Origin: Patescibacteria group bacterium
Lineage (GTDB): Bacteria > Patescibacteriota > Microgenomatia > UBA12405
Assembly (NCBI GenBank): GCA_013387215.1
Contig: WARW01000002.1
Span: 3,659-67,658 of the forward strand
DNA length: 64,000 nucleotides
Direction: 5' to 3'
Shown here: positions 1 through 64,000 of the stretch, piece by piece
Layout of the letters: each line of letters begins with the position of its first letter
How positions within the stretch are numbered: the first letter of the stretch is position 1
Notes under the pieces: model-generated
The model's input: only the letters and a program-made list of their open reading frames with translations
The model's database searches: none
Told to the model about the DNA's origin: nothing
Program-made: the position numbers and the translations under genes

Positions 1-117
1 GGTGAGCAAGTGTTGAATTGCCTGCCATAAGGTTCTTCCAAAACCCATGACTTCCTCGGGTTTGACATCGTACGTTTTGTCGGTGTTTTGACCCCATAGT
101 TTCTGGAGACTATTCAT
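1..117 (-). CDS. hypothetical protein, N-terminal fragment; the gene runs off the window start
   Basis: Minus-strand ATG at 117 preceded by GGAAAGGA RBS (RC of 118-134). Translation MNSLQKLWGQNTDKTYDVKPEEVMGFGRTLWQAIQHLLT stays open to position 1. Confidence 0.25.
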   Translation of the reverse strand, partial: MNSLQKLWGQNTDKTYDVKPEEVMGFGRTLWQAIQHLLT

Positions 118-241
118 AAAAATTATCCTTTCCTGCCGCTATATTTCTTCTTTAATTCTTAAGAAGAGCAGCTTTAAAACTAATTTTTCAATTAATCTTG
201 AAGCTACTTTTCTTAAGAACCATCTTTCTTTGTTAAAGTGC

Positions 242-276
242 AAAAAAAAAGCCCCGCGGTGGGGCATTATTTTGTT
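242..276. terminator. GC-rich hairpin (gccccgcggtggggc) flanked by an A9 tract upstream and a T-rich tract downstream; likely bidirectional intrinsic terminator
   Basis: 5-bp GC stem at 251-265 in an AT-rich background. On the minus strand the hairpin is followed by T9. Confidence 0.4.
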
Positions 277-351
277 TGACTAGATGCATTTTGCATTTCT
301 TCGTTTATAGAGAAGCTTGAGAATAAAGTCAATAAGCTGTTTATTTTTTGG

Positions 352-388
352 AGAAAAAAGCCCTAAATGTTTATTTACAAATAGGGCT
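352..388 (-). terminator. rho-independent terminator downstream of the 406..801 gene
   Basis: Stem agcccta/tagggct (359-365 / 382-388) with a 16-nt loop, followed on the minus strand by TTTTTTCT. Confidence 0.5.
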
Positions 389-405
389 TTGTGGCCATAA
401 TGATT

Positions 406-801
406 TTAATATTCAATGTGTTTGTAGTGGGTTGTCCATTCTGGATAGTATTTTCTGATGGCTTCATCGTAGAAAGCAAAGGCGGCAACGACCAAAGTGA
501 AAGAATAAGTTGACCTTATGTCAGAATAAAAATTGATTCTCATTGTGCCTTCATAGGTTTCATTGTTGGCACTGGCGTCGTATGAGGCGATAATATAATC
601 TTTACAAGCAGATTCTGTTTGGTTTCCAAAGTCAACTCTAAAGTGAAAATGGGGTGTGTCTTCAGTGGCATATTGCTCTTTGATTTCAAGTGAAAAATTA
701 GTTTTTCTTAGGGATTTCGCTAGGGCTTCGAATCTTTCGAGTAATTCGTTGGTAAAATTCTCATCTCTTTTTTCGGGCATAATCCAAATGCGTTTTTCCA
801 T
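406..801 (-). CDS. hypothetical protein, about 132 aa
   Basis: ORF with a strong RBS (AAGGAGGTAAG, RC of 812-822) 7 nt upstream of the ATG at 801. The start is shortened relative to the ORF track (MEKRIWIMPEK...). No recognisable motifs. Confidence 0.5.
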   Translation of the reverse strand: MEKRIWIMPEKRDENFTNELLERFEALAKSLRKTNFSLEIKEQYATEDTPHFHFRVDFGNQTESACKDYIIASYDASANNETYEGTMRINFYSDIRSTYSFTLVVAAFAFYDEAIRKYYPEWTTHYKHIEY

Positions 802-988
802 TTTTCTTACCTCCTTAAAATTTGTGGTCAAAGGTATTACATTGTTATTGAAAGTCATTATGTTAAAGATCTGGTTTGGGCTCATTTGCGTTTAAACAAA
901 CTCAAAACTCCGGTATTATAGCCTATAAATGGGATTATGTCATGTTCCAGGCGGACCAAAAAAAATCCCCGAAAAGGGGATAATTGTG

Positions 989-1072
989 CGGAGGGTATAG
1001 GATTCGAACCCATGAGGGATTTCTCCCACCAGTTTTCAAAACTGGCGCCATGAACCACTCGGCCAACCCTCC
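989..1072 (-). tRNA. tRNA-Ser (anticodon TGA)
   Basis: RC folds as GGAGGGT acceptor, D-arm, anticodon stem CCAGT/ACTGG with loop TTTGAAA (anticodon UGA), long variable arm GGGA-GAAA-TCCC, T-loop TTCGAAT. CCA is not encoded. Confidence 0.8.
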
Positions 1073-1077
1073 AGTTG

Positions 1078-1153
1078 TGGAGCCCAGATTGGAACTCGAA
1101 TCCAAGACCTTCCCCTTACCAAGGGGATGCTCTACCAACTGAGCTATCTGGGC
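1078..1153 (-). tRNA. tRNA-Thr (anticodon GGT)
   Basis: RC: GCCCAGA acceptor, GCTCAGTTGGTAGAGC D-arm, anticodon loop TTGGTAA, T-loop TTCGAGT, discriminator T and encoded CCA. Confidence 0.85.
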
Positions 1154-1202
1154 AATATGGGATATTTTACCAGAAAAGTTTTTGGATATTAGCAATTAGT
1201 TT

Positions 1203-3419
1203 TTATTTAGATCCAACAACAAGTCTGGCCAGCAGATAGGATACAGTTGATTCAGCTCCTTGATGAAGGTTGACGCCGGTAGGAGTGAGACCGTCAAATG
1301 ATCCACCAGTTGTTTTATCGTAAACTTGTTCGCCAAGTAGATTATTGCCCAAAAACCAGTAAAAAGTTTTAAACATTAAATTTTTGTATTTTCTTTTTTT
1401 GGTGACTTTATAGGCAGTTTTTAAGGCTTGAACCATGGCTACCACATCTTCGGGCTGCTGGTCATAATGCTGCCGGTTTTGATCGCCTTTTTGAAACCAG
1501 GTTTTTTGGCCAATTGGTACATAGATGGGGCCTTGGAAAGAATTATTTATCAAAAATTCCAGGCTAGATTCGGCTACTTTTAGATATTGGGGATCTTTGT
1601 TAATTAAATATGATAAAAACATAGCTTCAGGAAAAATACCATTGGCATAAGTTAGGGAATTTTCAAACCACTGCCAATCTGTGTCGGAATTCTTTTTGTA
1701 AAGCGAAAAAAGGTATTCTGAAGATTTTTTAATTATGTCTTTGTAACAACTAATTTGATGCCGGGGTTTTAATAAAGAAAGACCTTTAATAATGAAGGCG
1801 TTGGCTCGGGGAAAATCGTATTGATGATAACCATCGATCCATTTTTGCAATGTTTTAATAGCTTTTTGTTTTAATTTTTTGGGAATTTTAGGTTTGCTAA
1901 TTAGTTCAGATAAAGCCCAAACTGTTCGACCATTGGAATCAGACAGATCAACATTGTGATTGGCTTCATTTTCTAATTCCTGCTGGTAACTTATGTAATT
2001 ATAAAAATGAGATCCAACTTGGCATTGTTCAATAAAGTTTAGATAGGTGTTAGCTAGAGTGAGAGCCGGTTTATTGTTTGTTTCCTGAAAATATTTAGAA
2101 ACGACAATCAAAGCCCGGGCATTATCGTCGACAGTGTAGCCATATTGTGGGTCAGGGTTGGTTAATTTGGCGAACTGAAACAAACCGTAAGAATCTGTCA
2201 TCCGACGGAGATGGTCCAAATTAAATGTCGGCAAATTATGATCTTCAACTGAAATTTGGGGAGCGATGGAATTAAAAAGATTAATATAGGAAATAGCCAC
2301 ATTGCTCCAAAGCATATTTCGGGTGGAAGCATAGGCACAAAAATACATTTCTTCAAGCTGATTTTTGTTTTCAAGCAGTTTTAAAACAGCATCGGCATAA
2401 GCATCGGGATTTCTAAAATCAACGAGTCGGCCAGTGTCGTCGTTAATGATTTCTTTAGCCTGAGAAAAGGCAGTAGAAACAATACAGCGGCCAGTGCCAA
2501 GAGCATAAGAAAGGGTGCCGCTAACAGTTTGATTAGGATCAAGAGAGGTGGAAATATAAATGTCGGTAGCTTGGAGAAATTTAATAATTTCGTTTAAGGG
2601 CAGATAGCGGTCAAAAAACTTAACATTGTTGGTTAATTTAAGATTTTTAACCAATTCCAAAAGCTCTTCACGATACGATTCGCCCTCTTTTCTGCGGACA
2701 ACAGGATGGGTCTGACCAATAATCAAATAGAGAATATTAGGATGTTTTTTGACAATCCGGGGTAAAGCCTTAATAACATACTCGATTCCCTTATTACGGC
2801 TTAATAGGCCGAAAGTTGAAAGGACAATTTTATTTTTGTAGCCAAATTTTACTTTTGTTTGTTGAGGCAAGGTAAACAAAACCGGATGAATGCCGTGAGG
2901 AATGACATTAATCTTATCGGGATCAACTAAATATTTTTCAATTAAAATTTCTTTGGCTAGTTTGGTCAAAACTACGACTTTATTTACTAACCTTAACATA
3001 TCTTTGGTAATTTCCAGCATTTCTGGATCTGGAGATGGGGGAACAGTGTGCATGGTCAAAACACTGGGTTTTTTTAGTTCTTTTAAAAAAGCCATAATGT
3101 TGACTCCCCAAAGTCCACCGTGAATGCCATATTCATGCTGAATATTGACACATCTAACCTGATTTAAGGCATTTATTTTTTGGGCAGCAGATTGGTAGCT
3201 AGCTTCATCATTTTGGTTTATTTCAAAAATAACTTTAGAAGGGTAGACTTGAAAATCAGATTCCGAGGTATTCATGGCAATAATTTTGCTTTTTATTCGA
3301 GGGTAAAAGGTGTTATCAATGGCATTAGTAAGGTCTTGTGTGAAAGTGGCAATGCCGCATTCACGAGGGGGAAAAGTACTTAAATAAACAACCCAAGTCT
3401 GATCAGAATGTTTAATCAT
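1203..3419 (-). CDS. fusion of a GT4-family glycosyltransferase (N-terminal) with a six-hairpin glycoside-hydrolase-like domain (C-terminal, GH15/GH63/glucosylglycerate-hydrolase-like)
   Basis: 738 aa. The N-terminal half reads as a GT-B/GT4 fold (EX7E-type region ...GGLWGVNIMAF..., GT1/4 C-terminal half). The C-terminal ~350 aa has an (alpha/alpha)6-barrel hydrolase-like sequence (YGYTVDDNARALIV..., WALSEL..). Domain calls are from pattern memory only. Confidence 0.6.
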   Translation of the reverse strand: MIKHSDQTWVVYLSTFPPRECGIATFTQDLTNAIDNTFYPRIKSKIIAMNTSESDFQVYPSKVIFEINQNDEASYQSAAQKINALNQVRCVNIQHEYGIHGGLWGVNIMAFLKELKKPSVLTMHTVPPSPDPEMLEITKDMLRLVNKVVVLTKLAKEILIEKYLVDPDKINVIPHGIHPVLFTLPQQTKVKFGYKNKIVLSTFGLLSRNKGIEYVIKALPRIVKKHPNILYLIIGQTHPVVRRKEGESYREELLELVKNLKLTNNVKFFDRYLPLNEIIKFLQATDIYISTSLDPNQTVSGTLSYALGTGRCIVSTAFSQAKEIINDDTGRLVDFRNPDAYADAVLKLLENKNQLEEMYFCAYASTRNMLWSNVAISYINLFNSIAPQISVEDHNLPTFNLDHLRRMTDSYGLFQFAKLTNPDPQYGYTVDDNARALIVVSKYFQETNNKPALTLANTYLNFIEQCQVGSHFYNYISYQQELENEANHNVDLSDSNGRTVWALSELISKPKIPKKLKQKAIKTLQKWIDGYHQYDFPRANAFIIKGLSLLKPRHQISCYKDIIKKSSEYLFSLYKKNSDTDWQWFENSLTYANGIFPEAMFLSYLINKDPQYLKVAESSLEFLINNSFQGPIYVPIGQKTWFQKGDQNRQHYDQQPEDVVAMVQALKTAYKVTKKRKYKNLMFKTFYWFLGNNLLGEQVYDKTTGGSFDGLTPTGVNLHQGAESTVSYLLARLVVGSK

Positions 3420-3547
3420 AAGTATCTATATTATATAAAATTGTATAAAATTTTACAAATAAGCGATAGCTTGAACCAAAATAAAATTTACCTATTTATA
3501 GGAAGAAGATGAAGAAGATTTTTAGAAATAGTTTTAATATTTGAATT

Positions 3548-3623
3548 TGGAGCCTGAAGTCAGACTCGGACTGACGACCTGCTGTTTACAAAACAGCTGC
3601 TCTACCAACTGAGCTATTCAGGC
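3548..3623 (-). tRNA. tRNA-Thr (anticodon TGT)
   Basis: RC: GCCTGAA acceptor, GCTCAGTTGGTAGAGC D-arm, anticodon stem GCTGT/ACAGC with loop TTTGTAA, encoded CCA. The T-loop TCCGAGT is slightly non-canonical. Confidence 0.8.
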
Positions 3624-3714
3624 AAATGATTGACGAGTGTTAAACTTACGTCGAATAATGGTTATTATATCAAGAGTTTCTAAGTTTAATAATTAAGGTA
3701 AAATACTAAGTAAT

Positions 3715-4854
3715 ATGACAGCAAAGAAAAAAATCTTGGTTCTGACAGATCATATGCCTTGGGGACATAGATCCATAGCTAAGGCAATTTACAATTATCT
3801 TAAAGCAAACGAAAAAGATAACAACTATGAAGTAGTTTATGCAGAAGTGGAAGCAAAGACGGGAATTGCAGGAGACATGTATACTTTTGCCTATCGATAT
3901 TTACCAACTTCCAATCGGCTTTTCCATAAATTTTTTAATAATAAGACAGCCAGAGAACTGTTTGAAGAAGTGTCTATTTTGAATTTGCCAAGGCTTAAAA
4001 AGGAAGTAGAACGAATAAAACCTGATTTGATAATTTCGGCTTATTTTTTTCACACTCATTCATTGGCCAAATGGAGAATTAAACATCACAAGCATTTCAA
4101 ATTGTGGAATATTGTGGCTGACCCATGGACTATTAATCCGGTTACTTTTGTCAAGGATGCCGATTTGCATTTGGTATATGACGATGTGACTATGGAAGTG
4201 GCCAAAAATTATGACATTCCAGAAAGTAAGATTATGAAAACTGGATGGTGGGTAAGACCGGAGATGTATGCTAAATATGATCGAAAAAAAGCCCGGGAAA
4301 AATTAGGATTTTGTGATGACAGGCCAGTTATTTTTATCGGCGGAGGCAGTTTGGGAACCAATTCGTTGACTCGAATACTGCCAACTTTAATGCTTTTGAA
4401 ACACAAAGTTGGATTTATTATTAATACCGGAACAGACAAACTTGCTTATAATTTAGTGGAAGAATACACTAAATTATTTAAAAAATTAAGAAAAAGCAAT
4501 GTAGTGATGATTAAAAATTTTGGCTGGATTGATAATATGGCAGAAGTGCTGGCAGCCAGTGATATGGTTTTTGGAAAGGCCGGGCCAAACTTCCTTTTTG
4601 ATGTGATGGCAACTGAAAAACCATTTGTGGCCATTACCCATATTGGCGGACAAGAAGACGGCAATATCGATTTGATCCGTAAAAAAAGATTAGGATGGAT
4701 TAGAGAAAAGAATGGTGAAATTTCCAAATTTTTACTTAAATACTTGGATAATCCAGCTGAGTATCAATGTAAATTTTTGAACAATATCAAAAAAGAGGCG
4801 GAAACAAATCAAAAAAGTTTGCCAATGATTTTGGAAGCAGTCAAGAAAATATAA
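3715..4854 (+). CDS. GT28-family diacylglycerol glycosyltransferase (MGDG-synthase/UgtP-like)
   Basis: 379 aa. The N-terminus KKKILVLTDHMPWGHRSIAKAIY aligns to UgtP KRVLILTANYGNGHVQVAKTLY. PDLIISAYFFH matches PDIIINTFPM. The C-terminal GKAGPNFLFDVMATEKPFV matches TKPGGITLTEATAIGVPVI. Confidence 0.6.
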   Translation: MTAKKKILVLTDHMPWGHRSIAKAIYNYLKANEKDNNYEVVYAEVEAKTGIAGDMYTFAYRYLPTSNRLFHKFFNNKTARELFEEVSILNLPRLKKEVERIKPDLIISAYFFHTHSLAKWRIKHHKHFKLWNIVADPWTINPVTFVKDADLHLVYDDVTMEVAKNYDIPESKIMKTGWWVRPEMYAKYDRKKAREKLGFCDDRPVIFIGGGSLGTNSLTRILPTLMLLKHKVGFIINTGTDKLAYNLVEEYTKLFKKLRKSNVVMIKNFGWIDNMAEVLAASDMVFGKAGPNFLFDVMATEKPFVAITHIGGQEDGNIDLIRKKRLGWIREKNGEISKFLLKYLDNPAEYQCKFLNNIKKEAETNQKSLPMILEAVKKI

Positions 4855-5218
4855 AAAAAATCCCATCAAAGGTTTACTCTAATAGTGGCTTTTCCACGCA
4901 TAAAGATCACGTGGGGAAAACTATCCTTAAGAGCACGCCCTTAAAGAAATCGTCTTCCAAAATTGAAGGTTAGCTAGAAAAAACACCTTCTTAAAGATAC
5001 GCCTTTGGTAGGATTAGCTAATTTTATCATGCAAGCTACAAAGGAAAAAGTAAAAATACTTTAAGACTTTAGTAAAAATTTAACCTAATGTAAGAGGATA
5101 TGGAAGCAAACCGTTTTTTAAAGCGAATTGATAAATAATTTATTTTTAATGTAAAAATAGGCGATAAAATAAGTAAGCAATAGTAGAAAATAATTAAGAT
5201 TATGGTATTATACTTTTC

Positions 5219-5440
5219 ATGAAACAAGCTCAAAAAATCACCAAAGATATTTTAATTTTGGATTTAGTAGAAAAATATCCACAACTAGGAGAAGTCTTAA
5301 CTTTAGATTATGGTTTTCACTGCATCGGCTGTATGGCTGCAGGCATGGAAACTTTAGAACAAGGGGCTGAGGTACATGGGATGGATGAAAAAGAAATCGA
5401 TAAAATGGTTCTGGAGCTCAATAAAATTATTGAAAAATAA
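5219..5440 (+). CDS. DUF1858-domain small protein (hybrid-cluster-protein-associated redox disulfide domain-like)
   Basis: 73 aa with a central HCIGCMAAGMETLEQGA motif typical of DUF1858. Confidence 0.45.
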   Translation: MKQAQKITKDILILDLVEKYPQLGEVLTLDYGFHCIGCMAAGMETLEQGAEVHGMDEKEIDKMVLELNKIIEK

Positions 5441-5445
5441 TTAAG

Positions 5446-6051
5446 CTAAAAAGCTAAAATTCCATAAACAAAACGAAGAGCCGGGGTCATAATGATATTA
5501 GCGAGGTTTGAACCGTTTATGGGTAAGAATAGAAAAGCTAAAAGAATAATATAGCCATATTTCTGGAAAGCTTCTTCCCATTGACCAGAGAGATCTGGAG
5601 GCAAAAGTGCCAAAAGAATTTTGGAACCATCAAGCGGGGGAATGGGAATTAAGTTAAAAACAGCCAAAACTACGTTGGATTGGACTAAAATAGAAAAGAA
5701 AAATGCAACCATGCTGTTAAATCCGATAAACCGGGCAATTAAAGAAATTATGGTGGCTAAAAGCAAATTGCTGGCTGGTCCGGCAAGGGCGATAATCAGC
5801 TCATCGCGTTTGGGTGATTTAAGGTTATAGCGATCAATTTCTACGGGTTTACCCCAACCGAAATGAACTAAAAATAAGAGAATTGTGCCAAGAAGATCTA
5901 GATGATGAAGAGGATTAAGACTCAGACGTCCTTGAGAGCGGGGAGTTGGGTCGCCTAATTGGTCGGCAGCAAAAGCATGGGAAAACTCATGGATTGTGAT
6001 AGCAATGATAATACAAACACCGAATATAACAAGAGAAATTAGATTTACCAT
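5446..6051 (-). CDS. site-2 protease family (peptidase M50) integral membrane zinc metalloprotease
   Basis: 201 aa, multi-TM. HEFSHAF HExxH motif in TM1 plus a downstream LDG motif (IPPLDGSKIL), typical of M50/SpoIVFB-like proteases. Confidence 0.65.
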   Translation of the reverse strand: MVNLISLVIFGVCIIIAITIHEFSHAFAADQLGDPTPRSQGRLSLNPLHHLDLLGTILLFLVHFGWGKPVEIDRYNLKSPKRDELIIALAGPASNLLLATIISLIARFIGFNSMVAFFFSILVQSNVVLAVFNLIPIPPLDGSKILLALLPPDLSGQWEEAFQKYGYIILLAFLFLPINGSNLANIIMTPALRFVYGILAF

Positions 6052-6089
6052 ATTTCAAAAATATTATTGTTTTGATATTATACCTTACT

Positions 6090-6293
6090 ATGAGAACATG
6101 TAGTTTATGCAGCAAGGGTACAAAAGTCGGTCGTAACAGATCACATGCCCAAAATCGTACACCAAGAACCTTCAAGGCTAACATACAAAAAGTTACATTA
6201 ACTGTTGGTGAAGATAAAATCAGCGGTAATTTCTGTACTAAGTGCTTGAAAAGATTGAAGAAAGAAACTCAACAAAAAACGGCGCTTATTTAA
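6090..6293 (+). CDS. rpmB: 50S ribosomal protein L28
   Basis: MRTCSLCSKGTKVGRNRSHAQNRTPRTFKANIQKV matches the L28 signature (C-x2-C ... GNNxSHAxNxTKRxFxPNLQ). Start moved to the ATG at 6090. Confidence 0.8.
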   Translation: MRTCSLCSKGTKVGRNRSHAQNRTPRTFKANIQKVTLTVGEDKISGNFCTKCLKRLKKETQQKTALI

Positions 6294-6325
6294 GGCACCG
6301 CTTTTGTTAAGGTTTAATCCGTCAA

Positions 6326-6424
6326 TTATTTCTTTTTTGCTTTTTTGACGGTCTTTTTCTTAGCTACTTTCTTTACAGCTTTTTTCTTAGCTACTTTTTT
6401 AGTTGCTTTTTTTTTGACTGGCAT
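6326..6424 (-). CDS. 32-aa extremely lysine-rich micro-protein (MPVKKKATKKVAKKKAVKKVAKKKTVKKAKKK)
   Basis: Not in the ORF track (<60 aa). Minus-strand ATG at 6424 is preceded by AGGAGGA (RC of 6431-6437) with a 6-nt spacer. TAA stop at 6326-6328. 18 of 32 residues are Lys. Confidence 0.35.
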   Translation of the reverse strand: MPVKKKATKKVAKKKAVKKVAKKKTVKKAKKK

Positions 6425-6805
6425 ATTTTTTCCTCCTTGTTTTAATTAAAAAGAATTTAAATTAAATGTCAAAAATAGGAATTCCTGTCTTTAGGGATTA
6501 TTTTTGATGGAGGGGAGCAAAATTGGACCAATTTTTTCTAAGTTTTTATTGTAATAATCCCTGTTTTACGGAATAATTTTGATTGCCTAAATTTTAAAAT
6601 ATAAAAAATCAAAAAAATAAAAATTTAAAATTTGCGTAAGGTAGCAGAAAATTCACAATCAATTAATGATGAAAACTACCGATAAATTTAAAAATCAAAT
6701 TTAAATAAAGCCATAGGACAGGAATAAATTTAATTCAATTTTTTGCTTAAAAATATTTTTTGACAAAAAACATTTGTAATATTACCCTTAAATCCCGATA
6801 AATAC

Positions 6806-7669
6806 TTACTTTTTTATGCGATAATATTTTTCAATTTCCGACCATTTGACCGGTTTTTTGCCCTCGATTTGTACCTCAGCAGGGATGACGTTATTAGTAA
6901 CACAGGCGGCGGAAAAGATCTTCATTTTAAAGTTTTCTTGATTTTGATTGGCAACAATGGTCCAGGCGATTGGCCAAGGATTTAGGGCCTGGATGAAACG
7001 AACAATCTTTTGAGAGTCCCAAGACCAATCAATTTTGGCAGTCTCTTTTGAAAATTTAGGGAAATATGTTTTTTGAGTGTGATCTTGAGGAATAATGTTT
7101 CCGGGTGAATTTATATAGTTGGTTAAAACGGATTCTAGGTTTTGAGCAGCCAAGTCAAAAGCTTTTAAGTAAAAAGAAGTGGCGGTTTCGGATGGAGAAA
7201 TATCAAAAGGGATTTGAGAAATAATGGGGCCATGATCGGGAAGAGCGTCGATTTGGAAAAAAGTGACGCTGGATTTAGTTTCACCGTTGATTATCTGCCA
7301 TGGGCCAGGAGTGGCACCGCGGTATTTGGGCAACGGAGAAGGGTGGATATTAACGATTTTGTATTTTGGTATATCAATAAGCTCTTGAGTGAAATATGGC
7401 GGCCCATAGGCGACTACAAGGCCAATATCAGGGTTTAATTCTTTAAATTGGGAAACAAAAGTTTTGTCAAAATCTTCGGGTTGAAGCAAATTTAAATTAT
7501 TGACCCGGGCAAAAGCAGCAACTGGGTTAGAGGTGATAGTTTGGTCACGACCAGTGGGCTTGTCGGTTTTAGAGACGACAGCAGTAATCTTGAAAGAGTT
7601 AATTTCTAAAAGTTTTTTAAGAATTGTGACTGAGTATTCGGAAGAGCCGAAAAAAACTAGATTGACCAT
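6806..7669 (-). CDS. fmt: methionyl-tRNA formyltransferase
   Basis: 287 aa. N-terminal formyltransferase domain (VFFGSSEYSV..., HPSPLPKYRG = HxSLLPxxRG motif) plus a C-terminal Fmt domain. Divergent from def. Confidence 0.85.
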   Translation of the reverse strand: MVNLVFFGSSEYSVTILKKLLEINSFKITAVVSKTDKPTGRDQTITSNPVAAFARVNNLNLLQPEDFDKTFVSQFKELNPDIGLVVAYGPPYFTQELIDIPKYKIVNIHPSPLPKYRGATPGPWQIINGETKSSVTFFQIDALPDHGPIISQIPFDISPSETATSFYLKAFDLAAQNLESVLTNYINSPGNIIPQDHTQKTYFPKFSKETAKIDWSWDSQKIVRFIQALNPWPIAWTIVANQNQENFKMKIFSAACVTNNVIPAEVQIEGKKPVKWSEIEKYYRIKK

Positions 7670-7715
7670 AAGTTAGATTATAACTTATGATGGATTGATT
7701 TGGTAAAATATACAG

Positions 7716-8276
7716 ATGAAAAAGATAGTTATCTATCCTGCAGATTGTTTAAGAGTTAAAACTAAAAAATTAGAAACCGTAAACCCGGAACTCTTGGAGG
7801 ATATAAAAATATTATCGAAAATATTGGAAAAAGGCGAAAATGCGGCGGGTTTGGCGGCGACTCAATTAAATATCAATAAAAGATTTTTTGGAATAAAAAA
7901 TAGTGCCAAAAATGAAGTAAATATTTTCATAAATCCTAAAATTGAAGAAACTTACGGCGAAAAAATATTTCCGAAAATTATAGATAAGAACGATAATGAA
8001 GAAGATTTTTTGGAAGGATGTTTGTCTTTCCCAGATTATTATGGAACCGTAAAAAGATATCTGAAAATAGATGCCAGCTGGCAAGAAATCGTTAAAGGAA
8101 AACTTATTAGCCGAAGAGAAATTTTAAACGGATTTGAGGCTATTGTGTTTCAACATGAACTTGACCATTTGGATGGAATCTTGTTTATTGATCATGTTAA
8201 AAATGATCGAGGAAAGTTTTTCAAATACATCAACAAAAAAATGGTTGATTGGGACGTAAATAAAATTAGTTTTTAG
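7716..8276 (+). CDS. def: peptide deformylase
   Basis: GCLSFPDYYG (motif 2, EGCLS) and HELDHLDG (motif 3, HExxH) are present. TAG stop. Confidence 0.9.
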   Translation: MKKIVIYPADCLRVKTKKLETVNPELLEDIKILSKILEKGENAAGLAATQLNINKRFFGIKNSAKNEVNIFINPKIEETYGEKIFPKIIDKNDNEEDFLEGCLSFPDYYGTVKRYLKIDASWQEIVKGKLISRREILNGFEAIVFQHELDHLDGILFIDHVKNDRGKFFKYINKKMVDWDVNKISF

Positions 8277-10311
8277 TTTTGATTTCTTTGTTAATCTGGT
8301 TAATATAGTCTTTAGCTTGAGTATTTTGTGGATTAATTTTTAGGGCAGCATTGAAGTTTTTTAGAGCATTTGAATAATCTTTTTGTTCAAGCTCAATCGC
8401 CCCTAAAGCAAAATAAGCATGGTCGTAATTAGACTTTAAACTGATAGCTTTCTCAAAATATGGAACAGCTTCATTTGAAAGTTTGGCGGCATCCAGAAAT
8501 TGGCCAATTAAATAATATGATTTGGCATCAGTGGGAGCCAGGACGGTGACTTTGGTTAAAGAATTTATGGATTCTTTGAAATATTTAGTGTCGATAGAGG
8601 AAAGATAGTAATACATTTGAGCGCGTTCTTTCCAAAGATTGGTGTTGGCAGGAGAAATATGAACGGCGATGTTGGAATAATTAATGGCCGAATCAATGTA
8701 GTTTCCAGATTTTAATTCATCTTTATTGGAGACAGAAATAATGGCCATTTTAGAAGCTAAAAGCGAGGCCTGGCTGAAATATACCGGTTCGTTTTGGCGA
8801 AAATTCAGTGTATTTTGAATTAATTTGTAGGCAAGCTCATAGTCTTCTTTGGCGTCTGCGGATTGAGATTGGGCATAGGAAATGTCGGCTAAATAATAGA
8901 ATAGAGTTTTTTGAAGTATTAAAATTCCAAAAATAATAATAAAGAAATAGGAGACTTGAGTTAAAAGACGATACCGGGAAATAAAACCTGTCTTTAAGGA
9001 ATTTTTTTCTTTTGGAAGTTTGGGGGTGATGGCCAAAATTGGCAAAAGAAAAAAGAAGATTGAAACCATAACGACCGTAAAACCGGCAATATTGGTAATT
9101 AAAATCGAAAGGTAAGCCGCAAAAACAGCTAAACTTTCGGCAGAATTGGTTTTATCGGTCCAAATTTCCTTAAGCAGGTTAAAAATAACAAAAAGAATGA
9201 CTAGTAGATAAGCAACGAAACCAACAGTGCCAGTGGTGGCAAGATAATTTAGATATTCATTGTGGGCTTTGTTGTAGAGAAAATCCCATTCTGAAGTGAG
9301 GTTGTGTTCAACTGGGCGGGTCCAATAATAAGTGTAGGCAAAAGTTTCAGTGCCAGTGCCAAAGAAAGGAAATTTTTTCCAAAGTTCCAAAGTGCCTTTC
9401 CAAACTATTTTTCGGATATCTTCGGAAGGGGTAATATTTAAAGTTGGACCAGAAACGGCAACTGGTTGGGCTTTGGGCGGGAATATTCGGTCTTTGATGG
9501 GATTATTAAACAAAACTGAAATAAGAGTAATGATAATAAAAAGAGGAATAATGGGTTTTAAATTTGATTTGAGAGATTTGTCTTTGAAAGATTTGAAAAG
9601 ATATAAAACAAAAAAAACAAAAAGAGAAATGATGGCGGCAATAATGCCGGATTTTGATTTAGTAAAAAGAAGACAAAGATAAAAACTGACCGATGCAGAG
9701 GCATAAAGAGCAGCGAGAATATTTTTTTTATTTTTAAAATTAACTAAGAATAAATCAAGGGAAAAAGGCAAAAGAATACACAGGTAAGCAGCTAGCCAAT
9801 TTGGTTGGCCAAGAGTCGAAAAGACACGAGACTGGACATCTTGAACCCACATGTTTTTATCGATGCCAAAATGTTCAGCAATACCAAAGCCGCTAATTAA
9901 AAATCCGGAAAATAAAAATAAATTAATTAAGTGATTTTTGAATTTATCATCAAGATAGACCACTAAAATAAAATACAAAAGAACATAGGAAATAACCGAC
10001 AAAAGACCGCCATTGAGACGGGAGTAATAACCAAAAATCGAAGTGTGAGGATCAACGGAAATAAAAGTAGAAATTGTTTGAGAAATTAAAAACAATAAAA
10101 GCGGAATGTCTAGAATTGTTCTTTTAAATAAGGAAACGCGGCCGCGAAAATAATTAATCAAATGGAGAGAAAGGAGAATAGTGGTGAGTCCATAAACAAA
10201 ATACATTTTGGGCAATTCAAAAAGTTCAGAATTGAAAGAGGTGAAGATTAGCGGGGTGAAGAAAAACAAGGCTAAAAAACAGAGACGAATGACATTAGTA
10301 ATTGATTTCAT
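8266..10311 (-). CDS. O-antigen-ligase-like (Wzy_C) polytopic membrane protein with C-terminal TPR repeats
   Basis: 681 aa. About 12 TM segments in the N-terminal 450 aa, followed by TPR-like repeats (AYFALGAIELEQKDYSNALKNFNAALKINPQN). This architecture is common in CPR and other bacteria. Confidence 0.55.
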   Translation of the reverse strand: MKSITNVIRLCFLALFFFTPLIFTSFNSELFELPKMYFVYGLTTILLSLHLINYFRGRVSLFKRTILDIPLLLFLISQTISTFISVDPHTSIFGYYSRLNGGLLSVISYVLLYFILVVYLDDKFKNHLINLFLFSGFLISGFGIAEHFGIDKNMWVQDVQSRVFSTLGQPNWLAAYLCILLPFSLDLFLVNFKNKKNILAALYASASVSFYLCLLFTKSKSGIIAAIISLFVFFVLYLFKSFKDKSLKSNLKPIIPLFIIITLISVLFNNPIKDRIFPPKAQPVAVSGPTLNITPSEDIRKIVWKGTLELWKKFPFFGTGTETFAYTYYWTRPVEHNLTSEWDFLYNKAHNEYLNYLATTGTVGFVAYLLVILFVIFNLLKEIWTDKTNSAESLAVFAAYLSILITNIAGFTVVMVSIFFFLLPILAITPKLPKEKNSLKTGFISRYRLLTQVSYFFIIIFGILILQKTLFYYLADISYAQSQSADAKEDYELAYKLIQNTLNFRQNEPVYFSQASLLASKMAIISVSNKDELKSGNYIDSAINYSNIAVHISPANTNLWKERAQMYYYLSSIDTKYFKESINSLTKVTVLAPTDAKSYYLIGQFLDAAKLSNEAVPYFEKAISLKSNYDHAYFALGAIELEQKDYSNALKNFNAALKINPQNTQAKDYINQINKEIKTKN

Positions 10312-10332
10312 AGAGATAGTATAACCTGGCTT

Positions 10333-11472
10333 TTGTTATACTCTTTTACAGTGATTAAGTTTCCTTTTGGTTTAAATTCAAAAATAGAAAAATATATTGC
10401 TCCATTCAGTTTGGATATCGGAGTGGATTTGGGCAGCAGTAATTTTTTAATTTTCCTTAAAGATAGGGGAATTATGATAAATGAACCAACAATGCTCGCT
10501 AGAACCAAAAAGAAAAAGTGGAGCGGACTTTCAGCGCCTCAATTAAGTTATTCGGGGCCAATTGCTTACGGAATGAAAGCCAAGGAAATGATTAATCGAG
10601 AACCAAAACAAATTGAGGTGGTGAGCCCGATTAAGAATGGAGTAATTTCTGATTTGGAAGCGGTGGAAAGTTTGATTTCACATTATTTAAAAGTAGTCTA
10701 TGAAATTCCGTCAAAGTACCCGAAAATTTTTAAACCAAGGGTAATTGTAGGAGTGCCAAGCAGCATTAATCAAGTTCAAAAAAGAGCCGTAAAATCGATA
10801 TTTTTAGCATCAGGAGTCAGAGACGTGGTTTTGGTGGAAGAGGCGGTGCTGGCTTCAATTGGGATGGGGTTGCCAATTGATAGTTCGATGGGGTTGGTGG
10901 TGGTCGATATCGGCGGTGGAAAAACAGAAGTGAGTGTGGTTTCAGTTGGCGGAGTGGTAGTGGGAAAAGGAATTAAGACGGCCGGCAATGATTTAGACAC
11001 CAGCATCATTAATTATGTAAAAATGAAATATGGACTTCTGATTGGTCCGAATAGTGCTGAAAAAATTAAGATAGAAGTCGGCAATCTTTCAGATGAGAGC
11101 CAAAAAGAAAAAAAGCTTTCTGTGGTTAGAGGCAGAGATTTGGAAACTGGGTTACCTAAAAGCATTAAAATCGGCGAAAATGAAATTAGAGAAGCAATCA
11201 GCTTGGAAGTGTCCAAAATCGTTAAAATGGTGGGATCGGTTTTAGATGAAACACCGCCAGAATTAATGGAGGATATTTTAAAAAGAGGAATTGCTTTGGT
11301 GGGAAACGGGGCTAAAATGCTGGGATTGGCAAAATTAATTGAAAGAGAAACAAAAATTGCGACGCGGGTGGTGGATGAACCAGGATTGTGCGTGGTTAAA
11401 GGCTGCGGTGAGCTGATTCAAAAACCTGACTTATTGACTCGAGTTAGATTAGTTTCCAATTTTGGCGAATGA
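10333..11472 (+). CDS. mreB: rod-shape-determining actin homologue MreB
   Basis: DIGVDLGSSNFLIF...GIMINEPT matches MreB phosphate-1 (DLGTANTLIY...GIVLNEPS). EVVSPIKNGVISD and VVVDIGGGKTEVSV are also present. The exact start is uncertain. TGA stop overlaps the mrdA ATG (ATGA). Confidence 0.8.
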   Translation: MLYSFTVIKFPFGLNSKIEKYIAPFSLDIGVDLGSSNFLIFLKDRGIMINEPTMLARTKKKKWSGLSAPQLSYSGPIAYGMKAKEMINREPKQIEVVSPIKNGVISDLEAVESLISHYLKVVYEIPSKYPKIFKPRVIVGVPSSINQVQKRAVKSIFLASGVRDVVLVEEAVLASIGMGLPIDSSMGLVVVDIGGGKTEVSVVSVGGVVVGKGIKTAGNDLDTSIINYVKMKYGLLIGPNSAEKIKIEVGNLSDESQKEKKLSVVRGRDLETGLPKSIKIGENEIREAISLEVSKIVKMVGSVLDETPPELMEDILKRGIALVGNGAKMLGLAKLIERETKIATRVVDEPGLCVVKGCGELIQKPDLLTRVRLVSNFGE

Positions 11473-13118
11473 GACAAATCGATGAAACTTCCTGGAAATA
11501 TTGGCTACTGCGGGGCACACTATTTTTTAGTTTGGCTATTTTAATTTCTAACGTTTTTATTCTGGCGGTCATAAAAAATAAATATTATCAAAACATGGCC
11601 CGGGAAAATAAGGTGGTACAAAATACTTTGCCTGCAGAGAGAGGCCAAATTGTGGATCGAAAAGGCAGAGTTATTGCTAAAAGTGTTTATGAATATTTTA
11701 AAATGGATGGAACCAATAAGGTATATGAGGGTGCTGGTGATTTTCAGGGATATAAGTTTGAAGGCAAGGATTTATTGTTTGATCTGAAACGACAATATCC
11801 TTATGGCGAATCAACATCATTTATTTCCGGTTATGTGGCTAAAGTTAGCGATAGTGATGTGAAATCGGATACCTGCGCCACTAAACTTAGCGCTAATGAA
11901 ATGATTGGCCGCGGCGGAGTGGAAAGTTCAATGGACTGCAGATTGAGAGGCAGTGATGGTTTGAGATTAATGGAAGTAGATGCCAGAGGCAAATATATCC
12001 GCGAATTAGGCCGACAAGAACCAACGACAGGCCAAACTTTAAATTTATCAATTGATGCATATTGGCAGGATAAAATTTATAAATTATTGGATGGCCGAAA
12101 GGCAGTGGTTATTATCAGTGAACCAAAAACAGGAAAAATATTAAATTTAGTTTCCAGTCCAGCTTATGATCCGAATGCTTTTTCATTTCACCAGGATAAT
12201 CAGTTAATCAGCAGTTATTTGGATAACAAAGATGGTTTACCGCTTTTAAATCGAGCCGTTTCGGCTAGGTATGAACCTGGATCGGTTTTTAAAATTGTAA
12301 TGGCAACGGCTGGTTTGGAAAGTGGAGTGATTACAAAAGATTCGACTTATGATGATACGGGAATAATGAAAGTGGGGGATTATAGCTACACAAATTGGCA
12401 GTGGTCAAAGAGTGGAGTGACAAATGGAAATATAAATATTGTGACTGCATTGCAGAAATCAAATGACATATATTTTTATAAATTGGGAGGTGATTTGGGA
12501 GTGGATAGGATTAAAACTTGGATGGATAAATATGGCTATGGAGTCAAAACGGGAATTGAAATACCGGGGGAATTGGATGGAGTGGCACCAGATGAAACTT
12601 GGAAATTAAAAATAAAAGGCGAAAAATGGTATTTAGGTGATACTTATCATTTGTCCATAGGACAGGGAGATATGAGTGTAACGCCATTACAGGTGAATCA
12701 AATGACAGATATTATTGCCAATAAAGGAACTAAATGCAAAATGAGTTTGCTGAAAGATTCAAAACCTGAATGCCATGATCTGGGAATTAAAACTGAAAAC
12801 TGGCAAGCAATAATTGAGGGAATGAGAGCGGCCTGTAAACCAGGTGGAACGGCATGGCCTTTATTTAATTTTAAAACTCAAATTGCCTGCAAAACCGGAA
12901 CTGCGGAAGTGGGTGATGGCAGTAAGGACACTCATGCCTGGCTGACAGCATTTGCTCCGGCTGATAATCCGCAAATAGCGATCACGGTAATGGTGGAAAG
13001 AGGCGGGGAAGGGTCGGATGTGGCTGCTCCAATCGTTGGTGATATTTTAAAGGATTGGTTTGAGGAACCAAATACATTAGTGCCAAGATATAGTAAAAGC
13101 AAATTGAACTCAGAATAA
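11469..13118 (+). CDS. mrdA: penicillin-binding protein 2 / FtsI-family transpeptidase
   Basis: N-terminal TM, then a transpeptidase domain with SVFK (SxxK), KSND-like (SND) and KTGT motifs. Directly downstream of mreB with no mreC/mreD. Confidence 0.8.
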   Translation: MRQIDETSWKYWLLRGTLFFSLAILISNVFILAVIKNKYYQNMARENKVVQNTLPAERGQIVDRKGRVIAKSVYEYFKMDGTNKVYEGAGDFQGYKFEGKDLLFDLKRQYPYGESTSFISGYVAKVSDSDVKSDTCATKLSANEMIGRGGVESSMDCRLRGSDGLRLMEVDARGKYIRELGRQEPTTGQTLNLSIDAYWQDKIYKLLDGRKAVVIISEPKTGKILNLVSSPAYDPNAFSFHQDNQLISSYLDNKDGLPLLNRAVSARYEPGSVFKIVMATAGLESGVITKDSTYDDTGIMKVGDYSYTNWQWSKSGVTNGNINIVTALQKSNDIYFYKLGGDLGVDRIKTWMDKYGYGVKTGIEIPGELDGVAPDETWKLKIKGEKWYLGDTYHLSIGQGDMSVTPLQVNQMTDIIANKGTKCKMSLLKDSKPECHDLGIKTENWQAIIEGMRAACKPGGTAWPLFNFKTQIACKTGTAEVGDGSKDTHAWLTAFAPADNPQIAITVMVERGGEGSDVAAPIVGDILKDWFEEPNTLVPRYSKSKLNSE

Positions 13119-13123
13119 AATAA

Positions 13124-13801
13124 TTGGTGATTTTGATAACATTAATAATGAGTGTGGCCATAAAATTGGAAGATAATCTTTATCCAAAATCATTAAAGAA
13201 TATTTATGATTGCCCTCAGATTATTTATGCCTTGGGTAATGTGAATTTGTTAAAAGAGAAAAAGATTTTAGCAGTAGTGGGAAGCAGAAAAATGAGCCAA
13301 TATGGAAAGGAAATTGTTAAAAAGTTTGTGCCTGAATTAGTTAAAAATAACTGGGTAATAGTGTCGGGAATGGCTTTGGGAATCGATGCAGAAGTGCAAA
13401 AGGTGGTGTTGGAAAATAAAGGCAAAACAATTGCAGTGTTAGCTTCGGGAGTGGATGTGGTTTCGCCCAGATCTAATAAATGGCTTTACGAAAAAATATT
13501 GGAAAACAACGGTTTAATAATTTCAGAATATAAAAACGGAACAGTTCCCAATAGGATAAAGTTCTTAGAAAGAAATAAGATTATTGCCGGGTTGTCTTTG
13601 GGAGTAATGGTAATTGAAGGAGCTTTAAAAAGCGGAACTTTGGTGACAGCAAAATTAGCCTTGGAACAGGGTAGGGAAGTTTTGGCTGTTCCAGGAAGAA
13701 TTGACGAGGAAAATAGTAAGACGCCAAACTTTTTAATAAAAAATGGAGCTAATATAATTACAAATATTGAGGATGTTTGGGAAATTTTTGAAGGTGTATA
13801 A
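13124..13801 (+). CDS. dprA: DNA processing protein DprA/Smf (Rossmann-fold domain only)
   Basis: 225 aa. ILAVVGSRKMSQYGKEIV..VSGMALGIDAEVQK...VLASGVD matches the DprA core. A conserved pairing with topA. Confidence 0.8.
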   Translation: MVILITLIMSVAIKLEDNLYPKSLKNIYDCPQIIYALGNVNLLKEKKILAVVGSRKMSQYGKEIVKKFVPELVKNNWVIVSGMALGIDAEVQKVVLENKGKTIAVLASGVDVVSPRSNKWLYEKILENNGLIISEYKNGTVPNRIKFLERNKIIAGLSLGVMVIEGALKSGTLVTAKLALEQGREVLAVPGRIDEENSKTPNFLIKNGANIITNIEDVWEIFEGV

Positions 13802-13885
13802 TAATAAAGTTCGTAAATTTTTTGAAAATTATCGTATTTGAAACTAAAGTTTTATTGCTTGACAGGGGTGTTACTATAGATAACA

Positions 13886-15877
13886 ATGACTGATATGTCC
13901 AAAAAACTATTAATTGTAGAGTCGCCAACAAAAGCCAAAACTATTGGGAAATATTTGGGAAGTGATTACCAAGTAATTGCCACAGTAGGACATTTGCGCG
14001 ATTTGCCGAGCAATAAAATGGCCGTGGACTTAAAAAAAGATTTTGATGTGGAATATGTGATCGATGAGAAAAAGAAAAGAGTGGTAGATGAATTGGTTAA
14101 AGCTTCAAAAAGTGCCAATCAAATATTATTGGCTTCCGATCCTGACCGTGAGGGAGAAGCTATTGCTTGGCACGTAAAATGGATTTTGCTTAATGCCAAA
14201 AAACCAGTTAAGGAAAATATAATTTCCCGGATTACTTTTCATGAAATTACTAAAGAAGCTGTTGAAGAAGCTTTGAAAAAAAGCCGAGATATAGACATGG
14301 ATTTGGTAAATGCCCAACAAGGCCGAAGAGTTTTGGATAGGGTAGTGGGTTACAGCCTTTCGCCTATTTTATGGAAGAAAGTCCGAAGAGGTTTATCGGC
14401 CGGAAGAGTTCAGTCGGTGGCAGTCAGATTGATCTGTGAAAGAGAAAAAGAAATTCAAAAGTTTTCCAAAGAAAAATATTTTTCAATTTATTCAGAACTT
14501 AAAAAGAGCAATGAAAAATTCAATGCCGAATTAATTAAGGTGGATGGCAAAAGTGTTTATAAGACTGAAAAATTCAATTTGTTTGACGGAGTTTATTCGG
14601 TCACTAAATCTATTTTTGACAGTCAAGAAGAAACAGACAAATATATTTCTGGTTTAGGCAAAGAATTTATGGTGGAAAGCATTTCGGGTCGGGAAGTTAA
14701 CCGGGTTCCATTACCAGCTTTCACCACTTCAAAGCTTCAACAAGCGGCTTCAAGAAAGTTTGGCTGGTCGGGTAAACAGACAATGAGTGTGGCCCAAAAG
14801 CTCTACGAAAAAGGTTTAATTAGTTATCATCGTACCGATTCAGTTTATTTGTCTGACAAAGCAATTGCGGATTTCAGAAAATATTTAGGTAAAGAATATG
14901 GAGCTGAATATGTGTCGACAAAAGTCAGAGTTTATAAAAATAATGCTAAAAATGCCCAGGAAGCTCACGAAGCAATCAGACCAACAAAAGCTGATGTGCC
15001 AACTATTGATGACGGAGATGTTCGGGAAAATAAATTGTATGAATTGATTTGGAAAAGAGCCGTGGCCACTCAAGCCGCTGCTGCTAGAATGAGAAATACT
15101 ACAATTATATTATCCAATGGAACAGGCACTTTTCAATCAAAGGGAGTAAGAATGTTGTTCGATGGTTTCTTGAGAATTACCGGCGAAAAACACGAAGATC
15201 AATTATTGCCAGAATTAATTGAAAAAGAAAAAATCGGCAGCAATAAAATCTGGGCAGTGGAAACAGAAACCAATCCACCCCCAAGATATAGTGATGCTAG
15301 TTTGGTGTCTTCTTTGGAAAAACAGGGGATTGGAAGACCAAGTACCTACGCGCCAATTATTTCAACAATTTTAATGAGACAGTATGTGGAAAGAGACGAA
15401 GGCAGATTTAAACCAACAGCTTTGGGAAATGCCGCTAATGAATTTTTAGTCAAAAACTTTAGTAATATTTTATCTTTGCCGTTTACGGCGGAAATGGAAG
15501 AAGATTTGGATAAAATTTCTTTGGGTAAAAGAGAATGGAAAGAAATGATGAAAAGTTTTTGGAGCAAATTTAAAGATGAAATCAAAACAGCCGAAACTGA
15601 TAGCGAAAGAGTGAAGGTGGAGACCGAAAAATTAGGCGAAAAGTGTCCAGAGTGCGGCGAGGGTGAGCTAGTGGTCAGATTGGGACGTTTTGGAAAATTC
15701 ATTTCCTGCGACCGTTTTCCAGATTGTAAATATACCCGTCAATACCAAGAAGTGGCTGGATTTAAGTGTCCAGAATGCGGTTCTGAAGGTGTAGTCAAAC
15801 GAACTAAAACAGGCAGAAAATTTTATGGCTGTTCTAACTATCCTAACTGTAAATGGGCGGGATGGAAAAAGCCGTAA
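13886..15877 (+). CDS. topA: DNA topoisomerase I with C-terminal C4 zinc ribbons
   Basis: TOPRIM N-terminus (LLIVESPTKAKTIGKYLG), active-site region GLISYHRTDS (Tyr), two C-terminal CPECG...C..C zinc fingers. Confidence 0.9.
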   Translation: MTDMSKKLLIVESPTKAKTIGKYLGSDYQVIATVGHLRDLPSNKMAVDLKKDFDVEYVIDEKKKRVVDELVKASKSANQILLASDPDREGEAIAWHVKWILLNAKKPVKENIISRITFHEITKEAVEEALKKSRDIDMDLVNAQQGRRVLDRVVGYSLSPILWKKVRRGLSAGRVQSVAVRLICEREKEIQKFSKEKYFSIYSELKKSNEKFNAELIKVDGKSVYKTEKFNLFDGVYSVTKSIFDSQEETDKYISGLGKEFMVESISGREVNRVPLPAFTTSKLQQAASRKFGWSGKQTMSVAQKLYEKGLISYHRTDSVYLSDKAIADFRKYLGKEYGAEYVSTKVRVYKNNAKNAQEAHEAIRPTKADVPTIDDGDVRENKLYELIWKRAVATQAAAARMRNTTIILSNGTGTFQSKGVRMLFDGFLRITGEKHEDQLLPELIEKEKIGSNKIWAVETETNPPPRYSDASLVSSLEKQGIGRPSTYAPIISTILMRQYVERDEGRFKPTALGNAANEFLVKNFSNILSLPFTAEMEEDLDKISLGKREWKEMMKSFWSKFKDEIKTAETDSERVKVETEKLGEKCPECGEGELVVRLGRFGKFISCDRFPDCKYTRQYQEVAGFKCPECGSEGVVKRTKTGRKFYGCSNYPNCKWAGWKKP

Positions 15878-15897
15878 ATAAATTTTAAAAGAATAGT

Positions 15898-15937
15898 GCC
15901 TGGAGGTGGAAATTTTTTTTCTGACTCCAGGCGTTTT
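15898..15937 (+). terminator. rho-independent terminator after topA
   Basis: Stem gcctggag/ctccaggc with a loop, followed by GTTTTTAGG. Confidence 0.45.
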
Positions 15938-15975
15938 TAGGATATTTACAGGAAGTTTTTTGTATTAAGGTAATT

Positions 15976-16275
15976 TTAATCTAATATGAGAGACATATTA
16001 GTATCTACAGGTTTGTCGTCATTTTGAAGGCAGAATTTTATTTTTGTGAATTCTTCTAAGGTCGATAGCAGCGATTTAAATTCTCTATCGCGTGCACATA
16101 TACCTATGTTTCCAAAATAGAAATAGCGTATGCCATCTCCATAAAGACTATTAGTGAATTTTTCTAAAGACTGTTCCAATTTTTGAGCTTCATCTTCCGA
16201 TGAAATATCGTAGGTATACAAATAGGTTTGGCGCCGTGCATAATATACCGCTACACGTACTTTCACTCTAACCAA
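15976..16275 (-). CDS. hypothetical protein (99 aa)
   Basis: ORF only (MVRVKVRVAVYYARRQTYLYTYDISSEDEAQKLEQ...). No recognised motif. Co-directional with and downstream of the ATPase gene. Confidence 0.35.
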   Translation of the reverse strand: MVRVKVRVAVYYARRQTYLYTYDISSEDEAQKLEQSLEKFTNSLYGDGIRYFYFGNIGICARDREFKSLLSTLEEFTKIKFCLQNDDKPVDTNMSLILD

Positions 16276-16397
16276 CTCCTTTCTTGGATTATTGGAAAAA
16301 CTTTCTGTAAATTTTAAAAAGAACTAAGACTAAAAAATAACGCTGTTGTTTTTTAAAGTTGCTTGATTTTACTATAAAAGATCGGAAAAAGCCGTAA

Positions 16398-16583
16398 TTA
16401 TTTTTTATTGCGTTGTAAACTTAATTCGTCTTCAAAAATCTTTTTCTCTAATTCTTTAATATCAATAGAAGGTCCTAGAGATTCTAATTGTTTTTCTCGA
16501 CATGAACTAAATGATTGACAGCCCACACAATTTTCAATTGGACAAATATCTGGTCGGCCAGGGATGATTTCAGGATTAGTCAT
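16398..16583 (-). CDS. small Cys-rich protein (61 aa) with a C-x4-C-x2-C-x5-C cluster
   Basis: ICPIENCVGCQSFSSC. Possible zinc-ribbon or Fe-S-like motif. ORF only. Confidence 0.3.
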   Translation of the reverse strand: MTNPEIIPGRPDICPIENCVGCQSFSSCREKQLESLGPSIDIKELEKKIFEDELSLQRNKK

Positions 16584-16720
16584 TTTTTTAAGGGGAAATT
16601 TTAATTAACAAAATTATAAAAAGCACAATCGATCGATTCAATGAATATCATTAGAAAATTTTGGGTGCTACAATTAAATATTGCTGTAATTTTAGGTAAT
16701 AAATGTAAACTAGAATACAA

Positions 16721-18967
16721 TTATCCTTGAGTTTTTTCTGGTTCTGGCGGTGCCGGCGGAGTGGAATTTTCTGAAGGTGATGGATAAAAATTTTGTTTTC
16801 TTTTGCCCCATCTTTCTTGAGAGATGTGAACCAATTTAGATCGTTGTTGATTTTTGCAAGCCAAAGGAGGCAGAGTGGCAGCATAGAATGGTTGAGTGGT
16901 TTCGGAATCAATAGAGAGTTTGCAGACGATTTGGTATTTACCAATTTTAATTAAATCTTCAGGAGGGAATTGGGGTCCGAATTCTTTAGCTAAAATAAAG
17001 GCATCTTGGTTGCCGACAACGAAAGACATAATGGAACCAACGTTGCCCAAAATAGCGTCTTGAATAGTGCGGTCAAGCTGGGACATGTATTGGTTGGCAA
17101 CAATCAAGTTAAGTTTGAATTTGCGGGCTTCAGAAAGAATTTTAATGAAGGCATCAGTGGCAAAGTTTTGGAATTCGTCAACGTATAAATAAAAATCAGA
17201 ACGGTCTTCGGCTGCCTGGAAAACCCGGTTCATAGCCGATAACTGGATTTGTGTAATCAACATAGCACCAAGCAAAGCAGAATTATCTTCACCAAGCCTT
17301 CCAGTGGAAAGATCAGCAATAAGAATTTTTTTCTGATCCATGATTTCCTGGATATTAATTTTAGATTTAGCATGAGCCACTGTGTTTCTGATATTGGTAG
17401 AGGAAATGAATTGACCAACTTTGTTTAAGATTGGGGAAACAGATTCGTTTTGAAATTTTGGATCCATTCTGGCAAACTCATTAAACCAGAAATTTCTTAA
17501 GGTTTGATTTTGAAGCTGGCTGACAACTTTTTCCCGATAATTTTTGTTGGTTAATATTTCCACGATATGGGTTAAGTCAGAGTTGGGAGTATTAACTAAA
17601 GTTAAAACTGTATTTCGTAAAATGTGTTCAAGCCGTGGACCCCAAGAAATATTGCCGTAAAGTTTTTTGAAAATAGAAATAACACCAGAAGCAATTAATT
17701 CTTTTTGAGATTCATTTTTAGCTTCCAAAACGTTTAAAGGATAAACATAATCAGGATCGGCAGGGTTGAAATAGCAGCAGTCATTAATACGATTGGAAGG
17801 AACATAATCAAGAATAGTATTGCATAAATCGCCGTGGGGATCGATAACAGCCACACCACGGCCTTTTCTAATATCATCAATCGCCATGTTGGCGATTAAA
17901 GTGGTTTTACCAGTACCGGATTTACCGATAATGTATGTGTGGCGGCGGCGATCTTCGCCTTCTTTAATACCAAAAATACAGTCTTTGTTGCGGTATTCAG
18001 TTTTAGCAAAAAAAGTAATTTTATTTTTTTCTTCAGGTGTTAAATTATCAGCAACTGGAAGATTTTCTGGCGGATCGGCATAAAGTTTTTTACCCCAAGC
18101 AATGTTTGGGAGTTTGGTCATTTGACCTGGAAAGTGCCAAACAGCAGAGAGTTCTTCAGTATTAAAGATTTGACCTTTGAGACTGGTATCGAAATTACGA
18201 TTAAGAATAGCTTTGAGAAGTTTTTTTCTTTTTAAAAATCCTGGAGTAAAAGATTTGATAAAATTGCCTCGAGGGTTGGTGTAGGCACCAAAAGAAGAGG
18301 AAACAGAAGCAATTAAACCTGGATTGTTGCTTAAAAGATTGGCTTGAGTGTAAAGACCGGGGAATTGAATTTTTTGTTCAAAAATGGCTTTGTCGGGATG
18401 AGCAGTACGAATATTTCTTTCCTTATCAACCAAAATTCCATTTTGAATAGTGCTGATAATTGAGCTTTGCCAATTTTTGGGAGCACCGCTTAGAAGAATT
18501 TGAAATAAGAAAAAGTCATTGGAATTGTTAGATCGAGAAAGGGGAGCTAGAACAGAAACCATTGGGTCGGTATCTTTAAAATCTTTGGCAGTTTTAATTG
18601 GGTAAGTATATGAACGAGCCAGACCAAGCTGAGTGAAAGAAATAGTGTTAAGTTTCTCGTCTGAGGCATGTTCAAGTAAATAATCTTTAGTGTCTTTGAG
18701 AACGGCAGTAGGGTATTGAGCGAGAATTTGGGAATGTAAAAATTCACGATTATCAGAAAGTGCAGCAATATAGAAATGTATTTGACCATTTAAAAGAACA
18801 ATTTCCAAGGAAACAATGGTCTTTTTTTTGCCAGCTAGTTTTTCCCAGAATGACAAATTGGAAATTTGGGTGAAATTAGACAGGAGGGCGGACATGGATT
18901 CAAAAGTATATTCATTAGTCTGAGGTAAACGGATTTCAAATATAGATAATTTTGCAGCGTCGGCCAT
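16721..18967 (-). CDS. soluble AAA-like ATPase of the TraG/TraD/VirD4 - HerA/FtsK superfamily (type IV coupling-protein-like, DUF87-like)
   Basis: 748 aa. Walker A IIGKSGTGKTT followed by VIDPHGD (characteristic of TrwB/VirD4/TraG-type and DUF87 ATPases). Walker B LYVDEFQNF. No N-terminal TM helices. About 330-aa N-terminal domain of unknown function. Confidence 0.55.
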   Translation of the reverse strand: MADAAKLSIFEIRLPQTNEYTFESMSALLSNFTQISNLSFWEKLAGKKKTIVSLEIVLLNGQIHFYIAALSDNREFLHSQILAQYPTAVLKDTKDYLLEHASDEKLNTISFTQLGLARSYTYPIKTAKDFKDTDPMVSVLAPLSRSNNSNDFFLFQILLSGAPKNWQSSIISTIQNGILVDKERNIRTAHPDKAIFEQKIQFPGLYTQANLLSNNPGLIASVSSSFGAYTNPRGNFIKSFTPGFLKRKKLLKAILNRNFDTSLKGQIFNTEELSAVWHFPGQMTKLPNIAWGKKLYADPPENLPVADNLTPEEKNKITFFAKTEYRNKDCIFGIKEGEDRRRHTYIIGKSGTGKTTLIANMAIDDIRKGRGVAVIDPHGDLCNTILDYVPSNRINDCCYFNPADPDYVYPLNVLEAKNESQKELIASGVISIFKKLYGNISWGPRLEHILRNTVLTLVNTPNSDLTHIVEILTNKNYREKVVSQLQNQTLRNFWFNEFARMDPKFQNESVSPILNKVGQFISSTNIRNTVAHAKSKINIQEIMDQKKILIADLSTGRLGEDNSALLGAMLITQIQLSAMNRVFQAAEDRSDFYLYVDEFQNFATDAFIKILSEARKFKLNLIVANQYMSQLDRTIQDAILGNVGSIMSFVVGNQDAFILAKEFGPQFPPEDLIKIGKYQIVCKLSIDSETTQPFYAATLPPLACKNQQRSKLVHISQERWGKRKQNFYPSPSENSTPPAPPEPEKTQG

Positions 18968-19162
18968 GAGAGTATTTTAACAATAAATTACACAGAATGA
19001 TTAAGTAAAGATGATGTTCCTAGATAATTGAATAATAAAATTTCGGTGCTATTATTGGGTTAAATAAAATCTAATTACTAAAGATAAAAGCTATTTTAAA
19101 GTGATTTAGATGAACCTTAAAAACTCGCAAAATAATTGAACCGAAGGGAGGTCGTGTTTTTT

Positions 19163-19258
19163 ATGTGTAGAAATTGCAGTGTTTATTCACGGGTAGTTGC
19201 AAGCAAATCTAGTTTGAGGCCGGGAAGACAACGCAGTCCAATAACCAATAAAAAGTAA
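19163..19258 (+). CDS. possible 31-aa basic micro-ORF (MCRNCSVYSRVVASKSSLRPGRQRSPITNKK)
   Basis: GGGAGG at 19145-19150, 12 nt upstream of the ATG. Not in the ORF track (<60 aa). Speculative. Confidence 0.15.
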   Translation: MCRNCSVYSRVVASKSSLRPGRQRSPITNKK

Positions 19259-19282
19259 TTTAGGTGAAGGAGTGTATTTTGA

Positions 19283-19480
19283 ATGTGTCAAAAGAAATAT
19301 TTTGAGAAGAGACTTTTGATGTTATGTCAAAAAGAAGCAGACGGCATATTGTCTGGAGGAGATGAGGTTGAGCTAGAGAATCTGAAAACTAAGTATCCGG
19401 AAAGGATAGGACACATCTTAGGAAAAGGCAGTCCATTGATTCAGTTTAAAAATGAACTTGTTTTAGTCTCAGAAGAATAA
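19283..19480 (+). CDS. hypothetical small protein (65 aa)
   Basis: Good RBS (GAAGGAG, 10 nt before the ATG). MCQKKYFEKRLLMLCQKEADG... No motif. Confidence 0.3.
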   Translation: MCQKKYFEKRLLMLCQKEADGILSGGDEVELENLKTKYPERIGHILGKGSPLIQFKNELVLVSEE

Positions 19481-19588
19481 AGTTCTTTATATATAAATTG
19501 ATTGGTGAAAGGGTGGCTTTGAGTCACTCTTTCTTTTTTTTGGCGATTATTTTGTGAGTTTTGTTTATTTTCTCAAAGATAGGTACGG

Positions 19589-19695
19589 CTTATAATATTG
19601 ACTTTTGGATATATAAATGCTATAATTTCTTACTTAATTATCAAGCATTAGCTTTAGCGCTTTTTGATTGAAGTTAAGGAACTTTAAAAACCAGG
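19589..19695 (+). repeat. 107-bp perfect direct repeat, copy 1, containing a consensus sigma70-type promoter
   Basis: Identical to 20208..20314. TTGACT at 19598-19603, 17-nt spacer, TATAAT at 19621-19626. The remaining ~63 nt is the first part of the 5' leader. Confidence 0.85.
19598..19626 (+). promoter_or_regulatory. sigma70-like promoter (TTGACT-N17-TATAAT), copy 1
   Basis: Near-perfect -35/-10 hexamers with optimal 17-nt spacing. Confidence 0.55.
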
Positions 19696-19778
19696 GAATA
19701 TAATTTGTGTCGAAAATTGGGAATAATTTGTTTATCCCTAGCTTTCGGTACAAACCGAAAATAATATAAAAAGGATGA

Positions 19779-20126
19779 GTGATTATTGTGAAAGAGTTTA
19801 TTAAAAGTATTCCGAGTTATGTTTGGACAGCGTTGGTATCAATCTATTTAGTAGAATTCTACATTTACAGCCCAATGAAATTCTTCAATCTGCTTTTAGC
19901 AGCTGTTGCTTTCAGTGCTGTGGTGGTGGCAATTCTCAATTTAAGAAAGAAAATTATCCCTTTAGTACAATTAGTTTTGGTGGTCATTTTTATCGCTTTA
20001 ATAACGATAAATAATTTTCATCAAACAATTTCTTGTCTTGCCGGGGAAGTTCTTTTAATTTCTTTTTCTATAACTTTTATTGGTATCTATCTCAAATCTA
20101 TTAGTTTTATTAAATCCAATAATTGA
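19779..20126 (+). CDS. small hydrophobic membrane protein (115 aa, ~3 TM)
   Basis: GTG start per the ORF track (alternative GTG at 19788). Predicted TM helices (YVWTALVSIYLVEFYIY, LLLAAVAFSAVVVAIL, LVQLVLVVIFIALITI...). Downstream of repeat copy 1. Confidence 0.4.
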   Translation: MIIVKEFIKSIPSYVWTALVSIYLVEFYIYSPMKFFNLLLAAVAFSAVVVAILNLRKKIIPLVQLVLVVIFIALITINNFHQTISCLAGEVLLISFSITFIGIYLKSISFIKSNN

Positions 20127-20207
20127 GAGTTTCATTAGAAGCTCTCTTTTCCTCTTTTTATTTTATCTTCCCTGGCTCTTTCTTTTTAAATTATATTATT
20201 TATATAT

Positions 20208-20314
20208 CTTATAATATTGACTTTTGGATATATAAATGCTATAATTTCTTACTTAATTATCAAGCATTAGCTTTAGCGCTTTTTGATTGAAGTTAAGGAA
20301 CTTTAAAAACCAGG
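20208..20314 (+). repeat. 107-bp perfect direct repeat, copy 2 (promoter + leader)
   Basis: Identical to 19589..19695. -35 at 20217-20222, -10 at 20240-20245. Confidence 0.85.
20217..20245 (+). promoter_or_regulatory. sigma70-like promoter (TTGACT-N17-TATAAT), copy 2
   Basis: Same as copy 1. Confidence 0.55.
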
Positions 20315-20421
20315 AGAGAGAACATTGATTATGTCGATGAGGGGTTTTTTGGACCTTTGATCGACATAATTAATGTCAAAAGATAAAAAAATAAAATATA
20401 CGAAAGGTAAAGGTGTTTTGT

Positions 20422-20823
20422 ATGGAAAATTTGAGAACAGCGGTTTTATTTGTAGTGGGAGTGATAATTGTGTTTGGTAGTTGGATACTTAAGAGTTGGA
20501 ATAACAGCGACATTTGGTCGGATACTGCAAAGTATTTACTAATTGAAGTTGTGTTCCTGGCTGTTATTGTATTCGTAGCACTTCTACAAAATATTAAATT
20601 TAATGGTAATTTTCGGAATATGCCTTTAGTAGTGATGCTTTTTGTGGCTTGCCTTTTTAGATTTCACAATGTTTCTATTTTAATAATTATTAATTTGGCA
20701 ATTTATATTGTCGGACTGATGTTGTTAGCTAGAAAATTGAGATTATCGATAAAGAAGATAAGCCTAACATCAACTGCTCAAAGAGTAGTTATACAAAATT
20801 ATCGTAAGAGGGGAAGAGTTTAA
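20422..20823 (+). CDS. small hydrophobic membrane protein (133 aa, ~4 TM)
   Basis: ATG at 20422 preceded by AAAGGTAAAGGTG. TM helices (AVLFVVGVIIVFGSWIL, LLIEVVFLAVIVFVALL, LVVMLFVACLF, ILIIINLAIYIVGLMLLA). Basic C-terminal tail. Downstream of repeat copy 2. Confidence 0.45.
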   Translation: MENLRTAVLFVVGVIIVFGSWILKSWNNSDIWSDTAKYLLIEVVFLAVIVFVALLQNIKFNGNFRNMPLVVMLFVACLFRFHNVSILIIINLAIYIVGLMLLARKLRLSIKKISLTSTAQRVVIQNYRKRGRV

Positions 20824-21034
20824 CTCTTTCTCTCCTTTTTTCTCTTTTCTTTTTTTATTTTATTTCATCTTTTTTCTTCTTTCCTGGTTTTTCTTTTTTT
20901 TAATCCACTTTTTTCTTCTTTGATTTAGTTTTTCATGATATAATCCTTAGATTATTTATTCTTAAAATTTTTGGTATCTATAATCCTGGGTAAATCATAC
21001 CCTTTACCAAAAGTATTAATAAGGAAATTTTAAA

Positions 21035-21952
21035 ATGGCAGAAAAAAAGAAAGTCATAACAAAAACCGTCAACCGTAGCGGCAAATCTATGGTTAAAAAA
21101 GCATTAGTGGTAAAAGCTAAACAACAAAGCAATATCACTGCGGAAAATATTAAAAAGCTTAACGAAAAGATCAAAGCAGACAAAGACGTGGCTGCAAAAG
21201 CTTTGGAAAAAGCAAATGAGACTGTTGAAGTGAAAAAGGGTGAAGAAGTTAAACCAGATAAAAAATATAATTTAACTGTTGGTTTAAAAGATTTATTAGC
21301 AGCCGGTTGCCATTTAGGCCACAAAGTTTCTAAGACTCATCCAAAAGCCAAGGAAAATATTTATACCCAAAAAGATGGAATTGAAGTCATGGATTTAATT
21401 AAAACCATGGATGCTTTGGATAAAGCCTGCAACTTCATTTACAACAATAAAAGAAACGGCAAACAAATCGTTTTAGTTGGAACCAAAAGACAAGCCCGAG
21501 AAGTTGTCCGAAGAGTAGCAATGGATGCTGGCGTTCCATATATCACTGATAGATGGTTAGGCGGCACTATTACCAACTGGGAACAAATTAAAAAGAACAT
21601 CAAGAAACTTGTCGAACTTAAAGAAGGTATCGAAAAAGGTAAATTCATCGAATCAACCAAAAAAGAGTTATCACAAATGAATAAAGAAATCGTCAGATTG
21701 GAAAAAATCGTTGGCGGTTTGACTAGCCTTGAAAAAATGTTTGATATTTTGTTTGTTGTGGATGCTGGTTTTGAAAAAACTGCTATCAAAGAAGCAAAAA
21801 TCCGACATGTAAAAACTATTGCTATCAGCGATACTGACAGCAATCCTTTCAGAGTTAACTTTGCAATTCCTGCAAATGATGACAGTGTTAAAAGCATTAG
21901 CTTGATTGTTGAAGAAATCGGTAAAGCTATAAAAGCTGCTGGCGTGAAATAA
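21035..21952 (+). CDS. rpsB: 30S ribosomal protein S2 with an ~78-aa Lys/Ala-rich N-terminal extension
   Basis: Core from ~residue 80 (LLAAGCHLGHKVSKTHPK, VLVGTKRQAREVV, RWLGGTITNW, FVVDAGFEKTAIKEAK) aligns to S2. The N-terminal 78 aa (MAEKKKVITKTVNRSGKS...KKYN) has no S2 counterpart. Confidence 0.85.
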   Translation: MAEKKKVITKTVNRSGKSMVKKALVVKAKQQSNITAENIKKLNEKIKADKDVAAKALEKANETVEVKKGEEVKPDKKYNLTVGLKDLLAAGCHLGHKVSKTHPKAKENIYTQKDGIEVMDLIKTMDALDKACNFIYNNKRNGKQIVLVGTKRQAREVVRRVAMDAGVPYITDRWLGGTITNWEQIKKNIKKLVELKEGIEKGKFIESTKKELSQMNKEIVRLEKIVGGLTSLEKMFDILFVVDAGFEKTAIKEAKIRHVKTIAISDTDSNPFRVNFAIPANDDSVKSISLIVEEIGKAIKAAGVK

Positions 21953-21974
21953 ATTATTTTTTTTAAAGGAAAAT

Positions 21975-22433
21975 ATGGATCAAAAACAAATAATTGACTT
22001 AGTCAAAAAAATTCGAGCTGAGATGGGTCTTGGCATTATGGAAATTAAATCCGCTTTGGAAGAAGCAGATGGCGATGAAAAAAGAGCCAAAGAAATTTTA
22101 AAAGAAAAAGGTTTTAAAAAAGCTGAATCAAAAGCAGAAAGAGAAACTCATCAAGGCAGAGTGGCTACTTACACTCATTCTACCGGTAAAATCGGTGTAA
22201 TGTTTGAACTTTTGTGTGAAACTGATTTCGTGGCTAAGCATGAAGATTTTATTGCTGTCACTAAGGATATTTGTCTTCAAATTGCAGCTATGAATCCAGA
22301 AACTGTTGAAGATTTAATGAAACAAGAATTTGTTAAAGATCCAAGCAAAACCATTGAGGAAATGATTAAAGCTTTGAGCCACAAGTTTGGTGAAAATGTC
22401 AAAATCGGCAAAATGGCTAGATTTGAAATCTAA
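21975..22433 (+). CDS. tsf: elongation factor Ts (short form)
   Basis: UBA-like N-terminus (LVKKIRAEMGLGIMEIKSALEEADGD), the TDFVAK motif, and the conserved position after rpsB. Confidence 0.85.
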   Translation: MDQKQIIDLVKKIRAEMGLGIMEIKSALEEADGDEKRAKEILKEKGFKKAESKAERETHQGRVATYTHSTGKIGVMFELLCETDFVAKHEDFIAVTKDICLQIAAMNPETVEDLMKQEFVKDPSKTIEEMIKALSHKFGENVKIGKMARFEI

Positions 22434-22439
22434 AAAGAA

Positions 22440-23528
22440 TTGAATCTTTTAAAAGCCCTTCGGATAAAACCGAGGGGCTTTTTAGTTGCGGTATACTTTA
22501 TTCTAATGGATTTTTCAGCGTTTCAAAAAATTTTAATTAGAAATATTTTGAAAAAATATTTAGAAAACAAAGCCCGAATTAAGGGTGAAGTTTTTCGATG
22601 TAATGCATTGGAAGGAGAGTCGGCTTATGATATTTCTATAAATTCGGACATGACAGTGTCGTGTAATGCCCAAGATTATAATGGCAGCGGCCATATTGGC
22701 GATTTGAATAAAAGCAGTTTGAAGGAAATATTTGAAGGCAAAATAGTAAATGATTTTAGAAAGAAACTAGATGAAGGAAAACTGCCATTGATTATTTGTG
22801 CCAGATGCCCGGAACTTGTATCAGCTAAAAAAAATAAGATAAAAAATAAAAAAAATACGGTGCCAAGTGAAGGCATAATGATAGAAAATACGGTTGCCTG
22901 CGATATGATGTGCAAGTCTTGCGAAAGAGAAACGCTTTTGGGCTGCAGAAAAAAAATCAGCTTGAGTTTGAATGACTTGGAAAAGATTGCTAAAGAGGTT
23001 TTAGAAAATAAAATTAAATCGGTTTGTTTTTTTAATTTAGGGGAACCTTTTTTATCAAAAAATATTTATCAAGAGCTAGAGATTCTAAAAAAACATAATA
23101 AAAAGCTTCATATTATTGTGTCGACTAATGGATTGCATTTAGATACTGATGAAAAAAGAAAGGCAATAAAATATATAAATCATATCGCTTTTTCAATTGA
23201 TGGAGTGAATAATAAAATTCTAAGAAAATACCAAACCAACGGCAATTTTGAAACATCGTATGGAAACATGAAAGCTTTGGTTGATTACCGAAATAAAAAT
23301 AATTTAGGCGGGGTAATTGAATGGAAATATGTTTTATTTAATTGGAATGATAAAAAAGTCTATATCGATCAGGCAATAAAACTAGCTAAGGAAGCAGGGG
23401 TAAATAAGATTACTTTTTGGCCAACAGGGAATCCTTTGTGGGGAATTTCCTGGCGCTATTATGTTAAGAGTTATTTTAAAAAGTTTGGGTTAAAAAACAG
23501 CAAGGGTGTAATTGAAGTGAATTTATAG
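22440..23528 (+). CDS. radical SAM domain protein with an N-terminal Cys-rich region (unknown substrate)
   Basis: CDMMCKSC = CxxxCxxC radical-SAM cluster motif. GEPFL (GGEP-like SAM-binding motif). IIVSTNG. Extra N-terminal cysteines (C..C...CxxC). Occupies the position normally held by pyrH between tsf and frr. The start may be an internal Met. Confidence 0.55.
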   Translation: MNLLKALRIKPRGFLVAVYFILMDFSAFQKILIRNILKKYLENKARIKGEVFRCNALEGESAYDISINSDMTVSCNAQDYNGSGHIGDLNKSSLKEIFEGKIVNDFRKKLDEGKLPLIICARCPELVSAKKNKIKNKKNTVPSEGIMIENTVACDMMCKSCERETLLGCRKKISLSLNDLEKIAKEVLENKIKSVCFFNLGEPFLSKNIYQELEILKKHNKKLHIIVSTNGLHLDTDEKRKAIKYINHIAFSIDGVNNKILRKYQTNGNFETSYGNMKALVDYRNKNNLGGVIEWKYVLFNWNDKKVYIDQAIKLAKEAGVNKITFWPTGNPLWGISWRYYVKSYFKKFGLKNSKGVIEVNL

Positions 23529-23581
23529 AAAACGTTTGCTAGCATCTGATATAAGCCTAATCTTTGGTATACTAGGGTCAT

Positions 23582-24133
23582 ATGTTGAATTTTCAAGAAA
23601 TAAAAAACAGAATGGAAAAAATCGTTAACATTTTTGTGAACGATATCGCTTCCTTAAGAACCGGCAGAGCAACTCCTGGTTTAATCGAAAATGTAATAGT
23701 GACAGTTTATGGCGGTCAAAAAATGAAATTGATTGAATTAGGTTCGATTACAGTACCAGATGTGAGAACTTTGAATTTCCAACCATGGGACTCTGAAGCA
23801 ATTCGAGAAATATCAAATGGAATTGCAGCCGCAAATGTGGGTATGACACCAGTGGTAGACGGACAAATAATCAGAATGAGTTTGCCAATGTTAACTGCTG
23901 AACAAAGAGAAGATTACATCAAACTTTTAGGCAGAAAATTGGAAGGGGCTAGAGTTATGGTGAGAGATGCCAGAGCAGATTATAGAAATGATATTCAAAA
24001 AGCCAAACAATCAAAAGAAATTTCTGAAGATGAATTTAAGCGGGATGAAGCTGAACTTCAAAAGGTTACCGATCAATATGTCAAAAAATTAGAGGAAGTT
24101 TCCGAGAAAAAAGAAGTAGAGATCAGAGGATAA
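23582..24133 (+). CDS. frr: ribosome recycling factor
   Basis: 183 aa. VNDIASLRTGRATPGLIENVIV matches the RRF N-terminus. Conserved operon position. Confidence 0.9.
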   Translation: MLNFQEIKNRMEKIVNIFVNDIASLRTGRATPGLIENVIVTVYGGQKMKLIELGSITVPDVRTLNFQPWDSEAIREISNGIAAANVGMTPVVDGQIIRMSLPMLTAEQREDYIKLLGRKLEGARVMVRDARADYRNDIQKAKQSKEISEDEFKRDEAELQKVTDQYVKKLEEVSEKKEVEIRG

Positions 24134-24189
24134 ACAAGACAATCGTCTGAAGTGACAATTCGGCTTAATATCAGTTAAAATAAAAGATC

Positions 24190-25245
24190 ATGGCTATTAT
24201 CATCTTTGTTCTTGCGCTGTCAGTTTTAGTTTTGGTCCACGAGTTTGGACATTTTTACGCTGCCAAAAAAACCGGCGTAAAAGTTGAAGAATTTGGTTTA
24301 GGTTTACCGCCAAGAATAATTGGTAAAAAAATTGGAGAAACAGTTTACAGTTTGAATTGGCTGCCAATTGGAGGATTCTGCAAATTATATGGTGAAGACG
24401 GGGATGGAAAAGGAACTGAAGCTTTCAATCATAAAAAACCTTGGCAAAAGCTTTTGATAGTTTTGGGAGGAGTTTTGATGAATTTAGTTTTAGCAGTAGT
24501 GATTTTTAGCGTTGTTTATGGAATTACCGGAGTACCTAAGGAAACCGACAAAGTAAAAGTTATTGGTGTGGCTCCAAATTCACCAGCGGAAAAGGTTGGT
24601 TTAAAAGAAGATGATTGGATTTCAAAAGTGGACAATATTGTGGTCAAAAAGCCAGAAGAATTAACCAATCAAGTGGCAATAGATAAAGGGAAACAAGCAA
24701 ATTTATTGGTAGTTGATAAAAACGGAAATGAAAAAAATGTGACAGTGGATGTCCGGGAAAATCCACCAAGCGGTGAAGGAAGTATGGGTGTGGCTATTTC
24801 CAATACTGATATGGTTAAACTGCCTTGGTATAGATTTTATGAAGGAATTGGGGCTGGGTTTAAAGAAGCCTATTTTTGGGGAAAAATAATTGGCGGCGGT
24901 GTGATCTCGATGATCGGAGGGTTGTTTATGGGTCACGTTCAAAAAGATGTTTCCGGTCCAATTGGAATGTTCCAAGCCACTTCAGCGATTGAAAAAAGCC
25001 AAGGTCTTTTGGCTGTGATTCATTTCTTTGGGGTTGTGTCTGTCAATTTGGCAATCGTAAACATTTTGCCTTTTCCAGCACTGGATGGAGGCAGAATTTG
25101 GTTTGTAGTTTATGAAATGTTAACCAGAAAAAGAGCCAACCAAAAAGTAGAAATAATTGCAAATAATATTGGAATGCTTTTGCTTTTAGGACTAATTTTA
25201 GTAATCACAGTTGGGGATATAATGAGATTGGCGACAGGCAAATAA
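24190..25245 (+). CDS. rseP: RIP zinc metalloprotease RseP (M50 with PDZ domain)
   Basis: HEFGHFYAAKK HExxH at the N-terminus, a PDZ domain (GVAPNSPAEKVGLKEDDWISKVDN), and a C-terminal LDGG motif (ALDGGRIWF). Confidence 0.8.
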   Translation: MAIIIFVLALSVLVLVHEFGHFYAAKKTGVKVEEFGLGLPPRIIGKKIGETVYSLNWLPIGGFCKLYGEDGDGKGTEAFNHKKPWQKLLIVLGGVLMNLVLAVVIFSVVYGITGVPKETDKVKVIGVAPNSPAEKVGLKEDDWISKVDNIVVKKPEELTNQVAIDKGKQANLLVVDKNGNEKNVTVDVRENPPSGEGSMGVAISNTDMVKLPWYRFYEGIGAGFKEAYFWGKIIGGGVISMIGGLFMGHVQKDVSGPIGMFQATSAIEKSQGLLAVIHFFGVVSVNLAIVNILPFPALDGGRIWFVVYEMLTRKRANQKVEIIANNIGMLLLLGLILVITVGDIMRLATGK

Positions 25246-25260
25246 TTTTAAAAATTTAAA

Positions 25261-25296
25261 TCTCTCTTTATATATAAAATAAAGAGGGATTTTTTT
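25261..25296 (+). terminator. rho-independent terminator after rseP
   Basis: 10-bp stem tctctcttta/taaagaggga (one G-U pair), loop tatataaaa, then T7. Confidence 0.6.
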
Positions 25297-25373
25297 GTGT
25301 ATACAATTTATAAAATTATACATTTGATACATTGACCGCAGTTTCCTAAAATGTTTTACTTTTTTATTAAATA

Positions 25374-27953
25374 TTGGTCGAATATTTGAGGAAAATGTCA
25401 AAATTTAGTTTATCTTTAGGTAAAAAGTTAGTATATAAATTGTATAAAAAGAGAGATGGATTGGTCCAAATCCCTTTAATAATTGGATTAGTGGTAATGG
25501 CTGTGGCTTTGCCGTTAGTAACAAAATTGACTCAACAGAACACTGAAAATAGAAGTAAAGCGTATGATGGATGTTCCGGTGCACCGCAACAAGCTTGTCA
25601 GTATATGAGTAACTGCACATGGAATGGAAGTAGTTGCACTTCCATAAAAACTTGTGCTTCTTGCAATGGAAATACGAGGTGTAGTGGAGATGTGGTTACT
25701 GTTTGTAATTGTGATGGTAATTGGGTTGGTAATACTCCCTGTGCCAGCGGTACTCATTGTGATAGTTCAGGTACTCATTGTGTAGCCTCAGCTCCAGCAG
25801 CAACTGCAACCCCAAGGCCTAGTGATTGCCGTACTTCAGGATGTCCATCAGGACAGACTTGTACAAGTGATGTCGGAATTTGGGACTGTGTTCCTAATCC
25901 AACTGCAACACCAAGACCTGCAAGCACTGGTGATTGTAGGACAAGCGGTTGTGCTAGGGGAACATGTACAAATATAAATTATATGGCTGGCCGAGAAGGA
26001 TCTCCGGCTGTTTATGTTTGCGTTACACCAACTCCCGTTCCTCCAACAGCAACTCCAAGACCTTATAATTGTCCTTCTAGGTGTAGTAGCAATAAAGGTT
26101 GTGCTACTGTAACTTATCAAAGTACTGATTCTGCCTGTAATAACGTTATTAGTGGAACACAAAACTACACTCCAAATTGTTCCTGCGGTCCTGTCTCTGG
26201 TGGTGATAATTCTATTTGTCAGCAAACCGGTTGTAAAAAACCAAATGGTGAGTCGTGTTCAACAGGTTCTGATTGTGCAAGTGCCATATGTTTTTCTGGT
26301 AAGTGTTCAGCTGCTGATTGTAGCGGTGGTTATGGAAACAAGCCTAATTCTTGCTCTTGTACTTATAGTTTCGAATGTGATTCAGGTAATTGTGTTAGCG
26401 GAAAATGTGTTGCTTCTGGTTCTTCAAATCCAACTTCAATACCAACTCAAGCTACCCAACACTATACGGTTTATAAAAATGGTTCTTGCCAGACTTCAGC
26501 TAATGCATATGTCAGTTTGACAGCATGTAATAATGATCCGCCAGTAAATAATTGTTACTCAAGCATGGCGGCTTGTAATAGTGCACATCCAGCAACTCCA
26601 ACCCAACACTATACGGTTTATAAAAATGGTTCATGCCAAACTTCTATAAATGAATACACAAGTTTGACAGCATGTAATAATGATCCGCCAGTAAATAATT
26701 GTTACTCAAGCATGGCGGCTTGTAATAGTGCACATCCAGTTGCTTCAGTACCAACATATACATGTGAAACAAACGGCGATCATTGTTATACCACCCAAGT
26801 TAATGGAAGCATTCCAACTTCCTGTTTAACCTACACTAATACATATAAACAATTGTATGGAAGCGGTTCTGGTACTTGTGCTAGTGGACTTTGCTGTAAG
26901 ACACCTGTTGCTTGTACATGTTCAAGCGGCTACTCAACTTCAGTAACTAGCTGTCCATCAGGATCCACTTTAGATACGACAAATTCTCTAAGTTGTGGAT
27001 CTGGAGTTAAATGCGGTAAGTGTATCACTGCAACTTCTACTACTGATCCTGAATGTGTTGGTCATGCTAACAGCACAGGATTTTGTTCAGGAACAACTTA
27101 TTTAAGATGCGAAGCAGGAAAAGTAGCTTACACTTTGGCTAATGCTGCAGCTTGTCCAGTAACTCCAACTGATGCTTGTAATAATTATGGAAGCAGTATT
27201 CCAACTTGTATGAGCCAGTCCAATTGTACTTGGAATGGAACTGCCTGTGTAACTAAGCCAGTGTGCGACAAACTATGCGGCAGCAATAAATATGGCGACA
27301 TTGTTTGTAGTGGAAATGCAGTTAAGATTTGTCAATGTGATGGAACTTGGAGCAGCACAGTTCCATGTGCCAGCGGATTAGTTTGTGACAGTACGGCAAC
27401 TAAATGTGTAGCTCCGGCAACTGCTGACCCTGGTATCACTTTTTCTAATTTTAATGTAGTGGCTAATAGTTCAACATCCGTGAGAGTGACTGGCAGTATG
27501 ACAGCAACAAATGGCGGATTATTACAAATGTATTGGTTTAAAGTAGACGGTAATGACATTCAAAAGTTAACTTTGCAAAACCCTGATGGAAATGGCGGTT
27601 TTGTGGGAAGAACTTCATATGATTTCACCAATATTTCCGTAAATAATTTAAGTACTGGAAATCATAATGTTGCAGTTTGTGGAACTGTAAAATCTACTGA
27701 TGGCAGTAAGGAAGTGAATGCTTGTACTGATGTAAAAGCTGTAAGTTTAGTAAATCCTCCAACTGCAGCACCAGGAAGATGCGATGTTTGTTCAACATTT
27801 GCTACATCAAGAAATAATGGAGATTTTGATTGTAATGGAACTTCGAACTTAACAGACTTCTCAGTATGGAAAGATCTGTATTTTAATTGTTCAGGAGTAG
27901 TTTCAACTAATGATTTTTCCATATGGAAGGAAAAATATCTTATTAATAAATAA
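25374..27953 (+). CDS. large Cys-rich modular secreted/surface protein with PT-rich linkers, internal tandem repeats, a C-terminal beta-sandwich-like domain and a dockerin-like tail
   Basis: 859 aa. N-terminal TM/signal segment (IPLIIGLVVMAVALPLV). Two ~65-aa Cys-rich modules (CxYMSNCTWNGSxCT...C.CDG.W....PCASG..CDS....CVA) near the N- and C-terminus. PTATPRP linkers. 2 x 49-aa tandem repeat. C-terminal GDFDCNGTSNLTDFSVWK ... DFSIWK resembles paired dockerin Ca-binding loops and helices. Confidence 0.55.
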   Translation: MVEYLRKMSKFSLSLGKKLVYKLYKKRDGLVQIPLIIGLVVMAVALPLVTKLTQQNTENRSKAYDGCSGAPQQACQYMSNCTWNGSSCTSIKTCASCNGNTRCSGDVVTVCNCDGNWVGNTPCASGTHCDSSGTHCVASAPAATATPRPSDCRTSGCPSGQTCTSDVGIWDCVPNPTATPRPASTGDCRTSGCARGTCTNINYMAGREGSPAVYVCVTPTPVPPTATPRPYNCPSRCSSNKGCATVTYQSTDSACNNVISGTQNYTPNCSCGPVSGGDNSICQQTGCKKPNGESCSTGSDCASAICFSGKCSAADCSGGYGNKPNSCSCTYSFECDSGNCVSGKCVASGSSNPTSIPTQATQHYTVYKNGSCQTSANAYVSLTACNNDPPVNNCYSSMAACNSAHPATPTQHYTVYKNGSCQTSINEYTSLTACNNDPPVNNCYSSMAACNSAHPVASVPTYTCETNGDHCYTTQVNGSIPTSCLTYTNTYKQLYGSGSGTCASGLCCKTPVACTCSSGYSTSVTSCPSGSTLDTTNSLSCGSGVKCGKCITATSTTDPECVGHANSTGFCSGTTYLRCEAGKVAYTLANAAACPVTPTDACNNYGSSIPTCMSQSNCTWNGTACVTKPVCDKLCGSNKYGDIVCSGNAVKICQCDGTWSSTVPCASGLVCDSTATKCVAPATADPGITFSNFNVVANSSTSVRVTGSMTATNGGLLQMYWFKVDGNDIQKLTLQNPDGNGGFVGRTSYDFTNISVNNLSTGNHNVAVCGTVKSTDGSKEVNACTDVKAVSLVNPPTAAPGRCDVCSTFATSRNNGDFDCNGTSNLTDFSVWKDLYFNCSGVVSTNDFSIWKEKYLINK
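26457..26750 (+). repeat. 2 x 147-bp tandem DNA repeat inside the CDS (encodes QHYTVYKNGSCQTS...MAACNSAHP modules)
   Basis: Copy 1 starts ~26457, copy 2 at 26604. The 3' ~77 nt of each copy is identical. Confidence 0.8.
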
Positions 27954-27957
27954 TTAA

Positions 27958-29166
27958 ATGTTCAACAGCAATAACATGAAAAAAATAAATTACACCGCCG
28001 TATTCTGGGTACTGACAAGTATGGCACTAATAGGTGGTTTAGCATTGGCAAGCCAGAGCCAAGATACGAGAAGGGGAGCGGCATTTTCAGCAGGCAGGTT
28101 AATGCTTTTACCAAACGATAAAATCAGCTTTACTGTTGGTCAATCCCAAAACGTTCAATTATGGGTAAATTCAGGGAATGCATCGGCTAATGTTGATGCT
28201 ATTAGAACCAATATCTGTTTTAATAAGAACTTTCTTAATTTAAATGATCCGGTTGTGGAAAATAATATTAAACAAGATCCAGCTTTTGATACTGTGATCG
28301 CAACTTTAAAAGATGGAAACACTCAATGTTTAGATTTATCAATATTATCAGTATCTAAGAAAGCATCAAAAAATGGATTATTTAAGATTGCTGATATCAC
28401 TTTTAAGGGTGTAGGAACAGGATCTGGTCCAATTGATATTATTAAAGATAAAACTGAAATTTCAGGTGACAATGCCGGTAGTTTAGATAAAACAATTAGT
28501 ATTGATTCAGTTACCGGAACTACTTTTGAAGTTACTCCTCAAACTTCAGTAGCAGTACCAACTACACCGCCACCAGCCGGAACACCACTTTTAAGTTTTA
28601 GATTTGCTTATGCGGGCGTGAAGGCAAATGCAGAGTGTTCTATTGGAGCAAAATGGCCAGTAAAGATTATGGTTAGGGGAAATGGAAAAATTTCAAAAGC
28701 TTATACTGCAATTCCAACTTTGGATGGAACAAATTCTCGAGGAGAGGCTGTTTATAAAGTTACAAATTTGGCTTTAACTGATTTCGATCAAAAAAGTGGT
28801 TTGGCTGTTTTTTTGAAAGGACCAGAACACGCTCAGATGAAATATGGAGTTAATGCACAGGCTAGTAACTACACAAAAGCAGATGGAGAAATAACTATTA
28901 CCGCTGATGCATCTACAACTCCAATTTTGGATTTTACTAATTATCCAATAATGCCAGGTGATGTTCGAGGTTCAGCAAGCGGTGGCCAAGATGGAATAAT
29001 AAATGTAGTCGATTTTAGTTATATTAAACAAGCAGTGTCGGCCAGATCTACTGTTCCAGCTGGTGGTGGTTTGGATGCTGACTTAAACGGAGATTGTATG
29101 GCAAATACCGGCGATGTTCAGTTATTTAAAAATTCCCTTATTGAGAAGCAGGATCAATTGTATTAA
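27958..29166 (+). CDS. secreted protein with an N-terminal cohesin-like domain and a C-terminal dockerin-like module
   Basis: Signal/TM (VFWVLTSMALIGGLALA). Cohesin-like hallmarks (TVGQSQNVQLWVNS..., ...GLFKIADITFKGVGTGSGPIDII). C-terminus QDGIINVVDFSYIKQ ... DLNGDCMANTGDVQLFKN fits the D-x-N-x-D-G-x-x-N-x-x-D Ca-loop pattern twice. Confidence 0.45.
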   Translation: MFNSNNMKKINYTAVFWVLTSMALIGGLALASQSQDTRRGAAFSAGRLMLLPNDKISFTVGQSQNVQLWVNSGNASANVDAIRTNICFNKNFLNLNDPVVENNIKQDPAFDTVIATLKDGNTQCLDLSILSVSKKASKNGLFKIADITFKGVGTGSGPIDIIKDKTEISGDNAGSLDKTISIDSVTGTTFEVTPQTSVAVPTTPPPAGTPLLSFRFAYAGVKANAECSIGAKWPVKIMVRGNGKISKAYTAIPTLDGTNSRGEAVYKVTNLALTDFDQKSGLAVFLKGPEHAQMKYGVNAQASNYTKADGEITITADASTTPILDFTNYPIMPGDVRGSASGGQDGIINVVDFSYIKQAVSARSTVPAGGGLDADLNGDCMANTGDVQLFKNSLIEKQDQLY

Positions 29167-29184
29167 AAATTTTATAAGGCAATT

Positions 29185-29811
29185 ATGAAAGACAATGAAA
29201 TTTTAAAATTATTTATCCCGCTTGTTGCAGTAGTGGTAATTTTTGAAAGTGTTTTGTTAGTTTCTAAATTAACCAATAAAACTCCAAGCGTGCCGAGAAC
29301 TGTAAATAATGTAAGTGTAAATGAGGCTGGAAGTTCGGCCCAAGTTTCTGAAAATAAACCTGTGGCTCTAGATTTACTTTTCGGAACAAAAACTAAGGAA
29401 ATGAAAGTTGGTCAAAGTTATGCAGTTGAAGTGGATATGCTTGGAAAAGATAATTATTCTTTTGATGGTGCAGATTTGTATGTTAAATACGATCCAAGTG
29501 CTTTTAATGTTAGTAATTTAAGTTTTGATAGCAAAATACCAAAACCAACATTTAGTAAAGTTAGCCAACAGAAGGGAATGGTAGTTGCTAATTATTTATT
29601 CCCATCTCAAAATGGTTACAGAATTGCGAAAAATGAATTTGCTTCAGTAATGAAATTTGACGTAACTCCCAAGAAGCTTGGAAATTTCGATTTTGAAATT
29701 ACTACTGGTAATCAAGACAAAGAATCTGCTACCATGTTTATAGAAAGTGTTACGAGTCAGGCTCTACCTTTCTCCAGTAATAAATTAAATGTTAATGTTT
29801 TGAATAAATGA
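29185..29811 (+). CDS. membrane-anchored cohesin-like domain protein
   Basis: N-terminal TM (LFIPLVAVVVIFESVLLV). VGQSYAVEVDMLGKDNYSFDGADLYVKYDPSAFNVSNL matches the cohesin consensus (vGdtvtVpVsl...adf.lkYDPsvLev). TGA stop overlaps the next ATG. Confidence 0.45.
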   Translation: MKDNEILKLFIPLVAVVVIFESVLLVSKLTNKTPSVPRTVNNVSVNEAGSSAQVSENKPVALDLLFGTKTKEMKVGQSYAVEVDMLGKDNYSFDGADLYVKYDPSAFNVSNLSFDSKIPKPTFSKVSQQKGMVVANYLFPSQNGYRIAKNEFASVMKFDVTPKKLGNFDFEITTGNQDKESATMFIESVTSQALPFSSNKLNVNVLNK

Positions 29812-30509
29812 GAAAGTCAAGTCTTTTTATAAGCATATTTTTTCTTGGAGCATTTTTAGTATTAGCTAAAGGCAGTAAAGCTACTTTTGCTGCTCCACAC
29901 TTAACATTAACTCCTAGTACTGGAACTTATAATGTCAATGATACTTTTACAGCAACTGTTGGAGTCGATTCAGATACTGAAGGTTCTAATGCTGTTGATG
30001 TGTGGGCAACTTTTGATGCAACAAAATTAGATGTCGTTTCAATAGTTAAAGCTGCTGTGCCAGCATTTAATTTTGATATGACTCCTCATTTTGACAATAC
30101 TACGGGTAAATTTGATTTTTCATGTTCTCCAAGCGATATGAGCAATTTGAGCATTAAACCAATAAAAGGGGATTTGGCTGTAATTACTTTTAAAGCCAAA
30201 GTGGCTGGAAATGCTCCTGTGAATTTTACTTGTCAACAAGGAGTAACAATTGATTCAAATATTTTTAATGCTACTGCTTCTGATGTAATTAGCTGTCCCG
30301 CAAACCAAAGCGGATCTTTCACGATTGGTGCTGCAACAACTACAACTGGAACAACAAATGCTCCTGCAGCAACAACAACAACAACAATTGCGGCCACAAC
30401 TGCTACATCATCTGAGTTGCCAAAAACTGGTAGTCTTAGTACTACAATTGGTTTAGCTACTTTCGGATTGGTGAGTGTTCTAGGCGCATTTCTTCTGAGA
30501 TTTCTATGA
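29808..30509 (+). CDS. cohesin-like domain protein with a C-terminal LPXTG sortase cell-wall sorting signal
   Basis: Signal peptide (LFISIFFLGAFLVLAKG). Cohesin-like core (VDVWATFDATKLDVVSIV...GDLAVITFKAKVAGNAPVNF). T-rich linker. LPKTG, then hydrophobic stretch SLSTTIGLATFGLVSVLGAFLL, then RFL tail. TGA stop overlaps the next ATG. Confidence 0.55.
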   Translation: MRKSSLFISIFFLGAFLVLAKGSKATFAAPHLTLTPSTGTYNVNDTFTATVGVDSDTEGSNAVDVWATFDATKLDVVSIVKAAVPAFNFDMTPHFDNTTGKFDFSCSPSDMSNLSIKPIKGDLAVITFKAKVAGNAPVNFTCQQGVTIDSNIFNATASDVISCPANQSGSFTIGAATTTTGTTNAPAATTTTTIAATTATSSELPKTGSLSTTIGLATFGLVSVLGAFLLRFL

Positions 30510-31273
30510 AAGGTAAGATTAATCTAAAAACTATTATTGTTTTTGTAATATTGATTTTAGTGGTGATTTTAAGTGTTTTGGGGGTGAAAACTGTTAGAAC
30601 ATATATGAGTGGAGCAACAGCAGGAATAGAGCCAAAAAATATTCAAGAAGTTTTAAGCGACGATGGAAAGAGTGCTACTATTACTTGGGTTTCTGACAAA
30701 GAGTCGATGGGTACTGTTTATTATGGAACCAATGCTGCCAGTATTCTTGTAACGTCAATTGAAAGTACTCAAACTACTAATCATGCTGTGGTTCTAAATA
30801 ATTTAAGAGCCAATACTAAGTATTATTTTAAATTAAAAATTGAAGAGTCTGATTTTGATAATAATGGTATGCCGTTTAGTTTTACTACAAAAGGTTCGAG
30901 TGATGCTAATACGGATACACCAGAAAGGATGCCTAGTCGAGTTATGAATAATCCATCTCCAGAAGTGTCTTCACCATCAGGTATGGTCTTATCTCCAACA
31001 ATTGCCTTGTCTCCTGTTTCTACAACTTCAAGCACAACATCCCCATCATCAGGTGCAGCTTCATGCAATAAATCAACTGACTATAATAATGATGGAGTTA
31101 CAAATACTATGGATTATTTATATTGTATGAAAAATGGAAGTGGCGGCAGTACAACTACAGCGGCTCCGACTGGCGCAAGTGTGGGTGTTTGCAAACACGA
31201 TGTAGATTATAATAATGATGGAATCGTAAATACTTTAGATTATATTAAGTGTTTACAAAGCAACAAAAAATAA
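30506..31273 (+). CDS. membrane-anchored protein with an FN3/purple-acid-phosphatase-N-like domain and two canonical dockerin-type Ca-binding loops
   Basis: N-terminal TM. ITWVSDKESMGTVYYGT...TKYYFKL is FN3-like. DYNNDGVTNTMDY and DYNNDGIVNTLDY match D-x-N-x-D-G-x-x-N-x-x-D exactly, each bracketed by Cys residues. Confidence 0.5.
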   Translation: MKGKINLKTIIVFVILILVVILSVLGVKTVRTYMSGATAGIEPKNIQEVLSDDGKSATITWVSDKESMGTVYYGTNAASILVTSIESTQTTNHAVVLNNLRANTKYYFKLKIEESDFDNNGMPFSFTTKGSSDANTDTPERMPSRVMNNPSPEVSSPSGMVLSPTIALSPVSTTSSTTSPSSGAASCNKSTDYNNDGVTNTMDYLYCMKNGSGGSTTTAAPTGASVGVCKHDVDYNNDGIVNTLDYIKCLQSNKK

Positions 31274-31310
31274 GGTAAAATACTGACGTTTGTTAAAAGG
31301 AGGTGAATTG

Positions 31311-31529
31311 ATGCCAATTATAGTAAAAAAGAAAAAAGGTGAATCAAAAGATGATATTATTGGAAAATTTAGAAGATTGTGTCTTGAAGAAGATATAACT
31401 GAAGAAGTACGCAAAAGAACTTCTTACACTAAACCTTCAGAAGAACGATATGCTAAAAAGAAGATAATCATTTGGCGTGAAAAATGTCGCCGAAAAGCTA
31501 AAAATTCAAGAAGACATGATTCGAGATAA
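31311..31529 (+). CDS. rpsU: 30S ribosomal protein S21
   Basis: MPIIVKKKKGESKDDIIGKFRRLC...YTKPSEERYAKKK resembles S21 ([27 protein letters not shown]...YEKPTTERKRAK). Strong RBS AAAGGAGGTG upstream of the ATG at 31311. Confidence 0.8.
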   Translation: MPIIVKKKKGESKDDIIGKFRRLCLEEDITEEVRKRTSYTKPSEERYAKKKIIIWREKCRRKAKNSRRHDSR

Positions 31530-31953
31530 ATTAAAGCTAGACAGTATGACCGCTTTAAAGAATCGTGATAACGCACGGGTGGATGTGTTGCGGTTTTTGA
31601 GATCGTTAATCGATAAAAAAGAACTTCAACTGCCACCCGGTGGCTTGAATGAAGCTGAAGAAATAAATGTCTTGCGAAAAGAATTAAAAAATAAAGAAGA
31701 GTCGAAAGAAATGTTTGCTAAGGCAGGCAGAGAAGATTTGGTTAAACAAATTGACTATGAAATTTCGATTGTAAAAGAATATTTACCCGAAGAATTAACT
31801 GAAGAGAAAATTGCCCAGACAGTTGATGAAGTAATTGCTGAAAAAGGTGCTAATTTTGGATTGGTAATGAAAGAAGTAATGACAAGACTTGCTGGTGGAG
31901 CTTCAGGAGACTTAGTTTCTAAAATTGTCAAAGAAAAAATAAGTAAATTATAA
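31477..31953 (+). CDS. yqeY: GatB/YqeY domain protein
   Basis: 158 aa, GTG start overlapping the rpsU 3' end (alternative ATG at 31516). LKNRDNARVDVLRFLRS... matches the YqeY N-terminus. rpsU-yqeY adjacency is as in Bacillus. Confidence 0.65.
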   Translation: MKNVAEKLKIQEDMIRDKLKLDSMTALKNRDNARVDVLRFLRSLIDKKELQLPPGGLNEAEEINVLRKELKNKEESKEMFAKAGREDLVKQIDYEISIVKEYLPEELTEEKIAQTVDEVIAEKGANFGLVMKEVMTRLAGGASGDLVSKIVKEKISKL

Positions 31954-31965
31954 AGTTTTTGAGTT

Positions 31966-32331
31966 GTGGAAAATATTGTATTAATTAAACATCCAAAAAA
32001 TTGGGGACTTGATGAGAGTTTAGTTTTGAGATTGGCAAAAAAAGCTTTGGAGAGCAAAAATTACAAAAATAATATTGAATTAAGTATATTTTTTGTGGGA
32101 AGAGGTAAAGCTAAAAAATTGAACCAAGATTATCGGCAAAAAGATTATATTCCCCAAGTTTTGGGTTTTCCGATGTCAAAAGAAGTTGATGCAGATGGAA
32201 TGATAAGACTTGGAGATATTGTGATTTGTACGCAAAAATTGAAATATGAAGTGGTGTTTCAAAATAAAACTTTAGAAGAAGTGTTGTATGAATGGTTAGT
32301 GCATGGAGTGGAGAATTTGATGAAAGGTTGA
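31966..32331 (+). CDS. YbeY-like protein with an incomplete His-triad (likely non-catalytic or divergent endoribonuclease YbeY homologue)
   Basis: Aligns to YbeY (YRQKDYIPQVLGFPM vs YRGKDKPTNVLSFPF, LGDIVIC, W..HG). The protein ends HGVENLMKG* where YbeY has HGxLHLxGYDH, so only the first of three Zn-ligand His residues is present. Confidence 0.55.
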   Translation: MENIVLIKHPKNWGLDESLVLRLAKKALESKNYKNNIELSIFFVGRGKAKKLNQDYRQKDYIPQVLGFPMSKEVDADGMIRLGDIVICTQKLKYEVVFQNKTLEEVLYEWLVHGVENLMKG

Positions 32332-32351
32332 GATTAAATTTTTCTAGTAAT

Positions 32352-32397
32352 GTTTTTTCTCACGGTGAATGTGTAACCACGTTCAAAGTTCAAAAAA
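32352..32397 (+). promoter_or_regulatory. conserved leader element, copy A (hairpin gaatgtg-taac-cacgttc followed by aaagttcaaaaaaa)
   Basis: Similar to 38833..38879 with two compensatory base-pair changes in the stem. Lies in the dnaX 5' region. Confidence 0.35.
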
Positions 32398-32484
32398 ACA
32401 CTACTTAAAAAATTATTCACTTAAAAAAAGTTGATATAGTAGAGCTTAGTGTATTTTTGATAGGATTTTTATTAAAATCTATCA

Positions 32485-34032
32485 ATGGCAGTTTTTCACT
32501 TAAAATATAGACCACTAAAAATCGCCGACCTCGATTTACCTGACGTTTCAGAAATACTGACAAAAATTTTATCGAATGAAGATATTCCTCAATCATTTTT
32601 ATTTGCCGGGCCAAAAGGTGCCGGTAAAACATCTGCTGCCCGAATTTTAGCTAGAGCTGTAAATTGTGAAAATAAAAATGGAGTGGAACCTTGTGGAGAA
32701 TGTGCTAATTGTAATGAAATTTTAAGCGGCAGTTCGATGGATATTATTGAAATTGATGCTGCTTCAAATAGAGGTATAGACGATGTTCGAATTCTAAAAG
32801 ACAAAGCTTATTTGCTGCCAAGCAAATTAAAGAAAAAAGTTTTCATAATCGACGAAGTTCACATGTTAACTAAGGATGCATTTAATGCACTTTTGAAACT
32901 AATTGAAGAACCGCCAAAACATACAATTTTTATTTTATGTACCACTGATCCGGAAAAAATTCCTGACACTGTTTTATCGAGATTAATTAAAATAGAATTT
33001 AGAAAAGGTACTAAAAAAGACTTAAATAAATCATTAAAAAAGATAATTGAAGGTGAGGGGATTGAGATTGACAAAGCTACTGTCGATTTAATCGTAGAAA
33101 GAAGCGATGGCAGTTTTAGAAATTTGCAAAGAACTTTCAATGAATTGTATTTGCAATTAGGAAAGAATATTAGTTTGGAAGATACCAATAAATTTTTTTC
33201 GTCTAAAAGCGGCAACTATAATGAAGAGGATTTTGAAACCGATTTGGCAGCCAAGAAAACAAAAATGATTTTAGAAAGACTTGAAGCAATGGCCGATAAA
33301 GGAGTTGATTTTCAAAATTTCAGACAAAAGCTTTTAGCCTATTTTCAGAAAAAATTATTGGGTAGTTTTGGAGTTGGCGAAGAAATAAAAAATTGTAAAT
33401 TGTCGGTTTCGGAAATCGAAAATTTAATTAATCTGCTTATTAAAGCGGCTAAACAAGAAAAAGATGTGGAAATTGATCAATTGCCATTGGAATTGGTAGT
33501 GGTGGAATTTATTGGTGAAAAAGGGAATGGTGGAGGAAATAAAGAAAAAGAGGAACCAGAAAATAAAGACGACAAAGCTTCAAGTGATGCAAAAGAGACA
33601 GAAAAAAAGGCTGAAGAGAAAAATGAAGTTCAAGAAGAAATGATTGTGGTTGAATCAGCCGGGGCGATTTGTGTTCAAGAAATCGAGGAAAAATGGGGGA
33701 ATGTGTTGATGGCGGTTAAGCCTTACAATCATTCAGTCGAAGCTTTTTTAAGAGCAGCTAGACCGAAATCAGTAAACGGAAACACTTTGATAATGGAAGT
33801 TTTTTATCCTTTCCATAAAGATAGATTGGAAGAAGCTAAAAATAGAAAGATTGTGGAAAATGGTTTAACTTCTGTCTTTGGCACTAACCTAGCTTTTGAA
33901 TGTATATTGGGAAAAACAAAAAAAGAACCTTTGGTGATACAAAACGATACCCCGGTGGAAAATATCAGCCAAAATTTAGTTGATGAAAGTAAAAAAGATT
34001 TGTACGATGTTGCTAAAGAGATTTTTGGATAA
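32485..34032 (+). CDS. dnaX: DNA polymerase III subunit gamma/tau
   Basis: Walker A GPKGAGKTS, a zinc module CENKNGVEPCGECANC, and IIDEVHMLT. Clamp-loader AAA+ with SRC-like regions. Confidence 0.85.
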   Translation: MAVFHLKYRPLKIADLDLPDVSEILTKILSNEDIPQSFLFAGPKGAGKTSAARILARAVNCENKNGVEPCGECANCNEILSGSSMDIIEIDAASNRGIDDVRILKDKAYLLPSKLKKKVFIIDEVHMLTKDAFNALLKLIEEPPKHTIFILCTTDPEKIPDTVLSRLIKIEFRKGTKKDLNKSLKKIIEGEGIEIDKATVDLIVERSDGSFRNLQRTFNELYLQLGKNISLEDTNKFFSSKSGNYNEEDFETDLAAKKTKMILERLEAMADKGVDFQNFRQKLLAYFQKKLLGSFGVGEEIKNCKLSVSEIENLINLLIKAAKQEKDVEIDQLPLELVVVEFIGEKGNGGGNKEKEEPENKDDKASSDAKETEKKAEEKNEVQEEMIVVESAGAICVQEIEEKWGNVLMAVKPYNHSVEAFLRAARPKSVNGNTLIMEVFYPFHKDRLEEAKNRKIVENGLTSVFGTNLAFECILGKTKKEPLVIQNDTPVENISQNLVDESKKDLYDVAKEIFG

Positions 34033-34161
34033 CACTCAATATTAATGCTGCATGAAATTTTTGGTACTCACGCCCTCGCTTTGCTCGGATGATTGCGTGC
34101 CAAAAATTTATGCATCGCATTAACTGCTTCGGTATAAATGTATTTTATATTACAATAAGTA

Positions 34162-36996
34162 ATGGATAGAATAATGCCAGATGCTGATATTGAAAAATAT
34201 GACGGAATAGATGGCGTGGTCAAAAGCTTGGTAAAAGTTCAATCAGAAAATATTGACCTAGAATCACAGCCAACTTTGTGTGACGTTTTAAGAAGAATTT
34301 TTATTAGAGAGGGAATAAAAGATGTAGAGATAAATAATAAAAATATTGATCTTATTATTGATAAATTATCGAATTTTGATGAGTCAGTTTCTAAAAAGGA
34401 AAATGAATTGTTGAAAAAAGCAGCTAATAAAAAAGAAGAATTGGAAACAAAAACAGAGGGTTCGGTGGTTCCAGTAGCTGTAATCAGAAAATTGGTGGGG
34501 GAATATCAATTATATTTAGATAATGAAGTATCAGAAGAAGAAGCATTGAAACTAGTGGAAAAAAGGAATAAAAATGTTGTCTCTAAAAAAAATGTTGAAA
34601 CCTTAATTAAACGGCAAAGAGAGATGTATTGGGAGAATTTAAAAGCGATTCAGAATTTTAAAGCAGAAAGTGAAGGTCGACCTAAATCGGAAGATGTGAT
34701 TTTAATGAAGGCTGACGAAAAGAAAGATGAAAATGCCAGTAATCTTGAGAAAAAGATGGCGATGACTTTGGCAGAAGAGCAATTGGTGTTAGAAGAAACG
34801 ATTGAGGGTCAGATTAGTGGTGTAGAAGCAGAAGAATTGAGTCGTAAGATTTTTGAAAAAGTGGTGATTCCTGGAATCTTTAATGATAATGGAACTTTAG
34901 ACGTTAAAAAAATATTAGAGTTTGCCAAACAAACTGATGGGTTAGATATTAATTCTGAAAGACAAGAATTATTAGTGGAAACTGTAAGTAAAGTAAATAA
35001 TTCTTTAGATATAAATATTAAAATCGATCAGGAAGCTGATAGGGTGATGGAAATAGTAATGGGTACTTTTAAAAGTGATGAAACACTTGAGGAAGTTTTT
35101 GAAAAACAAGAAGAAGCAATTCGAGTTTCTGTGGTAAGAATGGTGGAAAGAACTATAGATGATAGAACCTTAAATACTAATACTGAGGTTGAAAGAACAA
35201 TAAGCGAAATAAAAAGTTTATACAAAGAAAGTACTGGTTTGGATTTAGATCCAAGTTTAGATCTTAAAATGGAAACAGCGATCAAAGGGGCAGCAGTTGA
35301 GGTGGAAAATTGGATTGGCTCTAGAGCAGAGGAAATAAATCGTTATCGAACTGAAAAATTAAGCAACACTATTTATACAAAAATTATTTATCAGAATCCG
35401 GATATCAGCCAGGCAAAAAAAACGGCAGTCAAAGAATATGGAGATTTGGTATCAAATATTTATTATTACAAATCGGAAATAGAAAGGCATAAAAATGAGG
35501 CAGTTGATAATGTATTATCAAAAGGATTTTCGCCAGAAAAAACTGCTAATGCTTACAGTGATTTGAGAGGTTTATATTCTATTTTAAAAATGAATCCCGG
35601 TGATTTTAATGGCCTTATTTATAAATATCGGCAATTAAAATTTGAGTTGAAAGGAATTGAACTGCCGTATGAAATTAAGGAATTAAAATCTTTTGAAGGT
35701 TTAATGTCTTTAGCTTCAGAAGTCCCTGAAGTAAAAAACTTAATTAATTTCACCCAAAAATATATTAAAGTTTACGATACAGTTAATGCAATATCGGGCG
35801 GGTTTTTGGAAAAATTGGGTCTTAAACAATTGGGGATGTCGGCATTAGATTCGGTTGGTGGTCAAGCGATGAGTAAATTTGTGACCAGTTCTTTGGAAGT
35901 ATTTGCTGAGCAGGGTGTAAAGAAAGGAGCATGGGCGATTTTGAAAGGAATTATAAGCGGGGGAGTTGAGGTTGGAGCTGGGGCAGCAGAAGGAGCCGCT
36001 GGGGCAGCCGCGACTGGAGGTGTGGCAGGGGCAGTGGCAGCATTTCAAGCGATTCCAGTGGTCGGACAGGTAATTTTAATTGTGGTTGTGGTTGTGGTGG
36101 CACTTATAAAAATAATTAAACCAGTAATTAAAATTGCTACTTCAGTTTTAAAAGCAATGGGAGTTGATTTTGATAAAATGAAGGCGTTTTTTCAGGAATA
36201 CTTAGGGGGATTTTTTGGGGGAATACTTAGTTGGGGGGTAAAAACAGGAATATTAATAATTAGTATTCCAGCGGCTTTGTCTATGGTTTCAATATCAGCA
36301 GTTGTCGGGCCAGTGGTGATATTTTTAATGATTGGACTTTTTGCTTATACAACTTTAAACGGAAACTTAGTGTCTTCTTTAGTGCCACCAGTAAGAATGG
36401 GCGGTGGACAAAATCAATCAACTGCACCAGGTGGTGTACTGGTTCCAGGAGAAAATAATGATTTTACAGGGGAGTGTAGCGTGGGACAATATGTTCAATT
36501 AACACGACAATGCGATCCAGCTTGGGCTAATATGAGTTTGCCCGGGGGTTGCACAATTTGTTATGCAGGGTGCGGACCAACAAGTGTATCGATGATTTTG
36601 CAACGTCAAAGTCCCGATAATACGGTCGTTAATTTATTAAAAGATCCGATATACAGCAGTGTTGATTGTAATGGGTCAGGCATGGATCAACATGAAAAAA
36701 TATTAAGAAAGTATTTGGGCGATGATGCTATAAGTTATGGTTCATCATCACTTTGTACTCCTAAAGATATTGCCAGTTGGATATGTGATGGAAAAATAGT
36801 TTTGGTAGCGGCTCAGTTTTTTAATTCTAAAGGCACTGGCGGTCATTTTGTTTTAGGGGTGGCGGTTGATGGGGGACAGATAGTAACGGCTGATCCATAT
36901 TATGGAACTAGAAGTCCTTTTGATGGAGATACTAGCTATGGACATGTTGATTTAAGTCAAGATATTTGGTGTTTATTAGTTGATCCAAAAAAATAA
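34162..36996 (+). CDS. large membrane protein: ~620-aa acidic/coiled-coil cytoplasmic N-terminal region, Gly/Ala-rich segment, ~4 TM helices, and a C-terminal extracytoplasmic peptidase-C39-like (papain-fold) domain
   Basis: 944 aa. TM segments (VILIVVVVVVALIKIIKPVI, ILIISIPAALSMVSISAVVGPVVIFLMIGLFAY). The C-terminal domain has CYAGCGPTSVSMIL (catalytic Cys context as in Peptidase_C39_2 N.CGPTS) plus a downstream GGHFVLG..D (His/Asp). Confidence 0.5.
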   Translation: MDRIMPDADIEKYDGIDGVVKSLVKVQSENIDLESQPTLCDVLRRIFIREGIKDVEINNKNIDLIIDKLSNFDESVSKKENELLKKAANKKEELETKTEGSVVPVAVIRKLVGEYQLYLDNEVSEEEALKLVEKRNKNVVSKKNVETLIKRQREMYWENLKAIQNFKAESEGRPKSEDVILMKADEKKDENASNLEKKMAMTLAEEQLVLEETIEGQISGVEAEELSRKIFEKVVIPGIFNDNGTLDVKKILEFAKQTDGLDINSERQELLVETVSKVNNSLDINIKIDQEADRVMEIVMGTFKSDETLEEVFEKQEEAIRVSVVRMVERTIDDRTLNTNTEVERTISEIKSLYKESTGLDLDPSLDLKMETAIKGAAVEVENWIGSRAEEINRYRTEKLSNTIYTKIIYQNPDISQAKKTAVKEYGDLVSNIYYYKSEIERHKNEAVDNVLSKGFSPEKTANAYSDLRGLYSILKMNPGDFNGLIYKYRQLKFELKGIELPYEIKELKSFEGLMSLASEVPEVKNLINFTQKYIKVYDTVNAISGGFLEKLGLKQLGMSALDSVGGQAMSKFVTSSLEVFAEQGVKKGAWAILKGIISGGVEVGAGAAEGAAGAAATGGVAGAVAAFQAIPVVGQVILIVVVVVVALIKIIKPVIKIATSVLKAMGVDFDKMKAFFQEYLGGFFGGILSWGVKTGILIISIPAALSMVSISAVVGPVVIFLMIGLFAYTTLNGNLVSSLVPPVRMGGGQNQSTAPGGVLVPGENNDFTGECSVGQYVQLTRQCDPAWANMSLPGGCTICYAGCGPTSVSMILQRQSPDNTVVNLLKDPIYSSVDCNGSGMDQHEKILRKYLGDDAISYGSSSLCTPKDIASWICDGKIVLVAAQFFNSKGTGGHFVLGVAVDGGQIVTADPYYGTRSPFDGDTSYGHVDLSQDIWCLLVDPKK

Positions 36997-36997
36997 A

Positions 36998-37408
36998 ATG
37001 ATTAATAAAAAATACCTGATTATAGGGTTAATAGCAGTGGGTTTAATATTATTAATATATTCTATATTTAATAGGTCAAGTAAAAATATTAAATCTCCAG
37101 ATTCAGGTCCTGTTCCAACTGTGAAAGTTAATTTAGATCCAACAAAAAACAGGGGAAGTTTGGACCCTGATAATATTTTTCCGACTGTGCCACCTAAGAT
37201 TCAAGCAGAAGCAGAAGCAATAAGAAGTTTGAGAAATAGATCGCCTTTTAGCCAAAATAATTTTACGGTGAAATATGACTACCATATTAATAAATTTGTA
37301 ATTACTTTTTCTGACGGTAAAAATGCTAATAATATTGCAAAATTTAATAAATGGTTAAAAGACAATAATTACGGAGCAATTTCTTCAATCTATTTCAACT
37401 TTCCATAA
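36998..37408 (+). CDS. small single-TM protein (136 aa)
   Basis: ATG at 36998, directly after the upstream TAA. N-terminal TM (YLIIGLIAVGLILLIYSIF). Possibly functionally linked to the upstream protein. Confidence 0.35.
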   Translation: MINKKYLIIGLIAVGLILLIYSIFNRSSKNIKSPDSGPVPTVKVNLDPTKNRGSLDPDNIFPTVPPKIQAEAEAIRSLRNRSPFSQNNFTVKYDYHINKFVITFSDGKNANNIAKFNKWLKDNNYGAISSIYFNFP

Positions 37409-37451
37409 TGTTAAAATAGATAGTTAATTAAAATTTATAATTTTTTAAATT

Positions 37452-37700
37452 ATGTTTGATAAAGCAAAAATGATGGCTCAAGCTTTGAAATTAAAAAAAG
37501 CTGTTGAAGCCGAAATAGTAGAAATTGAAGAAAACGGAATTAAAGTTACCGTTAGCGGTGATCAAAAAGTAAGATTCTTGTCGGTAAACGGTGTAGAAAA
37601 TAAAATTTTAGTTGAAACAATTAATAAAGCCATGAAAAAGTCTCAAGAAGCTGCTGCCAGAAAAATGAAAGATATGGGTGGTCTTGAGGGTTTGTTTTAA
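37452..37700 (+). CDS. ybaB: YbaB/EbfC-family nucleoid-associated protein (short form)
   Basis: 82 aa. Conserved position between dnaX and recR. MMAQALKLKKAVEAE...EGLF. Confidence 0.7.
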   Translation: MFDKAKMMAQALKLKKAVEAEIVEIEENGIKVTVSGDQKVRFLSVNGVENKILVETINKAMKKSQEAAARKMKDMGGLEGLF

Positions 37701-37701
37701 T

Positions 37702-38325
37702 ATGGCAGAATTCCCAATAGGCATCAAAAACTTAATCGCTACTTTTGAAAGATTGCCGGGTATTGGGCCAAAAAGTGCTACCAGATTGGTGTTTTATCTT
37801 TTAAATACTCCGGAAAACTATGTGGCGGAAATGGCTAGACTTTTGGTGGCATTAAAAAAAGATATAAAAATTTGTAAAAATTGTTTTTCGGTAAGCGAGA
37901 AAGATTTGTGTCCGATTTGTGAGGATGAAAAAAGAGATAAAATGACGATTTGTGTGGTGGAAAGGGCGATTGATGTGATGGCAATTGAAAATGTTGGCGG
38001 ATATAAGGGTATTTATCATGTTTTGGGAGGAGTCATAAATCCTTTGGATCATGTTAGCCCGGATGATTTGAAAATTTACCAACTAATTGAAAGAATCAAG
38101 AAAATAAAACAAGAGAACAAGGAAAAAAATCTGGAAATAATTTTAGCTACTAATCCAACCATGGAAGGCGAGGCTACGGCGTTGTATATAAAAAAGAGAA
38201 TTGTGGAAATTGATGATCAAATTAAAATCAGTCGTATCGGCAGCGGTTTGCCAATGGGGGCCGATTTGGAATATGCTGATCAAGCAACTTTAAGCAGGGC
38301 TTTGGACGGAAGAAGAAACCTCTAA
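37702..38325 (+). CDS. recR: recombination protein RecR
   Basis: HhH (LIATFERLPGIGPKSATRLVFYLL), C4 zinc finger (CKNCFSVSEKDLCPIC), Toprim and C-terminal domains. ATG at 37702. Confidence 0.9.
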   Translation: MAEFPIGIKNLIATFERLPGIGPKSATRLVFYLLNTPENYVAEMARLLVALKKDIKICKNCFSVSEKDLCPICEDEKRDKMTICVVERAIDVMAIENVGGYKGIYHVLGGVINPLDHVSPDDLKIYQLIERIKKIKQENKEKNLEIILATNPTMEGEATALYIKKRIVEIDDQIKISRIGSGLPMGADLEYADQATLSRALDGRRNL

Positions 38326-38341
38326 ATGCTACAATGAATTT

Positions 38342-38815
38342 ATGAATCAATCGATTGCATCAGGTGTATTGAAAGGATTAGGAGAGCTGGGACAAGAAAC
38401 AGTGAAAAAAACAGTTGAGGAAGCGGGAAAAATAATCGAACCAATAATTTCTGCCCAAGATCTTTTAGGAAATATTTCAACGATGAGTGATGAGGAAATG
38501 AAAAGAGAACAAGCTGAAGATGAAAGAAAAAAACAAGAGGAAATTGCCAAATTAAAGGCAGAAATGGGACAAGGGCGGGATTTGGAGTCAGAAATTGAAA
38601 AGATTAGGCAAGAGCGAGAAGAAAAAGAAAGACAAGAAGAAAGGGTGGAAGAGGAAAAGGAAAGACAGGAAGAAATGGCGGAAGAGGGTGAAATTATTTT
38701 TGAACCAGAGACCAAAAAGAAAGGACCGGGAAGCGGAATGGCCAAAGGTCATCAGGGAAAAGCCAGTAATTCTGATATGTCGGCAACGGCGGAATATTAT
38801 AAAAAACCAGATTAA
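38342..38815 (+). CDS. highly charged (E/K/R-rich) predicted coiled-coil protein
   Basis: 157 aa. KERQEE-type repeats. No motif. Confidence 0.35.
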   Translation: MNQSIASGVLKGLGELGQETVKKTVEEAGKIIEPIISAQDLLGNISTMSDEEMKREQAEDERKKQEEIAKLKAEMGQGRDLESEIEKIRQEREEKERQEERVEEEKERQEEMAEEGEIIFEPETKKKGPGSGMAKGHQGKASNSDMSATAEYYKKPD

Positions 38816-38832
38816 GGTTTTTCTTGATTACA

Positions 38833-38879
38833 TTTTTTTCTCACGTCAATGCGTCACCGCGTTGAAAGTTCGAAAAAAA
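38833..38879 (+). promoter_or_regulatory. conserved leader element, copy B (hairpin caatgcg-tcac-cgcgttg followed by aaagttcgaaaaaaa), with further partial copies and a terminator-like hairpin before cysS
   Basis: About 80% identical to 32352..32397. Stem changes are compensatory. A related GTTCAAAGCTCGAAAAAA motif lies at 38911-38930, and a hairpin plus T7 at ~38918-38953. Confidence 0.35.
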
Positions 38880-38992
38880 TGCAATCTGCGAAAATATTTA
38901 AAAAATCAGCAGGTTCAAAGCTCGAAAAAATCACAACTTCGAACTCTTTTTTTCAAGAAAACTTTGGATCTTAAGTTATAATAGAGTCAGAA

Positions 38993-40351
38993 ATGAAAGT
39001 TTATAACACCGCAACCAGACAAAAAGAGGAATTCAAGCCAATAAAAGATAATAAAGTGGGGATATATTCATGCGGACCAACAGTGTATTGGAATCAGCAT
39101 ATTGGAAACATGTATGCTTTTGTGAATTGGGATATTTTAGTTCGGGTTTTAAGATATTTGGGGTATGACGTGACTTGGGTTATGAATATTACGGATGTTG
39201 GCCACAACACTTCTGATGGTGACGAGGGTGAAGATAAAATGGAAAAAGGCGCTAAAAGAGAGGGAATTAGTCCTTGGGAAATTGCCAAAAAATACGAAGA
39301 ACAATTCATTGATAGTCTTAAAAAACTTAATGTGGTGATTCCAAATTATTTGCCAAAAGCAACTGAACATATTAATGAACAAATTGAACTCGCTTCAAAA
39401 ATGGAGAAAAGGGGATTTACTTATAAAACTAAAACCGGGTTGGTTTACGATACTTCAAAGTTCCCTGATTATGCTAAGTTTGCTAATTTGAAATTGGAAG
39501 AAATGGATGTGGGCAACAGGGTCGAAGTGGATGAGGAAAAGAAAAATCCTTGGGATTTTTTGCTGTGGATAACAAATCAGCCAAATCATATTATGAAATG
39601 GAACTCGCCTTGGGGTGAGGGTTTCCCTGGATGGCATTTAGAATGTACTGCCATGTCGACAAAATATTTAGGCGAACAATTTGATATTCATACCGGCGGA
39701 ATCGAACATATTGGCGTTCACCATACAAATGAAATTGCCCAAGCTTTTGGTGCTTTTGGCCACAATACGGCAAATTACTGGATGCATAATGCCTGGCTGA
39801 CTTTGAAAGAAGGCAAGATGAGTAAATCTTTAGGAAATGTTTACACGGTTCAACAACTCGAAGAAATGGGTTATGATCCATTAGCTTTAAGATATTTAAT
39901 AGTATCGACTCATTATAGAAGCGGACTGGTGTTTTCATTGGATTCTTTGAAGGCGGCCGAAGTTTCTTTAAATAAATTAAGAAGTTTTCGAGTGGAAAAT
40001 GCAGGTTCAAAAGTTAATGAAGAATTAAGAAATGAATTTGTGGCCGCTATTTCTAATGATATTGCTATGCCAGAGGCGATGGCGGTGGTTTGGAAAACAG
40101 TGAAATCAAACCTAAATCCTGAAGAAAAATGGGCAACTTTATTAGATTTTGATAAGGTTTTAGGATTGGAATTGGATAAAGAAATAAAAGAAGAAGAAAT
40201 ACCGGAAGAAATCACTAAATTGGCGGAAGAGAGAATTAAAGCCAAACAGGAGAAAAATTGGGAAGAATCTGATAGACTAAGGGGTATTATAAAAAATAAG
40301 GGATATCTTGTTGAAGATTTAAAAGATAGTTATAAAATAAAAAAGATCTAA
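38993..40351 (+). CDS. cysS: cysteinyl-tRNA synthetase
   Basis: CGPTVY...HIGN (HIGH motif) and KMSKSLGN (KMSKS). Class I fold. Confidence 0.9.
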   Translation: MKVYNTATRQKEEFKPIKDNKVGIYSCGPTVYWNQHIGNMYAFVNWDILVRVLRYLGYDVTWVMNITDVGHNTSDGDEGEDKMEKGAKREGISPWEIAKKYEEQFIDSLKKLNVVIPNYLPKATEHINEQIELASKMEKRGFTYKTKTGLVYDTSKFPDYAKFANLKLEEMDVGNRVEVDEEKKNPWDFLLWITNQPNHIMKWNSPWGEGFPGWHLECTAMSTKYLGEQFDIHTGGIEHIGVHHTNEIAQAFGAFGHNTANYWMHNAWLTLKEGKMSKSLGNVYTVQQLEEMGYDPLALRYLIVSTHYRSGLVFSLDSLKAAEVSLNKLRSFRVENAGSKVNEELRNEFVAAISNDIAMPEAMAVVWKTVKSNLNPEEKWATLLDFDKVLGLELDKEIKEEEIPEEITKLAEERIKAKQEKNWEESDRLRGIIKNKGYLVEDLKDSYKIKKI

Positions 40352-40420
40352 AATATATACTATTTTAAGGAAAATAAGGTAATTGCCAAAAAAAAGTTAT
40401 TATGTTAATCTAGTGAGTTC

Positions 40421-40714
40421 ATGAAAGGAAGTAATAAATATCAATACCAAATGGTTACGGTTTTAAATCCAAAAACCGAAGATAAAGACAAAACATTAAA
40501 TAAAATGTTTTCTTGGATAGAAAACAATAAAGCTGAAATTACCAATAAAGATCATATGGGTTCCAAGGATCTCGTATACAAAATTGGCGATCAAAGCAAA
40601 GGTGATTTTTGGGTTTTTGACGTTGAAGCGTCTGAACCTTTAAAATTAAAAGAACTTAATTTGTTGTTGAATCGAGAAACAAATGTTATTCGTTATTTAA
40701 TTTTGAAAAAGTAA
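40421..40714 (+). CDS. rpsF: 30S ribosomal protein S6
   Basis: YQYQMVTVLNP matches YEIVFMVHPD. rpsF-ssb-rpsR synteny. Confidence 0.75.
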   Translation: MKGSNKYQYQMVTVLNPKTEDKDKTLNKMFSWIENNKAEITNKDHMGSKDLVYKIGDQSKGDFWVFDVEASEPLKLKELNLLLNRETNVIRYLILKK

Positions 40715-40723
40715 GGAGAATAT

Positions 40724-41233
40724 ATGCCTAGTCGTTGTCTTAATAGAGTAATGTTAATCGGTAACTTAACTCGTGATCCTGAGTTAAGATACACCCCAGC
40801 CGGAATGGCAGTCGCATCTTTCGGTTTAGCTACTAATCGTGTTTGGGTGACCAAACAAGGTGAGCGAAAAGAAGATGCTCAATTCCACAGAATTGTTGCC
40901 TGGAATAAATTAGCTGAATTGTGTGCCCAATTATTATCAAAAGGCCGAAGAATTTATGTTGATGGTAGAATTCAATACCGAGAATTCAACGATCAAGATA
41001 ACAACAAAAAACAAATTGCTGAAATAGTTATCGACGATATGATTATTTTAGATAACAAAGGTGCTGGTTCTGACCACCCAATGGCAAATGATTTTGCTGA
41101 ATCTGATATTGCACCTCAAGGCGGAGCCGATATGGGTCAAGGAATGATCGATGATATCGTTATCCCAGATGATGTTGTTGATGCTGAACCACAAGTTAAA
41201 GATAAAAAGGAAGACGAAGAAATTCCATTTTAG
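40724..41233 (+). CDS. ssb: single-stranded DNA-binding protein
   Basis: OB fold (LNRVMLIGNLTRDPELRYTPAGMAVASFGLATNR) and an acidic C-terminal tail ending EEIPF. Confidence 0.85.
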   Translation: MPSRCLNRVMLIGNLTRDPELRYTPAGMAVASFGLATNRVWVTKQGERKEDAQFHRIVAWNKLAELCAQLLSKGRRIYVDGRIQYREFNDQDNNKKQIAEIVIDDMIILDNKGAGSDHPMANDFAESDIAPQGGADMGQGMIDDIVIPDDVVDAEPQVKDKKEDEEIPF

Positions 41234-41247
41234 TTTAGGAGATAAAT

Positions 41248-41499
41248 ATGATTAAAAAGAAAAAAGACGCCATAATGGCTGCAAAGAAAAAAGGACGAGA
41301 TACTGCTTGTGCTTTTTGTAAATCAAAAACCGTTCCTACATGGCAAGATTACGAAAAGTTACGAGAATTTCTTTCTCCAAGAGCAAGAATAATGGGATCA
41401 CAATTCACTGGTATTTGTTCTAAACACCAAAGAAGATTGTCCCAGGCAATTAAACATGCCAGACATTTAGCTTTGTTGCCTTTTACAACTCAGCAATAA
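41248..41499 (+). CDS. rpsR: 30S ribosomal protein S18
   Basis: CAFCKSK...DYEKLREFLSPRARIMG...TGICSKHQRRLSQAIKHARHLALLPF matches the S18 signature. Confidence 0.85.
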   Translation: MIKKKKDAIMAAKKKGRDTACAFCKSKTVPTWQDYEKLREFLSPRARIMGSQFTGICSKHQRRLSQAIKHARHLALLPFTTQQ

Positions 41500-41522
41500 A
41501 TAAAATCTAGTTTTGAATTTTA

Positions 41523-41550
41523 ATCCCTCCTTAAAAAGGAGGGATTTTTT
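41523..41550 (+). terminator. rho-independent terminator after rpsR
   Basis: Perfect 10-bp stem atccctcctt/aaggagggat, loop aaa(a), then T6. Confidence 0.7.
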
Positions 41551-41571
41551 GTGGTATACATATTAAGTACG

Positions 41572-42318
41572 ATGAAACAAAAATTAAAAGCCCATTTTGG
41601 GATTCCATTAAATAGTGATACTAAATTACATGTAAGTGAAGGGAATTTAGTGAATAAAGGCGAAAAACTAATTTCTTTTCCAACAGTAGAAGTTAAAGTT
41701 TACAGTGATCCCAAATTAAAGAAACTTTCCAGCCAGGTTTTAGATCAGATAAATCAGGAATTAAAAGGAAAAACAGTTAAAAAAAATGACACTTTGTACA
41801 AAAGCAAAGGGTTATTTTCAACAATTATTTTAGTGCCTCAAGATGGAATTTTTTTGGGAATTGATGAATTTGGAAATATTCAAATTGAATTATCCAACAA
41901 TGAAGAAAAAGAAGTGAAGTCGCCAGTAAAAGCAATAGTTTCTAAAATTGATGATGAAAAAATAACTTTGGAATTTGATGCAGTTGAGTTTAAAGGAGAG
42001 GGTTTAATTGAAGGAAAAGCTTGGGGAGATACTGATTTGAAAATTATAGACAAACTGGTTGATTTAAATTACGAATATGACGGAAATGTAATTTTAAGCA
42101 GAGAGATTTCTCAGACCTTTTTAACTAAAGCAGAAGTATTAGGGGTGACTGCTGTGATAACTGATAATAAAGAAATTGCCCAAAATAATCTTGATACAAA
42201 TCTGCCAATTTTATTTTTAGAAAACAATGAATGGAATGAATTGTTTGAGTATGGCGGAGAAAAAAGGCAAGTACTTCTGAACTCTAAGTCTGGAAGACTT
42301 TTAATAGTGATAGAATAG
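41572..42318 (+). CDS. hypothetical protein (~248 aa)
   Basis: ORF downstream of the terminator (start taken as ATG MKQKLKA). No recognised motifs. Not L9. Confidence 0.4.
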   Translation: MKQKLKAHFGIPLNSDTKLHVSEGNLVNKGEKLISFPTVEVKVYSDPKLKKLSSQVLDQINQELKGKTVKKNDTLYKSKGLFSTIILVPQDGIFLGIDEFGNIQIELSNNEEKEVKSPVKAIVSKIDDEKITLEFDAVEFKGEGLIEGKAWGDTDLKIIDKLVDLNYEYDGNVILSREISQTFLTKAEVLGVTAVITDNKEIAQNNLDTNLPILFLENNEWNELFEYGGEKRQVLLNSKSGRLLIVIE

Positions 42319-42326
42319 ATAATACC

Positions 42327-43532
42327 ATGAAAATGAAGAACATCAGAAATTTAACCCTATCTTTGGCTATATTAGCAATTGTTTCCATCATTAGTTTTAA
42401 GATGGGCCAGAATAGTTCTTTGGTTGGAGCAGGCGAGAGCGGTCAATTGAATTTGAATTTAATGTGGCAAGTGAAAAACAAATTGTCCCAAATGTATTTA
42501 GACAAGAGCAAAATCGATGATAGAAAAATGGAATATGGAGCGATACAAGGCATGGTAGCATCGCTAGATGATCCGTACACGGTATTTTTGCCTCCTGATC
42601 AAAATAAGAGCTCTAATGAAGATTTAGCGGGTCAGTTTGGAGGGGTGGGAATTTCTTTAGGCTATAATAAAGATAATATTTTGGCGGTTATGGCACCGGT
42701 GGCTGGAAGCCCAGCTGAAAAAGCGGGAATTAAAGCAGGTGATTTGATTTTGAAAATAACTGATAAAGCAAATAATGTTGATAAAGATACTAATGGAATG
42801 GCACTTGATGAGGCGGTTAAATTAATCAGAGGTAAAGTTGGGACAGATGTTACTTTGAAAATATTCAGAGATGGCAGTAAGGATACAAAAGACATAACTC
42901 TAAAAAGAGATAATATCGTAGTTCCAAGTGTGACTTTGAATTGGAAAGAACAGAACGGTAAAAAAGTGGCTTGGGTCCAATTATCAAAGTTTACGGATGA
43001 ATTATACAAACAATGGCCAGAAACTATCGCTAAAATCAAAAAAGAAGGTGGCAATAATTATGGCGGCATAGTTTTGGATTTACGTAATAATCCAGGTGGA
43101 TTTTTACAGGCTAGTGTAATGGTGGGTTCAGATTTTGTTTCTGACGGTGTAATCGTTAAACAACAAAATTATGATGGTACAACTCAAACATATAACGTTG
43201 ATTCGGCTAGAAGACAACTTTTGAATGATCCATTGGTGGTTTTAGTAAACGGCGGGTCAGCTTCAGCTGCAGAAATTTTAGCAGGTGCATTGAAAGATCA
43301 TGGCCGAGCTAAACTTGTGGGAGTTAAAACTTTTGGAAAAGGAACTGTCCAACAACCAGAAGATTTTAGTGACGGCAGCGGACTTCATATTACAATCGCT
43401 AAATGGTTATTGCCAGACGGAAGCAATATCCATAAAGTCGGAATTAATCCTGATGTAGAGATTAAAGAGGATTCAAATTCTAAGGATGATGTCCAATTAA
43501 ATAAGGCAATCGATGTCTTACTTAATAAATAA
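42327..43532 (+). CDS. ctpA: carboxyl-terminal processing protease (S41, tail-specific protease family) with PDZ domain
   Basis: PDZ (GGVGISLGY...GSPAEKAGIKAGDLILKI). S41 motifs LDLRNNPGG and GGSASAAEILAGALKDHGRAKLVG.TFGKG (Ser/Lys dyad context). Confidence 0.8.
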   Translation: MKMKNIRNLTLSLAILAIVSIISFKMGQNSSLVGAGESGQLNLNLMWQVKNKLSQMYLDKSKIDDRKMEYGAIQGMVASLDDPYTVFLPPDQNKSSNEDLAGQFGGVGISLGYNKDNILAVMAPVAGSPAEKAGIKAGDLILKITDKANNVDKDTNGMALDEAVKLIRGKVGTDVTLKIFRDGSKDTKDITLKRDNIVVPSVTLNWKEQNGKKVAWVQLSKFTDELYKQWPETIAKIKKEGGNNYGGIVLDLRNNPGGFLQASVMVGSDFVSDGVIVKQQNYDGTTQTYNVDSARRQLLNDPLVVLVNGGSASAAEILAGALKDHGRAKLVGVKTFGKGTVQQPEDFSDGSGLHITIAKWLLPDGSNIHKVGINPDVEIKEDSNSKDDVQLNKAIDVLLNK

Positions 43533-43596
43533 TTCAGCTAATTTTCAGCTTGTTAAGTTTTAATAAAGCAATCAATTATTATTTATAATAATTAAT

Positions 43597-44787
43597 ATGG
43601 ATATAAAAACATTCAGAGGATTATTACTTGGTTTATTTATTGGTTTGATGGCTGCAGGAATGGTGGTAACCGGGGCAATAATTGATAAAACTGTTGGGTT
43701 TCCATTTTTAAATAAAATAATTGGTGATAAAAACAATTCAACCGTCAGCACGACTTTAAAACAAGAAACTTTAGATCAAGAATCAGTGGTAACAAGAGTG
43801 GTGGAACAGGCAACCCCAAGTGTAGTGACAGTATCGATTAGCAAGGTGAGCATGCCAACCAATGTTGATCCGTTTGGTTTAGATTTCTTAAATCAATTTT
43901 TTAATATTCCTAAAAATGATCAAAATGCTGAACCTCAAAAAATAGAGCAAGATATCGGCAGCGGTTTTATTATCAGTAATGATGGATTGATTGTGACAAA
44001 TAAACACGTGGTGGCTGATACAAGCGCAAAATATAAAGTGGTAATTGGCAAAGATCAGGTGGTGGATGTGGATCAAATTTATCGAGACCCAGTGAATGAT
44101 TTAGCCATATTAAAGGTAAATAAAACTGGCTTAAGTTCGGTGAATTTAGGTGATTCAGATAAGTTAAAAGTTGGTCAAACTGTGATTGCAATCGGAACTG
44201 CTTTGGGAGAATTCAGATCAACTGTAACGAGTGGAGTTATCTCTGGTTTAGGAAGAGGAATTACTGCTGGTTCTTCGATGGGAGGTTCAGAAAGACTTGA
44301 TAATGTGATCCAGACTGATGCAGCAATTAATCCAGGAAATTCTGGAGGTCCATTATTTGATTCCAGCGGCAAGGTGATCGGAGTAAATGTGGCAGTGTCT
44401 CAGGGAGGACAGGGAATTGGTTTTGCCCTGCCAATTAATTTAGTTAAACAATCAATTGATAATTTCAAAACTACCGGTGAATTTGACAGACCATATTTGG
44501 GGGTGGCTTATAAAATGATTTCTAAACAAGCCGCTCTTTTAAATGAAGTTCCAGCTGGTGCTTATGTACAAGAGGTGGCTGCTGGAAGTCCGGCTGAAAA
44601 AGCTGGAATTAAAACAGGCGATATTGTGACTGAAATTGATGGTAAAAAATTAAGCGATCAAGGTGCTGATACTTCTTTGGCCACAATCGTGAATACCAAA
44701 AAAATAGGGGATACGATCAGTTTGAAAATTTACCGAGACAATAAAGACCAAACAGTTCAAGTGAAATTAGAGAAGAGACAAAATTAA
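43597..44787 (+). CDS. htrA: HtrA/DegP-family serine protease (S1C) with one PDZ domain
   Basis: His context GSGFIISNDGLIVTNKHVV, Asp context DLAILKV, Ser context NPGNSGGPLFD, a C-terminal PDZ (GSPAEKAGIKTGDIVTEIDGKK) and an N-terminal TM anchor. Confidence 0.8.
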   Translation: MDIKTFRGLLLGLFIGLMAAGMVVTGAIIDKTVGFPFLNKIIGDKNNSTVSTTLKQETLDQESVVTRVVEQATPSVVTVSISKVSMPTNVDPFGLDFLNQFFNIPKNDQNAEPQKIEQDIGSGFIISNDGLIVTNKHVVADTSAKYKVVIGKDQVVDVDQIYRDPVNDLAILKVNKTGLSSVNLGDSDKLKVGQTVIAIGTALGEFRSTVTSGVISGLGRGITAGSSMGGSERLDNVIQTDAAINPGNSGGPLFDSSGKVIGVNVAVSQGGQGIGFALPINLVKQSIDNFKTTGEFDRPYLGVAYKMISKQAALLNEVPAGAYVQEVAAGSPAEKAGIKTGDIVTEIDGKKLSDQGADTSLATIVNTKKIGDTISLKIYRDNKDQTVQVKLEKRQN

Positions 44788-45296
44788 ACTGTTTCGATAT
44801 CTTTTATTTTTAATTCTTTGACATGAATATCAGCACGTTGGTGATCTTTCGCTAGCCAACCTAAGCTTAATAGTTCTATAGAACCGTCTTCTGGTTCATA
44901 ATCACTAAAGAAAACTTCTTCTTCTAATTCAGAAAAATCGCCAAATAATAATTTTTTGACTAGTTGATGATCGTTTTTGTTAACTAATTTATACTTTTTA
45001 TTTTGATAAACAATTGTTTTTTTCTCTCCAATATCCTGATCTTTAATATCTTTTATATGTCCGATTATGTGGTCACTATACATTAATGTTTTTTCTTTTA
45101 ATAAAACTAAAAGAAAAGATTTATCATCAAACAATATTTTTAGATATTCATCATTTCCCAGGTTTTTAGTGTGATATCGAGCCATACTCAATATTCGTTT
45201 GCTTTTACCATAAATTTTAAAAAATATTTTTTGATTTTTTATATCATCTAAAAAATTTTTAAAATTAAGGATGGCTGGCATAACTAATTTTATCAA
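44784..45296 (-). CDS. hypothetical protein (170 aa)
   Basis: ORF only. Confidence 0.35.
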   Translation of the reverse strand: MIKLVMPAILNFKNFLDDIKNQKIFFKIYGKSKRILSMARYHTKNLGNDEYLKILFDDKSFLLVLLKEKTLMYSDHIIGHIKDIKDQDIGEKKTIVYQNKKYKLVNKNDHQLVKKLLFGDFSELEEEVFFSDYEPEDGSIELLSLGWLAKDHQRADIHVKELKIKDIETV

Positions 45297-45305
45297 AAGA
45301 AAGGA

Positions 45306-46046
45306 TTATTTATTTAAACTTTCCTGCTTTTCTTTGTCTTTTTCGTCTAACACTGTTAATTCAAGGAATAGGTCATCAAGTTCTCCCTGCATCATTTTAT
45401 CGAGGTTGTTGAAAGATTTGTCGATGCGATGATCTTTGACTTGGTTTCGAGGGTAATTGTAGGTTCTGATTTTGTCTGCACGAGTTGATTGGCTGATATT
45501 AGACCGACCAGCAGAGATTTCACTCATTCTTTTTTCTTCTTCAATTTGCCAAAGCTTGTTTTTTAGTAAATTGATAGCAATTTCCCGGTTTTGCTGTTGA
45601 GAACGTTCAGTGCGGACATCAAACATTAATCCAGTTGGTTTATGAACTAAATGAACAGCTGTAGAAACTTTATTGACGTTTTGGCCACCATTACCGCCAG
45701 CCCGACTAGCAGTGATGACGACATCTTCCATTCTGAAATTAACTTCTTTGGAGTCAATTTGAGGGAGAATGGCAATGGACGCAGTTGATGTTTGAATACG
45801 ACCGCGTTTTTCGGTTATTGGAATTCTTTGGACACGATGAGTGCCAGCTTCATATTTAAGCTGGTTATAAGCATCATAACCGGAGATCTGGATAACTTCA
45901 TCGTCAATTTGACTGACTTTCCAGCCAACTTTGTTGGCATAACGAACATACATGTTTTGAAGATCCTGAGCCCATATTGTAGCTTCCTGGCCGCCTGGAC
46001 CTGGATGGAATTCCATAATAGCGATATTAGGATTTAGAGTAGGCAT
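45306..46046 (-). CDS. class I peptide chain release factor, RF1-like, lacking N-terminal domain 1
   Basis: 246 aa. Begins at the RF domain-2 boundary ([13 protein letters not shown] vs RF1 LEVRAGTGGDEAA). RF1-type codon-recognition tripeptide region [17 protein letters not shown] (RF1 has P-A/V-T; RF2 has SPF). Catalytic GGQ ([20 protein letters not shown]). Only 76 nt of non-coding sequence separate the start from rpmE, so there is no room for domain 1. Confidence 0.65.
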
Positions 46047-46122
46047 AATTTTATTTTATATATTTTTTAAACAAAAAACCGCCAAACATAATAATAATTA
46101 CTGTATAGCGGTTTTAGAATTG

Positions 46123-46371
46123 CTACTTTGAAGCTTTTACTTTAGCAGTTTTCTTAGCTGCATTGGCTTTACCAGCGGCCATTTTTTCATTGAATTTGTC
46201 GATTCTACCTTTAATGTCAACGAATTTTTGTTGACCAGTAAAGAATGGATGACACTTTGAACAAACGTCGACGTCAATTTTTTCTACAGTAGATCCAGTA
46301 GTAAAACTGTTGCCGCAGGCACAGGTAACTTTGCATTGATCAAAATATTGAGGATGAATTCCTTGTTTCAT
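46123..46371 (-). CDS. rpmE: 50S ribosomal protein L31 with a Lys-rich C-terminal tail
   Basis: MKQGIHPQY...CACGNSF...[10 protein letters not shown] matches the L31 signature including the Zn-binding Cys pairs. Confidence 0.85.
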
Positions 46372-46411
46372 AGGTAATTATTATATCAGATATAATGTAT
46401 TTTTAAAGTAT

Positions 46412-48139
46412 TTATAGTTCGAAATAGGATTTTTTAATACTAGTATTAGGATCAAGGCCCATTTCTTGAAAAATCGAGTCTAAATCTTTGTCTTTGGTTG
46501 ATCTTATTTCTACAAAATTGCCTAAAAATCGGGTTTCATTATTAACTTTGGTTGATACATTATCGATTGAAAAAACTGTACCTTTATAAGTATAAATGGC
46601 GCGACTTTTTTGGATCATTTTAGTTTCCCGGCCGTAAAAATTAATGAATGCATCTTTAGCACCCTCATCAATTTCAAATTCCAGTTTTGGTCTTTCCCGG
46701 AAAGTTGAGGTTTCATTTTTGGGACCTTTGTAAGTGAGAATATAAAATCCATTTTCTTGTCTGATTCTTAATATTTCATCAGTATCTTTGAGGTCTTTTC
46801 CAAATGGTGTGTAATAGGAGTCGGTTTGATTAATATGGCAAAGAAGTTCGGCTTTTCTTAGAACAGCGGGGGATAAGGTCTGCAGAAACTTTACCTGGTT
46901 TTCGTTAACATTGGATCTTTGGGCTTCAACGGATGGATTGTATTCGTTTTCAACAATAATATCGGCGTTGATAATATTTTTCTGAATGTGCTTTTCGTGC
47001 ATCGGTTCAACTACTTGGGCAAAGTATTTGACAATATCTGATGGTTTTTGGGAAGTTCTATCAATGTCTCTTAATAATCTTCTAATGATTCGGCCATGAG
47101 TTCCGATATCGACAAATATTTTGTAGTCAGATTGATCTTTTAAATTATTATTTAAGGCAAATAAACCTTCAATAATAATTAGGTTTTTAGGATCGATTGG
47201 CTCATAACCAGTTCTTTCACCTGTTTTGAAACTATAAATTGGTTTTTGAATAGTTTTGCCTTGTTTAAGTAGAGATAGGTGATCTTTGAGTAATTCGAGG
47301 TCAACTGCTTCTGGTTGGTCCCAATTAATAAGGTTGCCTTTTTTGGCTTCTTTTCCGATATAGGCGGCTCCACGATAGTAATCATCCATAGAAATTAATA
47401 AAGCGTTTTCACTAAATTTTTTGCTGATTTTGTGGGCAACTTGGCTGGTTTTTCCAGAGGCTGAACCGCCAGCGATAGCAATAATTGAGGTCTTATTAGG
47501 ATTTGAATCTAAGATTTCTTGAATTTCTTCAATTGACTTTTCAACACCTTCATCGAGAGTAAAACGTGGAGCTTCTCGAAAGTGTTCGGGAGAGGGAAGG
47601 CCATATAGCACCAAGGCTTGATTTTTGAATCTTTTATCAAGGGTAACTTCACGTCCAAACCAAGATGGAGCAATAAAGTTTTTCTTAAGTTCCGGAGTTT
47701 TAAATTCAACTTCAGTCATGACTAACCCTTCATGTTTTCCGTGGAAGATATCAAGTTCAATTAGATAGTTACCATCGGGAATTAAATATCGAGTTTTTTC
47801 GATAATTCCAGGAATAGTTCTTTGCTGCCACAATTCCTCAAATTCTTTTTCAGAAATTGGTTTTTCTTGTTCCAAACGATCTTCGCCGCTGCCTGCTTTT
47901 TTAGTGTAAAAATATTCAACAGAACCGTCGAGATGAACTTGTTTTCTGAGTCTTTCTTCTGATTTTCCGGGATCAATGGTTAAGTATCCTTGAGTGATTT
48001 GAAGAGTGTCACACTTAGATAAGTCATGGGGAACATCATTAAGGTCGATCAGATACTTCTTTTCGTCCTCATGGTGTACTTTCTCTTTGTTAATAATAAA
48101 CTCCTGAGACCCAGGTTGTAATGATTCTGCTTTATTCAT
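46412..48139 (-). CDS. tri-domain protein: CYTH (triphosphate tunnel metalloenzyme) - uridine/cytidine-kinase-like P-loop kinase - CYTH
   Basis: 575 aa. N-terminal CYTH (EKKYLI...TEVEFKT ExExK-type). Central PRK/Udk-like P-loop IIAIAGGSASGKTS plus DDYY and IIEG motifs. C-terminal second CYTH-like domain (KLEFEIDEG...RFLGNFVEIRS). Confidence 0.6.
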   Translation of the reverse strand: MNKAESLQPGSQEFIINKEKVHHEDEKKYLIDLNDVPHDLSKCDTLQITQGYLTIDPGKSEERLRKQVHLDGSVEYFYTKKAGSGEDRLEQEKPISEKEFEELWQQRTIPGIIEKTRYLIPDGNYLIELDIFHGKHEGLVMTEVEFKTPELKKNFIAPSWFGREVTLDKRFKNQALVLYGLPSPEHFREAPRFTLDEGVEKSIEEIQEILDSNPNKTSIIAIAGGSASGKTSQVAHKISKKFSENALLISMDDYYRGAAYIGKEAKKGNLINWDQPEAVDLELLKDHLSLLKQGKTIQKPIYSFKTGERTGYEPIDPKNLIIIEGLFALNNNLKDQSDYKIFVDIGTHGRIIRRLLRDIDRTSQKPSDIVKYFAQVVEPMHEKHIQKNIINADIIVENEYNPSVEAQRSNVNENQVKFLQTLSPAVLRKAELLCHINQTDSYYTPFGKDLKDTDEILRIRQENGFYILTYKGPKNETSTFRERPKLEFEIDEGAKDAFINFYGRETKMIQKSRAIYTYKGTVFSIDNVSTKVNNETRFLGNFVEIRSTKDKDLDSIFQEMGLDPNTSIKKSYFEL

Positions 48140-48170
48140 ACAAACGATTGGAATTTATAATCTGAGGCAA

Positions 48171-49439
48171 TTATATCTTTTTTATAGTTTGTACAAGTGT
48201 GTCAAAATCAATTAAGTTTTGTTCTGTGGTTGCTAAATTTTTCAACATTATTTTGTTGGCTTTAGCTTCATCTGTACCGATGATGGCAATAAATGGTATT
48301 CCCAAATTATCAGCATACTTTATTTGTTTACCTAATTTTTCTGCAGTCGGATAAATAACTGAAGGAATATTTTGATTGCGTAAATCGGTAACTAATTTTA
48401 AACTTTCTGCTTCGGTGTCAGTACCAAAGTTGGCGACTAAAACTTTGGTTTTTGTTTTGGCAAGATCAGGGAGAAGATTTAGCTCTTGGATAACATCAAC
48501 GAGACGATCAAAACCAAAAGCAGTACCAACGGCTGGAATATCTGGACCGCCTAAAACAGAAACTAAATTATCATAACGACCGCCGCCGGTGACGGAACCA
48601 ATTTTTGGTTCTTCGACGTAAGTTTCGAAAATTGTGCCAGTGTAATAATCAAGACCTCGGACCATGGTTGGATCAAAAACATAAACATTTTCCGGGACGC
48701 CAAACTCCTTAATTTTTTCAAAAACACTTTTTAAGTAGTCATCTGGTTGTGCTAGTTTGATACATTCGAAAATCTTATCAATTTGGGCGGCAGGGAGGTC
48801 TTTTGAAATGAGCTCATTTCTTACTCCATCTTCGCCAATCTTTTGGAACTTATCGAGAGATTGAAGTACAGAATTTCGGTTATTTTGGACACCTGACTGG
48901 TCTAAAATTTGATATAAAACAGAACGGCTGTTAATGCGAATAGAGTATTTTTTGAAGTTTAATCTATCTAGTACGTTATAGATAACAGCAACAATTTCAG
49001 CATCATTAATGGGGGAAAGCGGTCCAAAAATATCTATATCACACTGTAACACTTCGCGGTAGCGACCTTTTTGAGGTTTTTCAGCACGATAAACCGGTTG
49101 GATCTGATATCGCTTAAATGGAAGTTGAATTTCGTTTTGATAAATTGCTAAAACTTTGGAAGCAGGGACAGTTAAGTCGTAACGAAGACCAACCTTTCGG
49201 TCACCGTTATCTTCAAAAGCATAAACAAGTTTGTCGGCCTCTTCACCATACTTTCCCATAAGGGTAGAGGCATATTCTAAGCTCGGAGTTTCCAGTGGTA
49301 AAAAGCCGAAGTTTTCAAAAACATTAATTAAAATATTTTTGACATAATTTCGAACTAACATTGTCTCGGGTAAAAAATCCCGAAAGCCTTTTAAAGTTTG
49401 AGGTTTAATTTTTGATTGATTCATAGATGAGTTTAACAT
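48171..49439 (-). CDS. hisS: histidyl-tRNA synthetase
   Basis: Class II motifs and HisRS-specific regions (GLRYDLTVPASKVLAIY, GGGRYDNLV, GFDRL). tRNA-His is encoded ~1 kb away. Confidence 0.9.
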   Translation of the reverse strand: MLNSSMNQSKIKPQTLKGFRDFLPETMLVRNYVKNILINVFENFGFLPLETPSLEYASTLMGKYGEEADKLVYAFEDNGDRKVGLRYDLTVPASKVLAIYQNEIQLPFKRYQIQPVYRAEKPQKGRYREVLQCDIDIFGPLSPINDAEIVAVIYNVLDRLNFKKYSIRINSRSVLYQILDQSGVQNNRNSVLQSLDKFQKIGEDGVRNELISKDLPAAQIDKIFECIKLAQPDDYLKSVFEKIKEFGVPENVYVFDPTMVRGLDYYTGTIFETYVEEPKIGSVTGGGRYDNLVSVLGGPDIPAVGTAFGFDRLVDVIQELNLLPDLAKTKTKVLVANFGTDTEAESLKLVTDLRNQNIPSVIYPTAEKLGKQIKYADNLGIPFIAIIGTDEAKANKIMLKNLATTEQNLIDFDTLVQTIKKI

Positions 49440-49660
49440 TTAATAATTTATAAAGGACTTATCCGACTCGCTTGCGCTCGCTGGATTGTGTTTTTTTTAG
49501 CTAAAAACACAAAAAAACCCGCCAGTTGGCGGGTAACAGACACGTTAAAACCACCAACTTAAAAGTTAGTGTGATGATGGTTTTGAAATAAACGCGTGAT
49601 TAACATTAGTTGTATTTTACTGGTAATTTAGGGAAAGTCAAATTAATTAGAATAATGTAT
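49440..49660 (-). promoter_or_regulatory. hisS 5' leader with promoter-like TTGACT-N16-TAAAAT, His-codon-containing segment, and a terminator/antiterminator arrangement (T-box-like)
   Basis: On the minus strand: hairpin cccgccaactggcggg + T7 (RC of 49512-49534), about 90 nt upstream of the hisS ATG. An upstream gttggtgg can alternatively pair with ccgccaac. GGUGG is T-box-like. CAUCAUCAC lies upstream. Confidence 0.3.
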
Positions 49661-49689
49661 AAATATTTTGTAAACTAAAGAAGAAAAAT

Positions 49690-50412
49690 ATGACTAATAT
49701 AAAACTAATATCGAATAGCTGCGAACTAGAAATTGATTTGAACGGAGGAAGAATAGTTAAATTAATAAAAGACGGCAAAGAGGTTTTGGGAACATTCAAT
49801 AGAATAGACGGAAAACAGGGGAATACGCACTTATGTGTGCCAAATTTTGCTAATGAAGGAGTGGAAAAGTATGGTTTACCATTTCATGGGCCGAGTAGAA
49901 ATAATGAATGGAAAATTTTAGAACAAACAGAAGATAGCGTGACGATTTTTTACGAATTGAAAAATATCGGCAATTATCCAGGTTATATTGGTTTGACTCA
50001 GAAGTTTGAGATAAACGAGAACTTTAGCCAAAAAATAACATTAATTAATTTAGGAGAAACAAGAACGCCAATTAATTTGGGAATTCATAATTATTTTAAA
50101 AGCGATAAAGGGTGGCAGGGAATAAAAATTAATGGGGTTGAGGTTAGTAAGACTGTTGAAATTAGCGATTATGTTGAATTAAAAGATATAAATAATATTG
50201 AAATTCCTGGTAAAGAAAATATAATTTGGAAAACAATCGGATTTAGATTTGCCAAACTTTGGACAGGATTTAGGGAAGAGGACGGCAAAAAGATATTCGA
50301 TAATAACTATGTGTGCATTGAGCCAGTTAGAGGGAAGGAAGGATTCTTGGAAACACCTGAAAGCGAGATCGAGAGAGGAAGTGTATTAATTTTTGAACAG
50401 CAATTATCTTAA
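49690..50412 (+). CDS. aldose 1-epimerase family protein (hexose-6-phosphate mutarotase-like)
   Basis: 240 aa. LPFHGPSRN resembles the HGFAR-type motif of YeaD-like epimerases. Weak call. Confidence 0.4.
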   Translation: MTNIKLISNSCELEIDLNGGRIVKLIKDGKEVLGTFNRIDGKQGNTHLCVPNFANEGVEKYGLPFHGPSRNNEWKILEQTEDSVTIFYELKNIGNYPGYIGLTQKFEINENFSQKITLINLGETRTPINLGIHNYFKSDKGWQGIKINGVEVSKTVEISDYVELKDINNIEIPGKENIIWKTIGFRFAKLWTGFREEDGKKIFDNNYVCIEPVRGKEGFLETPESEIERGSVLIFEQQLS

Positions 50413-50418
50413 GAATAA

Positions 50419-50496
50419 TGGGGTGGTATACCGGACTTGAACCGGCAACCTCAGCTTTCACAGAGCTGCGCTCTAACCAATTGAGCTAATACCACC
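50419..50496 (-). tRNA. tRNA-His (anticodon GTG) with encoded G-1
   Basis: RC: G-1 + GTGGTAT acceptor, D-arm AGCTCAATTGGTTAGAGC, anticodon stem CAGCT/AGCTG with loop CTGTGAA, T-loop TTCAAGT, discriminator C and CCA. Confidence 0.85.
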
Positions 50497-50565
50497 ATGT
50501 TAAGGTCTTTGGGTATTATAAGGTAAAGAGCGGTTTTTATAAAGATTCAGAATAAACCTGAGAAT

Positions 50566-51324
50566 TTATTTCTTTTTTGCAGCAGAAGTAGAAGAGTTTG
50601 CTGGAGTTGGAGAAGAAGCTGGGCTAACAAGTGAAATGATTTTTGAAGCGTAAAAAGTTTTAGATAATTCAGCATCAGGTTTAATTATGACAATTATTTT
50701 TTGGCCAGAACTAAGATTTTTAATGTCTAAAGTTTTGTTATTTTTATCGATGTAAACGCTTTTTGAATCAGTTTTAACCTGATATTGGGTGTTTTTATTG
50801 TTATTAGGAATCAAAACAAAAACTGGTGAAGATTTAGAAATATCAACTATTTTTCCAACAACAACTTGATTAAGATTTTCGAGAGATTTAATGTCGACCA
50901 CAATAATTCTTTTAGCACCCATAACATTACTAGCGTCATAATAGCCTAAAACTAAAATATCTTGTCCAACGGTTATTTTTTCGAGTTTAGTTTTATTTTT
51001 CTTATTATCGATAAAAACAGTGTCATCAGCGACATTGATAACTTTATTATTGCCGTTGGAGTTGATGGTTATTTGCTTGCCATTAATTTTAGAGATAGTT
51101 CCCATTAGAGATTTAGGGGAATTGGTGTCAGGAGCAATTGGGTTGCTAATTTGCTTTAGTTTTTCTTTAACTTTTTCCTGGACTACTTGGCGGATTTTTT
51201 GAATTTCATCAAGACTTGGATTTGATGTTGAACCTGAGGAGGTAGCAACAGGAGTGGTTGTTTGGGCGAAAGCAATGCTTGTAGATAAAAAGAAAAGCGA
51301 CAATACCAAGAGAATTTTTTTCAT
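50566..51324 (-). CDS. secreted protein with signal peptide (252 aa), Ig-like/beta-rich
   Basis: Start moved to MKKILLVLSLFFLSTSIAFAQ (ATG at 51324). Lys-rich C-terminal tail. Confidence 0.45.
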   Translation of the reverse strand: MKKILLVLSLFFLSTSIAFAQTTTPVATSSGSTSNPSLDEIQKIRQVVQEKVKEKLKQISNPIAPDTNSPKSLMGTISKINGKQITINSNGNNKVINVADDTVFIDNKKNKTKLEKITVGQDILVLGYYDASNVMGAKRIIVVDIKSLENLNQVVVGKIVDISKSSPVFVLIPNNNKNTQYQVKTDSKSVYIDKNNKTLDIKNLSSGQKIIVIIKPDAELSKTFYASKIISLVSPASSPTPANSSTSAAKKK

Positions 51325-51328
51325 GTAT

Positions 51329-51796
51329 TTAGATTTTAGCGGTGGAATAAGTAATAGAAAGTTGTGATTCTGTCTGGTTGTCGCTGCTATCGATTGAAGT
51401 GATGTGAATTTGATTAATGCCGCTGTCCAGTTCAATGCTGGCAGTGAAGTCTCCGGAAGCATTAGAAATAGTATTGTAGGTTTTAGATAAGGTGGTAATA
51501 ACGATAACACTATTTGCTGGTGCCGATCCGGTAAGAGTTATTTTGGAGTTAGAAACAATAGCATTATCTTTAGGAGTGCTGACCGTTAAATTTGAGTCAG
51601 CAAAATTACCTACAGCAACAGTTGGGGTTGGTTGTTGATTGTTTTGAGTGTTATCAGTGCTAGAAACAACTGAAGTTGGAGTAGTGTTAATATTGGCAGA
51701 TGTACCTTTTGTTTTTTGAAAAGCGAAGAAACCGCCGGTAATACCGAAGCCTAGGAGAGCACCTAAAATTATTGCGAGAAACAATTCCTTGATCAT
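51329..51796 (-). CDS. membrane-anchored extracytoplasmic protein (155 aa), Ig-like
   Basis: N-terminal TM (LFLAIILGALLGFGITGGFFAF), then a T/S/N-rich beta domain. Confidence 0.4.
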   Translation of the reverse strand: MIKELFLAIILGALLGFGITGGFFAFQKTKGTSANINTTPTSVVSSTDNTQNNQQPTPTVAVGNFADSNLTVSTPKDNAIVSNSKITLTGSAPANSVIVITTLSKTYNTISNASGDFTASIELDSGINQIHITSIDSSDNQTESQLSITYSTAKI

Positions 51797-51832
51797 TGAT
51801 TTAATCTAAATGATACCACAAAATATTGAATT

Positions 51833-52432
51833 GTGATGGTAGAATTGAGACATATGGAGATCAAAATTCTGGGAAACCAATCAGCCTATTTTAAAGGCAA
51901 GAAAGAAAATATTTTAATTAATCCAACTGAGGATTTAATGAATTCTAGTAAGTATCCGTCACGCATTGTTATTTTTACTTCTGAAAAATTTGACGGTATG
52001 GGTTTGAAAAATGACGCTGTTTTGATTCGTGGTCCAGGCGAATATGAAGTGGGCGGAGTGGAAATTAATGGTTATAACGCAGGCAATGGCGATACTATGT
52101 ATATAGTAGGACAGGATGGTTTAACTTTGGGAATTTTGGGTGAGTTAAATGAACAATTGAGTGAAAAAAGAATTGATAAAGTGGCTGGAGTTGATGTGTT
52201 ATTAGCACCAGTAGTAATCAAAACTGAAAATAGCGCCAAAGTAGTTTTGGACTGGGCTAAAAAATGGGGAGTAAATTATTTAATTCCAACTGGTTGGGTT
52301 GAAGATGAACAGGCTTTAGGCAAATTTTTAGATGTAGCCGATCAAGAAGGCTTGGAAAAAGTCGATTCTTTGAAAGTCGATAGCAATGATTTACCCGACG
52401 GATTGGAAGTAAAGGTCTTAAAGAAGGTATAA
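51833..52432 (+). CDS. hypothetical protein (199 aa), weak resemblance to MBL-fold/UPF0173 N-terminus but lacking His motifs
   Basis: MEIKILGNQSAYFKGKKENILINP resembles a Lactamase_B_3 N-terminus. No HxHxDH motif, so the function is unassigned. Confidence 0.3.
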   Translation: MMVELRHMEIKILGNQSAYFKGKKENILINPTEDLMNSSKYPSRIVIFTSEKFDGMGLKNDAVLIRGPGEYEVGGVEINGYNAGNGDTMYIVGQDGLTLGILGELNEQLSEKRIDKVAGVDVLLAPVVIKTENSAKVVLDWAKKWGVNYLIPTGWVEDEQALGKFLDVADQEGLEKVDSLKVDSNDLPDGLEVKVLKKV

Positions 52433-52439
52433 TAAGGGT

Positions 52440-53750
52440 ATGAAGGATGTAATCAAATTACCACCCAGCTCAGAAGAAGCTGAATTGTGTGTATTGGGAG
52501 CAATCCTTATTGATAATGATGCGGTTTTGGGAGTTTCTGAATTCTTAAGACCCGAGCACTTCTATAATTCAAATTATTCCAAAATCTATGAGGCAATGAT
52601 GAGCCTTTATGAGGACAGATCGCCAATAGATATAGTGACAGTTTCGGAAAAATTAAAAACTTTTAAACTTTTGAAAAAAATTGGCGGCAAGGCATTTTTA
52701 GCCAGACTGGCCAACGAAGTGCCAACAGCTGCCAACGTGGAAAGTTACGGCCGAATTATTAAGGCGTTGTCAGCAAAAAGAGAATTAATTTCAGCCGCTT
52801 CAAGAATTACGGAAAAAGCTTTTGATGAGGGATTGCCATCAGAAGAACTTTTGGATATTGCCGAACAAGAGATTTTTTCATTATCACAAAAACATTTAAA
52901 ATCAGTACCTTCTTCAATAAAAGAAGTGCTAACCGCAAGTTTTGATAGGTTGGATGAATTGCAAAAATTAGGAAGTGGTTTGAGAGGTGTGCCAACTGGT
53001 TATAAAGGTTTAGATACGATTTTAGCGGGGATGCAGGATAGTAATTTATTGATTTTAGCGGCTCGTCCAGGTGTGGGTAAGACTGCTTTCTGTTTAAACG
53101 TAGCAAGACATGTGGCAGTCGAGGAAAAAAGACCAGTGTGTATATTTTCATTGGAAATGAGTAAAGAGGAATTAGTGGACAGACTTTTAGTTAGACAAGG
53201 TTTGATTGATGCCTGGAAATTAAAAACCGGACAACTTTCCGATAATGACTTTGCATCTTTATCCGAAGCTATGGGAATTCTTGCTGATGCACCTTTGTAT
53301 ATCGACGATACACCAGGATTGACGGTGACCGAATTAAGAACTAAGGCACGAAGATTACAGGTGGATAAAGATATAAAATTTATAATCGTGGATTATTTGC
53401 AGTTAATGCATGGATCAACAAGAGACAACCGGGTTCAGGAGGTGGCAGAAATTTCCCAAGGATTAAAGAATTTAGCCAGAGAACTAAGAATTCCTATTTT
53501 GGCTTTGGCACAGCTTTCAAGAGCAATGGAAGCCAGAGGTGGAAAACCAAGACTTTCTGATTTAAGAGAATCTGGAAGCATAGAACAGGATGCCGACGTA
53601 GTTATGTTTTTATATCGGGAAGATGAAGAAGTTAGAGAAATGGTGACATGCAGTATTGAAAAACACCGAAACGGCGGAGTGGGGAGTTTTAATCTCTACT
53701 TTAATGGTAAACAAGTCAGTTTCTTTGATGTAGAAAAGAAACAAGGCTAA
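52440..53750 (+). CDS. dnaB: replicative DNA helicase DnaB (no intein)
   Basis: N-terminal domain (AELCVLGAILID), Walker A ARPGVGKTAF, Walker B IIVDYLQLM, an RecA-like core, and the arginine-finger region. Confidence 0.9.
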   Translation: MKDVIKLPPSSEEAELCVLGAILIDNDAVLGVSEFLRPEHFYNSNYSKIYEAMMSLYEDRSPIDIVTVSEKLKTFKLLKKIGGKAFLARLANEVPTAANVESYGRIIKALSAKRELISAASRITEKAFDEGLPSEELLDIAEQEIFSLSQKHLKSVPSSIKEVLTASFDRLDELQKLGSGLRGVPTGYKGLDTILAGMQDSNLLILAARPGVGKTAFCLNVARHVAVEEKRPVCIFSLEMSKEELVDRLLVRQGLIDAWKLKTGQLSDNDFASLSEAMGILADAPLYIDDTPGLTVTELRTKARRLQVDKDIKFIIVDYLQLMHGSTRDNRVQEVAEISQGLKNLARELRIPILALAQLSRAMEARGGKPRLSDLRESGSIEQDADVVMFLYREDEEVREMVTCSIEKHRNGGVGSFNLYFNGKQVSFFDVEKKQG

Positions 53751-53791
53751 ATGAACTGGAAAAGCTTGCTTGGAGATGATTTAATGTATAA

Positions 53792-55060
53792 ATGATCAAA
53801 TTGGTTGGCAATGTGAAACTAAAATATTTATGGAAGTATTTGCCTTTTTGGATGTTTTTAATGTTTTTTAAATTTGGTGCTTGCCTTCACTATAATTTAC
53901 TGTCGCCATTTGGTGAAAGAGTTTTGCCTGTTTGGATTGTGGGTTTGGTTATAGGAGCAGCCTCTTTAATGCAATTGTTATTTGATGTGCCGGCGGGATT
54001 TATTTTGGACAAATATGGCTATAAAAGATTTTTGAAAATAACAACATTAATTTTTATGGTGTCTATTTTAGTGTTACTTTGGAAACTTAATTTGTGGACT
54101 TATTTAATAACCGTTTTTTTGAGCTGTTTTGGCTGGCTTTTCTTTGGTCCCGGAGCAAATGCTTATGTGATTTCTCATGCACCTAAAAAACAAGCCGGAT
54201 GTTTTTTGTCTTTCAGAGATATGTTTGAATCAATGGGAGTGGTGTTGAGCAGCGCTATTTTTATTTTTACCTTATCTTTACCAGTGAGAATGGTGGGGGT
54301 GGTGATTTTGACATTATTAACGGCTACTTTTATTGCAATTAATTTTGCTCCTGAGGATGTCGGATTAGTTCATCAAAAAAAGAAATTAAAAACCCAAAAT
54401 TATTATATTAGGCGACAGTATCTAATAAAGGTAATTAAGGCAATATCGAGATTAAACCCTGCCAGTGTGATGCTTTTATTAACTGGTTTAACATCTTCGA
54501 TTTTTTATGCCTTAATCTGGTTTGTGGTGCCATTGATGCTGGCACATAACATGGTTCCAGGAGTGATGAGCTGGGCATTGGGAATATTTGATTTGGCGAT
54601 AGTTTTAATGGGGTTTATTTTGGGTAAAGTTGCCGATCGAGTAAATAAGAAAAAATTAGTTTTTATCGGCCTTTTGATGTTTTCGATTACAGGAATGATT
54701 TTAGGTTTTCATTTTGGAATAGTATTTTTACTGTTAGGGTTTTTGGCGACAACAGGGGATGAAATGTCGACAATTTCTTTGTGGCTTTGGCTAAATACTT
54801 TAGATAAAAACCATGACGAAGATGGTTTAGTGTCGGGAGTAATTAATTTGTTTCAAGATTTAGGATGGGCAATCGGTCCAGTTATGGCTGGATTTTTATA
54901 TTCTAATATTGGTCCAGAATGGACAATTGCGGCCGGGGGAATGTTGGTATTTTTGGTTTGGATTATTTATTGCCTTAAATTGGGTAAATCTCATAGTTAT
55001 TTTAGTTTAAGCTCGGAGTTTGTGGAGAATAAACCACATCGTTTTAGACATAAGAGGTAA
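53792..55060 (+). CDS. MFS-type transporter (12 TM)
   Basis: 422 aa. Twelve predicted TM helices in a 6+6 arrangement with a basic central loop (HQKKKLKTQNYYIRRQY). Confidence 0.6.
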   Translation: MIKLVGNVKLKYLWKYLPFWMFLMFFKFGACLHYNLLSPFGERVLPVWIVGLVIGAASLMQLLFDVPAGFILDKYGYKRFLKITTLIFMVSILVLLWKLNLWTYLITVFLSCFGWLFFGPGANAYVISHAPKKQAGCFLSFRDMFESMGVVLSSAIFIFTLSLPVRMVGVVILTLLTATFIAINFAPEDVGLVHQKKKLKTQNYYIRRQYLIKVIKAISRLNPASVMLLLTGLTSSIFYALIWFVVPLMLAHNMVPGVMSWALGIFDLAIVLMGFILGKVADRVNKKKLVFIGLLMFSITGMILGFHFGIVFLLLGFLATTGDEMSTISLWLWLNTLDKNHDEDGLVSGVINLFQDLGWAIGPVMAGFLYSNIGPEWTIAAGGMLVFLVWIIYCLKLGKSHSYFSLSSEFVENKPHRFRHKR

Positions 55061-55105
55061 GTTACTTAAAATATCGGGGATGTTGTGAGATAATAAATTA
55101 CTTTT

Positions 55106-55188
55106 GCCGGAGTGGTGGAATGGTAGACACGCACGACTCAAAATCGTGTGATAGCGATATCGTGGGGGTTCAAGTCCCTCCTTCGGCA
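55106..55188 (+). tRNA. tRNA-Leu (anticodon CAA)
   Basis: GCCGGAG acceptor, D-arm GTGGTGGAATGGTAGACAC, anticodon stem CACGA/TCGTG with loop CTCAAAA, long variable arm, T-loop TTCAAGT. CCA is not fully encoded. Confidence 0.8.
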
Positions 55189-55221
55189 CAAAAAAATAGA
55201 AAGTGGATGATAAAATAGGTT

Positions 55222-55896
55222 ATGAATTTGGCAATAATTAGAGTTTTGGGCATCATTTTATTTTTATATTTGATGTGGCGTAATTTGAAAGATAATTATC
55301 ATGAGAATGATTTGATTTCTTATTCTTGGGTTGCTCTTTTGAGTTTTTTTGCCGGCGGAAGATTGGTGTATGGATTAATTAATTGGGGAGTATGGAATAC
55401 TAATTGGACTGACTGGTTTGCCGTTTGGAATAAACCGGGTTTAAGTTTGATTGGTGCTTACTTAGCTGTTTTTGGAGTCACTTATTGGATATGCAGAAAT
55501 GAAGGCTGGAAATTGTGGTCATTTGCTGAAGATAGTTTAAATGTTTTTTTGGTGTTTTTTATCTTTTTGATTTTAGACGAATTTGTTAGGTCGGGATTTG
55601 ATTTGAGAACAGGCGTAAATATTTTAGTGGCAATAATTGCCTTTGCTGCCTCACTTTTCATTAAAACAAAATACCGATCATTCAGCTGGTACCGTAGTGG
55701 AAAAAAAGGTTTTGGATTTTTATTTATAAATTCTTTGATTTGTTTTATGCTCGCAGGTGTTTCTTTTTGGTTCAAAGACAGTATAATCTATACAGGATTG
55801 TACCTGTTAGGCGGGTTGATTTCTTTGGTTGGATTGTGTATCTTGGGAGAAGTCTTTGATGAATTAATGGTTAATTTAAAAAGGAATAAAAAATGA
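55222..55896 (+). CDS. polytopic membrane protein, possibly a divergent prolipoprotein diacylglyceryl transferase (Lgt-like)
   Basis: 224 aa, ~6 TM. FAGGRLVYGLINWGVW resembles the Lgt G-x-RLG-Y-x-x-x motif. Context with lspA two genes downstream. Weak. Confidence 0.35.
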   Translation: MNLAIIRVLGIILFLYLMWRNLKDNYHENDLISYSWVALLSFFAGGRLVYGLINWGVWNTNWTDWFAVWNKPGLSLIGAYLAVFGVTYWICRNEGWKLWSFAEDSLNVFLVFFIFLILDEFVRSGFDLRTGVNILVAIIAFAASLFIKTKYRSFSWYRSGKKGFGFLFINSLICFMLAGVSFWFKDSIIYTGLYLLGGLISLVGLCILGEVFDELMVNLKRNKK

Positions 55897-56279
55897 CAGA
55901 GTCAAAATCAGCTAATAAAGGATTAAACTTCCCGGAAAAACTATTGAGTCCAATAAAAAACTTTTTAGAAAGCGAGTTGGTTAAATTAAAAAGACAAAAG
56001 AAAAATCTGAAGGAAGCAGATCCTTTTTCCGATGCCGGAAGAACGACCGAAAATTCCATTGAAGAAGATTTGGATGAACAAATCGGTCATTTTGATTCTG
56101 AAGTAAAGGTAAAATTTGTTAACCGACAGATCGTTCAATTAAGAAAAGCATTAACCAGAATGAAAATTGGAAAGTATGGAGTTTGCGAAAAATGTGGTGA
56201 AATGATTGATACTGATCGATTAGCTATTAGCCCTGAAGCCACAACTTGTGTTGAATGCAGTAAAGAAGACGAGAAATAA
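55893..56279 (+). CDS. DksA/TraR-family C4 zinc-finger protein
   Basis: Coiled-coil N-terminus plus a C-terminal CEKCGEMIDTDRLAISPEATTCVEC (C-x2-C-x17-C-x2-C), typical of DksA/TraR/YteA. Confidence 0.55.
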   Translation: MTESKSANKGLNFPEKLLSPIKNFLESELVKLKRQKKNLKEADPFSDAGRTTENSIEEDLDEQIGHFDSEVKVKFVNRQIVQLRKALTRMKIGKYGVCEKCGEMIDTDRLAISPEATTCVECSKEDEK

Positions 56280-56643
56280 GATTGGATTTTTGGCAGGGTT
56301 TTCGATAGCCACCTTTGCGGTCCATGAGTTAATCTCAATTTTTGAGAGAAATTTGATATCCAATACAGGGGTTAGCTTTGGTCAAGAATTTCCATTTTTG
56401 CTTGTAATTACGGGTATATTTGCTGCAATGTGTGTGTTTTTATATATGAGACATGGAAGTTGGGGACTTATGTTGGTGGTAAGCGGCGGGTTGGTTAATT
56501 TCAGCGATAGATTGAGGTTTAATTTTGTCCGCGATTATTGGAATTTTTTTGGAAGCGGAATTTATAATAATATTAATGATTGGATTATTGGTCTGGGGGT
56601 TATATTATTTTTAATAGAAACGATATGGAAAAAGTCAAAATAA
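56248..56643 (+). CDS. lspA: lipoprotein signal peptidase II
   Basis: 4 TM. Motifs NTGVSFG (N-x-G-A-A-F) and GGLVNFSDRLRFNFVRDYW (GG..N..DR...G.V.D), and NINDWII (FN.AD-like), match LspA. The start is uncertain (overlaps the upstream gene end). Confidence 0.65.
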   Translation: MLNAVKKTRNKIGFLAGFSIATFAVHELISIFERNLISNTGVSFGQEFPFLLVITGIFAAMCVFLYMRHGSWGLMLVVSGGLVNFSDRLRFNFVRDYWNFFGSGIYNNINDWIIGLGVILFLIETIWKKSK

Positions 56644-57296
56644 TTTTTGAAGATGAATATTTGATGCTTTTGGAAAAGCCGGCTTTTATGGTGACAACTA
56701 AGGAAAAACCAAACGAGAAAAATACTTTAGAAGATTATTTAAGAGAAAATAGAAATAATAAATTAGCAAGAAATGGAATCGTTCATAGACTGGATAAGGG
56801 GACTTCAGGTTTAGTTTTGGCGGCTAAAACAGAAGATGTGCTTTTAAATCTAAAAAAACAATTTAAAAGCAGAACGATTAAAAAAAAGTATTATTGCTTA
56901 GTGTGTGGAGACGTTTCATTTGAAGGGGTAATTGAAGTGCCAATCGGCAGATCAAAATATAGTTTCGGTAAATTTGCGGTGAATGTTGATGGCAAGGATT
57001 CCAGAACCGAATTTAAATTAATTTCGAAATATAAAAAGAATAATAAAATTTATAGTCTTTTAGATATTGACCTTAAAACAGGTAGAACTCATCAAATTAG
57101 AGTTCATTTATCGTATTTAAGGTGGCCATTGGTGGGCGATAAACAGTATGGCGGGGAAACAAACGATTTAAACAGACCGTTTTTGCATTCTCATCGAATC
57201 TGTTTTATTCATCCAGTGAACAAAAAAGAAATGATGTTTGAGTCAGGTTTACCTTTAGATTTACAAACTGTTTTGGATACCTATGAGAAGATCTAA
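56625..57296 (+). CDS. rluD: RluA-family pseudouridine synthase (RluD-like, no S4 domain)
   Basis: HRLDKGTSGLVLAAKT (catalytic Asp in HRLD) and the TGRTHQIRVHL motif. lspA-rluD adjacency is as in Bacillus. Confidence 0.8.
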   Translation: MEKVKIIFEDEYLMLLEKPAFMVTTKEKPNEKNTLEDYLRENRNNKLARNGIVHRLDKGTSGLVLAAKTEDVLLNLKKQFKSRTIKKKYYCLVCGDVSFEGVIEVPIGRSKYSFGKFAVNVDGKDSRTEFKLISKYKKNNKIYSLLDIDLKTGRTHQIRVHLSYLRWPLVGDKQYGGETNDLNRPFLHSHRICFIHPVNKKEMMFESGLPLDLQTVLDTYEKI

Positions 57297-58143
57297 GTTT
57301 GTTAAACCAGAAAAAAACCTGCAAAGAAAACTTCTTTTGGTATTAGCAATATTGCTTGTATTGGCTGTTTTTGTTTTTTATGTCAGAAGTGATCTCAAGA
57401 AGGGGAATAATGATTATAAAATTGCTTTGGTAAGCAACAATAAGCTGGAAATGATTTCAATATCGCCGGAAAGGAAAATGATTAATGTGCTTAGGGTTGA
57501 TGGAAACGTGCCGGTGTGGATCCCAAATGGTCCGGGATGGTATCGAATTAATCAAATGGAAAAGATACTAAATCGAAATTCAAAAAATACTAAAGATTTA
57601 TTTTTTTATAATTTTGGTTTTGTGCCTGACAGGGAAATATTTTCAGAAAATGAAAATGCTTGGAAAAACGCTTCAGAATTGATTGGGGATTTGGGTTTAG
57701 TTAATTGGATTAGTTTTAAATTCAATCAAGACTCAATGCTTTTAAAAGATGAAGAAATTAAGGATGATCTGAATAAAAGTGCGACAGTACTAGATGAACT
57801 AATGCCGAGAGATTTTTCAGATAATCGGGTGCTTAATGATGATTTAAGTTTGTCTGTTTTTAATGCTACCGGCGAGAGCGGACTGGCTAATTTTATTGGA
57901 AAAAGACTAGAATGGGCGGGATATTCCATAGTCTCAAGCGATAGCACTAGCGATAAAATCGATGGCTGTGCGATTAATTATGGTCCAAAATCAGATTTGA
58001 ATTATGCTTTTAAACTTTTAGATAAAGTTTTTGATTGCAAAAAAAATTATGATGATAATTTGAATGAAAACGAAGCGGAACTATATTTTGGTGAGAACTA
58101 TGTTTCAATGGTAAAATACTCTAGTTATCAACAGAACAATTAG
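57283..58143 (+). CDS. membrane-anchored protein with a C-terminal LytR_C-like domain (LCP-family-associated)
   Basis: N-terminal TM (LLLVLAILLVLAVFVFYV). The C-terminus LSVFNATGESGLANFIGKRLEWAGYSIVSSDS...INYG resembles the LytR C-terminal domain pattern. Confidence 0.4.
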   Translation: MRRSKFVKPEKNLQRKLLLVLAILLVLAVFVFYVRSDLKKGNNDYKIALVSNNKLEMISISPERKMINVLRVDGNVPVWIPNGPGWYRINQMEKILNRNSKNTKDLFFYNFGFVPDREIFSENENAWKNASELIGDLGLVNWISFKFNQDSMLLKDEEIKDDLNKSATVLDELMPRDFSDNRVLNDDLSLSVFNATGESGLANFIGKRLEWAGYSIVSSDSTSDKIDGCAINYGPKSDLNYAFKLLDKVFDCKKNYDDNLNENEAELYFGENYVSMVKYSSYQQNN

Positions 58144-58146
58144 TCT

Positions 58147-58860
58147 ATGTCAGGTCATTCAAAGTGGGCAAATATCAAAAATAGAAAAGGTGCCCAAGAT
58201 AAAAAACGAAGTGAAGCTTTTACAAAAATGTCAAAAAATATTTTGACAGCTATTAGAATGGGAGGCGGGAATACTAATCCAGAGTCTAATTTAAGCTTGA
58301 AGACAGCCATAGATAAGGCAAAAGAAGTTAGCATGCCAAAAGAGAATATTGAAAGACTTCTGCAAAGATTTGAAGACAGAAAAGCAAATTTAGTTAATTT
58401 TAATATTGAAGGTTATGGACCTTTTGGGGTGCCGATTGTGGTGGAAGTTGAATCGGATAATAAAAACCGAATCTTAACTGAAATCAAGATGATTTTTAGA
58501 GATTACGAGGTGAGTGTCGGAGAAATGAACTCGGTGATGTTCCAGTTTAAAAAAGTTGGAGAAGTGGAATTTGAAGAAATTCCTGAAGATAAAGAATTGG
58601 ATTTAATCGATGCCGGCGCGGAAGATTTTGAAGGAAACGTGGCCATTGTTGATGCCACTAATTTGAATTCCTTTGTTCAAAAAGCAAATGAAACGGGATT
58701 AAATGTGGTCAGATCAGAAACTCTCTTAAGAGCAATCAATCCAATTATGCTTGGAAGTGAAGAAGAGGTGGGTAAGATCATGGATTTGGTGGATGCATTG
58801 GAAGAAAATGATGATGTTATAAATGTGTCTGCAGGATTTGATTATGCCCAAAAGATTTAA
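58147..58860 (+). CDS. yebC: YebC/PmpR-family probable transcriptional regulator
   Basis: MSGHSKWANIKNRKGAQDKKRSEAFTKMSKNI is the canonical YebC N-terminus. Confidence 0.85.
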   Translation: MSGHSKWANIKNRKGAQDKKRSEAFTKMSKNILTAIRMGGGNTNPESNLSLKTAIDKAKEVSMPKENIERLLQRFEDRKANLVNFNIEGYGPFGVPIVVEVESDNKNRILTEIKMIFRDYEVSVGEMNSVMFQFKKVGEVEFEEIPEDKELDLIDAGAEDFEGNVAIVDATNLNSFVQKANETGLNVVRSETLLRAINPIMLGSEEEVGKIMDLVDALEENDDVINVSAGFDYAQKI

Positions 58861-59629
58861 GTATCTTATCTCTTCCATATTTTCGACCATTGGTTTTTTC
58901 TTCTTTTTATCGCTGCCTTACGAATCCCATTATTACGGACTTTTAGTGGGAATTGTTTTGATAATTTTTTGTTTTTGGTTTGGATTGGGGATTATTTTTG
59001 AAAAAAGTTTGTATGTGAGAATAATGTCGATAATTTTGCCAGTAGGATTTTTTGTGGGATTTGGTTTGTTTGCGGCTTTATTGCCAACCAATTTATTCGT
59101 CGAATCTTTGATCAGTTTGTTTTTTGGAATAGTGGCCTACATTATATTTTTGGTGGAAAACGTGTTTTTGGTGTCGATTGGTTTTAGAACTCCGCCTTTG
59201 TACCGGGCAGCTTACACAGTGAGTTTAATGATTCTTCTTTTGACCTCATTTTTCTTGTTTGACAGCTTATATTCGTTTAAATTTTATTATTGGATCAACA
59301 GCCTTTTGGTGTTTTTAATTTCAACTTTAGTCTTTTTATATTCCTATTATAGTGTGACGATTGAACTTCCCGATGATGGTAAAAATAAAGATATTAATGC
59401 TTATGTCTTGGTCCCATCTTTGTTAATGGCCCAACTTTCCTTGGTATTTTCTTTTTGGCCACTAGGAATTTTTAAGGGTTCAATTTATTTGGTGTCAGTG
59501 ATTTATATATTATCAAGTCTTTTGCATTTTGATTTGCGGGAAAGACTTTTCAAAAGAACCTGGCTGACTTTTACCTGGATTGGAGTAGCAGTATTTTTAG
59601 CAATGATTTTAGCCACTAACTGGCGCTGA
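58844..59629 (+). CDS. polytopic membrane protein, hypothetical (~261 aa, ~8 TM)
   Basis: ORF with repeated hydrophobic helices. Start taken at MPKRFKYL. Confidence 0.4.
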   Translation: MPKRFKYLISSIFSTIGFFFFLSLPYESHYYGLLVGIVLIIFCFWFGLGIIFEKSLYVRIMSIILPVGFFVGFGLFAALLPTNLFVESLISLFFGIVAYIIFLVENVFLVSIGFRTPPLYRAAYTVSLMILLLTSFFLFDSLYSFKFYYWINSLLVFLISTLVFLYSYYSVTIELPDDGKNKDINAYVLVPSLLMAQLSLVFSFWPLGIFKGSIYLVSVIYILSSLLHFDLRERLFKRTWLTFTWIGVAVFLAMILATNWR

Positions 59630-60631
59630 GGCTTGGATTGAAGTTATTGCCACAGTGGCGACAATATCATCTACATTACAACCACGAGATAAATCGTTGA
59701 TTGGTTTATTTAACCCTTGAGTGATTGGTCCAAAAGCTTCAGCGTTACCAAGTCGTTGAACGAGTTTATAGCCGATGTTACCGCTGTTAAGATCGGGAAA
59801 AACTAAAATATTGGCATCACCTTTGAGCTTTCCATCTGGATGTTTTTGAGCGCCGACATGGGGCACTAAAGCCGCATCAGCCTGGAGTTCACCTTCAATC
59901 AATAATTCGGGACGAAGATCTTTAACCAAAAGAGTGGCATTTTTGACTTTATCAACCGACTCGCCACTACCGCTGCCATTGGTGGAAAAAGACAACATGG
60001 CAACTTTAGGTTCACAATCAGTAAGAAATTTGAAAGAATCGGCAGTTTGGGTGGCAATATTGGCTAGCTCCGTATCGTTTGGATTAACATTCAAACCACA
60101 ATCAGCAAAAAACAAGACTCCGTTTTCACCATATTGAGTATTTGGGGAAATTATGGCAAAAAATGAAGAAACAATATTATTATTGGGAGCAGTTTTTATT
60201 ATTTGAAGTGCTGGCCTTAAGACATCAGCAGTGGGGCAATTGGCACCGCCCACTAAACCATCTGCCATACCAGTTTTAACAAGCATAGTTCCAAAATAGA
60301 GAGGTGATTTTAATAGTTCACCGGCTTTCTCAAGAGTTAGACCTTTTTCCTTTCTAAGTTCGTATAGGTCTTGGATAAGTTTTTCACTGTACTCGTTATT
60401 GTTTGGATCGATGATTTCAGTTTGGCTTAGATCTAAGTTCAAATTAGAAGCCATATTTTTGACTTCTTCTGGATAAGCTATGATGGTAATATTGGCAATT
60501 TTTTGAGATGTAAGTATGGAAGCTGCTTGAATGACTCGAGGATCGTTTCCGTCGGCAAGAATTATTTTTTTTGGGTTGGCCTTAGCTTTTGCCAGGATGT
60601 TTTGGGTAAATTGGTTCATACGTCTATCCAT
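59609..60631 (-). CDS. pta: phosphate acetyl/butyryl-transferase (Pta family, short form)
   Basis: KKIILADGNDPRVIQAA..., GLVGGANCP.., SRGCNVDDIVATVAITSIQA match PTA_PTB-family motifs. Confidence 0.7.
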   Translation of the reverse strand: MDRRMNQFTQNILAKAKANPKKIILADGNDPRVIQAASILTSQKIANITIIAYPEEVKNMASNLNLDLSQTEIIDPNNNEYSEKLIQDLYELRKEKGLTLEKAGELLKSPLYFGTMLVKTGMADGLVGGANCPTADVLRPALQIIKTAPNNNIVSSFFAIISPNTQYGENGVLFFADCGLNVNPNDTELANIATQTADSFKFLTDCEPKVAMLSFSTNGSGSGESVDKVKNATLLVKDLRPELLIEGELQADAALVPHVGAQKHPDGKLKGDANILVFPDLNSGNIGYKLVQRLGNAEAFGPITQGLNKPINDLSRGCNVDDIVATVAITSIQASAPVSG

Positions 60632-61667
60632 GTATTGTAAACTAGGGCTATCTTATTGTGAATATATATAAATTATGCCTTACTTTAGGATAAATATTAC
60701 GTTTTTATTGAAAATAGGGTAGTGGAGGGAACTATTCTAGGTAAAGGGTGGCTTTGAAACTAACTTCATATAGTTTAGCTAGGCAGATTTTTGGTGTTTA
60801 TATAAGTAAGTTTAGGTTCAAATTTATAAGCAAGTACGGTAAAAAATAACAGGGTAGCAGAGAAGTAGGGAAGTGCTAAGTCCTATAATGTAAGACCTAT
60901 AATATTAAAATAAGCATATATTTTCACGACATGTCCTATAATTTTCACGAAATTGATGATACACAATGATATAGTCTGTGTGGATAAGTCAAAATCCACT
61001 AACTATATCATCGGAGAGTGGTCTCTTTGAGAGAAGAGAGGCCTATTTGATGGGATATCAAAAGTATAAAAGAAATATATTAGTGCAAATTAGACATGGT
61101 GATGAAAGAATATATACCTTACTCTCCTGGTGGGAGAAGCGTCTTTATGGTATGTCGCACAATGTATCTTTTGCGACATTAAGTAAAATACAAACGGAGG
61201 GGAGTAGTGATTTTGACAAATTTATAAAATAATAATTACGCTAATTTATTTCTTATAAATATTATTTTGGTAAAAGATTTGCTAATAAATCCTTATTTAC
61301 TCTCTTAAGCCAGCCGACCCTTCAAAAATTTTTTCAGCTTCAAATTTAATAATTGACTCCCCTCAACTGATTTTAGGTAGGGAACTTGCAAAATTAGTGG
61401 AAATATAGGAAAACTATCTTGACGACTCCCCTATGGCTGTTTTCTATTTTTTGGGCAGGGTAGTTAGGCTACATATAAAATATACATGATAAAACAGAGA
61501 TTGTGCCTAAAAATCGGTAAAATGAAGCTAAGACATCACCAGAGCCCTTTAAACAAACGATTGTTAATTAGGACTTGTACTTTTAAGTCGAAAAATAATT
61601 TTTGAAGTGAGGATTTGCCAGTTTTAGGCAAAATATAAAAATTCATGTCGCAAAATATAGTTAGCTG

Positions 61668-62624
61668 TTGCTAAAATGGATTATGGAAAACGATTTGAAT
61701 GTGGCGGTACGCCGATTTTTGGAACATTTGGAAATCGAGAAAAACTGTTCAAAATTAACAGTGAGAAATTACGAACATTATTTAAATGTTTTAATAGATT
61801 TTTTGAGTTTAGGAAATTCTGAAGTTAAACCAAAACTTGAAGATTTGACCGCGGACAAAATAAGAAGTTTCAGATTATATTTATCAAGACAAAAAGGTAC
61901 GAATGGTGAAATGAAGTTAGTGACTCAGGGGTATTACGTGATCGCCATTCGTTCATTTTTAAAATGGCTAATAAAAAACGACGTTCAAGTAATGCAACCA
62001 GAAAAGTTGGATGTTCCAAAGACCAAAGATCATTCATTAAAGTTTTTGGACAGTCAGCAGATTGATAGACTTCTAAACCAGCCTTTACTTTCAGACAAGA
62101 ACGGGCTTCGTGATAAGGTGATTTTGGAATTGTTGTTTTCCACAGGCCTACGTGTGTCGGAGTTGGTGTCTTTGAATAGAAATCAAATTAATTTGCACAC
62201 CCGAGAATTTGGAGTAATTGGAAAAGGTGGCCGGTCGAGATTGGTTTTTATTTCTACCACAGCAGCTGGTTATTTGGATCGTTATTTGAAAGCCCGTTCC
62301 GATCAATATAAACCACTTTTTATTCGAACTCTAAAATCTACAGATATAATTTCGGATGATGAAAAAGTGAGACTGACTTCCCGCTCGATTCAAAGATTAG
62401 TCAAAAGATATGTTCATCAAGCGAGGTTGCCAGTTGAAGCGACTCCACATACCCTTAGACATTCGATGGCTACTGACCTTTTGCGGTCTGGTGCCGATTT
62501 AAGATCGGTGCAGGAAATTTTGGGTCATAAAAATATTGCCACGACTCAAATATATACTCACGTTACCGATGCCCGCTTAAGAGAAGTTCATGAGAAGTTC
62601 CATAGTGGTAATAAAAAGACATGA
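61668..62624 (+). CDS. tyrosine site-specific recombinase (XerC/XerD-like)
   Basis: N-terminal SAM-like core-binding domain. Catalytic region with R (GLRVSEL), HTLRHSMAT (H-x-x-R), GHKNIATTQIYTHV (catalytic Tyr). Confidence 0.8.
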   Translation: MLKWIMENDLNVAVRRFLEHLEIEKNCSKLTVRNYEHYLNVLIDFLSLGNSEVKPKLEDLTADKIRSFRLYLSRQKGTNGEMKLVTQGYYVIAIRSFLKWLIKNDVQVMQPEKLDVPKTKDHSLKFLDSQQIDRLLNQPLLSDKNGLRDKVILELLFSTGLRVSELVSLNRNQINLHTREFGVIGKGGRSRLVFISTTAAGYLDRYLKARSDQYKPLFIRTLKSTDIISDDEKVRLTSRSIQRLVKRYVHQARLPVEATPHTLRHSMATDLLRSGADLRSVQEILGHKNIATTQIYTHVTDARLREVHEKFHSGNKKT

Positions 62625-62945
62625 GTAAAATATGTGTATTTATGGTGTCCTATAGTGGAAGGCTTTAGAGAAATAGGTGATGAGTAACAGATATGTCACC
62701 TATCATGAAGATACCCCATTAACTTATGTCCTATCTTAAGGGGTTAACTAAAAATTGAAGCTAATTAGCACTACCCTATTTTGTTTGCTAATTCACATAT
62801 TCGATTTGATGCTGTCTTATAGTATTGGATATATCCCCCACTCTTCTGAAAAATTTCGAATTTGCGGTTTTATATATCAATTTTTTATATAATTTTGATA
62901 CTAAAAATGCCAGGTATTTTGATTGCCTGGCATTTAATTTAGTCA

Positions 62946-64000
62946 TTAACAAGACTTGGTTTCTTCCGCAGGTGCCTCATCGTTCTTTTCCAAGATGGTC
63001 ATGGCATTTAGTTTGTCGTCGTTTGACTTAAACCTCATTAAAATGACGCCTTTGGTGTTTCGACTGAGAGTGGGAATGTTTTTCAAAGGAAGCTTGATGG
63101 TGACAGCTTTCTTGGAAACCAAAATCACCTGATCGTGGATTTCAGAAACAACTTGAGCGGCTGAAATCTTACCGGTTTTTGGAGAGAGATTGGCAACTTT
63201 GATACCAATACCGCCTCGTTTTTGAATTGGGTAAAGATAAACATCGGTTCGTTTACCAATACCATTTTCAGTGACAACAAATAAGTGTCGGAATTGCTTG
63301 ACAGCAGTTTTATCTTTTTTGTTGACTTCGATAGTAGCTGGCACAATGTCCATACTTACCAAGTAATCGTTGTCTTTCAAAAGAATTCCCCGAACGCCGC
63401 GGGTGTGACGACCCATTGGGCGAGTGTCTTTTTCATCAAAGCGGATACATTTGCCGTCGTGAGTAACTAAAAATACTTGGTTGTTACCATCAGTGATTTT
63501 AGCCCAGATCAATTGATCGTTAAGATCAAGTTTGATAGCGGTTAAACCGTTTTGACGAATATTTTTGAATTTATCGATAGAAGTCTTTTTGATAACGCCT
63601 TGTTTGGTGGCCAATAAGATGAATTTACAATTAGAATTCTTGCTGATTGGCAAGACTGTTTGAACAGATTCACCTTGGACAATGTTAATTAAATTAACTA
63701 ATGCCTGACCTTTAGCTTGGCGAGTGCCTTCTGGCAGATCCCAGACTTTGGTTTTGAATACACGACCTTTATTAGTGAAGAACAATAAATCATCATGGGT
63801 GTCGACAGACAACATGGATTCAATTTCATCTTCAACTTTAGTGGTCATGCCAACAACACCAACTCCACCTCGTTTTTGAGTGTGATAAGTTTCTTTTGGA
63901 AGACGTTTAATATAACCAGTTTTAGTTAAAGTTACCAAAACAGCTTCATTTGGAGTTAAATCTTCTTCGCTGAAATCTTCAAGATTTCGAACATAGATTT
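62946..64000 (-). CDS. gyrA: DNA gyrase subunit A, C-terminal beta-pinwheel domain (5'-partial; gene continues beyond the window end)
   Basis: GyrA-box-like QKRGGVGVVG. Repeated blade motifs (GRVFKTKVWDLPEGTRQAKGQALVNL matches GyrA CTD). The reading frame is open to 64000. Confidence 0.75.
   Translation of the reverse strand, partial: IYVRNLEDFSEEDLTPNEAVLVTLTKTGYIKRLPKETYHTQKRGGVGVVGMTTKVEDEIESMLSVDTHDDLLFFTNKGRVFKTKVWDLPEGTRQAKGQALVNLINIVQGESVQTVLPISKNSNCKFILLATKQGVIKKTSIDKFKNIRQNGLTAIKLDLNDQLIWAKITDGNNQVFLVTHDGKCIRFDEKDTRPMGRHTRGVRGILLKDNDYLVSMDIVPATIEVNKKDKTAVKQFRHLFVVTENGIGKRTDVYLYPIQKRGGIGIKVANLSPKTGKISAAQVVSEIHDQVILVSKKAVTIKLPLKNIPTLSRNTKGVILMRFKSNDDKLNAMTILEKNDEAPAEETKSC

What the first reader, a model, noticed from the sequence alone, without database searches (positions are those of the whole stretch)
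19589..20826. Duplicated cassette: identical 107-bp consensus-promoter + leader driving two diverged small multi-TM proteins, each followed by a CT-rich tract
A perfect 107-bp direct repeat (19589-19695 and 20208-20314, 619 bp apart) contains TTGACT-N17-TATAAT, one of the best sigma70-type promoters in the window, plus ~63 nt of shared 5' leader. Each copy sits ~150-170 nt upstream of a small hydrophobic protein (115 and 133 aa, 3-4 TM, unrelated at the sequence level). Each unit ends in a polypyrimidine (CT-rich) tract (20140-20200, 20824-20940, also 19520-19545). Perfect conservation of the non-coding part while the CDSs have diverged suggests selection or gene conversion acting on the promoter/leader RNA (a cis-regulatory leader, riboswitch-like or attenuator), or a very recent duplication with cargo swap. 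Copy-specific leader hairpins follow (tttcggtacaaaccgaaa at ~19743; tatgtcgat...atcgacata at 20329-20370). The small membrane proteins could be holin/toxin-like or immunity-like. I cannot identify them.
Basis: seen in the sequence. Interest (0 to 1): 0.6.

Follow-up and report, generated by a model that had tools for sequence, protein, structure and literature searches.

The report
Duplicated promoter-leader module, two orphan membrane genes
Two neighbouring one-gene units in an uncultivated ultra-small (Shapirobacteria, CPR) bacterium start with the same 107-base promoter-plus-leader piece but encode two unrelated, database-unique small membrane proteins; it is a real case of promoter/leader reuse in a variable chromosomal slot, with no sign of a riboswitch.

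Summary
A perfect 107-bp direct repeat (19589-19695, 20208-20314) carries the two best sigma70-like promoters in the window, plus the first ~63 nt of a 5' leader. Each copy heads a self-contained unit: promoter, 150-170-nt structured leader, Shine-Dalgarno site, a small 4-helix membrane ORF (112 and 133 aa), a terminator-like hairpin and a pyrimidine tail. The units lie between a conserved TrwB/VirD4-like ATPase gene and rpsB in a Candidatus Shapirobacteria chromosome. In relatives this gap ranges from 156 bp to 5.2 kb and holds different small genes. One other species (L010) has a homologue of the module and of the whole copy-1 leader, down to the start codon, at about 73% identity, the same as coding genes. 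It drives a protein with no detectable similarity to ORF1. Selection therefore tolerates about 27% divergence, so the 100% identity reflects a recent recombinational copy, not a need for identity. No Rfam family, attenuator terminator or conserved upstream ORF was found. My reading is a strong promoter plus a 5'-terminal stabilising hairpin, reused for different cargo; this is inferred, not shown. Both proteins match nothing but themselves in billions of sequences, and their function is unknown. Interest is modest.

The parts
19507..19533 (+). Terminator-like hairpin plus T run after the upstream 65-aa ORF (19283-19480). It marks the left edge of unit 1.
   Evidence: 12 pairs, followed by TTTTTTTT; ORF
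19589..19695 (+). Copy 1 of the 107-bp module. It starts with CTTATAAT, then -35 TTGACT (19598-19603), a 17-nt spacer with TG (19618-19619) and -10 TATAAT (19621-19626). The inferred transcription start is near 19632. Hairpin P1 spans 19633-19678, and an A-rich linker ends in CCAGG (19691-19695).
   Evidence: The transcription start is inferred from the -10 position, not measured.
19704..19754 (+). Long hairpin P2 of the copy-1 leader (12 + 5 + 4 pairs). It is conserved in L010 and absent from copy 2.
   Evidence: Three one-sided changes between the window and L010 keep the pairing. It is the minimum-energy fold in both species (-16.7 and -30.8 kcal/mol).
19788..20126 (+). ORF1, 112 aa from GTG 19788 (115 aa if from GTG 19779). 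It has four predicted hydrophobic helices. AAGGAUGAG (19771-19779) lies upstream as a Shine-Dalgarno-like site.
   Evidence: No homologue but itself.
20125..20146 (+). Terminator-like hairpin of unit 1, overlapping the stop codon.
   Evidence: 9 pairs, loop of 4, T-rich tail
20147..20207 (+). Pyrimidine tail of unit 1 (TTTTTATTTTATCTTCCCTGGCTCTTTCTTTTT...). It is homologous to the tail of the L010 unit.
   Evidence: alignment; z 4.6 against shuffles, 1/400
20208..20314 (+). Copy 2 of the 107-bp module: -35 at 20217-20222, -10 at 20240-20245, P1 at 20252-20297, ending in CCAGG (20310-20314).
   Evidence: covariance-model score 81.7 bits
20322..20376 (+). Copy-2-specific long hairpin (P2'). It sits where P2 sits in copy 1 but is unrelated in sequence.
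   Evidence: pair I8, 24-nt arms, 83% complementary; leader z -5.3; no similarity to the copy-1 or L010 leader
20422..20823 (+). ORF2, 133 aa. It has four predicted hydrophobic helices and a strongly basic C-terminal tail. AAAGGUG lies upstream as a Shine-Dalgarno-like site.
   Evidence: No homologue but itself.
20808..20834 (+). Terminator-like hairpin of unit 2. The stop codon lies in its loop.
   Evidence: 12 pairs
20835..20925 (+). Pyrimidine tail of unit 2, containing CCTGGTTTTTC. It is weakly homologous to the L010 tail. The rpsB promoter and leader follow at 20927-21034.
   Evidence: z 3.2, 0/400; rpsB leader conserved across loci

Best explanation
The 107-bp repeat is the 5' control module of a small autonomous expression unit. 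The unit consists of a near-consensus extended -10 promoter, a structured 150-170-nt leader, a Shine-Dalgarno site, a small 4-helix membrane ORF, an intrinsic terminator and a pyrimidine tail.

Two such units lie in tandem in a variable slot between a conserved TrwB/VirD4-like ATPase gene and rpsB, on the core chromosome of a Candidatus Shapirobacteria (CPR) bacterium. The module is old: a homologous copy with the whole copy-1 leader exists in another species.

Its 100% identity within this genome comes from a recent non-reciprocal recombination event. That event was either gene conversion between two tandem units or capture of the promoter-leader piece in front of a second gene. It does not come from selection for identity.

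Functionally, I infer that the module gives strong, probably unregulated transcription. I also infer that a hairpin starting about 1 nt from the RNA 5' end protects the mRNA. Two different lineage-specific membrane proteins would then be made independently of each other and of rpsB.

Shown by computation: the repeat, the promoter match, the ORFs, the terminator-like sites, the homology to L010, and the variable slot. Inferred: the transcription starts, the strength and constitutive nature of expression, the stabilising role of P1, and the recombination route.
For: 1. Anatomy. The repeat is perfect. The two copies are the only sites in the window with 11 of 12 promoter matches, a 17-nt spacer and TG. 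Each unit has its own terminator-like hairpin. Each has an ORF longer than chance with the best codon score in its own frame.

2. Homology in another species. L010:9176-9393 matches window 19589-19790 (nhmmer E 1.5e-51; 73% over 186 nt). The match starts exactly at CTTATAAT, the 5' edge of the repeat, and runs to the start codon. Coding genes of the same two genomes are 71-78% identical at the DNA level, so the leader is as constrained as coding sequence.

3. Structure. P1 keeps three pairs through changes on both sides. P2 keeps three pairs through one-sided changes.

4. Identity reflects recency. The L010 module differs from the window's at about 27% of positions. Copy 2 shares nothing with copy 1 or L010 after CCAGG (z 0.5 and -0.2).

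5. Cargo differs under conserved flanks. The unit-1 3' leader (z 18) and tail (z 4.6) are homologous to L010, but the coding sequences are not (z 1.5). The L010 protein belongs to one family with those of L002 and L013. The window ORFs do not, although the window is no further from L010 than L013 is.

6. Variable slot. The gap between the ATPase gene and rpsB is 156 bp to 5.2 kb in 19 related loci, with different contents.

7. Core chromosomal setting. The ORFs scanned between 1.2 and 53.7 kb gave only housekeeping-type Pfam domains or no match, and none matched a recombinase, transposase or phage family.

8. Independent assembly. A Logan contig from another run reproduces 18933-20052 at 100% identity.

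9. Literature. A 5'-terminal stem-loop as an mRNA stabiliser is established in E. coli (Emory et al. 1992, listed in the references of PMC3997798). Identical upstream pieces before unrelated genes are a described class (PMC3575422).
Against: - There are no expression data. Transcription starts and terminators are pattern matches only.
- The leader is known from only two species, so covariation support is thin.
- P1 alone does not fold better than shuffled sequence (z -0.66).
- Gene conversion, promoter capture, and duplication followed by cargo replacement cannot be told apart with the data in hand.
- Conversion between copies that had already diverged would be inefficient.
- The Logan contig runs through copy 1 without the break that a second copy should cause in a k=31 graph (my knowledge of the Logan method). 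That fits low coverage but also fits a one-unit strain.
- The rest of this genome could not be searched for further copies.
- The function of the proteins is unknown.
Confidence: 0.55

Rival explanations
1. Recent tandem duplication of the whole unit, then cargo swap. The interior of one copy, from just after CCAGG to the tail, would have been replaced by homologous recombination with a divergent allele or foreign cassette taken up from another strain. The 107 bp would then be the untouched remnant of the duplication.
For: The boundary is sharp: 100% identity and then none. Both units keep the tail motif shared with L010. Cargo differs under conserved flanks between species. dprA lies in the window, which fits natural transformation (the link between dprA and transformation is my knowledge).
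Against: No donor allele of ORF2 or of its hairpin was found anywhere. Tail 1 and tail 2 are not significantly alike once composition is allowed for (z 0.5). The 3' flank is only about 60-90 nt of low-complexity sequence, which is poor substrate for recombination.
Confidence: 0.2
2. The shared leader would be a regulatory RNA (riboswitch-like or attenuator) kept identical by selection so that both genes answer to one signal.
For: The leader is as conserved as coding sequence between two species, with pair-preserving changes. The single-stranded linker GGAACUUUAAAAACCAGGGAA is about 84% conserved (my count).
Against: No Rfam family reaches threshold. There is no terminator or antiterminator in either leader. 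The short upstream ORF is not conserved (my reading). The most conserved part, P2, is missing from copy 2 and replaced by an unrelated hairpin. L010 shows that selection tolerates about 27% divergence, so selection cannot explain 107 of 107. A covariance model of P1 plus linker finds no further instance in 650 kb of related loci.
Confidence: 0.1
3. Assembly artefact. The MAG contig would join two strain variants of a one-unit locus, or mis-resolve a 107-bp repeat, so the tandem arrangement would not exist in any cell.
For: The contig is from a metagenome-assembled genome. 107 bp is shorter than typical reads. The Logan contig passes through copy 1 without a break.
Against: Both ends of the 512-bp unit-1 interior connect to the repeat. 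The junction from tail 1 into copy 2 (20188-20230) would not exist if the two units were alleles of one locus, because each allele would join to the rpsB flank instead; this is my reasoning from the sequence. The Logan data confirm the junctions on both sides of copy 1. That sample has only patchy coverage of this genome, since tsf and ORF2 were not found, so short stubs could have been trimmed.
Confidence: 0.07
4. Cassette bounded by a recombination site. CCAGG at the end of the module and CCTGG in each tail would be inverted sites for a site-specific recombinase that inverts or exchanges the ORF segment, as in phase or antigenic variation.
For: The repeat ends exactly at CCAGG. Each tail, and the L010 tail, carries the complementary (C)CTGG in a similar context. 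CCWGG occurs 6 times in 19691-20989 against about 1.4 expected from 69 sites in 64 kb (a post-hoc count).
Against: No scanned ORF between 1.2 and 53.7 kb matched a recombinase family. The sites are only 5-8 bp long. Leader-tail complementarity is not better than shuffled tails (28/300, 35/300 and 5/300). No inverted variant has been seen.
Confidence: 0.05

Closest known systems
Putative mobile promoters / promoter reuse (Matus-Garcia, Nijveen and van Passel 2012; PMC3575422)
   Same: A highly similar upstream piece, here 100% over 107 nt, stands in front of two genes whose coding sequences are not paralogous. It is not tied to a known insertion sequence or RNA family. That survey also reported pairs identical over 100 bp and left open whether selection or recency explains them.
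   Different: Here the two copies are tandem neighbours inside repeated whole units with similar terminators and tails. The piece includes the -10 box and 63 nt of transcribed leader, and a homologous copy exists in another species. The repeat only partly overlaps the survey's -150 to -50 window.
Phage 'morons' (single genes with their own promoter and terminator, inserted between conserved genes; my knowledge, Hendrix and colleagues)
   Same: Each unit is one small gene flanked by its own strong promoter and a factor-independent terminator. It sits between two conserved genes that are adjacent in relatives (gap 156 bp in L008). Small membrane proteins are frequent moron cargo (my knowledge).
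   Different: The setting is the core chromosome, not a prophage. No phage genes lie nearby, and there is no match in phage collections.
Mycoplasma variable lipoprotein loci (vsp, vlp, vsa; my knowledge)
   Same: Several neighbouring genes share a nearly identical 5' non-coding region while their coding parts differ. Recombination in the shared part shuffles expression.
   Different: In those loci the shared part extends into a conserved signal peptide, the proteins are repetitive lipoproteins, and a dedicated recombinase or phase-variable tract is present. None of these features is seen here.
5'-terminal stem-loop mRNA stabilisers (ompA and papA in E. coli; 5' stabilisers in Bacillus; references listed in PMC3997798)
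   Same: P1 is predicted to start about 1 nt after the inferred transcription start, and a second long hairpin follows. This is the arrangement that protects mRNAs from 5'-end-dependent decay.
   Different: The transcription start and any effect on half-life are untested, and nothing is known about RNA decay enzymes in this organism.

Membership tests
Putative mobile promoter (PMP) pair | At least 80% identity over at least 50 nt between the upstream regions of two genes in one genome | tested here: met
   100% over 107 nt; criterion as given in PMC3575422
Putative mobile promoter (PMP) pair | The match lies within -150 to -50 of the start codon | tested here: inconclusive
   The repeat spans -199 to -93 relative to GTG 19788 and -214 to -108 relative to ATG 20422. 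The overlap with that interval is therefore 58 nt for ORF1 but only 43 nt for ORF2 (coordinates).
Putative mobile promoter (PMP) pair | The adjacent coding sequences are not paralogous | tested here: met
   BLASTP E 0.62; protein shuffle z 1.6; DNA shuffle z 1.9
Known cis-regulatory RNA or riboswitch (Rfam) | Match to a curated covariance model at its gathering score | tested here: not met
   Only five tRNAs pass in the window. The best permissive hit in the region is Srn266 at 30.4 bits against a gathering score of 63.
Riboswitch or attenuator (as a mechanism) | An expression platform: a terminator/antiterminator pair, a sequestered ribosome-binding site, or a conserved leader peptide | tested here: not met
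   No terminator-like site lies between the promoters and the start codons. The Shine-Dalgarno regions are not in stable stems in the consensus fold. The 7-codon TTG ORF in the window leader is 2 codons long in L010 (my reading).
Riboswitch or attenuator (as a mechanism) | A structured aptamer conserved with covariation across many lineages | tested here: inconclusive
   Only two species carry the leader. Three pairs change on both sides. There is no further instance in 650 kb of related loci or in JGI metagenomes for the linker motif.
Phage moron | Own promoter and own terminator around a single gene | tested here: met
   Pattern matches only
Phage moron | Located in a phage or prophage genome | tested here: not met
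   The neighbours are topA, dprA, rpsB, tsf, frr and rseP. No significant PHROG match (only listing at E 0.089), and no phage or IMG/VR match.
Miniature mobile repeat (MITE, REP or Correia-like) | Many dispersed copies with terminal inverted repeats or target duplications | tested here: not met
   Two copies in 64 kb. None in GTDB representative genomes for a 32-mer. No terminal inverted repeat of the 107-mer was reported. The rest of this genome could not be searched.
Integron-type gene cassette | A neighbouring integrase and attC-like recombination sites | tested here: not met
   No scanned ORF between 1.2 and 53.7 kb matched an integrase or recombinase family. ORFs beyond 53.8 kb were not scanned.
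Holin, type I toxin, or defence/immunity protein families | Sequence membership in a described family; for type I toxins, fewer than about 60 aa with one helix and an antisense RNA | tested here: not met
   No significant hit in Pfam, PHROGs, NCBIfam or PADLOC; the only listing for the window ORFs is ORF1 against an unknown-function PHROG at E 0.089. The proteins are 112 and 133 aa with four helices.
Small multidrug resistance (EmrE-like) transporters (considered from memory: about 110 aa, 4 helices, a membrane glutamate) | Match to the Pfam family model | tested here: not met
   No Pfam family at E up to 0.01 for either ORF

The most novel reading that the evidence does not exclude
The slot between the TrwB-like ATPase gene and rpsB would be a dedicated expression platform in Shapirobacteria. 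A conserved promoter, structured leader and pyrimidine tail would serve as recombination arms. Through them, small membrane-protein cargo would be exchanged between strains and occasionally stacked in tandem. This would amount to integrase-free cassette switching of envelope proteins in an episymbiotic CPR bacterium, and the leader would be an undescribed cis-acting RNA.
Probability: 0.15. Interest if true: 0.55.

Novelty: new member of a known kind. Interest (0 to 1): 0.3.

Why it matters
If the reading is right, this is a clean natural example of promoter and 5' UTR reuse. One control module is conserved between species as well as coding genes are, and it is placed in front of unrelated cargo in a core-genome hot spot. 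It also flags two strongly promoted, database-unique small membrane proteins in a CPR bacterium. In this group, envelope proteins probably matter for attachment to hosts, and almost nothing is known about transcription signals or mRNA leaders. The 107-bp module could serve as a candidate strong promoter and leader for genetic tools in Patescibacteria. The finding does not open a new class of mechanism.

Tried and rejected
- **Further copies of the module.** I found none in the window, none in GTDB representative genomes for a 32-mer, and none in IMG/VR. JGI metagenomes gave only the L010 organism plus two chance hits in GC-rich DNA. There was no phage or plasmid match.
- **Wider leader homologues.** nhmmer and a covariance model were run over 36 related loci and found only the three known instances.
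- **Homologues of the proteins.** The word-indexed search found only the proteins themselves for ORF2, ORF1 and the L010 protein. Full HMMER of ORF1 against 1.84 billion representatives also found only itself.
- **Family libraries.** Pfam, PHROGs, NCBIfam and PADLOC gave nothing significant.
- **Distant paralogy of ORF1 and ORF2, or membership in the L010/L002/L013 family.** Not supported.
- **Structure prediction.** AlphaFold2 without an alignment gave all-helical models with pTM 0.31 and 0.34, too poor for a fold search, so none was run.
- **Pairing between the CCAGG linker and the CCTGG tail.** It looked striking by eye but is not better than shuffled tails.
- **An alternative hairpin** between the 3' arm of P1 and the linker, seen in the copy-2 fold. 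It is not conserved in L010 by my inspection, so I dropped it.
- **The 21-nt inverted repeat around the copy-2 -35 box** (pairs I9 and I10). My rough estimate puts it within chance for pure A/T sequence.
- **Strain variants of the L010 unit.** The cluster members are only alternative start calls of the same gene.
- **Exact look-ups of window proteins.** Most are not in the position index.
Full report
**1.

Window 19589-19695 and 20208-20314 are identical over 107 bp, 619 bp apart. Each half of the repeat occurs exactly twice in the window with up to three mismatches allowed, against zero expected. A low-stringency BLAST finds no partial copy elsewhere.

The repeat contains TTGACT, a 17-nt spacer with TG, and TATAAT. 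Only six sites in the window, on both strands, match the consensus at 11 of 12 positions. These two are the only ones that combine a 17-nt spacer with the TG extension.

Two ORFs follow. They are not similar to each other: BLASTP E 0.62, shuffle z 1.6.

**2. Anatomy of the two units**

Each repeat heads a compact unit with the same layout.
- Transcription should start near 19632 and 20251. This is inferred from the -10 box.
- The first transcribed bases form an imperfect hairpin, P1 (19633-19678 and 20252-20297).
- An A-rich linker follows and ends in CCAGG, which is the last base of the repeat.
- After that the copies differ completely. Copy 1 has a long hairpin P2 (19704-19754). It is the minimum-energy fold at -16.7 kcal/mol. 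Copy 2 has an unrelated long hairpin at the same place (20322-20376, pair I8), and its leader folds far better than shuffles (z -5.3).
- An A-rich spacer and a Shine-Dalgarno-like site precede ORF1 and ORF2. ORF1 most likely runs from GTG 19788 (112 aa). ORF2 runs from ATG 20422 (133 aa).
- Each ORF ends in a terminator-like hairpin with a T run (20125-20146, 20808-20834). A third lies before unit 1 at 19507-19533. The region has five such sites against 1.2 expected.
- The CT-rich tracts of the finding are these T runs plus a further pyrimidine tail.

**3. The ORFs look like real genes**

The stop-free runs are longer than in dinucleotide shuffles of each unit (3/2000 and 1/2000 shuffles; 0/2000 for the L010 unit). 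With codon frequencies from 40 long ORFs of the window, both score best in their own frame. Their scores are below typical genes: 0.17 and 0.04 bits per codon against 0.31 +/- 0.07. That fits young, fast-evolving or foreign genes.

A hydropathy scan counts three to four membrane-spanning segments. From the sequences I read four, with both ends inside by the positive-inside rule. AlphaFold2 without an alignment gives all-helical models of low confidence (pTM 0.31 and 0.34). I did not use them for fold searches.

**4. Where the window comes from, and the neighbourhood**

The contig is an NCBI record of 68,061 bp. The closest rpsB relatives are MAGs of Candidatus Shapirobacteria, in the Patescibacteria/CPR group.

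The surrounding genes are core functions. They include def, a Wzy-like membrane protein, mreB, a penicillin-binding protein, dprA and topA. A TrwB/VirD4-like ATPase (16721-18967, minus strand) comes next, then the two units. After them come rpsB, a short tsf, a radical SAM gene, frr and rseP. The ORFs I scanned between 1.2 and 53.7 kb gave only housekeeping-type Pfam domains or no match. None matched a recombinase, transposase or phage family.

**5. The slot is variable**

The ATPase gene and rpsB are neighbours in about 20 related loci, but the gap between them varies widely.
- It is 156-284 bp with no gene in L008, L007, L011, L019, L012 and L009.
- It is 360-500 bp with one small soluble ORF in L015, L001 and L027.
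- It is 0.9-1.8 kb in L002, L016, L003, L004, L013, L010, L036 and L020.
- It is 3.2 kb in L025 and 5.2 kb in L014.
- It is 2,067 bp in the window.

The contents differ. L013 has two acyl-carrier-protein-like genes and L014 has two AAA_14/DUF4143 ATPases. Small multi-helix membrane ORFs lie just upstream of rpsB in L002, L013, L010 and L016, and L014 has one further upstream.

**6. The module and the whole copy-1 leader exist in one other species**

L010:9176-9393 aligns with window 19589-19790 (73% over 186 nt, E 1e-19; nhmmer E 1.5e-51; alignment).
- The homology begins exactly at CTTATAAT, the 5' edge of the 107-bp repeat.
- It runs through the promoter, P1, the linker, P2 and the ribosome-binding region to the start codon.
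- By my count, the linker and P2 are about 84-85% identical, P1 about 66%, and the promoter spacer about half.
- P1 keeps three pairs through changes on both sides. P2 keeps three pairs through one-sided changes.
- Coding genes of the two genomes are 71-78% identical at the DNA level, so the leader is as constrained as coding sequence.
- The pyrimidine tails of both window units also resemble the L010 tail (z 4.6 and 3.2; alignment).
- The first 14 bases, CTTATAATATTGAC, also begin a promoter about 53 nt from the ATPase start codon in L001 and L002.

Beyond that the leader was not found. nhmmer and a covariance model of P1 plus linker found nothing more in 650 kb of related loci. It is also absent from GTDB representatives for a 32-mer and from IMG/VR. 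For the linker motif, JGI metagenomes gave only the L010 organism and two chance hits.

**7. The cargo is not conserved**

ORF2, ORF1 and the L010 protein each find only themselves among 5.8 billion clustered proteins. ORF1 finds only itself in a full HMMER scan of 1.84 billion representatives. Pfam, PHROGs, NCBIfam and PADLOC give no significant match.

The L010 protein is related to the positional counterparts in L002 and L013: z 6.7 and 3.9, and profile E 0.003 as the best non-self hit. L002 against L013 gives E 1e-8.

The window ORFs match neither this family nor each other. The window is no further from L010 than L013 is: rpsB 75% against 77%, and the ATPase 86% against 85%. So under a conserved leader and tail, the coding part of unit 1 has been replaced or has diverged much faster than in the sister lineages (coding sequence z 1.5, 3' leader z 18).

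**8. Why the 107 bp are identical**

Selection on this module tolerates about 27% divergence, as the comparison with L010 shows. Selection therefore cannot account for 107 of 107 identical bases next to sequence with no similarity at all (z 0.5 for the 3' leaders). The identity must be recent.

I cannot separate three routes:
- gene conversion between two older tandem units;
- capture of the promoter-leader piece by a gene that was already there;
- a recent duplication of the whole unit followed by replacement of one interior.

All three are non-reciprocal recombination. The first two are my best explanation and the third is listed as the main rival.

**9. What the module probably does**

I found no evidence for a sensing element.
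- No Rfam family reaches threshold.
- No terminator-like site lies within the leaders.
- The short upstream ORF is not conserved (my reading).
- The part shared by the two copies is only P1 and the linker.
- P1 alone does not fold better than shuffles (z -0.66).

What fits best is a near-consensus promoter and a hairpin starting about one base from the RNA 5' end, followed by a second long hairpin of any sequence. This is a strong constitutive promoter with a 5'-terminal stabiliser. Such stem-loops are known to prolong mRNA life in E. coli (Emory et al. 1992, listed in the references of PMC3997798). This is inference and nothing here measures expression.

**10. Is it an assembly artefact?**

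This is unlikely but not excluded. Both ends of the 512-bp unit-1 interior connect to the repeat. The junction from tail 1 into copy 2 would not exist if the two units were alleles of a one-unit locus.

A Logan contig from run SRR19769811 reproduces 18933-20052 at 100% identity. This confirms the two junctions of copy 1 independently. That contig runs through the repeat without a break. In a k=31 graph (my knowledge of the Logan method) a second copy should cause a break. Coverage of this genome in that run is patchy, since tsf and ORF2 were not found, so short stubs may have been trimmed. A one-unit strain is the other possibility.

**11. Leads that did not hold**

The linker (AAAAACCAGGRA) is complementary to the CCTGG core of each tail, in L010 as well. 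However, duplex energies are not better than with shuffled tails (28/300, 35/300 and 5/300).

CCWGG is locally frequent: 6 sites in 1.3 kb against about 1.4 expected. This was counted after the fact, and no recombinase gene was found.

**12. Comparison with known things, and verdict**

By the operational definition of Matus-Garcia, Nijveen and van Passel this is a 'putative mobile promoter' pair, and that survey also reported pairs identical over 100 bp (PMC3575422). It meets the identity and non-paralogy criteria. It only partly falls in their -150 to -50 interval. The units are built like phage morons but sit in a core chromosome. The shared 5' region before divergent genes recalls Mycoplasma variable-protein loci, without their recombinases or shared signal peptides (my knowledge).

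I file it as a new member of a known kind. The finding is real and tidy. The informative extra is that the leader and tail are conserved between species while the cargo is not. The leader motif is undescribed but narrowly distributed, and the proteins remain of unknown function. Interest 0.3.

Noticed in passing
window 20927-21034; L001-L020 at about 9880-10000: The rpsB promoter and 5' leader are conserved across Shapirobacteria loci: TGTGATATAAT TTCCAAGTTAATAAT ... ATCCTGGG ... CCC ... AATAAGGA, with an apparent hairpin around CCUGGG/CCC. This may be an S2 autoregulatory leader. Its -10 box and first transcribed bases resemble those of the 107-bp module (TATAATTTCTTACTTAATTAT). The BLAST hits are weak (E 0.15 and 6.5).
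   Followed up: partly
window 21035-21952: Ribosomal protein S2 carries a lysine-rich N-terminal extension of about 86 residues before the Pfam S2 domain, which starts at residue 87. The extension aligns in most relatives.
   Followed up: no
window 21975-22433: EF-Ts is only 152 aa. It has the N-terminal UBA-like part and the first 76 of 204 positions of the EF_TS domain. L010 has a 160-aa version.
   Followed up: no
window 22440-23528: A radical SAM/SPASM gene sits between tsf and frr. It is absent from the same place in L010, where tsf is followed directly by frr. This is a second small insertion into the same ribosomal gene neighbourhood.
   Followed up: partly
window 19283-19480 (also 19136-19258): A 65-aa soluble ORF with its own terminator-like hairpin lies between the ATPase gene and unit 1. 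It has no family match and recurs identically in a Logan contig. Relatives hold other small, often very basic ORFs in the same slot.
   Followed up: partly
window 20188-20208 and 20227-20247: A 21-nt inverted repeat (90% complementary) brackets the -35 box of copy 2 only. The end of tail 1 is the reverse complement of the promoter spacer (pairs I9 and I10). My rough estimate puts it within chance for A/T-only sequence. It could also be a trace of how the junction formed.
   Followed up: partly
window 19691-20989: CCWGG is locally enriched: 6 sites in 1.3 kb against 69 in 64 kb. Sites lie at the end of each 107-bp copy, in each tail and in the rpsB leader. This was counted post hoc and its meaning is unknown.
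   Followed up: partly
L013:8909-9447; L014:6301-9906; L025:7644-9635: The same slot holds different genes in other species. L013 has two tandem acyl-carrier-protein-like genes. L014 has two AAA_14/DUF4143 ATPases and a 163-aa 4-helix ORF. L025 has long ORFs with no Pfam match.
   Followed up: partly
L001:9636-9649; L002:9174-9187: CTTATAATATTGAC, the first 14 bases of the module, begins a TTGACA-N17-TATAAT/TATGAT promoter about 53 nt from the ATPase start codon. On the other strand it reads TATTATAAG. It may therefore be a back-to-back promoter core that also serves the ATPase gene.
   Followed up: no
window 25374-27953, 27958-29166, 34162-36996: Three large ORFs (859, 402 and 944 aa) have no Pfam match at the thresholds used.
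   Followed up: no
window 16721-18967: The conserved 748-aa ATPase matches TrwB_AAD_bind, DUF87 and TraG-D_C only weakly. Its L010 orthologue also carries DUF8128. It lies next to dprA and topA, not within a conjugation gene set.
   Followed up: no

What the first reader, a model, noticed from the sequence alone, without database searches (positions are those of the whole stretch)
22440..23528. Radical SAM enzyme occupying the pyrH slot of the rpsB-tsf-(pyrH)-frr operon
In almost all bacteria rpsB-tsf is followed by pyrH (UMP kinase) and then frr. Here the gene between tsf (ends 22433) and frr (starts 23582) is a 362-aa radical-SAM protein (CDMMCKSC CxxxCxxC, GEPFL) with an additional N-terminal Cys cluster (C..C...CxxC). 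It lies 6 nt after tsf and is co-directional, so it is probably co-transcribed with translation-factor genes. Possible roles are an RNA or ribosomal-protein modification enzyme (RlmN/MiaB/RimO-like chemistry) or an auxiliary-cluster enzyme. pyrH is absent from this locus.
Basis: partly seen in the sequence, partly recalled or inferred. Interest (0 to 1): 0.6.

Follow-up and report, generated by a model that had tools for sequence, protein, structure and literature searches.

The report
Accessory radical SAM gene, not pyrH replacement
The gene between tsf and frr is a real two-cluster radical SAM enzyme, but it is a strain-specific insertion with its own transcription signals in a variable gap of a Shapirobacteria genome, and its relatives sit next to glycosyltransferases, so it most likely tailors a cell-surface sugar and does not modify the ribosome.

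Summary
The ORF is real and is a radical SAM enzyme: CxxxCxxC at C132/C136/C139, GEPF, Pfam 59 bits. It also has an N-terminal four-Cys twitch/SPASM domain.

The context reading fails on three points:
- **Start codon.** The start is ATG 22506 (340 aa), not TTG 22440. The 72 nt after tsf hold a 13-bp terminator-like hairpin and a -10-like TATACT 8 nt before the ATG.
- **Lineage context.** The organism is a Candidatus Shapirobacteria (CPR). In 65 related loci, tsf abuts frr in 45 (gap of 200 nt or less). None carries pyrH and only one carries this gene. The closest relative (Frr 87% identical) has a 71-nt gap.
- **Nature of the slot.** The "pyrH slot" is therefore a normally empty, variable cargo site.

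The protein belongs to an uncharacterised family of about 288 50%-identity clusters, found mostly in Verrucomicrobiota. No curated NCBIfam model reaches its cut-off. The best PDB relative is BtrN, with the domain order permuted.

All six nearest relatives with readable context, and 23 of 85 family loci, sit next to glycosyltransferases (GT2, GT4, PMT_2) or UDP-sugar dehydrogenase genes.

Most likely function: BtrN/BlsE/DesII-like radical tailoring of a sugar for an envelope glycan. The exact chemistry is unknown.

The parts
21035..21952 (+). rpsB (ribosomal protein S2, 305 aa, with an N-terminal extension of about 80 aa). Part of the conserved backbone.
   Evidence: Pfam Ribosomal_S2 at 228 bits over residues 87-301; TIGR01011 at 226 bits.
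21975..22433 (+). tsf (short EF-Ts, 152 aa). Part of the conserved backbone.
   Evidence: Pfam EF_TS at 62.7 bits. Present at 62-87% identity upstream of frr in related loci.
22451..22483 (+). Terminator-like hairpin after tsf. Arms are 22451-22463 and 22470-22482 with a 6-nt loop and a T-run at 22479-22483. It lies inside the mechanical TTG-started ORF.
   Evidence: The fold of 22430-22510 gives a 13-bp stem, MFE -24 kcal/mol, z -3.4; inverted repeat I10. The same hairpin-plus-T-run design follows tsf in relatives that lack the insert.
22492..22497 (+). -10-like hexamer TATACT, 8 nt upstream of the rSAM ATG. Putative own promoter giving a leaderless or very short-leader transcript.
   Evidence: Read directly from the sequence. 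It has the same spacing as the frr -10 element, and the 8-mer GGTATACT occurs before both genes (D12). The promoter role is inferred, not shown.
22506..23528 (+). Radical SAM enzyme CDS, 340 aa, with the corrected start.
   Evidence: The database gene call P0001 is 340 aa and 100% identical. Homologue N-termini align here. The AlphaFold2 model has mean pLDDT 95.3 and pTM 0.92.
22587..22829 (+). N-terminal twitch/SPASM-like auxiliary-cluster domain (about aa 28-108). Cys32 (22599-22601), Cys53 (22662-22664), Cys98 (22797-22799), Cys101 (22806-22808).
   Evidence: Pfam SPASM match over residues 64-124 of the 362-aa ORF. The Cys are invariant or at least 90% conserved. The family profile aligns this region to the C-terminal twitch domain of BtrN, 4m7s residues 189-255 including its CKNC.
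22899..22922 (+). Radical SAM cluster motif C132-x3-C136-x2-C139 (CDMMCKSC).
   Evidence: Invariant in 120 homologues. Codons read from the sequence.
23040..23051 (+). G179-E-P-F182, the SAM-binding 'GGE-like' motif of the radical SAM core.
   Evidence: G179 and F182 are invariant; E180 and P181 are at least 90% conserved. The assignment as the SAM-binding motif rests on general radical SAM knowledge.
23565..23573 (+). TGGTATACT, an extended -10-like promoter of frr, 8 nt before the ATG.
   Evidence: Promoter scan hit with TG. 65 of 83 related loci have a -10-like hexamer whose nearest copy mostly ends 5-11 nt before the frr ATG, and 55 carry TG.
23582..24133 (+). frr (ribosome recycling factor, 183 aa). 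Part of the conserved backbone.
   Evidence: Pfam RRF at 166.5 bits; TIGR00496 at 164.7 bits.
24190..25245 (+). rseP-like M50 site-2 protease. Part of the conserved backbone, downstream of frr in relatives.
   Evidence: Pfam Peptidase_M50 plus PDZ; TIGR00054 at 206.6 bits. Synteny shown.

Best explanation
**Genomic part.** In a Candidatus Shapirobacteria (CPR/Patescibacteria) genome the conserved backbone is topA, a virD4-like gene, rpsB, tsf, frr, rseP. The tsf|frr junction is normally a short spacer: tsf terminator hairpin, then a TGnTATAAT -10 element, then 5-8 nt, then the frr ATG. This junction and the neighbouring frr|rseP junction are variable sites where different strains carry different accessory genes. 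In this strain a 1.07-kb radical SAM gene sits there, behind the tsf terminator and with its own -10-like element 8 nt before its ATG. It is therefore an independent accessory gene. It is neither a pyrH substitute nor part of the translation operon.

**Protein part.** The product has two clusters.
- The core binds a [4Fe-4S] cluster on C132/C136/C139. Together with the GEPF motif it cleaves SAM to a 5'-deoxyadenosyl radical. This is the established mechanism of the superfamily and is inferred here from motifs and fold.
- An N-terminal twitch domain (C32, C53, C98, C101) binds one auxiliary [4Fe-4S] cluster. This is inferred from conservation and from alignment to the BtrN twitch domain.
- The domain order is permuted relative to BtrN and other twitch/SPASM enzymes.

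**Function, inferred from gene neighbourhoods.** The radical abstracts a hydrogen from a sugar carbon of a nucleotide- or polyprenyl-phosphate-linked sugar. The auxiliary cluster then takes or returns the electron. The net reaction would be oxidation, epimerisation, dehydration or decarboxylation, as in BtrN, BlsE and DesII. The product is a modified sugar that adjacent GT2/GT4/GT-C glycosyltransferases place into an envelope glycan. The exact reaction and substrate are not determined.
For: **Start and signals**
- Homologue N-termini and the 340-aa database call fix the start at ATG 22506.
- The hairpin is shown.
- The -10-like elements and the junction design in relatives are shown.

**Lineage**
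- Frr homologues at 77-80% identity are named Candidatus Shapirobacteria.

**Insertion**
- 65 related loci have both tsf and frr. The gaps are 200 nt or less in 45, 200-700 nt in 15, and over 700 nt in 5. None has pyrH, and the rSAM is present only in L007.
- The closest relatives lack it: L172 (Frr 87% identical, 71-nt gap) and L175 (82%, a different 175-aa gene on the other strand).
- Other cargo at these sites includes Cys-rich secreted proteins, a GT-C-like membrane protein with an AsnB-like amidotransferase (both named from sequence features, not scanned), and in L172 DAHP_synth_1, Peptidase_U32 and ABC transporter genes.

**Protein**
- Pfam finds Radical_SAM plus an N-terminal SPASM match.
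- The Cys are invariant or nearly invariant.
- The AlphaFold2 model has pLDDT 95.3.
- The family profile hits BtrN in swapped order: family 59-124 aligns to BtrN 189-255, and family 129-221 to BtrN 8-100 (E 8e-9).
- The top Foldseek PDB hit is BlsE, followed by viperin, TYW1, MoaA and DesII. This is core-level similarity only, TM about 0.45.

**Glycan link**
- The six nearest relatives with readable context all have glycan neighbours. P0002 and P0003 have GT4 neighbours and P0004 has a PMT_2/TMEM260-like neighbour (weak Pfam matches close to or below the curated cut-offs). P0008 overlaps a GT2 gene by 17 nt. P0023 lies in a cluster with a UDP-sugar dehydrogenase, methyltransferases, B12-rSAMs, GT4, GT2 and Glycos_transf_4 genes. 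P0073 lies in a cluster with GT2, a methyltransferase, Wzm/Wzt, a pyruvyl transferase and GT9 genes.
- In 23 of 85 family loci a PMT_2, GT2 or Ugd-like gene lies close downstream, nearly always on the same strand and directly adjacent in most.
- In a neighbour-joining tree the window protein groups with P0002, P0003, P0004 and P0008.
Against: - In the window itself no glycosyltransferase is adjacent. The nearest are more than 12 kb away (GT4 1203-3419, GT28-like 3715-4854, Wzy_C 8266-10311).
- About 70% of family loci show no glycan gene next to the rSAM (for example P0010 beside a GGDEF regulator and P0007 beside an M20 peptidase).
- Similarity to BtrN, BlsE and DesII is at superfamily level only (17% identity, TM 0.46), so it does not fix the chemistry.
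- Most characterised SPASM/twitch enzymes act on peptides.
- The terminator and promoter are consensus-level predictions. No terminator is evident between the rSAM gene and frr, so its transcript may read into frr.
- The 8-mer repeat is no longer than chance repeats in the region.
Confidence: 0.55

Rival explanations
1. RNA or ribosomal-protein modification enzyme (RlmN/Cfr, MiaB/RimO-like), co-expressed with translation factors.
For: Its position between tsf and frr, on the same strand. One further Shapirobacteria-like contig (L007) also has the gene directly after tsf. No clear terminator separates it from frr.
Against: - A terminator-like hairpin separates it from tsf.
- It is absent from the site in 64 of 65 related loci, including the closest relatives. 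A translation-machinery modifier would be expected to be conserved.
- Cfr/RlmN-type models score about 16 bits against cut-offs of 530-550. No MiaB/RimO model appears among the best 25 of 26 NCBIfam matches, and Pfam finds no TRAM, UPF0004 or PUA domain.
- In other phyla the family is never beside translation genes.
Confidence: 0.04
2. Peptide or protein maturase, as for most SPASM/twitch enzymes. Examples are thioether or C-C cross-linking of a RiPP, or maturation of a secreted Cys-rich protein or a metalloenzyme.
For: - The best NCBIfam similarities are to 'maturase' families: TIGR04317 W-cofactor oxidoreductase maturase at 70.7 bits, rSAM_Geo_metal, and the WgkB model, which matches 104 of 120 members weakly.
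- Cys-rich secreted proteins are common cargo at the same genomic sites, and one (859 aa) lies 1.8 kb downstream.
Against: - All these matches are far below their cut-offs (70.7 against 380) and cover only the core.
- The protein has no RRE/PqqD-like peptide-binding domain; it consists only of an N-terminal helix, the twitch domain and the core.
- No conserved neighbour cluster occurs in more than 18 of 87 loci (ORFs of 80 aa or more), and the recurrent ones that were annotated are GT2, MqnC-like, PMT_2, purM, LysM, DUF4139/4140 and N-terminal-methylation proteins. ORFs under 80 aa were not screened.
- It has one auxiliary cluster, not the two found in most peptide-modifying SPASM enzymes.
Confidence: 0.12
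3. Lipid-modifying radical SAM enzyme acting on a polyprenyl or membrane lipid. An example would be modification of the polyprenyl-phosphate carrier used by the neighbouring GT2/GT-C enzymes, or of a quinone or lipid tail.
For: - Recurrent neighbours GT2 (about 250 aa, Dpm1/ArnC-like size) and PMT_2 GT-C enzymes use polyprenyl-phosphate sugars (established knowledge of these families).
- An MqnC-like menaquinone gene lies upstream in 14 of 85 loci.
- Weak profile hits to HpnH and to GDGT/MA synthase 7tol.
Against: - The MqnC adjacency comes from loci whose record titles are mostly Verrucomicrobiota and may be plain synteny.
- The HpnH and 7tol matches are core-level only (24 and 19 bits).
- The model was not examined for a hydrophobic tunnel or membrane segment.
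Confidence: 0.1
4. Viperin-like antiviral enzyme carried in a variable defence island, making a chain-terminating nucleotide.
For: It sits in a strain-variable cargo site. There are weak pVip matches (PADLOC 36 bits; NF038283 32 bits) and viperin structures among the Foldseek hits.
Against: - The matches cover only the N-terminal half of the core and are far below cut-off (32 against 180).
- To my knowledge, viperins have no auxiliary cluster or twitch domain.
- Family neighbours are glycan genes, and no defence gene was recognised among them.
Confidence: 0.04

Closest known systems
BtrN (2-deoxy-scyllo-inosamine dehydrogenase of butirosin biosynthesis; PDB 4M7S/4M7T), the prototype twitch-domain radical SAM enzyme
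   Same: It is the best solved-structure relative by profile search (E 8e-9). Both the core and the auxiliary-cluster domain align, including the C-terminal CxxC pair of the twitch domain. Both have one radical SAM cluster plus one fully Cys-ligated auxiliary cluster, and both are small single-chain enzymes. BtrN acts on a sugar-like aminocyclitol, which fits the glycan context of this family.
   Different: The domain order is swapped: the twitch domain is N-terminal here and C-terminal in BtrN. Sequence similarity is low (17-18 bits per domain). This family has an extra conserved C-terminal region (EWKYxLFNWND, FWPT, GISxRY motifs) that did not align to BtrN in the profile search. No aminoglycoside genes are nearby.
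NCBIfam NF033640 'N_Twi_rSAM' (twitch domain-containing radical SAM protein; uncharacterised subfamily)
   Same: Same collinear architecture of an N-terminal twitch domain followed by the radical SAM core. The match spans residues 43-265 of the protein and model positions 14-272 of 398. 92 of 120 family members match it weakly.
   Different: The score is 34 bits against a cut-off of 170, with a best family E-value of 1.3e-11. It is a distant sister family, not a member. NF033640 has no assigned function either.
BlsE (cytosylglucuronate decarboxylase, PDB 7VOB) and DesII (PDB 8HZV/8HZY), radical SAM enzymes that tailor nucleoside or nucleotide sugars
   Same: BlsE is the top Foldseek PDB hit and DesII is also in the top ten. 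Both are sugar-modifying radical SAM enzymes, and BlsE is also found by the profile search. UDP-sugar dehydrogenase genes are neighbours in several family loci. That would supply a uronic-acid substrate of the kind BlsE decarboxylates.
   Different: Only core-level structural similarity (TMq 0.42-0.46, 14-17% identity). The N-terminal twitch placement is not shared. No functional residues were compared.
Canonical rpsB-tsf-pyrH-frr gene cluster of many bacteria (e.g. E. coli)
   Same: rpsB, tsf and frr are present in the canonical order and orientation.
   Different: pyrH is missing from the cluster across the whole sampled lineage, in 0 of 65 loci. The tsf|frr spacer is normally gene-free, so nothing has been 'replaced'.

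Membership tests
Radical SAM superfamily (PF04055) | CxxxCxxC motif for the SAM-binding [4Fe-4S] cluster | tested here: met
   C132-x3-C136-x2-C139 is invariant in 120 homologues.
Radical SAM superfamily (PF04055) | Profile match above the curated threshold, and a partial TIM-barrel core fold | tested here: met
   Pfam 59.3 bits against a cut-off of 29.5. The AlphaFold2 model (pLDDT 95.3) matches radical SAM cores in the PDB at probability 1.00.
Radical SAM superfamily (PF04055) | Reductive cleavage of SAM to the 5'-deoxyadenosyl radical | not testable with these tools
   Needs anaerobic biochemistry.
SPASM/twitch subgroup of radical SAM enzymes | Auxiliary Fe-S domain matching the SPASM profile, with conserved Cys ligands | tested here: met
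   PF13186 at 24.1 bits against a cut-off of 21.5. Four conserved Cys (C32, C53, C98, C101) are enough for one cluster, which makes it twitch-like and not a seven-Cys SPASM domain. The region aligns to the BtrN twitch domain.
SPASM/twitch subgroup of radical SAM enzymes | Auxiliary domain located C-terminal to the radical SAM core | tested here: not met
   The domain is N-terminal (residues about 28-108, with the core starting at about 124).
NF033640 N_Twi_rSAM | Score at or above the curated cut-off (170 bits) | tested here: not met
   34.4 bits. The best E-value among 120 family members is 1.3e-11.
NF033640 N_Twi_rSAM | N-terminal twitch domain followed by the radical SAM core | tested here: met
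   Collinear match over both domains.
RlmN/Cfr rRNA/tRNA methyltransferases | Family profile match above the cut-off | tested here: not met
   Cfr models score 16.1-16.5 bits against cut-offs of 530-550. No RlmN model is listed.
MiaB/RimO methylthiotransferases | N-terminal UPF0004 cluster domain and C-terminal TRAM domain | tested here: not met
   Pfam reports neither domain at E up to 0.01. No MiaB/RimO model appears among the best 25 of 26 NCBIfam matches.
Prokaryotic viperins (pVip) | Family profile above the cut-off | tested here: not met
   NF038283 scores 31.8 bits against 180. PADLOC pVip scores 36 bits over the core half only.
MoaA (GTP 3',8-cyclase) | Family profile above the cut-off, with a C-terminal auxiliary cluster | tested here: not met
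   TIGR02666 scores 38.5 bits against 284. The auxiliary cluster is N-terminal.
rpsB-tsf-pyrH-frr translation gene cluster (as a co-transcribed member) | Conserved presence of the gene at this position in related genomes | tested here: not met
   Present in 1 of 65 related loci and absent from the two closest relatives.
rpsB-tsf-pyrH-frr translation gene cluster (as a co-transcribed member) | No transcription stop between tsf and the gene | tested here: inconclusive
   A terminator-like hairpin with a T-run lies between them. This is a prediction only. The consensus scan did not list it, possibly because the A/T flanks extend the stem into the T-run.
Glycan-tailoring radical SAM enzymes (functional class, e.g. 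BtrN, DesII, BlsE) | Genomic association with glycosyltransferase or sugar-nucleotide genes | tested here: met
   Six of the six nearest relatives with context, and 23 of 85 family loci. Not met in the window itself.
Glycan-tailoring radical SAM enzymes (functional class, e.g. BtrN, DesII, BlsE) | Demonstrated activity on a sugar substrate | not testable with these tools
   Needs enzymology.

The most novel reading that the evidence does not exclude
The family is a circularly permuted twitch-type radical SAM enzyme (auxiliary-cluster domain moved to the N-terminus). It would catalyse a sugar-tailoring reaction not yet described, for example radical oxidation, epimerisation or decarboxylation of a UDP- or polyprenyl-phosphate-linked sugar. 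The product would feed a GT2 plus GT-C (ArnC/ArnT-like) surface-glycosylation route in Verrucomicrobiota and, through mobile single-gene cassettes, in CPR bacteria.
Probability: 0.25. Interest if true: 0.5.

Novelty: new member of a known kind. Interest (0 to 1): 0.3.

Why it matters
The headline idea, a radical SAM enzyme recruited into the translation-factor operon in place of pyrH, would have been striking, but the evidence does not support it. Three modest points remain.
- **An uncharacterised family.** It is well delimited and highly conserved (45-55% identity across phyla). It has an N-terminal twitch domain, no curated model and no known reaction. Its repeated link to GT2, GT4 and GT-C genes gives enzymologists a concrete substrate class to test.
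- **A variable cargo site.** In Shapirobacteria the tsf|frr and frr|rseP junctions hold different accessory genes in different strains. Many of these encode surface or glycan proteins, which bears on how reduced CPR genomes vary their envelopes.
- **A caution for sequence-only reading.** Mechanical ORF starts can hide terminators and promoters, and 'missing' operon members must be checked against the lineage, not against E. coli.

Tried and rejected
**Searches that were unavailable or gave nothing**
- The exact-protein contig look-up for the window protein found no record.
- The cluster look-up gave no organism names. The lineage was inferred from named Frr homologues instead.
- The genome-contig scan did not return the window's own genome (best hit 50% identity). 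pyrH elsewhere in this genome could therefore not be tested.
- A single-sequence PDB search with the N-terminal 123 aa found nothing. Only the family profile reaches BtrN.
- Literature searches for an N-terminal twitch domain, for radical SAM enzymes in polysaccharide clusters, and for pyrH in Shapirobacteria/CPR found nothing specific.

**Ideas rejected**
- *RNA-modifying enzyme, MoaA, viperin, anSME-like or other curated families:* all scores are far below cut-off.
- *Rfam:* only tRNAs in the window and no regulatory RNA near the gene.
- *GGTATACT 8-mer flanking the insert as a target-site duplication:* not claimed, because equally long chance repeats are common in the region.
- *Recent foreign origin from base composition:* gene GC is 0.312 against a window gene mean of 0.359 (sd 0.026). 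That is low but not an outlier.
- *Domain fusions in family members (DUF4214, SLH, TPR):* noted but too weak to use.
Full report
**1. What is in the sequence**

The ORF list shows rpsB (21035-21952), tsf (21975-22433), a 362-codon ORF starting at TTG 22440 and ending at 23528, frr (23582-24133) and an rseP-like M50 protease (24190-25245), all on the + strand. Pfam and NCBIfam confirm the four flanking genes.

The middle ORF matches Pfam Radical_SAM (59.3 bits, cut-off 29.5, residues 151-286) and Fer4_12. N-terminal to the core, it also matches SPASM (24.1 bits, cut-off 21.5, residues 64-124).

**2. The start codon and the '6 nt' spacing are wrong**

The identical database protein (P0001) is 340 aa. 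In an alignment of 19 diverse homologues, the N-termini align around Met23 of the ORF. The start is therefore ATG 22506.

The 72 nt between the tsf stop and this ATG contain a 13-bp inverted repeat (22451-22463 / 22470-22482, 6-nt loop) running into a T-run. The region folds at -24 kcal/mol with z = -3.4 against shuffles.

The consensus terminator scan did not list this hairpin. A possible reason is that the A/T flanks extend the stem into the T-run.

Directly after the hairpin lies GGTATACT, whose TATACT ends 8 nt before the ATG. The same 8-mer, preceded by T to give TGGTATACT (an extended -10), ends 8 nt before the frr ATG.

**3. The lineage and what normally sits between tsf and frr**

Frr homologues at 77-80% identity that carry a source name are all 'Candidatus Shapirobacteria bacterium', apart from one named 'Patescibacteria group'. 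The window is therefore most likely a Shapirobacteria (CPR) genome. Its GC content is about 35%.

A metagenome scan with Frr returned 80 loci at 69-81% identity. Together with three further contigs (L172, L175, L007), 65 loci contain a complete tsf 3' end and frr. The tsf-frr gaps are:

| Gap size | Number of loci |
|---|---|
| 200 nt or less | 45 |
| 200-700 nt | 15 |
| over 700 nt | 5 |

The radical SAM gene is found only in L007 (Frr 74% and Tsf 65% identical to the window). There the order is tsf, rSAM, a PMT_2/TMEM260-like gene on the other strand (a weak match, below Pfam's cut-off), a hypothetical gene, then frr.

The two closest relatives lack the gene:
- **L172** (Frr 87% identical) has the same topA, virD4-like, rpsB, tsf, frr backbone with a 71-nt tsf-frr gap. 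It carries different cargo between frr and rseP: DAHP_synth_1, Peptidase_U32, ABC2_membrane and ABC_tran genes.
- **L175** (Frr 82% identical) has an unrelated 175-aa gene on the opposite strand.

Other occupants of the tsf|frr or frr|rseP junctions are:
- small Cys-rich secreted proteins with an N-terminal 'QENRSKA' motif;
- a GT-C-like membrane protein together with an AsnB-like amidotransferase (L154, L167);
- a DUF559-like protein (L138).

The last two descriptions rest on sequence features I recognised, not on a family scan.

In relatives without an insert, the junction has a fixed design: tsf stop, GC-rich hairpin plus T-run, TGnTATAAT, 5-8 nt, then the frr ATG. Of 83 loci, 65 have a -10-like hexamer within 40 nt upstream of frr, the nearest copy mostly ending 5-11 nt before the ATG, and 55 carry the TG extension. 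The median fold energy of 37 short gaps is -24.4 kcal/mol.

The conclusion is that there is no 'pyrH slot' in this lineage. The window gene is a strain-level accessory insertion placed after the tsf terminator, and it carries a -10-like element with the same geometry as the frr promoter. The transcription signals are predictions, not measurements.

**4. What the protein is**

The family is tightly conserved, at 45-55% identity across phyla.

- Invariant in 120 sequences: C53, C101, C132, C136, C139, G179, F182, and W273/Y275/F278/W280/N281/D282.
- At least 90% conserved: C32, C55 (Ala in the window protein) and C98.

This gives the radical SAM triad C132/C136/C139 and four N-terminal Cys (C32, C53, C98, C101), enough for one auxiliary [4Fe-4S] cluster.

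No NCBIfam model reaches its cut-off for the window protein or for any of the 120 members. The best is TIGR04317 at 70.7 bits against 380. NF033640 'N_Twi_rSAM', which has the same N-terminal-twitch architecture, scores 34 bits against 170.

An exhaustive profile search of 1.84 billion cluster representatives finds 288 at E of 1e-30 or lower, so the family is modest in size and well delimited. In GTDB species genomes the best 80 loci are mostly Verrucomicrobiota. There are scattered members with record titles such as Smithella, Syntrophaceae, Riflebacteria, Rokubacteria, Methylomirabilota, Acidoferrum, Clostridia and Bifidobacteriaceae.

A family-profile search of PDB sequences puts BtrN first (E 8e-9), with the two segments in swapped order. 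The family's N-terminal domain (59-124) aligns to BtrN's C-terminal twitch domain (189-255, including its CKNC pair). The family's core (129-221) aligns to BtrN 8-100. Relative to BtrN the family is therefore permuted.

The AlphaFold2 model is confident (pLDDT 95.3, pTM 0.92). Foldseek against the PDB gives only core-level matches with TMq of about 0.4-0.46. These are BlsE (cytosylglucuronate decarboxylase), viperins, TYW1, MoaA, DesII, NifB and anSME. No close structural homologue has been solved.

**5. What it probably does**

Across 85-87 family loci, no neighbour is universal. The largest neighbour cluster occurs in 18 loci. The recurrent neighbours are still informative:
- a PMT_2 (GT-C) gene directly downstream on the same strand in 9 loci;
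- a GT2 gene of about 250 aa downstream in 13-18 loci;
- a gene I labelled Ugd-like, by BLAST to a representative picked on its length, directly downstream in 4 loci (the Pfam census of the immediate downstream neighbours found the UDP-glucose/GDP-mannose dehydrogenase domains in 3);
- an MqnC-like gene upstream in 14 loci, whose record titles are mostly Verrucomicrobiota.

In total, 23 of 85 loci have PMT_2, GT2 or Ugd-like genes within 6 kb, nearly all downstream on the same strand and adjacent in most.

The window protein's own clade is more telling. In a neighbour-joining tree it groups with P0002, P0003, P0004 and P0008.

| Relative | Neighbouring genes |
|---|---|
| P0002, P0003 | GT4 (weak matches near the Pfam cut-off) |
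| P0004 | PMT_2/TMEM260-like (weak, below cut-off) |
| P0008 | GT2, overlapping the rSAM gene by 17 nt |
| P0023 | UDP-sugar dehydrogenase, methyltransferases, three B12-radical SAM genes, GT4, GT2, Glycos_transf_4 |
| P0073 | GT2, methyltransferase, then after the rSAM Wzm, Wzt (with Wzt_C), acetyltransferase, pyruvyl transferase, GT9 |

The inference is that the enzyme tailors a sugar used in an envelope glycan. By analogy with BtrN, BlsE and DesII, the 5'-deoxyadenosyl radical would abstract a hydrogen from a sugar carbon, and the auxiliary cluster would handle the electron. The analogy does not distinguish between oxidation, epimerisation, dehydration and decarboxylation.

There are caveats. 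Most family loci show no glycan neighbour (for example). In the window the nearest glycosyltransferase genes are more than 12 kb away.

**6. Rivals**

- **RNA or ribosomal-protein modification.** Rejected on lack of conservation at the site, lack of family or domain matches, and the glycan contexts elsewhere.
- **Peptide maturase.** Possible, because most SPASM/twitch enzymes are maturases. There is no RRE domain, no conserved neighbour that looks like a precursor (ORFs under 80 aa were not screened), and only one auxiliary cluster.
- **Lipid modification.** Possible, given that the neighbouring enzymes use polyprenyl-phosphate donors.
- **Viperin-like defence.** Only weak core-level matches support it.

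**7. Verdict**

The object is real but the hook is not. This is a new member of a known kind: a twitch-type radical SAM enzyme from an uncharacterised family with an N-terminal auxiliary domain, sitting as accessory cargo in a variable intergenic site of a CPR genome. Interest is modest (0.3).

Noticed in passing
window 22434-22505 and 23529-23581; loci L092, L094, L113, L119, L125, L136, L172: Shapirobacteria-type tsf|frr junctions have a fixed compact design: GC hairpin plus T-run, then TGnTATAAT, then the frr ATG only 5-8 nt later. This implies a leaderless or near-leaderless frr mRNA. 65 of 83 loci have the -10-like hexamer and 55 carry TG.
   Followed up: partly
window 25374-27953 (motif near 25545); L088, L090, L098, L100, L109, L120, L122, L129, L132: Many strain-variable genes inserted at tsf|frr or frr|rseP encode secreted, often Cys-rich proteins. 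They share an N-terminal hydrophobic (probably membrane-spanning) stretch followed by a conserved 'Q(E/N)NRS(K/S)A(A/E)' motif. The 859-aa Cys-rich protein just after rseP in the window has it (TENRSKA). This could be a lineage-specific sorting or processing signal.
   Followed up: partly
window 21975-22433: EF-Ts is only 152 aa. The Pfam EF_TS match covers model positions 1-76 of 204, and TIGR00116 scores 97.6, just under its 104 cut-off. The tblastn matches in related loci span the full 152 residues, so a shortened EF-Ts looks typical of the lineage.
   Followed up: no
window 21035-21952: Ribosomal protein S2 carries an N-terminal extension of about 80 aa, rich in Lys. The Pfam match starts at residue 87.
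   Followed up: no
window 45306-46046 (-): A class-I release-factor-like protein of only 246 aa. The PCRF match covers only model positions 101-194, so the N-terminal part is missing.
   Followed up: no
window 46412-48139 (-): A 575-aa protein that combines a uridine kinase/PRK-family domain with a CYTH domain. It may be relevant to pyrimidine salvage in a genome region that lacks pyrH.
   Followed up: no
window 16721-18967 (-); L172 274-2535; L175 538-2742: A VirD4/TrwB-like coupling ATPase (about 750 aa) sits between topA and rpsB in the window and in both closest relatives. It looks like a conserved core gene of the lineage, not mobile-element cargo.
   Followed up: partly
window 22490-22497 and 23566-23573: An exact 8-nt direct repeat, GGTATACT, lies 8 nt upstream of both the rSAM and the frr start codons, 1076 nt apart. 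It could be a duplicated promoter or insertion junction, but repeats of this length are common by chance in the region.
   Followed up: partly
proteins P0250, P0388, P0255, P0050 (family members elsewhere): Some family members are fused to DUF4214 (three cases), an SLH domain (one case) or TPR repeats (one case).
   Followed up: partly
L154 327-3708 and L167 2589-6004: In two relatives the tsf|frr gap holds a multi-pass membrane protein of about 430-465 aa (GT-C-like, opposite strand). Next to it is a protein of about 630 aa with an N-terminal MCGIFG glutamine-amidotransferase motif and an SGGRDS PP-loop motif. This looks like a sugar amidotransferase, i.e. another glycan-type cargo at the same site.
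   Followed up: no

Follow-up and report, generated by a model that had tools for sequence, protein, structure and literature searches.

A five-gene operon of Candidatus Shapirobacteria probably encodes a non-enzymatic cohesin-dockerin assembly that displays a variable cysteine-rich protein

Five co-directional open reading frames, designated G1 to G5, span positions 25395-31273 on the + strand of the window (the whole 64-kb stretch of DNA that was analyzed), and all five were verified by an ORF check of the window. As the original prediction stated, they lie downstream of an rseP terminator: rseP ends at 25245 and is followed by a terminator-like hairpin at 25258-25292. The features of the locus are as follows.

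25258..25292, + strand: terminator-like hairpin between rseP and G1 (14-pair stem with 3 GC pairs, then a T-run; consensus match only)
25324..25352, + strand: promoter-like site TTGATA-17-TAAAAT upstream of G1 (10/12 consensus matches only)
25395..27953, + strand: G1, 852 aa from ATG 25395 (the listed ORF opens at TTG 25374)
25431..25568, + strand: conserved leader of G1, hydrophobic helix and QQNTENRSKA (alignment; local HMM LeadG1 E=2e-24)
27813..27944, + strand: DocG1, C-terminal dockerin of G1, GDFDCNGTSNLTDFSVW ... VSTNDFSIW (local HMM E=3e-14)
27958..29166, + strand: G2, adaptor scaffoldin with leader, cohesin, Ig-like domain, and dockerin
28075..28539, + strand: CohG2, cohesin domain, N-terminal domain of G2
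28585..28953, + strand: BetaG2, conserved beta domain directly N-terminal to the dockerin (X-module-like by position only)
28954..29163, + strand: DocG2, dockerin, ..QDGIINVVDFSYIK .. ADLNGDCMANTGDVQLFK
29185..29811, + strand: G3, membrane-anchored cohesin
29808..30509, + strand: G4, signal peptide, cohesin, Thr-rich linker, and LPKTG sorting signal
30506..31273, + strand: G5, conserved N-terminal hydrophobic segment, fn3-like domain, PT/S-rich linker, and dockerin

The promoter-like site is weak evidence because the regional count of such sites is not above that of shuffled sequence. The most likely start of G1 is ATG 25395, with a GAGGA ribosome-binding site, and the 852-aa product is identical to an NCBI protein. 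Gaps of 4 nt (G1/G2) and 18 nt (G2/G3) separate the first three genes, and ATGA overlaps are present at two junctions only, G3/G4 and G4/G5, rather than the three ATGA/TGA-ATG overlaps predicted. A single N-terminal hydrophobic segment is present in every one of these proteins, in agreement with the predicted signal peptide or N-terminal TM anchor on all five, and G4 has a further, C-terminal segment. In total, the genes encode three cohesins (the N-terminal domain of G2, G3, and G4), three dockerins (the C-termini of G1, G2, and G5), and one LPKTG motif (G4); no further cohesin or dockerin ORF was found in the 64-kb window.

These cohesin-like and dockerin-like assignments hold well beyond chance at the family level. 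Comparison to the Pfam Cohesin and Dockerin profiles bore out the prediction for most relatives, but the window's own copies fell just below the gathering thresholds, and the sole window domain above its threshold was the fn3-like domain of G5 (Pur_ac_phosph_N, E=5.3e-8, exceeding the cut-off). The window copy of G3 matched Cohesin with E=1.2e-4 (22.8 bits versus a cut-off of 24.1), as did 12 of its 20 relatives (best 6.4e-8), and for G4 the relatives matched Cohesin in 30 of 43 cases (best 1.1e-11) and Gram_pos_anchor in 20 of 43 (best 2.8e-6). Against Dockerin_1, the window DocG2 scored 19.2-19.9 bits (cut-off 22.9) and 12 of 14 relatives matched (best 4.9e-9); the DocG2 family profile also matched the solved dockerins 8x39 (1.8e-5), 2ccl_B (4.4e-5), and 1ohz_B (5.9e-5). 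Dockerin_1 was likewise matched by the DocG1 tails of 7 of 12 relatives (best 4.8e-4), while the window's own DocG1, the second repeat of which is degenerate, gave no Pfam match. Among G5 relatives, 20 of 21 matched Dockerin_1 (best 5e-8) and 20 of 21 matched Pur_ac_phosph_N.

The two anchored cohesins differ in their attachment. G3 comprises an N-terminal TM helix with an invariant Glu21, a variable stalk, and a cohesin located by alignment at 29368-29802. The cohesin of G4 (29889-30329) is followed by a sorting signal (30417-30506) with the LPKTG motif, hydrophobic stretch, and RFL that had been predicted, and the L, P, and G residues of the motif are invariant across 43 relatives. The AF2 model of G4 had a pLDDT of 83.5; 120 of its residues reach 90 or above, most of them in the cohesin core. 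Every one of the top 50 Foldseek PDB matches of this protein was a cohesin (best E=7.7e-10, TMt 0.75), with sequence identities of 10-22% to solved cohesins. We conclude that G4 combines a cohesin and an LPXTG signal.

G2 has the order cohesin, Ig-like domain, dockerin, with one cohesin here and two in some loci. BetaG2 cannot be related by sequence to any known family; its assignment as a cohesin was rejected (hhalign probability 0.3%). The best whole-model Foldseek matches of G2 (E=4.6e-8 to 1.4e-7, ~300 aligned columns) were the Coh-X-Doc fragments of Clostridium thermocellum CipA (CohI9-X-DocII bound to SdbA, 3kcp/4fl4), which have the same domain order, but the TM-scores, at 0.26-0.38, were low and the model is weak beyond the cohesin, with low confidence in the Ig-like domain (50-75 for BetaG2) and poor confidence in the dockerin. 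CipA, with nine cohesins and a CBM3, also differs from G2 in recruiting enzymes.

G5 contains an fn3-like domain (30626-30892) and an atypical, Cys-bracketed dockerin (31061-31267), and both of the predicted perfect DYNNDG(V/I)(T/V)NT(M/L)DY loops are present in this protein. The linker between the dockerin repeats is variable, and loop 1 is lost in one clade. Tails of this type matched only 49 clusters among 1.84 billion representatives, and their closest relatives outside the G5 family are multi-Dockerin_1 proteins.

The predicted character of G1 as a long, Cys-rich protein with PT linkers and repeats was confirmed: it has 80 cysteines (9.3%), a tandem repeat at residues 355-460 (44/50 residues identical), and a 60-145 module with another copy at 595-685 (37/85 identical). 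The body of G1 matched no Pfam family and ranges from 375 to 1643 aa in relatives, conservation being limited to the leader and tail; G1-type leaders are also present on G2-type and other Cys-rich proteins. From these features G1 appears to be a secreted, hypervariable, Cys-rich cargo with a dockerin tail. Neither the five proteins nor 8 G1 homologues matched any GH or CBM family, consistent with the predicted lack of glycoside hydrolases, and the dockerin-tailed proteins G1 and G5 have no catalytic domain.

The ordered five-gene block recurs in ~100 Shapirobacteria loci, mostly between rseP and rpsU, and was found in 18 GTDB species representatives and 80 metagenome loci. In loci L004-L006 it lies in the same order between rseP and rpsU-yqeY-ybeY-dnaX; L001-L003 have these same downstream genes, and the upstream context of L001 differs. 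G2 to G5 are conserved among relatives and G1 alone varies. Some loci encode further dockerin-tagged Cys-rich cargo, suggestive of a modular display platform.

Comparison of these loci also bears on which dockerin meets which cohesin. Among the loci where presence was judgeable, CohG2 and DocG1 were both present in 34 and both absent in 9, in which BetaG2-DocG2 directly follows a leader and variable Cys-rich stretch in one fused protein. In two further loci one of the copies is divergent, seen by eye in the sequence but under the local HMM threshold (the G2 N-terminus of L101, which is cohesin-like, and the G1 tail of L032, which is degenerate), and L081 has an additional CohG2-DocG1 adaptor. 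The partial Mantel correlation of DocG1 with CohG2 was r=0.69 (n=24, p=0.001), compared with ~0 for CohG3 or CohG4, noting that mirror-tree correlations can also stem from shared recombination history and that DocG1 and CohG2 are encoded within ~600 bp. DocG2 correlated with CohG4 (partial r=0.63, n=44) to a greater extent than with CohG3 (0.23), and the bootstrap CI of the difference was 0.30-0.50 even though G3 is chromosomally nearer to DocG2. The G5 dockerin gave partial r values of 0.29 with CohG3 and 0.34 with CohG4. Two independent comparative lines, co-loss/fusion and co-evolution, suggest that DocG1 pairs with CohG2, and co-evolution suggests that DocG2 pairs with CohG4.

We consider it probable that the five genes specify a cohesin-dockerin assembly that is self-contained and non-enzymatic and that displays G1 on the Candidatus Shapirobacteria (CPR/Patescibacteria, Microgenomates) cell envelope. 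All five proteins would be exported via their N-terminal signals. Sortase acting on LPKTG would join G4 covalently to peptidoglycan, whereas G3 would be kept in the membrane by its N-terminal helix and offer a second cohesin on a flexible stalk. The C-terminal dockerin of G2, preceded by the Ig-like domain as in X-Doc dyads, would bind the G4 cohesin in a presumably Ca2+-dependent manner, and the N-terminal cohesin of G2 would bind the C-terminal dockerin of G1, placing this hypervariable, disulfide-rich protein as the outermost exposed component. G5 may dock, through its dockerin, to the leftover anchor cohesin, with G3 the candidate partner by elimination. Profile, fold, synteny, and co-evolution evidence supports the layout originally proposed, namely anchor cohesin, adaptor with cohesin and dockerin, and dockerin-bearing cargo. 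Neither the window nor the flanking regions of 104 related loci contained a sortase gene; we assume that the host has one because sortase is near-ubiquitous in Microgenomates, and both sortase and disulfide machinery are enriched in CPR (PMC6744442).

Ruminococcus flavefaciens ScaE is a sortase-anchored single-cohesin protein whose X-Doc partners are ScaB and the adhesin CttA. Like G4, it consists of a single cohesin, linker, and LPXTG signal, and its cohesin (2zf9) is among the fold matches of G4; the adaptor dockerin of that system is preceded by a beta domain, as in G2. CttA offers an analogy for the cargo, being a displayed non-catalytic, dockerin-bearing surface/adhesion protein. Sortase anchoring of Ruminococcus scaffoldins has been described (PMC11557425). 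In contrast to R. flavefaciens, the present operon lacks an enzyme-integrating multi-cohesin scaffoldin, CAZymes, and CBM, belongs to a reduced-genome CPR bacterium, has an additional cohesin on an N-terminal TM helix (G3), and encodes a hypervariable Cys-rich cargo. Cohesin-dockerin use outside cellulosomes, as here, is represented by the Clostridium perfringens GH84C/GH33 toxin complex, with modules on glycoside hydrolases unlike this operon, and by the Archaeoglobus fulgidus cohesin 2xdh; neither combines, in one conserved operon of five genes, three matched pairs, two anchor kinds, and a hypervariable cargo.

If the domains did not bind each other, the "cohesins" would be generic beta-sandwich spacers and the "dockerins" Ca2+-binding, EF-hand-like stabilizing tails of independent secreted proteins, as the sub-threshold Pfam scores of the window copies and the atypical G5 tail could suggest. 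Peer et al. reportedly noted in 2009 that dockerin-like sequences are widespread without known cohesin partners. We regard this explanation as highly improbable in view of the strict 3:3 co-occurrence over ~100 loci, the joint disappearance of DocG1 and CohG2 from loci whose variable region runs directly into the G2 tail, the pair-specific co-evolution that for DocG2-CohG4 is not explained by gene distance, and predicted folds that match bona fide dockerin-binding cohesins. An LPKTG protein within a surface-protein operon could also indicate a sortase-assembled pilus or fiber of covalently polymerized LPXTG proteins; this is largely excluded by a sorting signal on only one of the five proteins, the lack of a sortase gene in the operon and regions noted above, and the lack of pilin families among the Pfam or NCBIfam matches.

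Bell et al. 2022 (ISME J, PMC9123182) reported expressed cohesin/dockerin proteins of a Shapirobacterales MAG in a groundwater metaproteome and read them as a cellulosome; cohesin or dockerin proteins made up 6 of the 12 that were detected from this MAG. In their Dataset S6, the best hit of gene KR13S7_k141_22004_39 is KKQ30199.1, identical to the L011 G2, and the neighboring _38 (cohesin) and _40 (dockerin) were detected with 39 and 10 spectral counts, respectively. The "cellulosome" proteins of Ca. Shapirobacterales S7.74, with adjacent cohesin and dockerin genes in the metaproteome, thus belong to the same gene family as this operon, but that study gave domain annotations and the cellulosome reading without operon architecture, anchors, pairing, or the lack of enzymes. 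The original view that the architecture could not be placed was only partly right, given this report and the databases that already label G2 and G4 "cohesin domain-containing protein".

A genuine (mini-)cellulosome, with cohesins recruiting dockerin-bearing carbohydrate-active enzymes encoded elsewhere to degrade polysaccharide, is unlikely. The MAG of Bell et al. (PMC9123182) does have GH/PL genes beside the expressed proteins, and our enzyme scan covered the operon proteins and 8 G1 homologues, and our search for further cohesin or dockerin ORFs the window, so that dockerin-bearing enzymes elsewhere in the genome are possible; a GH39 gene adjoins the operon of L004 on the opposite strand, but it has no dockerin. 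Against enzyme recruitment, the three dockerin-bearing proteins lack catalytic or carbohydrate-binding domains, the operon is a closed set of three cohesins and three dockerins with both putative pairings internal, the G5-type tail is confined to its 49 clusters with no GH domain in the ten longer, mostly multi-stretch matches scanned, and no scaffoldin has more than two cohesins. The same assembly might instead serve as a constitutive, structural envelope layer (an S-layer-like coat, a spacer, or a defense against phage or predators) rather than as a host adhesin, which we judge possible but rather doubtful: in most loci the operon has a fixed place amid housekeeping and translation genes, orthologues rank with the most abundant of the proteins that were detected from a Shapirobacterales MAG, and variation is confined to G1, but the extreme length and sequence variability of G1 and its Cys-rich modules are more typical of interaction/recognition proteins, and the extra cargo of some loci argues for modular display.

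The operon parts most likely form a cell-wall-anchored stalk that displays G1, and therefore not the cellulose-degrading machine of the earlier reading. Judged from sequence comparison, the function of this assembly would most likely be the display of a fast-diversifying surface protein, either an adhesin/host-recognition factor or a protective coat, rather than polysaccharide degradation.

Downstream of the end of rseP (25245), five plus-strand ORFs (G1 to G5) are present as the original prediction had described, its sole error being the number of ATGA overlaps: three were claimed and only two were found (G3/G4 and G4/G5), with gaps of 4 nt between G1 and G2 and 18 nt between G2 and G3. The features of the region are as follows.

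25258-25292, terminator-like hairpin after rseP (consensus match only)
25324-25352, promoter-like site after the hairpin (consensus match only)
25374-27953, + strand, G1, ORF of the putative cargo; probable start ATG 25395, with a GAGGA site upstream
27958-29166, + strand, G2, ORF of the putative adaptor
29185-29811, + strand, G3, ORF of a putative anchored cohesin
29808-30509, + strand, G4, ORF of a second putative anchored cohesin
30506-31273, + strand, G5, ORF of an fn3-like protein with a dockerin-like tail

The 852-aa G1 product read from ATG 25395 is exactly an NCBI protein. Each of the five products has one N-terminal hydrophobic segment, in agreement with the claim that all carry a signal peptide or anchor; that of G5 (LVGVLGVLGVNTAKTYxSGAxA) varies less than a cleaved signal peptide usually does.

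Database annotation places the G4 family in Candidatus Shapirobacteria, and a locus scan of GTDB species representatives, queried with a 9-sequence subset of a 43-sequence G4 alignment, returned 18 loci, nearly all from Shapirobacteria; a metagenome scan gave 80 further loci (related loci carry L numbers here). Local HMMs built from alignments of the operon domain families were applied across the related loci and gave a recurrent architecture of Leader-variable-DocG1, CohG2-(insert)-BetaG2-DocG2, TM-CohG3, SP-CohG4-LPXTG, and Fn3-DocG5, where Coh and Doc denote the cohesin domain and dockerin tail of each gene and BetaG2 the beta domain of G2. By these HMMs G2 to G5 were present in every locus and in constant order. 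In distant relatives too, the block is flanked by rpsB-tsf-frr-rseP on one side and rpsU-yqeY-ybeY-dnaX on the other; in one lineage it sits behind a polysaccharide gene cluster instead.

Several neighboring genes were also recorded. A TrwB/DUF87-type coupling-protein-like ATPase (DUF8128 in relatives) is encoded upstream of rpsB at 16721-18967 (− strand) and is conserved near the operon in several loci, including L005 (1-1052) and L006 (1-62). A radical SAM/SPASM-domain ORF (22440-23528) between tsf and frr is missing there in L004-L006. Downstream of dnaX lies a 944-aa ORF (34162-36996) without a Pfam family, which has a 927-aa version in L001/L002 (L001 14244-17027) and is also present in L003; L001-L003 carry the same G4 protein as the window. 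The operon contigs L007-L010, L015, L022, and L024 were deposited as "uncultured Gammaproteobacteria" or "Candidatus Methanoperedens" MAGs, labels that are probably taxonomic errors or the result of bin contamination; the flanks of L008 and L015 share the operon synteny.

The Pfam Cohesin profile (PF00963) recognized relatives of G3 and G4, and the window copies were marginal or without a match. Matches were obtained for 30 of 43 G4 relatives (best 1.1e-11) and 12 of 20 G3 relatives (best 6.4e-8), whereas the window G3 remained under the cut-off (E=1.2e-4, 22.8 bits versus 24.1) and the window G4 and the G2 N-domain gave no match. An NCBIfam scan of the operon proteins gave nothing beyond Pfam. 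Against PDB sequences, the G3 single sequence returned nothing meaningful and the G3 family profile only marginal cohesin matches (E=0.018). The expected cohesin fold was borne out by the structure model of G4, predicted from the 43-sequence alignment with a pLDDT of 83.5 (120 residues at or above 90, mostly in the cohesin core): it fits the nine-stranded beta-sandwich (jelly-roll) of solved cohesins, and in a fold search of the PDB all of the first 50 matches were cohesins (best E=7.7e-10, TMt 0.75). Because neither Pfam nor PDB sequence-profile searches identified the G2 N-domain, it was assigned by profile-profile and fold searches; it aligned with the G4 cohesin family (hhalign probability 97.8%, E=1.2e-12) and with the G3 family (profile-profile probability 93.5%).

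The dockerin tails gave a similarly divided result with Pfam Dockerin_1 (PF00404, cut-off 22.9). The relatives matched, with 12 of 14 G2 tails (best 4.9e-9), 20 of 21 G5 relatives (best 5e-8), and 7 of 12 G1 tails (best 4.8e-4), whereas the window G2 (E=1.4e-3, 19.2-19.9 bits) and G5 (E=2.6e-3, 18.4 bits) fell under threshold and the window G1 matched nothing in Pfam, Dockerin_1 included. The G2-tail profile matched the solved dockerins 1ohz_B (5.9e-5) and 2ccl_B (4.4e-5). When read directly, the tails contain the duplicated ∼22-residue segment of dockerins, a D-x-[DN]-x-[DN]-G-x-x-[DN]-x-x-D Ca2+ loop and then a helix. Of the three C-terminal loop pairs originally proposed, that of G5 is complete (DYNNDGVTNTMDY and DYNNDGIVNTLDY), whereas G2 has a canonical second loop (DLNGDCMANTGD) and an insertion in the first, and the window G1 has a canonical first loop (DFDCNGTSNLTD) and a degenerate second repeat, the second loop being intact in relatives (ADFNCDGKVxLND). 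The G5 dockerin is atypical in that each repeat is Cys-bracketed and the inter-repeat linker is long and variable; in the G5 alignment, loop 1 is deleted in one clade (L017, L019, L020, and L021). G5 also matched the fn3-like Pur_ac_phosph_N family above cut-off (E=5.3e-8), as did 20 of 21 relatives.

In G2, the dockerin is always directly preceded by BetaG2, a conserved ∼120-aa beta domain. The G2 structure was predicted from an 8-sequence alignment, since word-indexed homologue searches yielded only 4 matches with G2 as query and 4 with the profile of its C-terminus; beyond the cohesin, the model is weak. The best Foldseek matches of the whole model were the CohI9-X-DocII fragments of CipA, the Clostridium thermocellum scaffoldin (4fl4/3kcp), with low TM and with confidence of 50-75 for BetaG2 and <40 for the dockerin. 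The order of domains in these fragments is mirrored by G2 (cohesin, beta domain, dockerin). No sequence relation was found for BetaG2, which may be X-module-like, resembling the Ig-like module of X-Doc dyads that packs on the dockerin and is required for binding the anchoring cohesin. Its identity as a fourth, degenerate cohesin was ruled out (hhalign probability 0.3%).

The sortase signal proposed for G4 is present, with LPKTG at residues 204-208, a second hydrophobic segment at the C-terminus (210-233), and the tail RFL, as in LPXTG sortase substrates (PF00746/TIGR01167). All 43 G4 relatives keep the L, P, and G of LPxTG, and at least 90% keep the T; the tail has the minimum of charge, one Arg or Lys. 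Gram_pos_anchor (PF00746) was matched by 20 of the 43 relatives (best 2.8e-6), and the window copy scored under threshold (E=0.011, 16.1 bits versus 20). No TLxTC-type sortase ORF was found in the 64-kb window, nor in the sequence flanking 104 related loci. [quoted passage not shown] 2019, PMC6744442), which fits the G4 LPKTG and the Cys-rich G1 and G5. In G3, the N-terminal TM helix contains a Glu found in all 20 relatives, next to a Ser that is almost as constant (E21-S22, 29245-29250), a sequence pattern that suggests an intramembrane partner.

The description of G1 as Cys-rich, PT-linked, and repeat-containing was accurate (80 Cys, 9.3%, with PT linkers and internal repeats). The length of its body varies among relatives, from 375 to 1643 aa, and the sequences can be aligned only over the leader and dockerin; the sole Pfam match in G1 homologues was the Cys-rich DUF7107, in 2 of 8. 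A conserved export leader specific to this lineage is common to G1 and G2 (25431-25568 and 27958-28080), with the form [KR]G-[LF]AQIPLMIGLLLMAVAVPVATKLVQxNQ(D/E)TRxxA in G1 and ..LVxxNQDTRRGA in G2. The leader shows far stronger conservation than ordinary signal peptides do, matched no Pfam or NCBIfam signal, and occurs on other Cys-rich ORFs near the operon (L038 8110-9525 and 29-715; L009 1360-2106). Its assignment as a prepilin signal was rejected, there being neither Pfam/NCBIfam support nor a G|FTLIE-type motif. Proteins that carry the leader may undergo a processing or sorting step of their own. Directly downstream of G5, extra Cys-rich secreted proteins are encoded in L009 (1959-2801 and 2813-3703) and L010 (1516-2427), each ending in a single G5-type Cys-bracketed loop (C..GVDYNGDGIVNSxDxxxC), and they are further putative cargo using the G5-type tag.

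To assign partners, we tallied CohG2 and DocG1 over the loci with a complete G2-position gene and informative upstream sequence. The two domains were both present in 34 loci and both absent in 9; the apparent exceptions, L032 and L101, proved on inspection to hold divergent copies under the HMM threshold. In the 9 loci, a G1-type leader and variable Cys-rich region are fused to BetaG2-DocG2, so that a covalent joint replaces the predicted non-covalent one, which is classic fusion evidence for DocG1-CohG2. An extra adaptor with CohG2 and DocG1 between G1 and G2 of L081 (1018-2142) also fits this pairing and, if DocG1 binds CohG2, could extend the chain or polymerize. The fusion architecture is carried by L017 and L020 of the clade that lost G5 loop 1; in L019 and L021 the contig stops within the G2-position ORF, and the part that remains shows no cohesin. 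The fusion is split into two ORFs in L017 and L038, possibly through a frameshift or misassembly. Coevolution was measured by partial Mantel tests on the domain distance matrices.

Partial Mantel correlations between dockerin and cohesin domains, controlled for the non-binding Fn3 and BetaG2 domains
Pair; partial r; n; further statistics
DocG1-CohG2; 0.69; 24; p=0.001
DocG1-CohG3; -0.01; 24
DocG1-CohG4; -0.06; 24
DocG2-CohG4; 0.63; 44; p=0.001
DocG2-CohG3; 0.23; 44; bootstrap CI of difference from CohG4, 0.30-0.50
DocG5-CohG3; 0.29; 44
DocG5-CohG4; 0.34; 44

The DocG1-CohG2 correlation could arise from a shared recombination history of adjacent coding regions; for DocG2 and CohG4, which are separated by G3, this caveat falls away. 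The mirror-tree analysis assigned no partner to G5 (CohG3 versus CohG4). The predicted wiring is thus G1 to G2 to G4, via DocG1-CohG2 and DocG2-CohG4. The profiles, fold, synteny, co-loss and fusion, and coevolution support the initial interpretation of an anchor cohesin, an adaptor, and a dockerin cargo and sharpen it into this explicit scheme.

Parts of this system had already been noticed by databases and by one paper, in which cohesin and dockerin proteins of a Ca. Shapirobacterales MAG were detected in a deep-groundwater metaproteome and taken as evidence of a cellulosome (Bell et al. 2022, PMC9123182). One such protein, KR13S7_k141_22004_39, has as its best match KKQ30199.1 (PMC9123182), which is exactly G2 of locus L011. 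Its neighbors _38 (cohesin, 39 spectral counts) and _40 (dockerin, 10 counts) (PMC9123182) fit as the G3 and G1 counterparts, and 6 of the 12 proteins detected for the MAG were cohesin or dockerin proteins (PMC9123182). Detection of these orthologues indicates that the operon products are made, and abundantly. The cellulosome reading is opposed by the domain content. As originally claimed, the operon has no glycoside hydrolases: no GH, PL, CE, or CBM family was found in G1 to G5 or in 8 G1 homologues, and the 64-kb window held no further cohesin or dockerin ORFs. The G5-type tail occurred in only 49 clusters among 1.84 billion representatives, most of them G5 orthologues; ten longer, mostly multi-stretch, non-G5-like carriers were scanned; most of these were multi-Dockerin_1/FG-GAP proteins, and no GH domain was seen in any. 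The dockerin-bearing CAZymes on a scaffoldin that define a cellulosome were found in none of G1 to G5, the 8 G1 homologues, the window, or the ten scanned G5-tail carriers. Nor was there a multi-cohesin primary scaffoldin, usually bearing a CBM: proteins have one cohesin and at most two (L005, L015, L035, L047, L055, and L066), and no CBM was found. In L004, a GH39 gene (3097-4482, − strand) lies on the strand opposite to the operon between rseP and G1 and has no dockerin module. As far as G1 to G5, the window, and the scanned carriers show, the operon system lacks the features that define a cellulosome. Patescibacteria go unmentioned in a 2024 genomic survey of bacteria with cellulosomes, and our literature search found no paper on the architecture or wiring of this operon.

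The operon would instead work like a sortase-anchored scaffoldin system, the closest likenesses being ScaE, the sortase-anchored single-cohesin protein of Ruminococcus flavefaciens, with its X-Doc partners, and the non-cellulosomal cohesin-dockerin pairs. In the proposed mechanism, all five proteins would be exported, G4 would be linked to peptidoglycan by a sortase, and G3 would be held in the membrane by its N-terminal helix. BetaG2-DocG2 would dock on G4, and the cohesin of G2 would hold the dockerin of the hypervariable G1 as the exposed tip. G5, with its fn3 domain and atypical Cys-bracketed dockerin, would fill a remaining anchor cohesin, tentatively that of G3 by elimination. The extra cargo (L009 and L010), a second CohG2 (L005, L015, and others), and the extra adaptor (L081) suggest a modular display platform. 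We favor display of a diversifying recognition or adhesion protein as the function, the main rival being a constitutive protective or structural coat. A more ambitious reading, which we consider rather improbable, is a lineage-defining host-contact organelle of Shapirobacteria: a minimal three-pair cohesin-dockerin stalk whose two anchors, sortase/peptidoglycan and membrane, are independent and which displays a cassette-like, hypervariable, disulfide-rich G1 as the adhesin for host recognition. If this were true, exchange or fusion of G1 cassettes would retarget host range, and the shared NQDTRxxA leader would mark a dedicated export/processing route for cargo.

For cohesin-dockerin research, the operon provides a 3x3 specificity network that is closed and minimal by nature. 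Its unusual features are a cohesin anchored by an N-terminal TM helix and a dockerin that combines Cys-bracketed repeats with a variable linker. Since the operon proteins lack enzymes, the inference of cellulose degradation and carbon cycling drawn from Shapirobacterales cohesin and dockerin matches is corrected. The operon bears on a poorly understood matter, the way in which the CPR/Patescibacteria, which probably depend on other cells, build their surfaces and attach to partners. In the only relative amenable to genetic manipulation, a saccharibacterium, a dockerin-domain envelope protein was found to be essential (Wang et al. 2023, PMC10633639). The operon is conserved and highly expressed, and its products are candidates for a modular machine of surface display throughout one CPR order.
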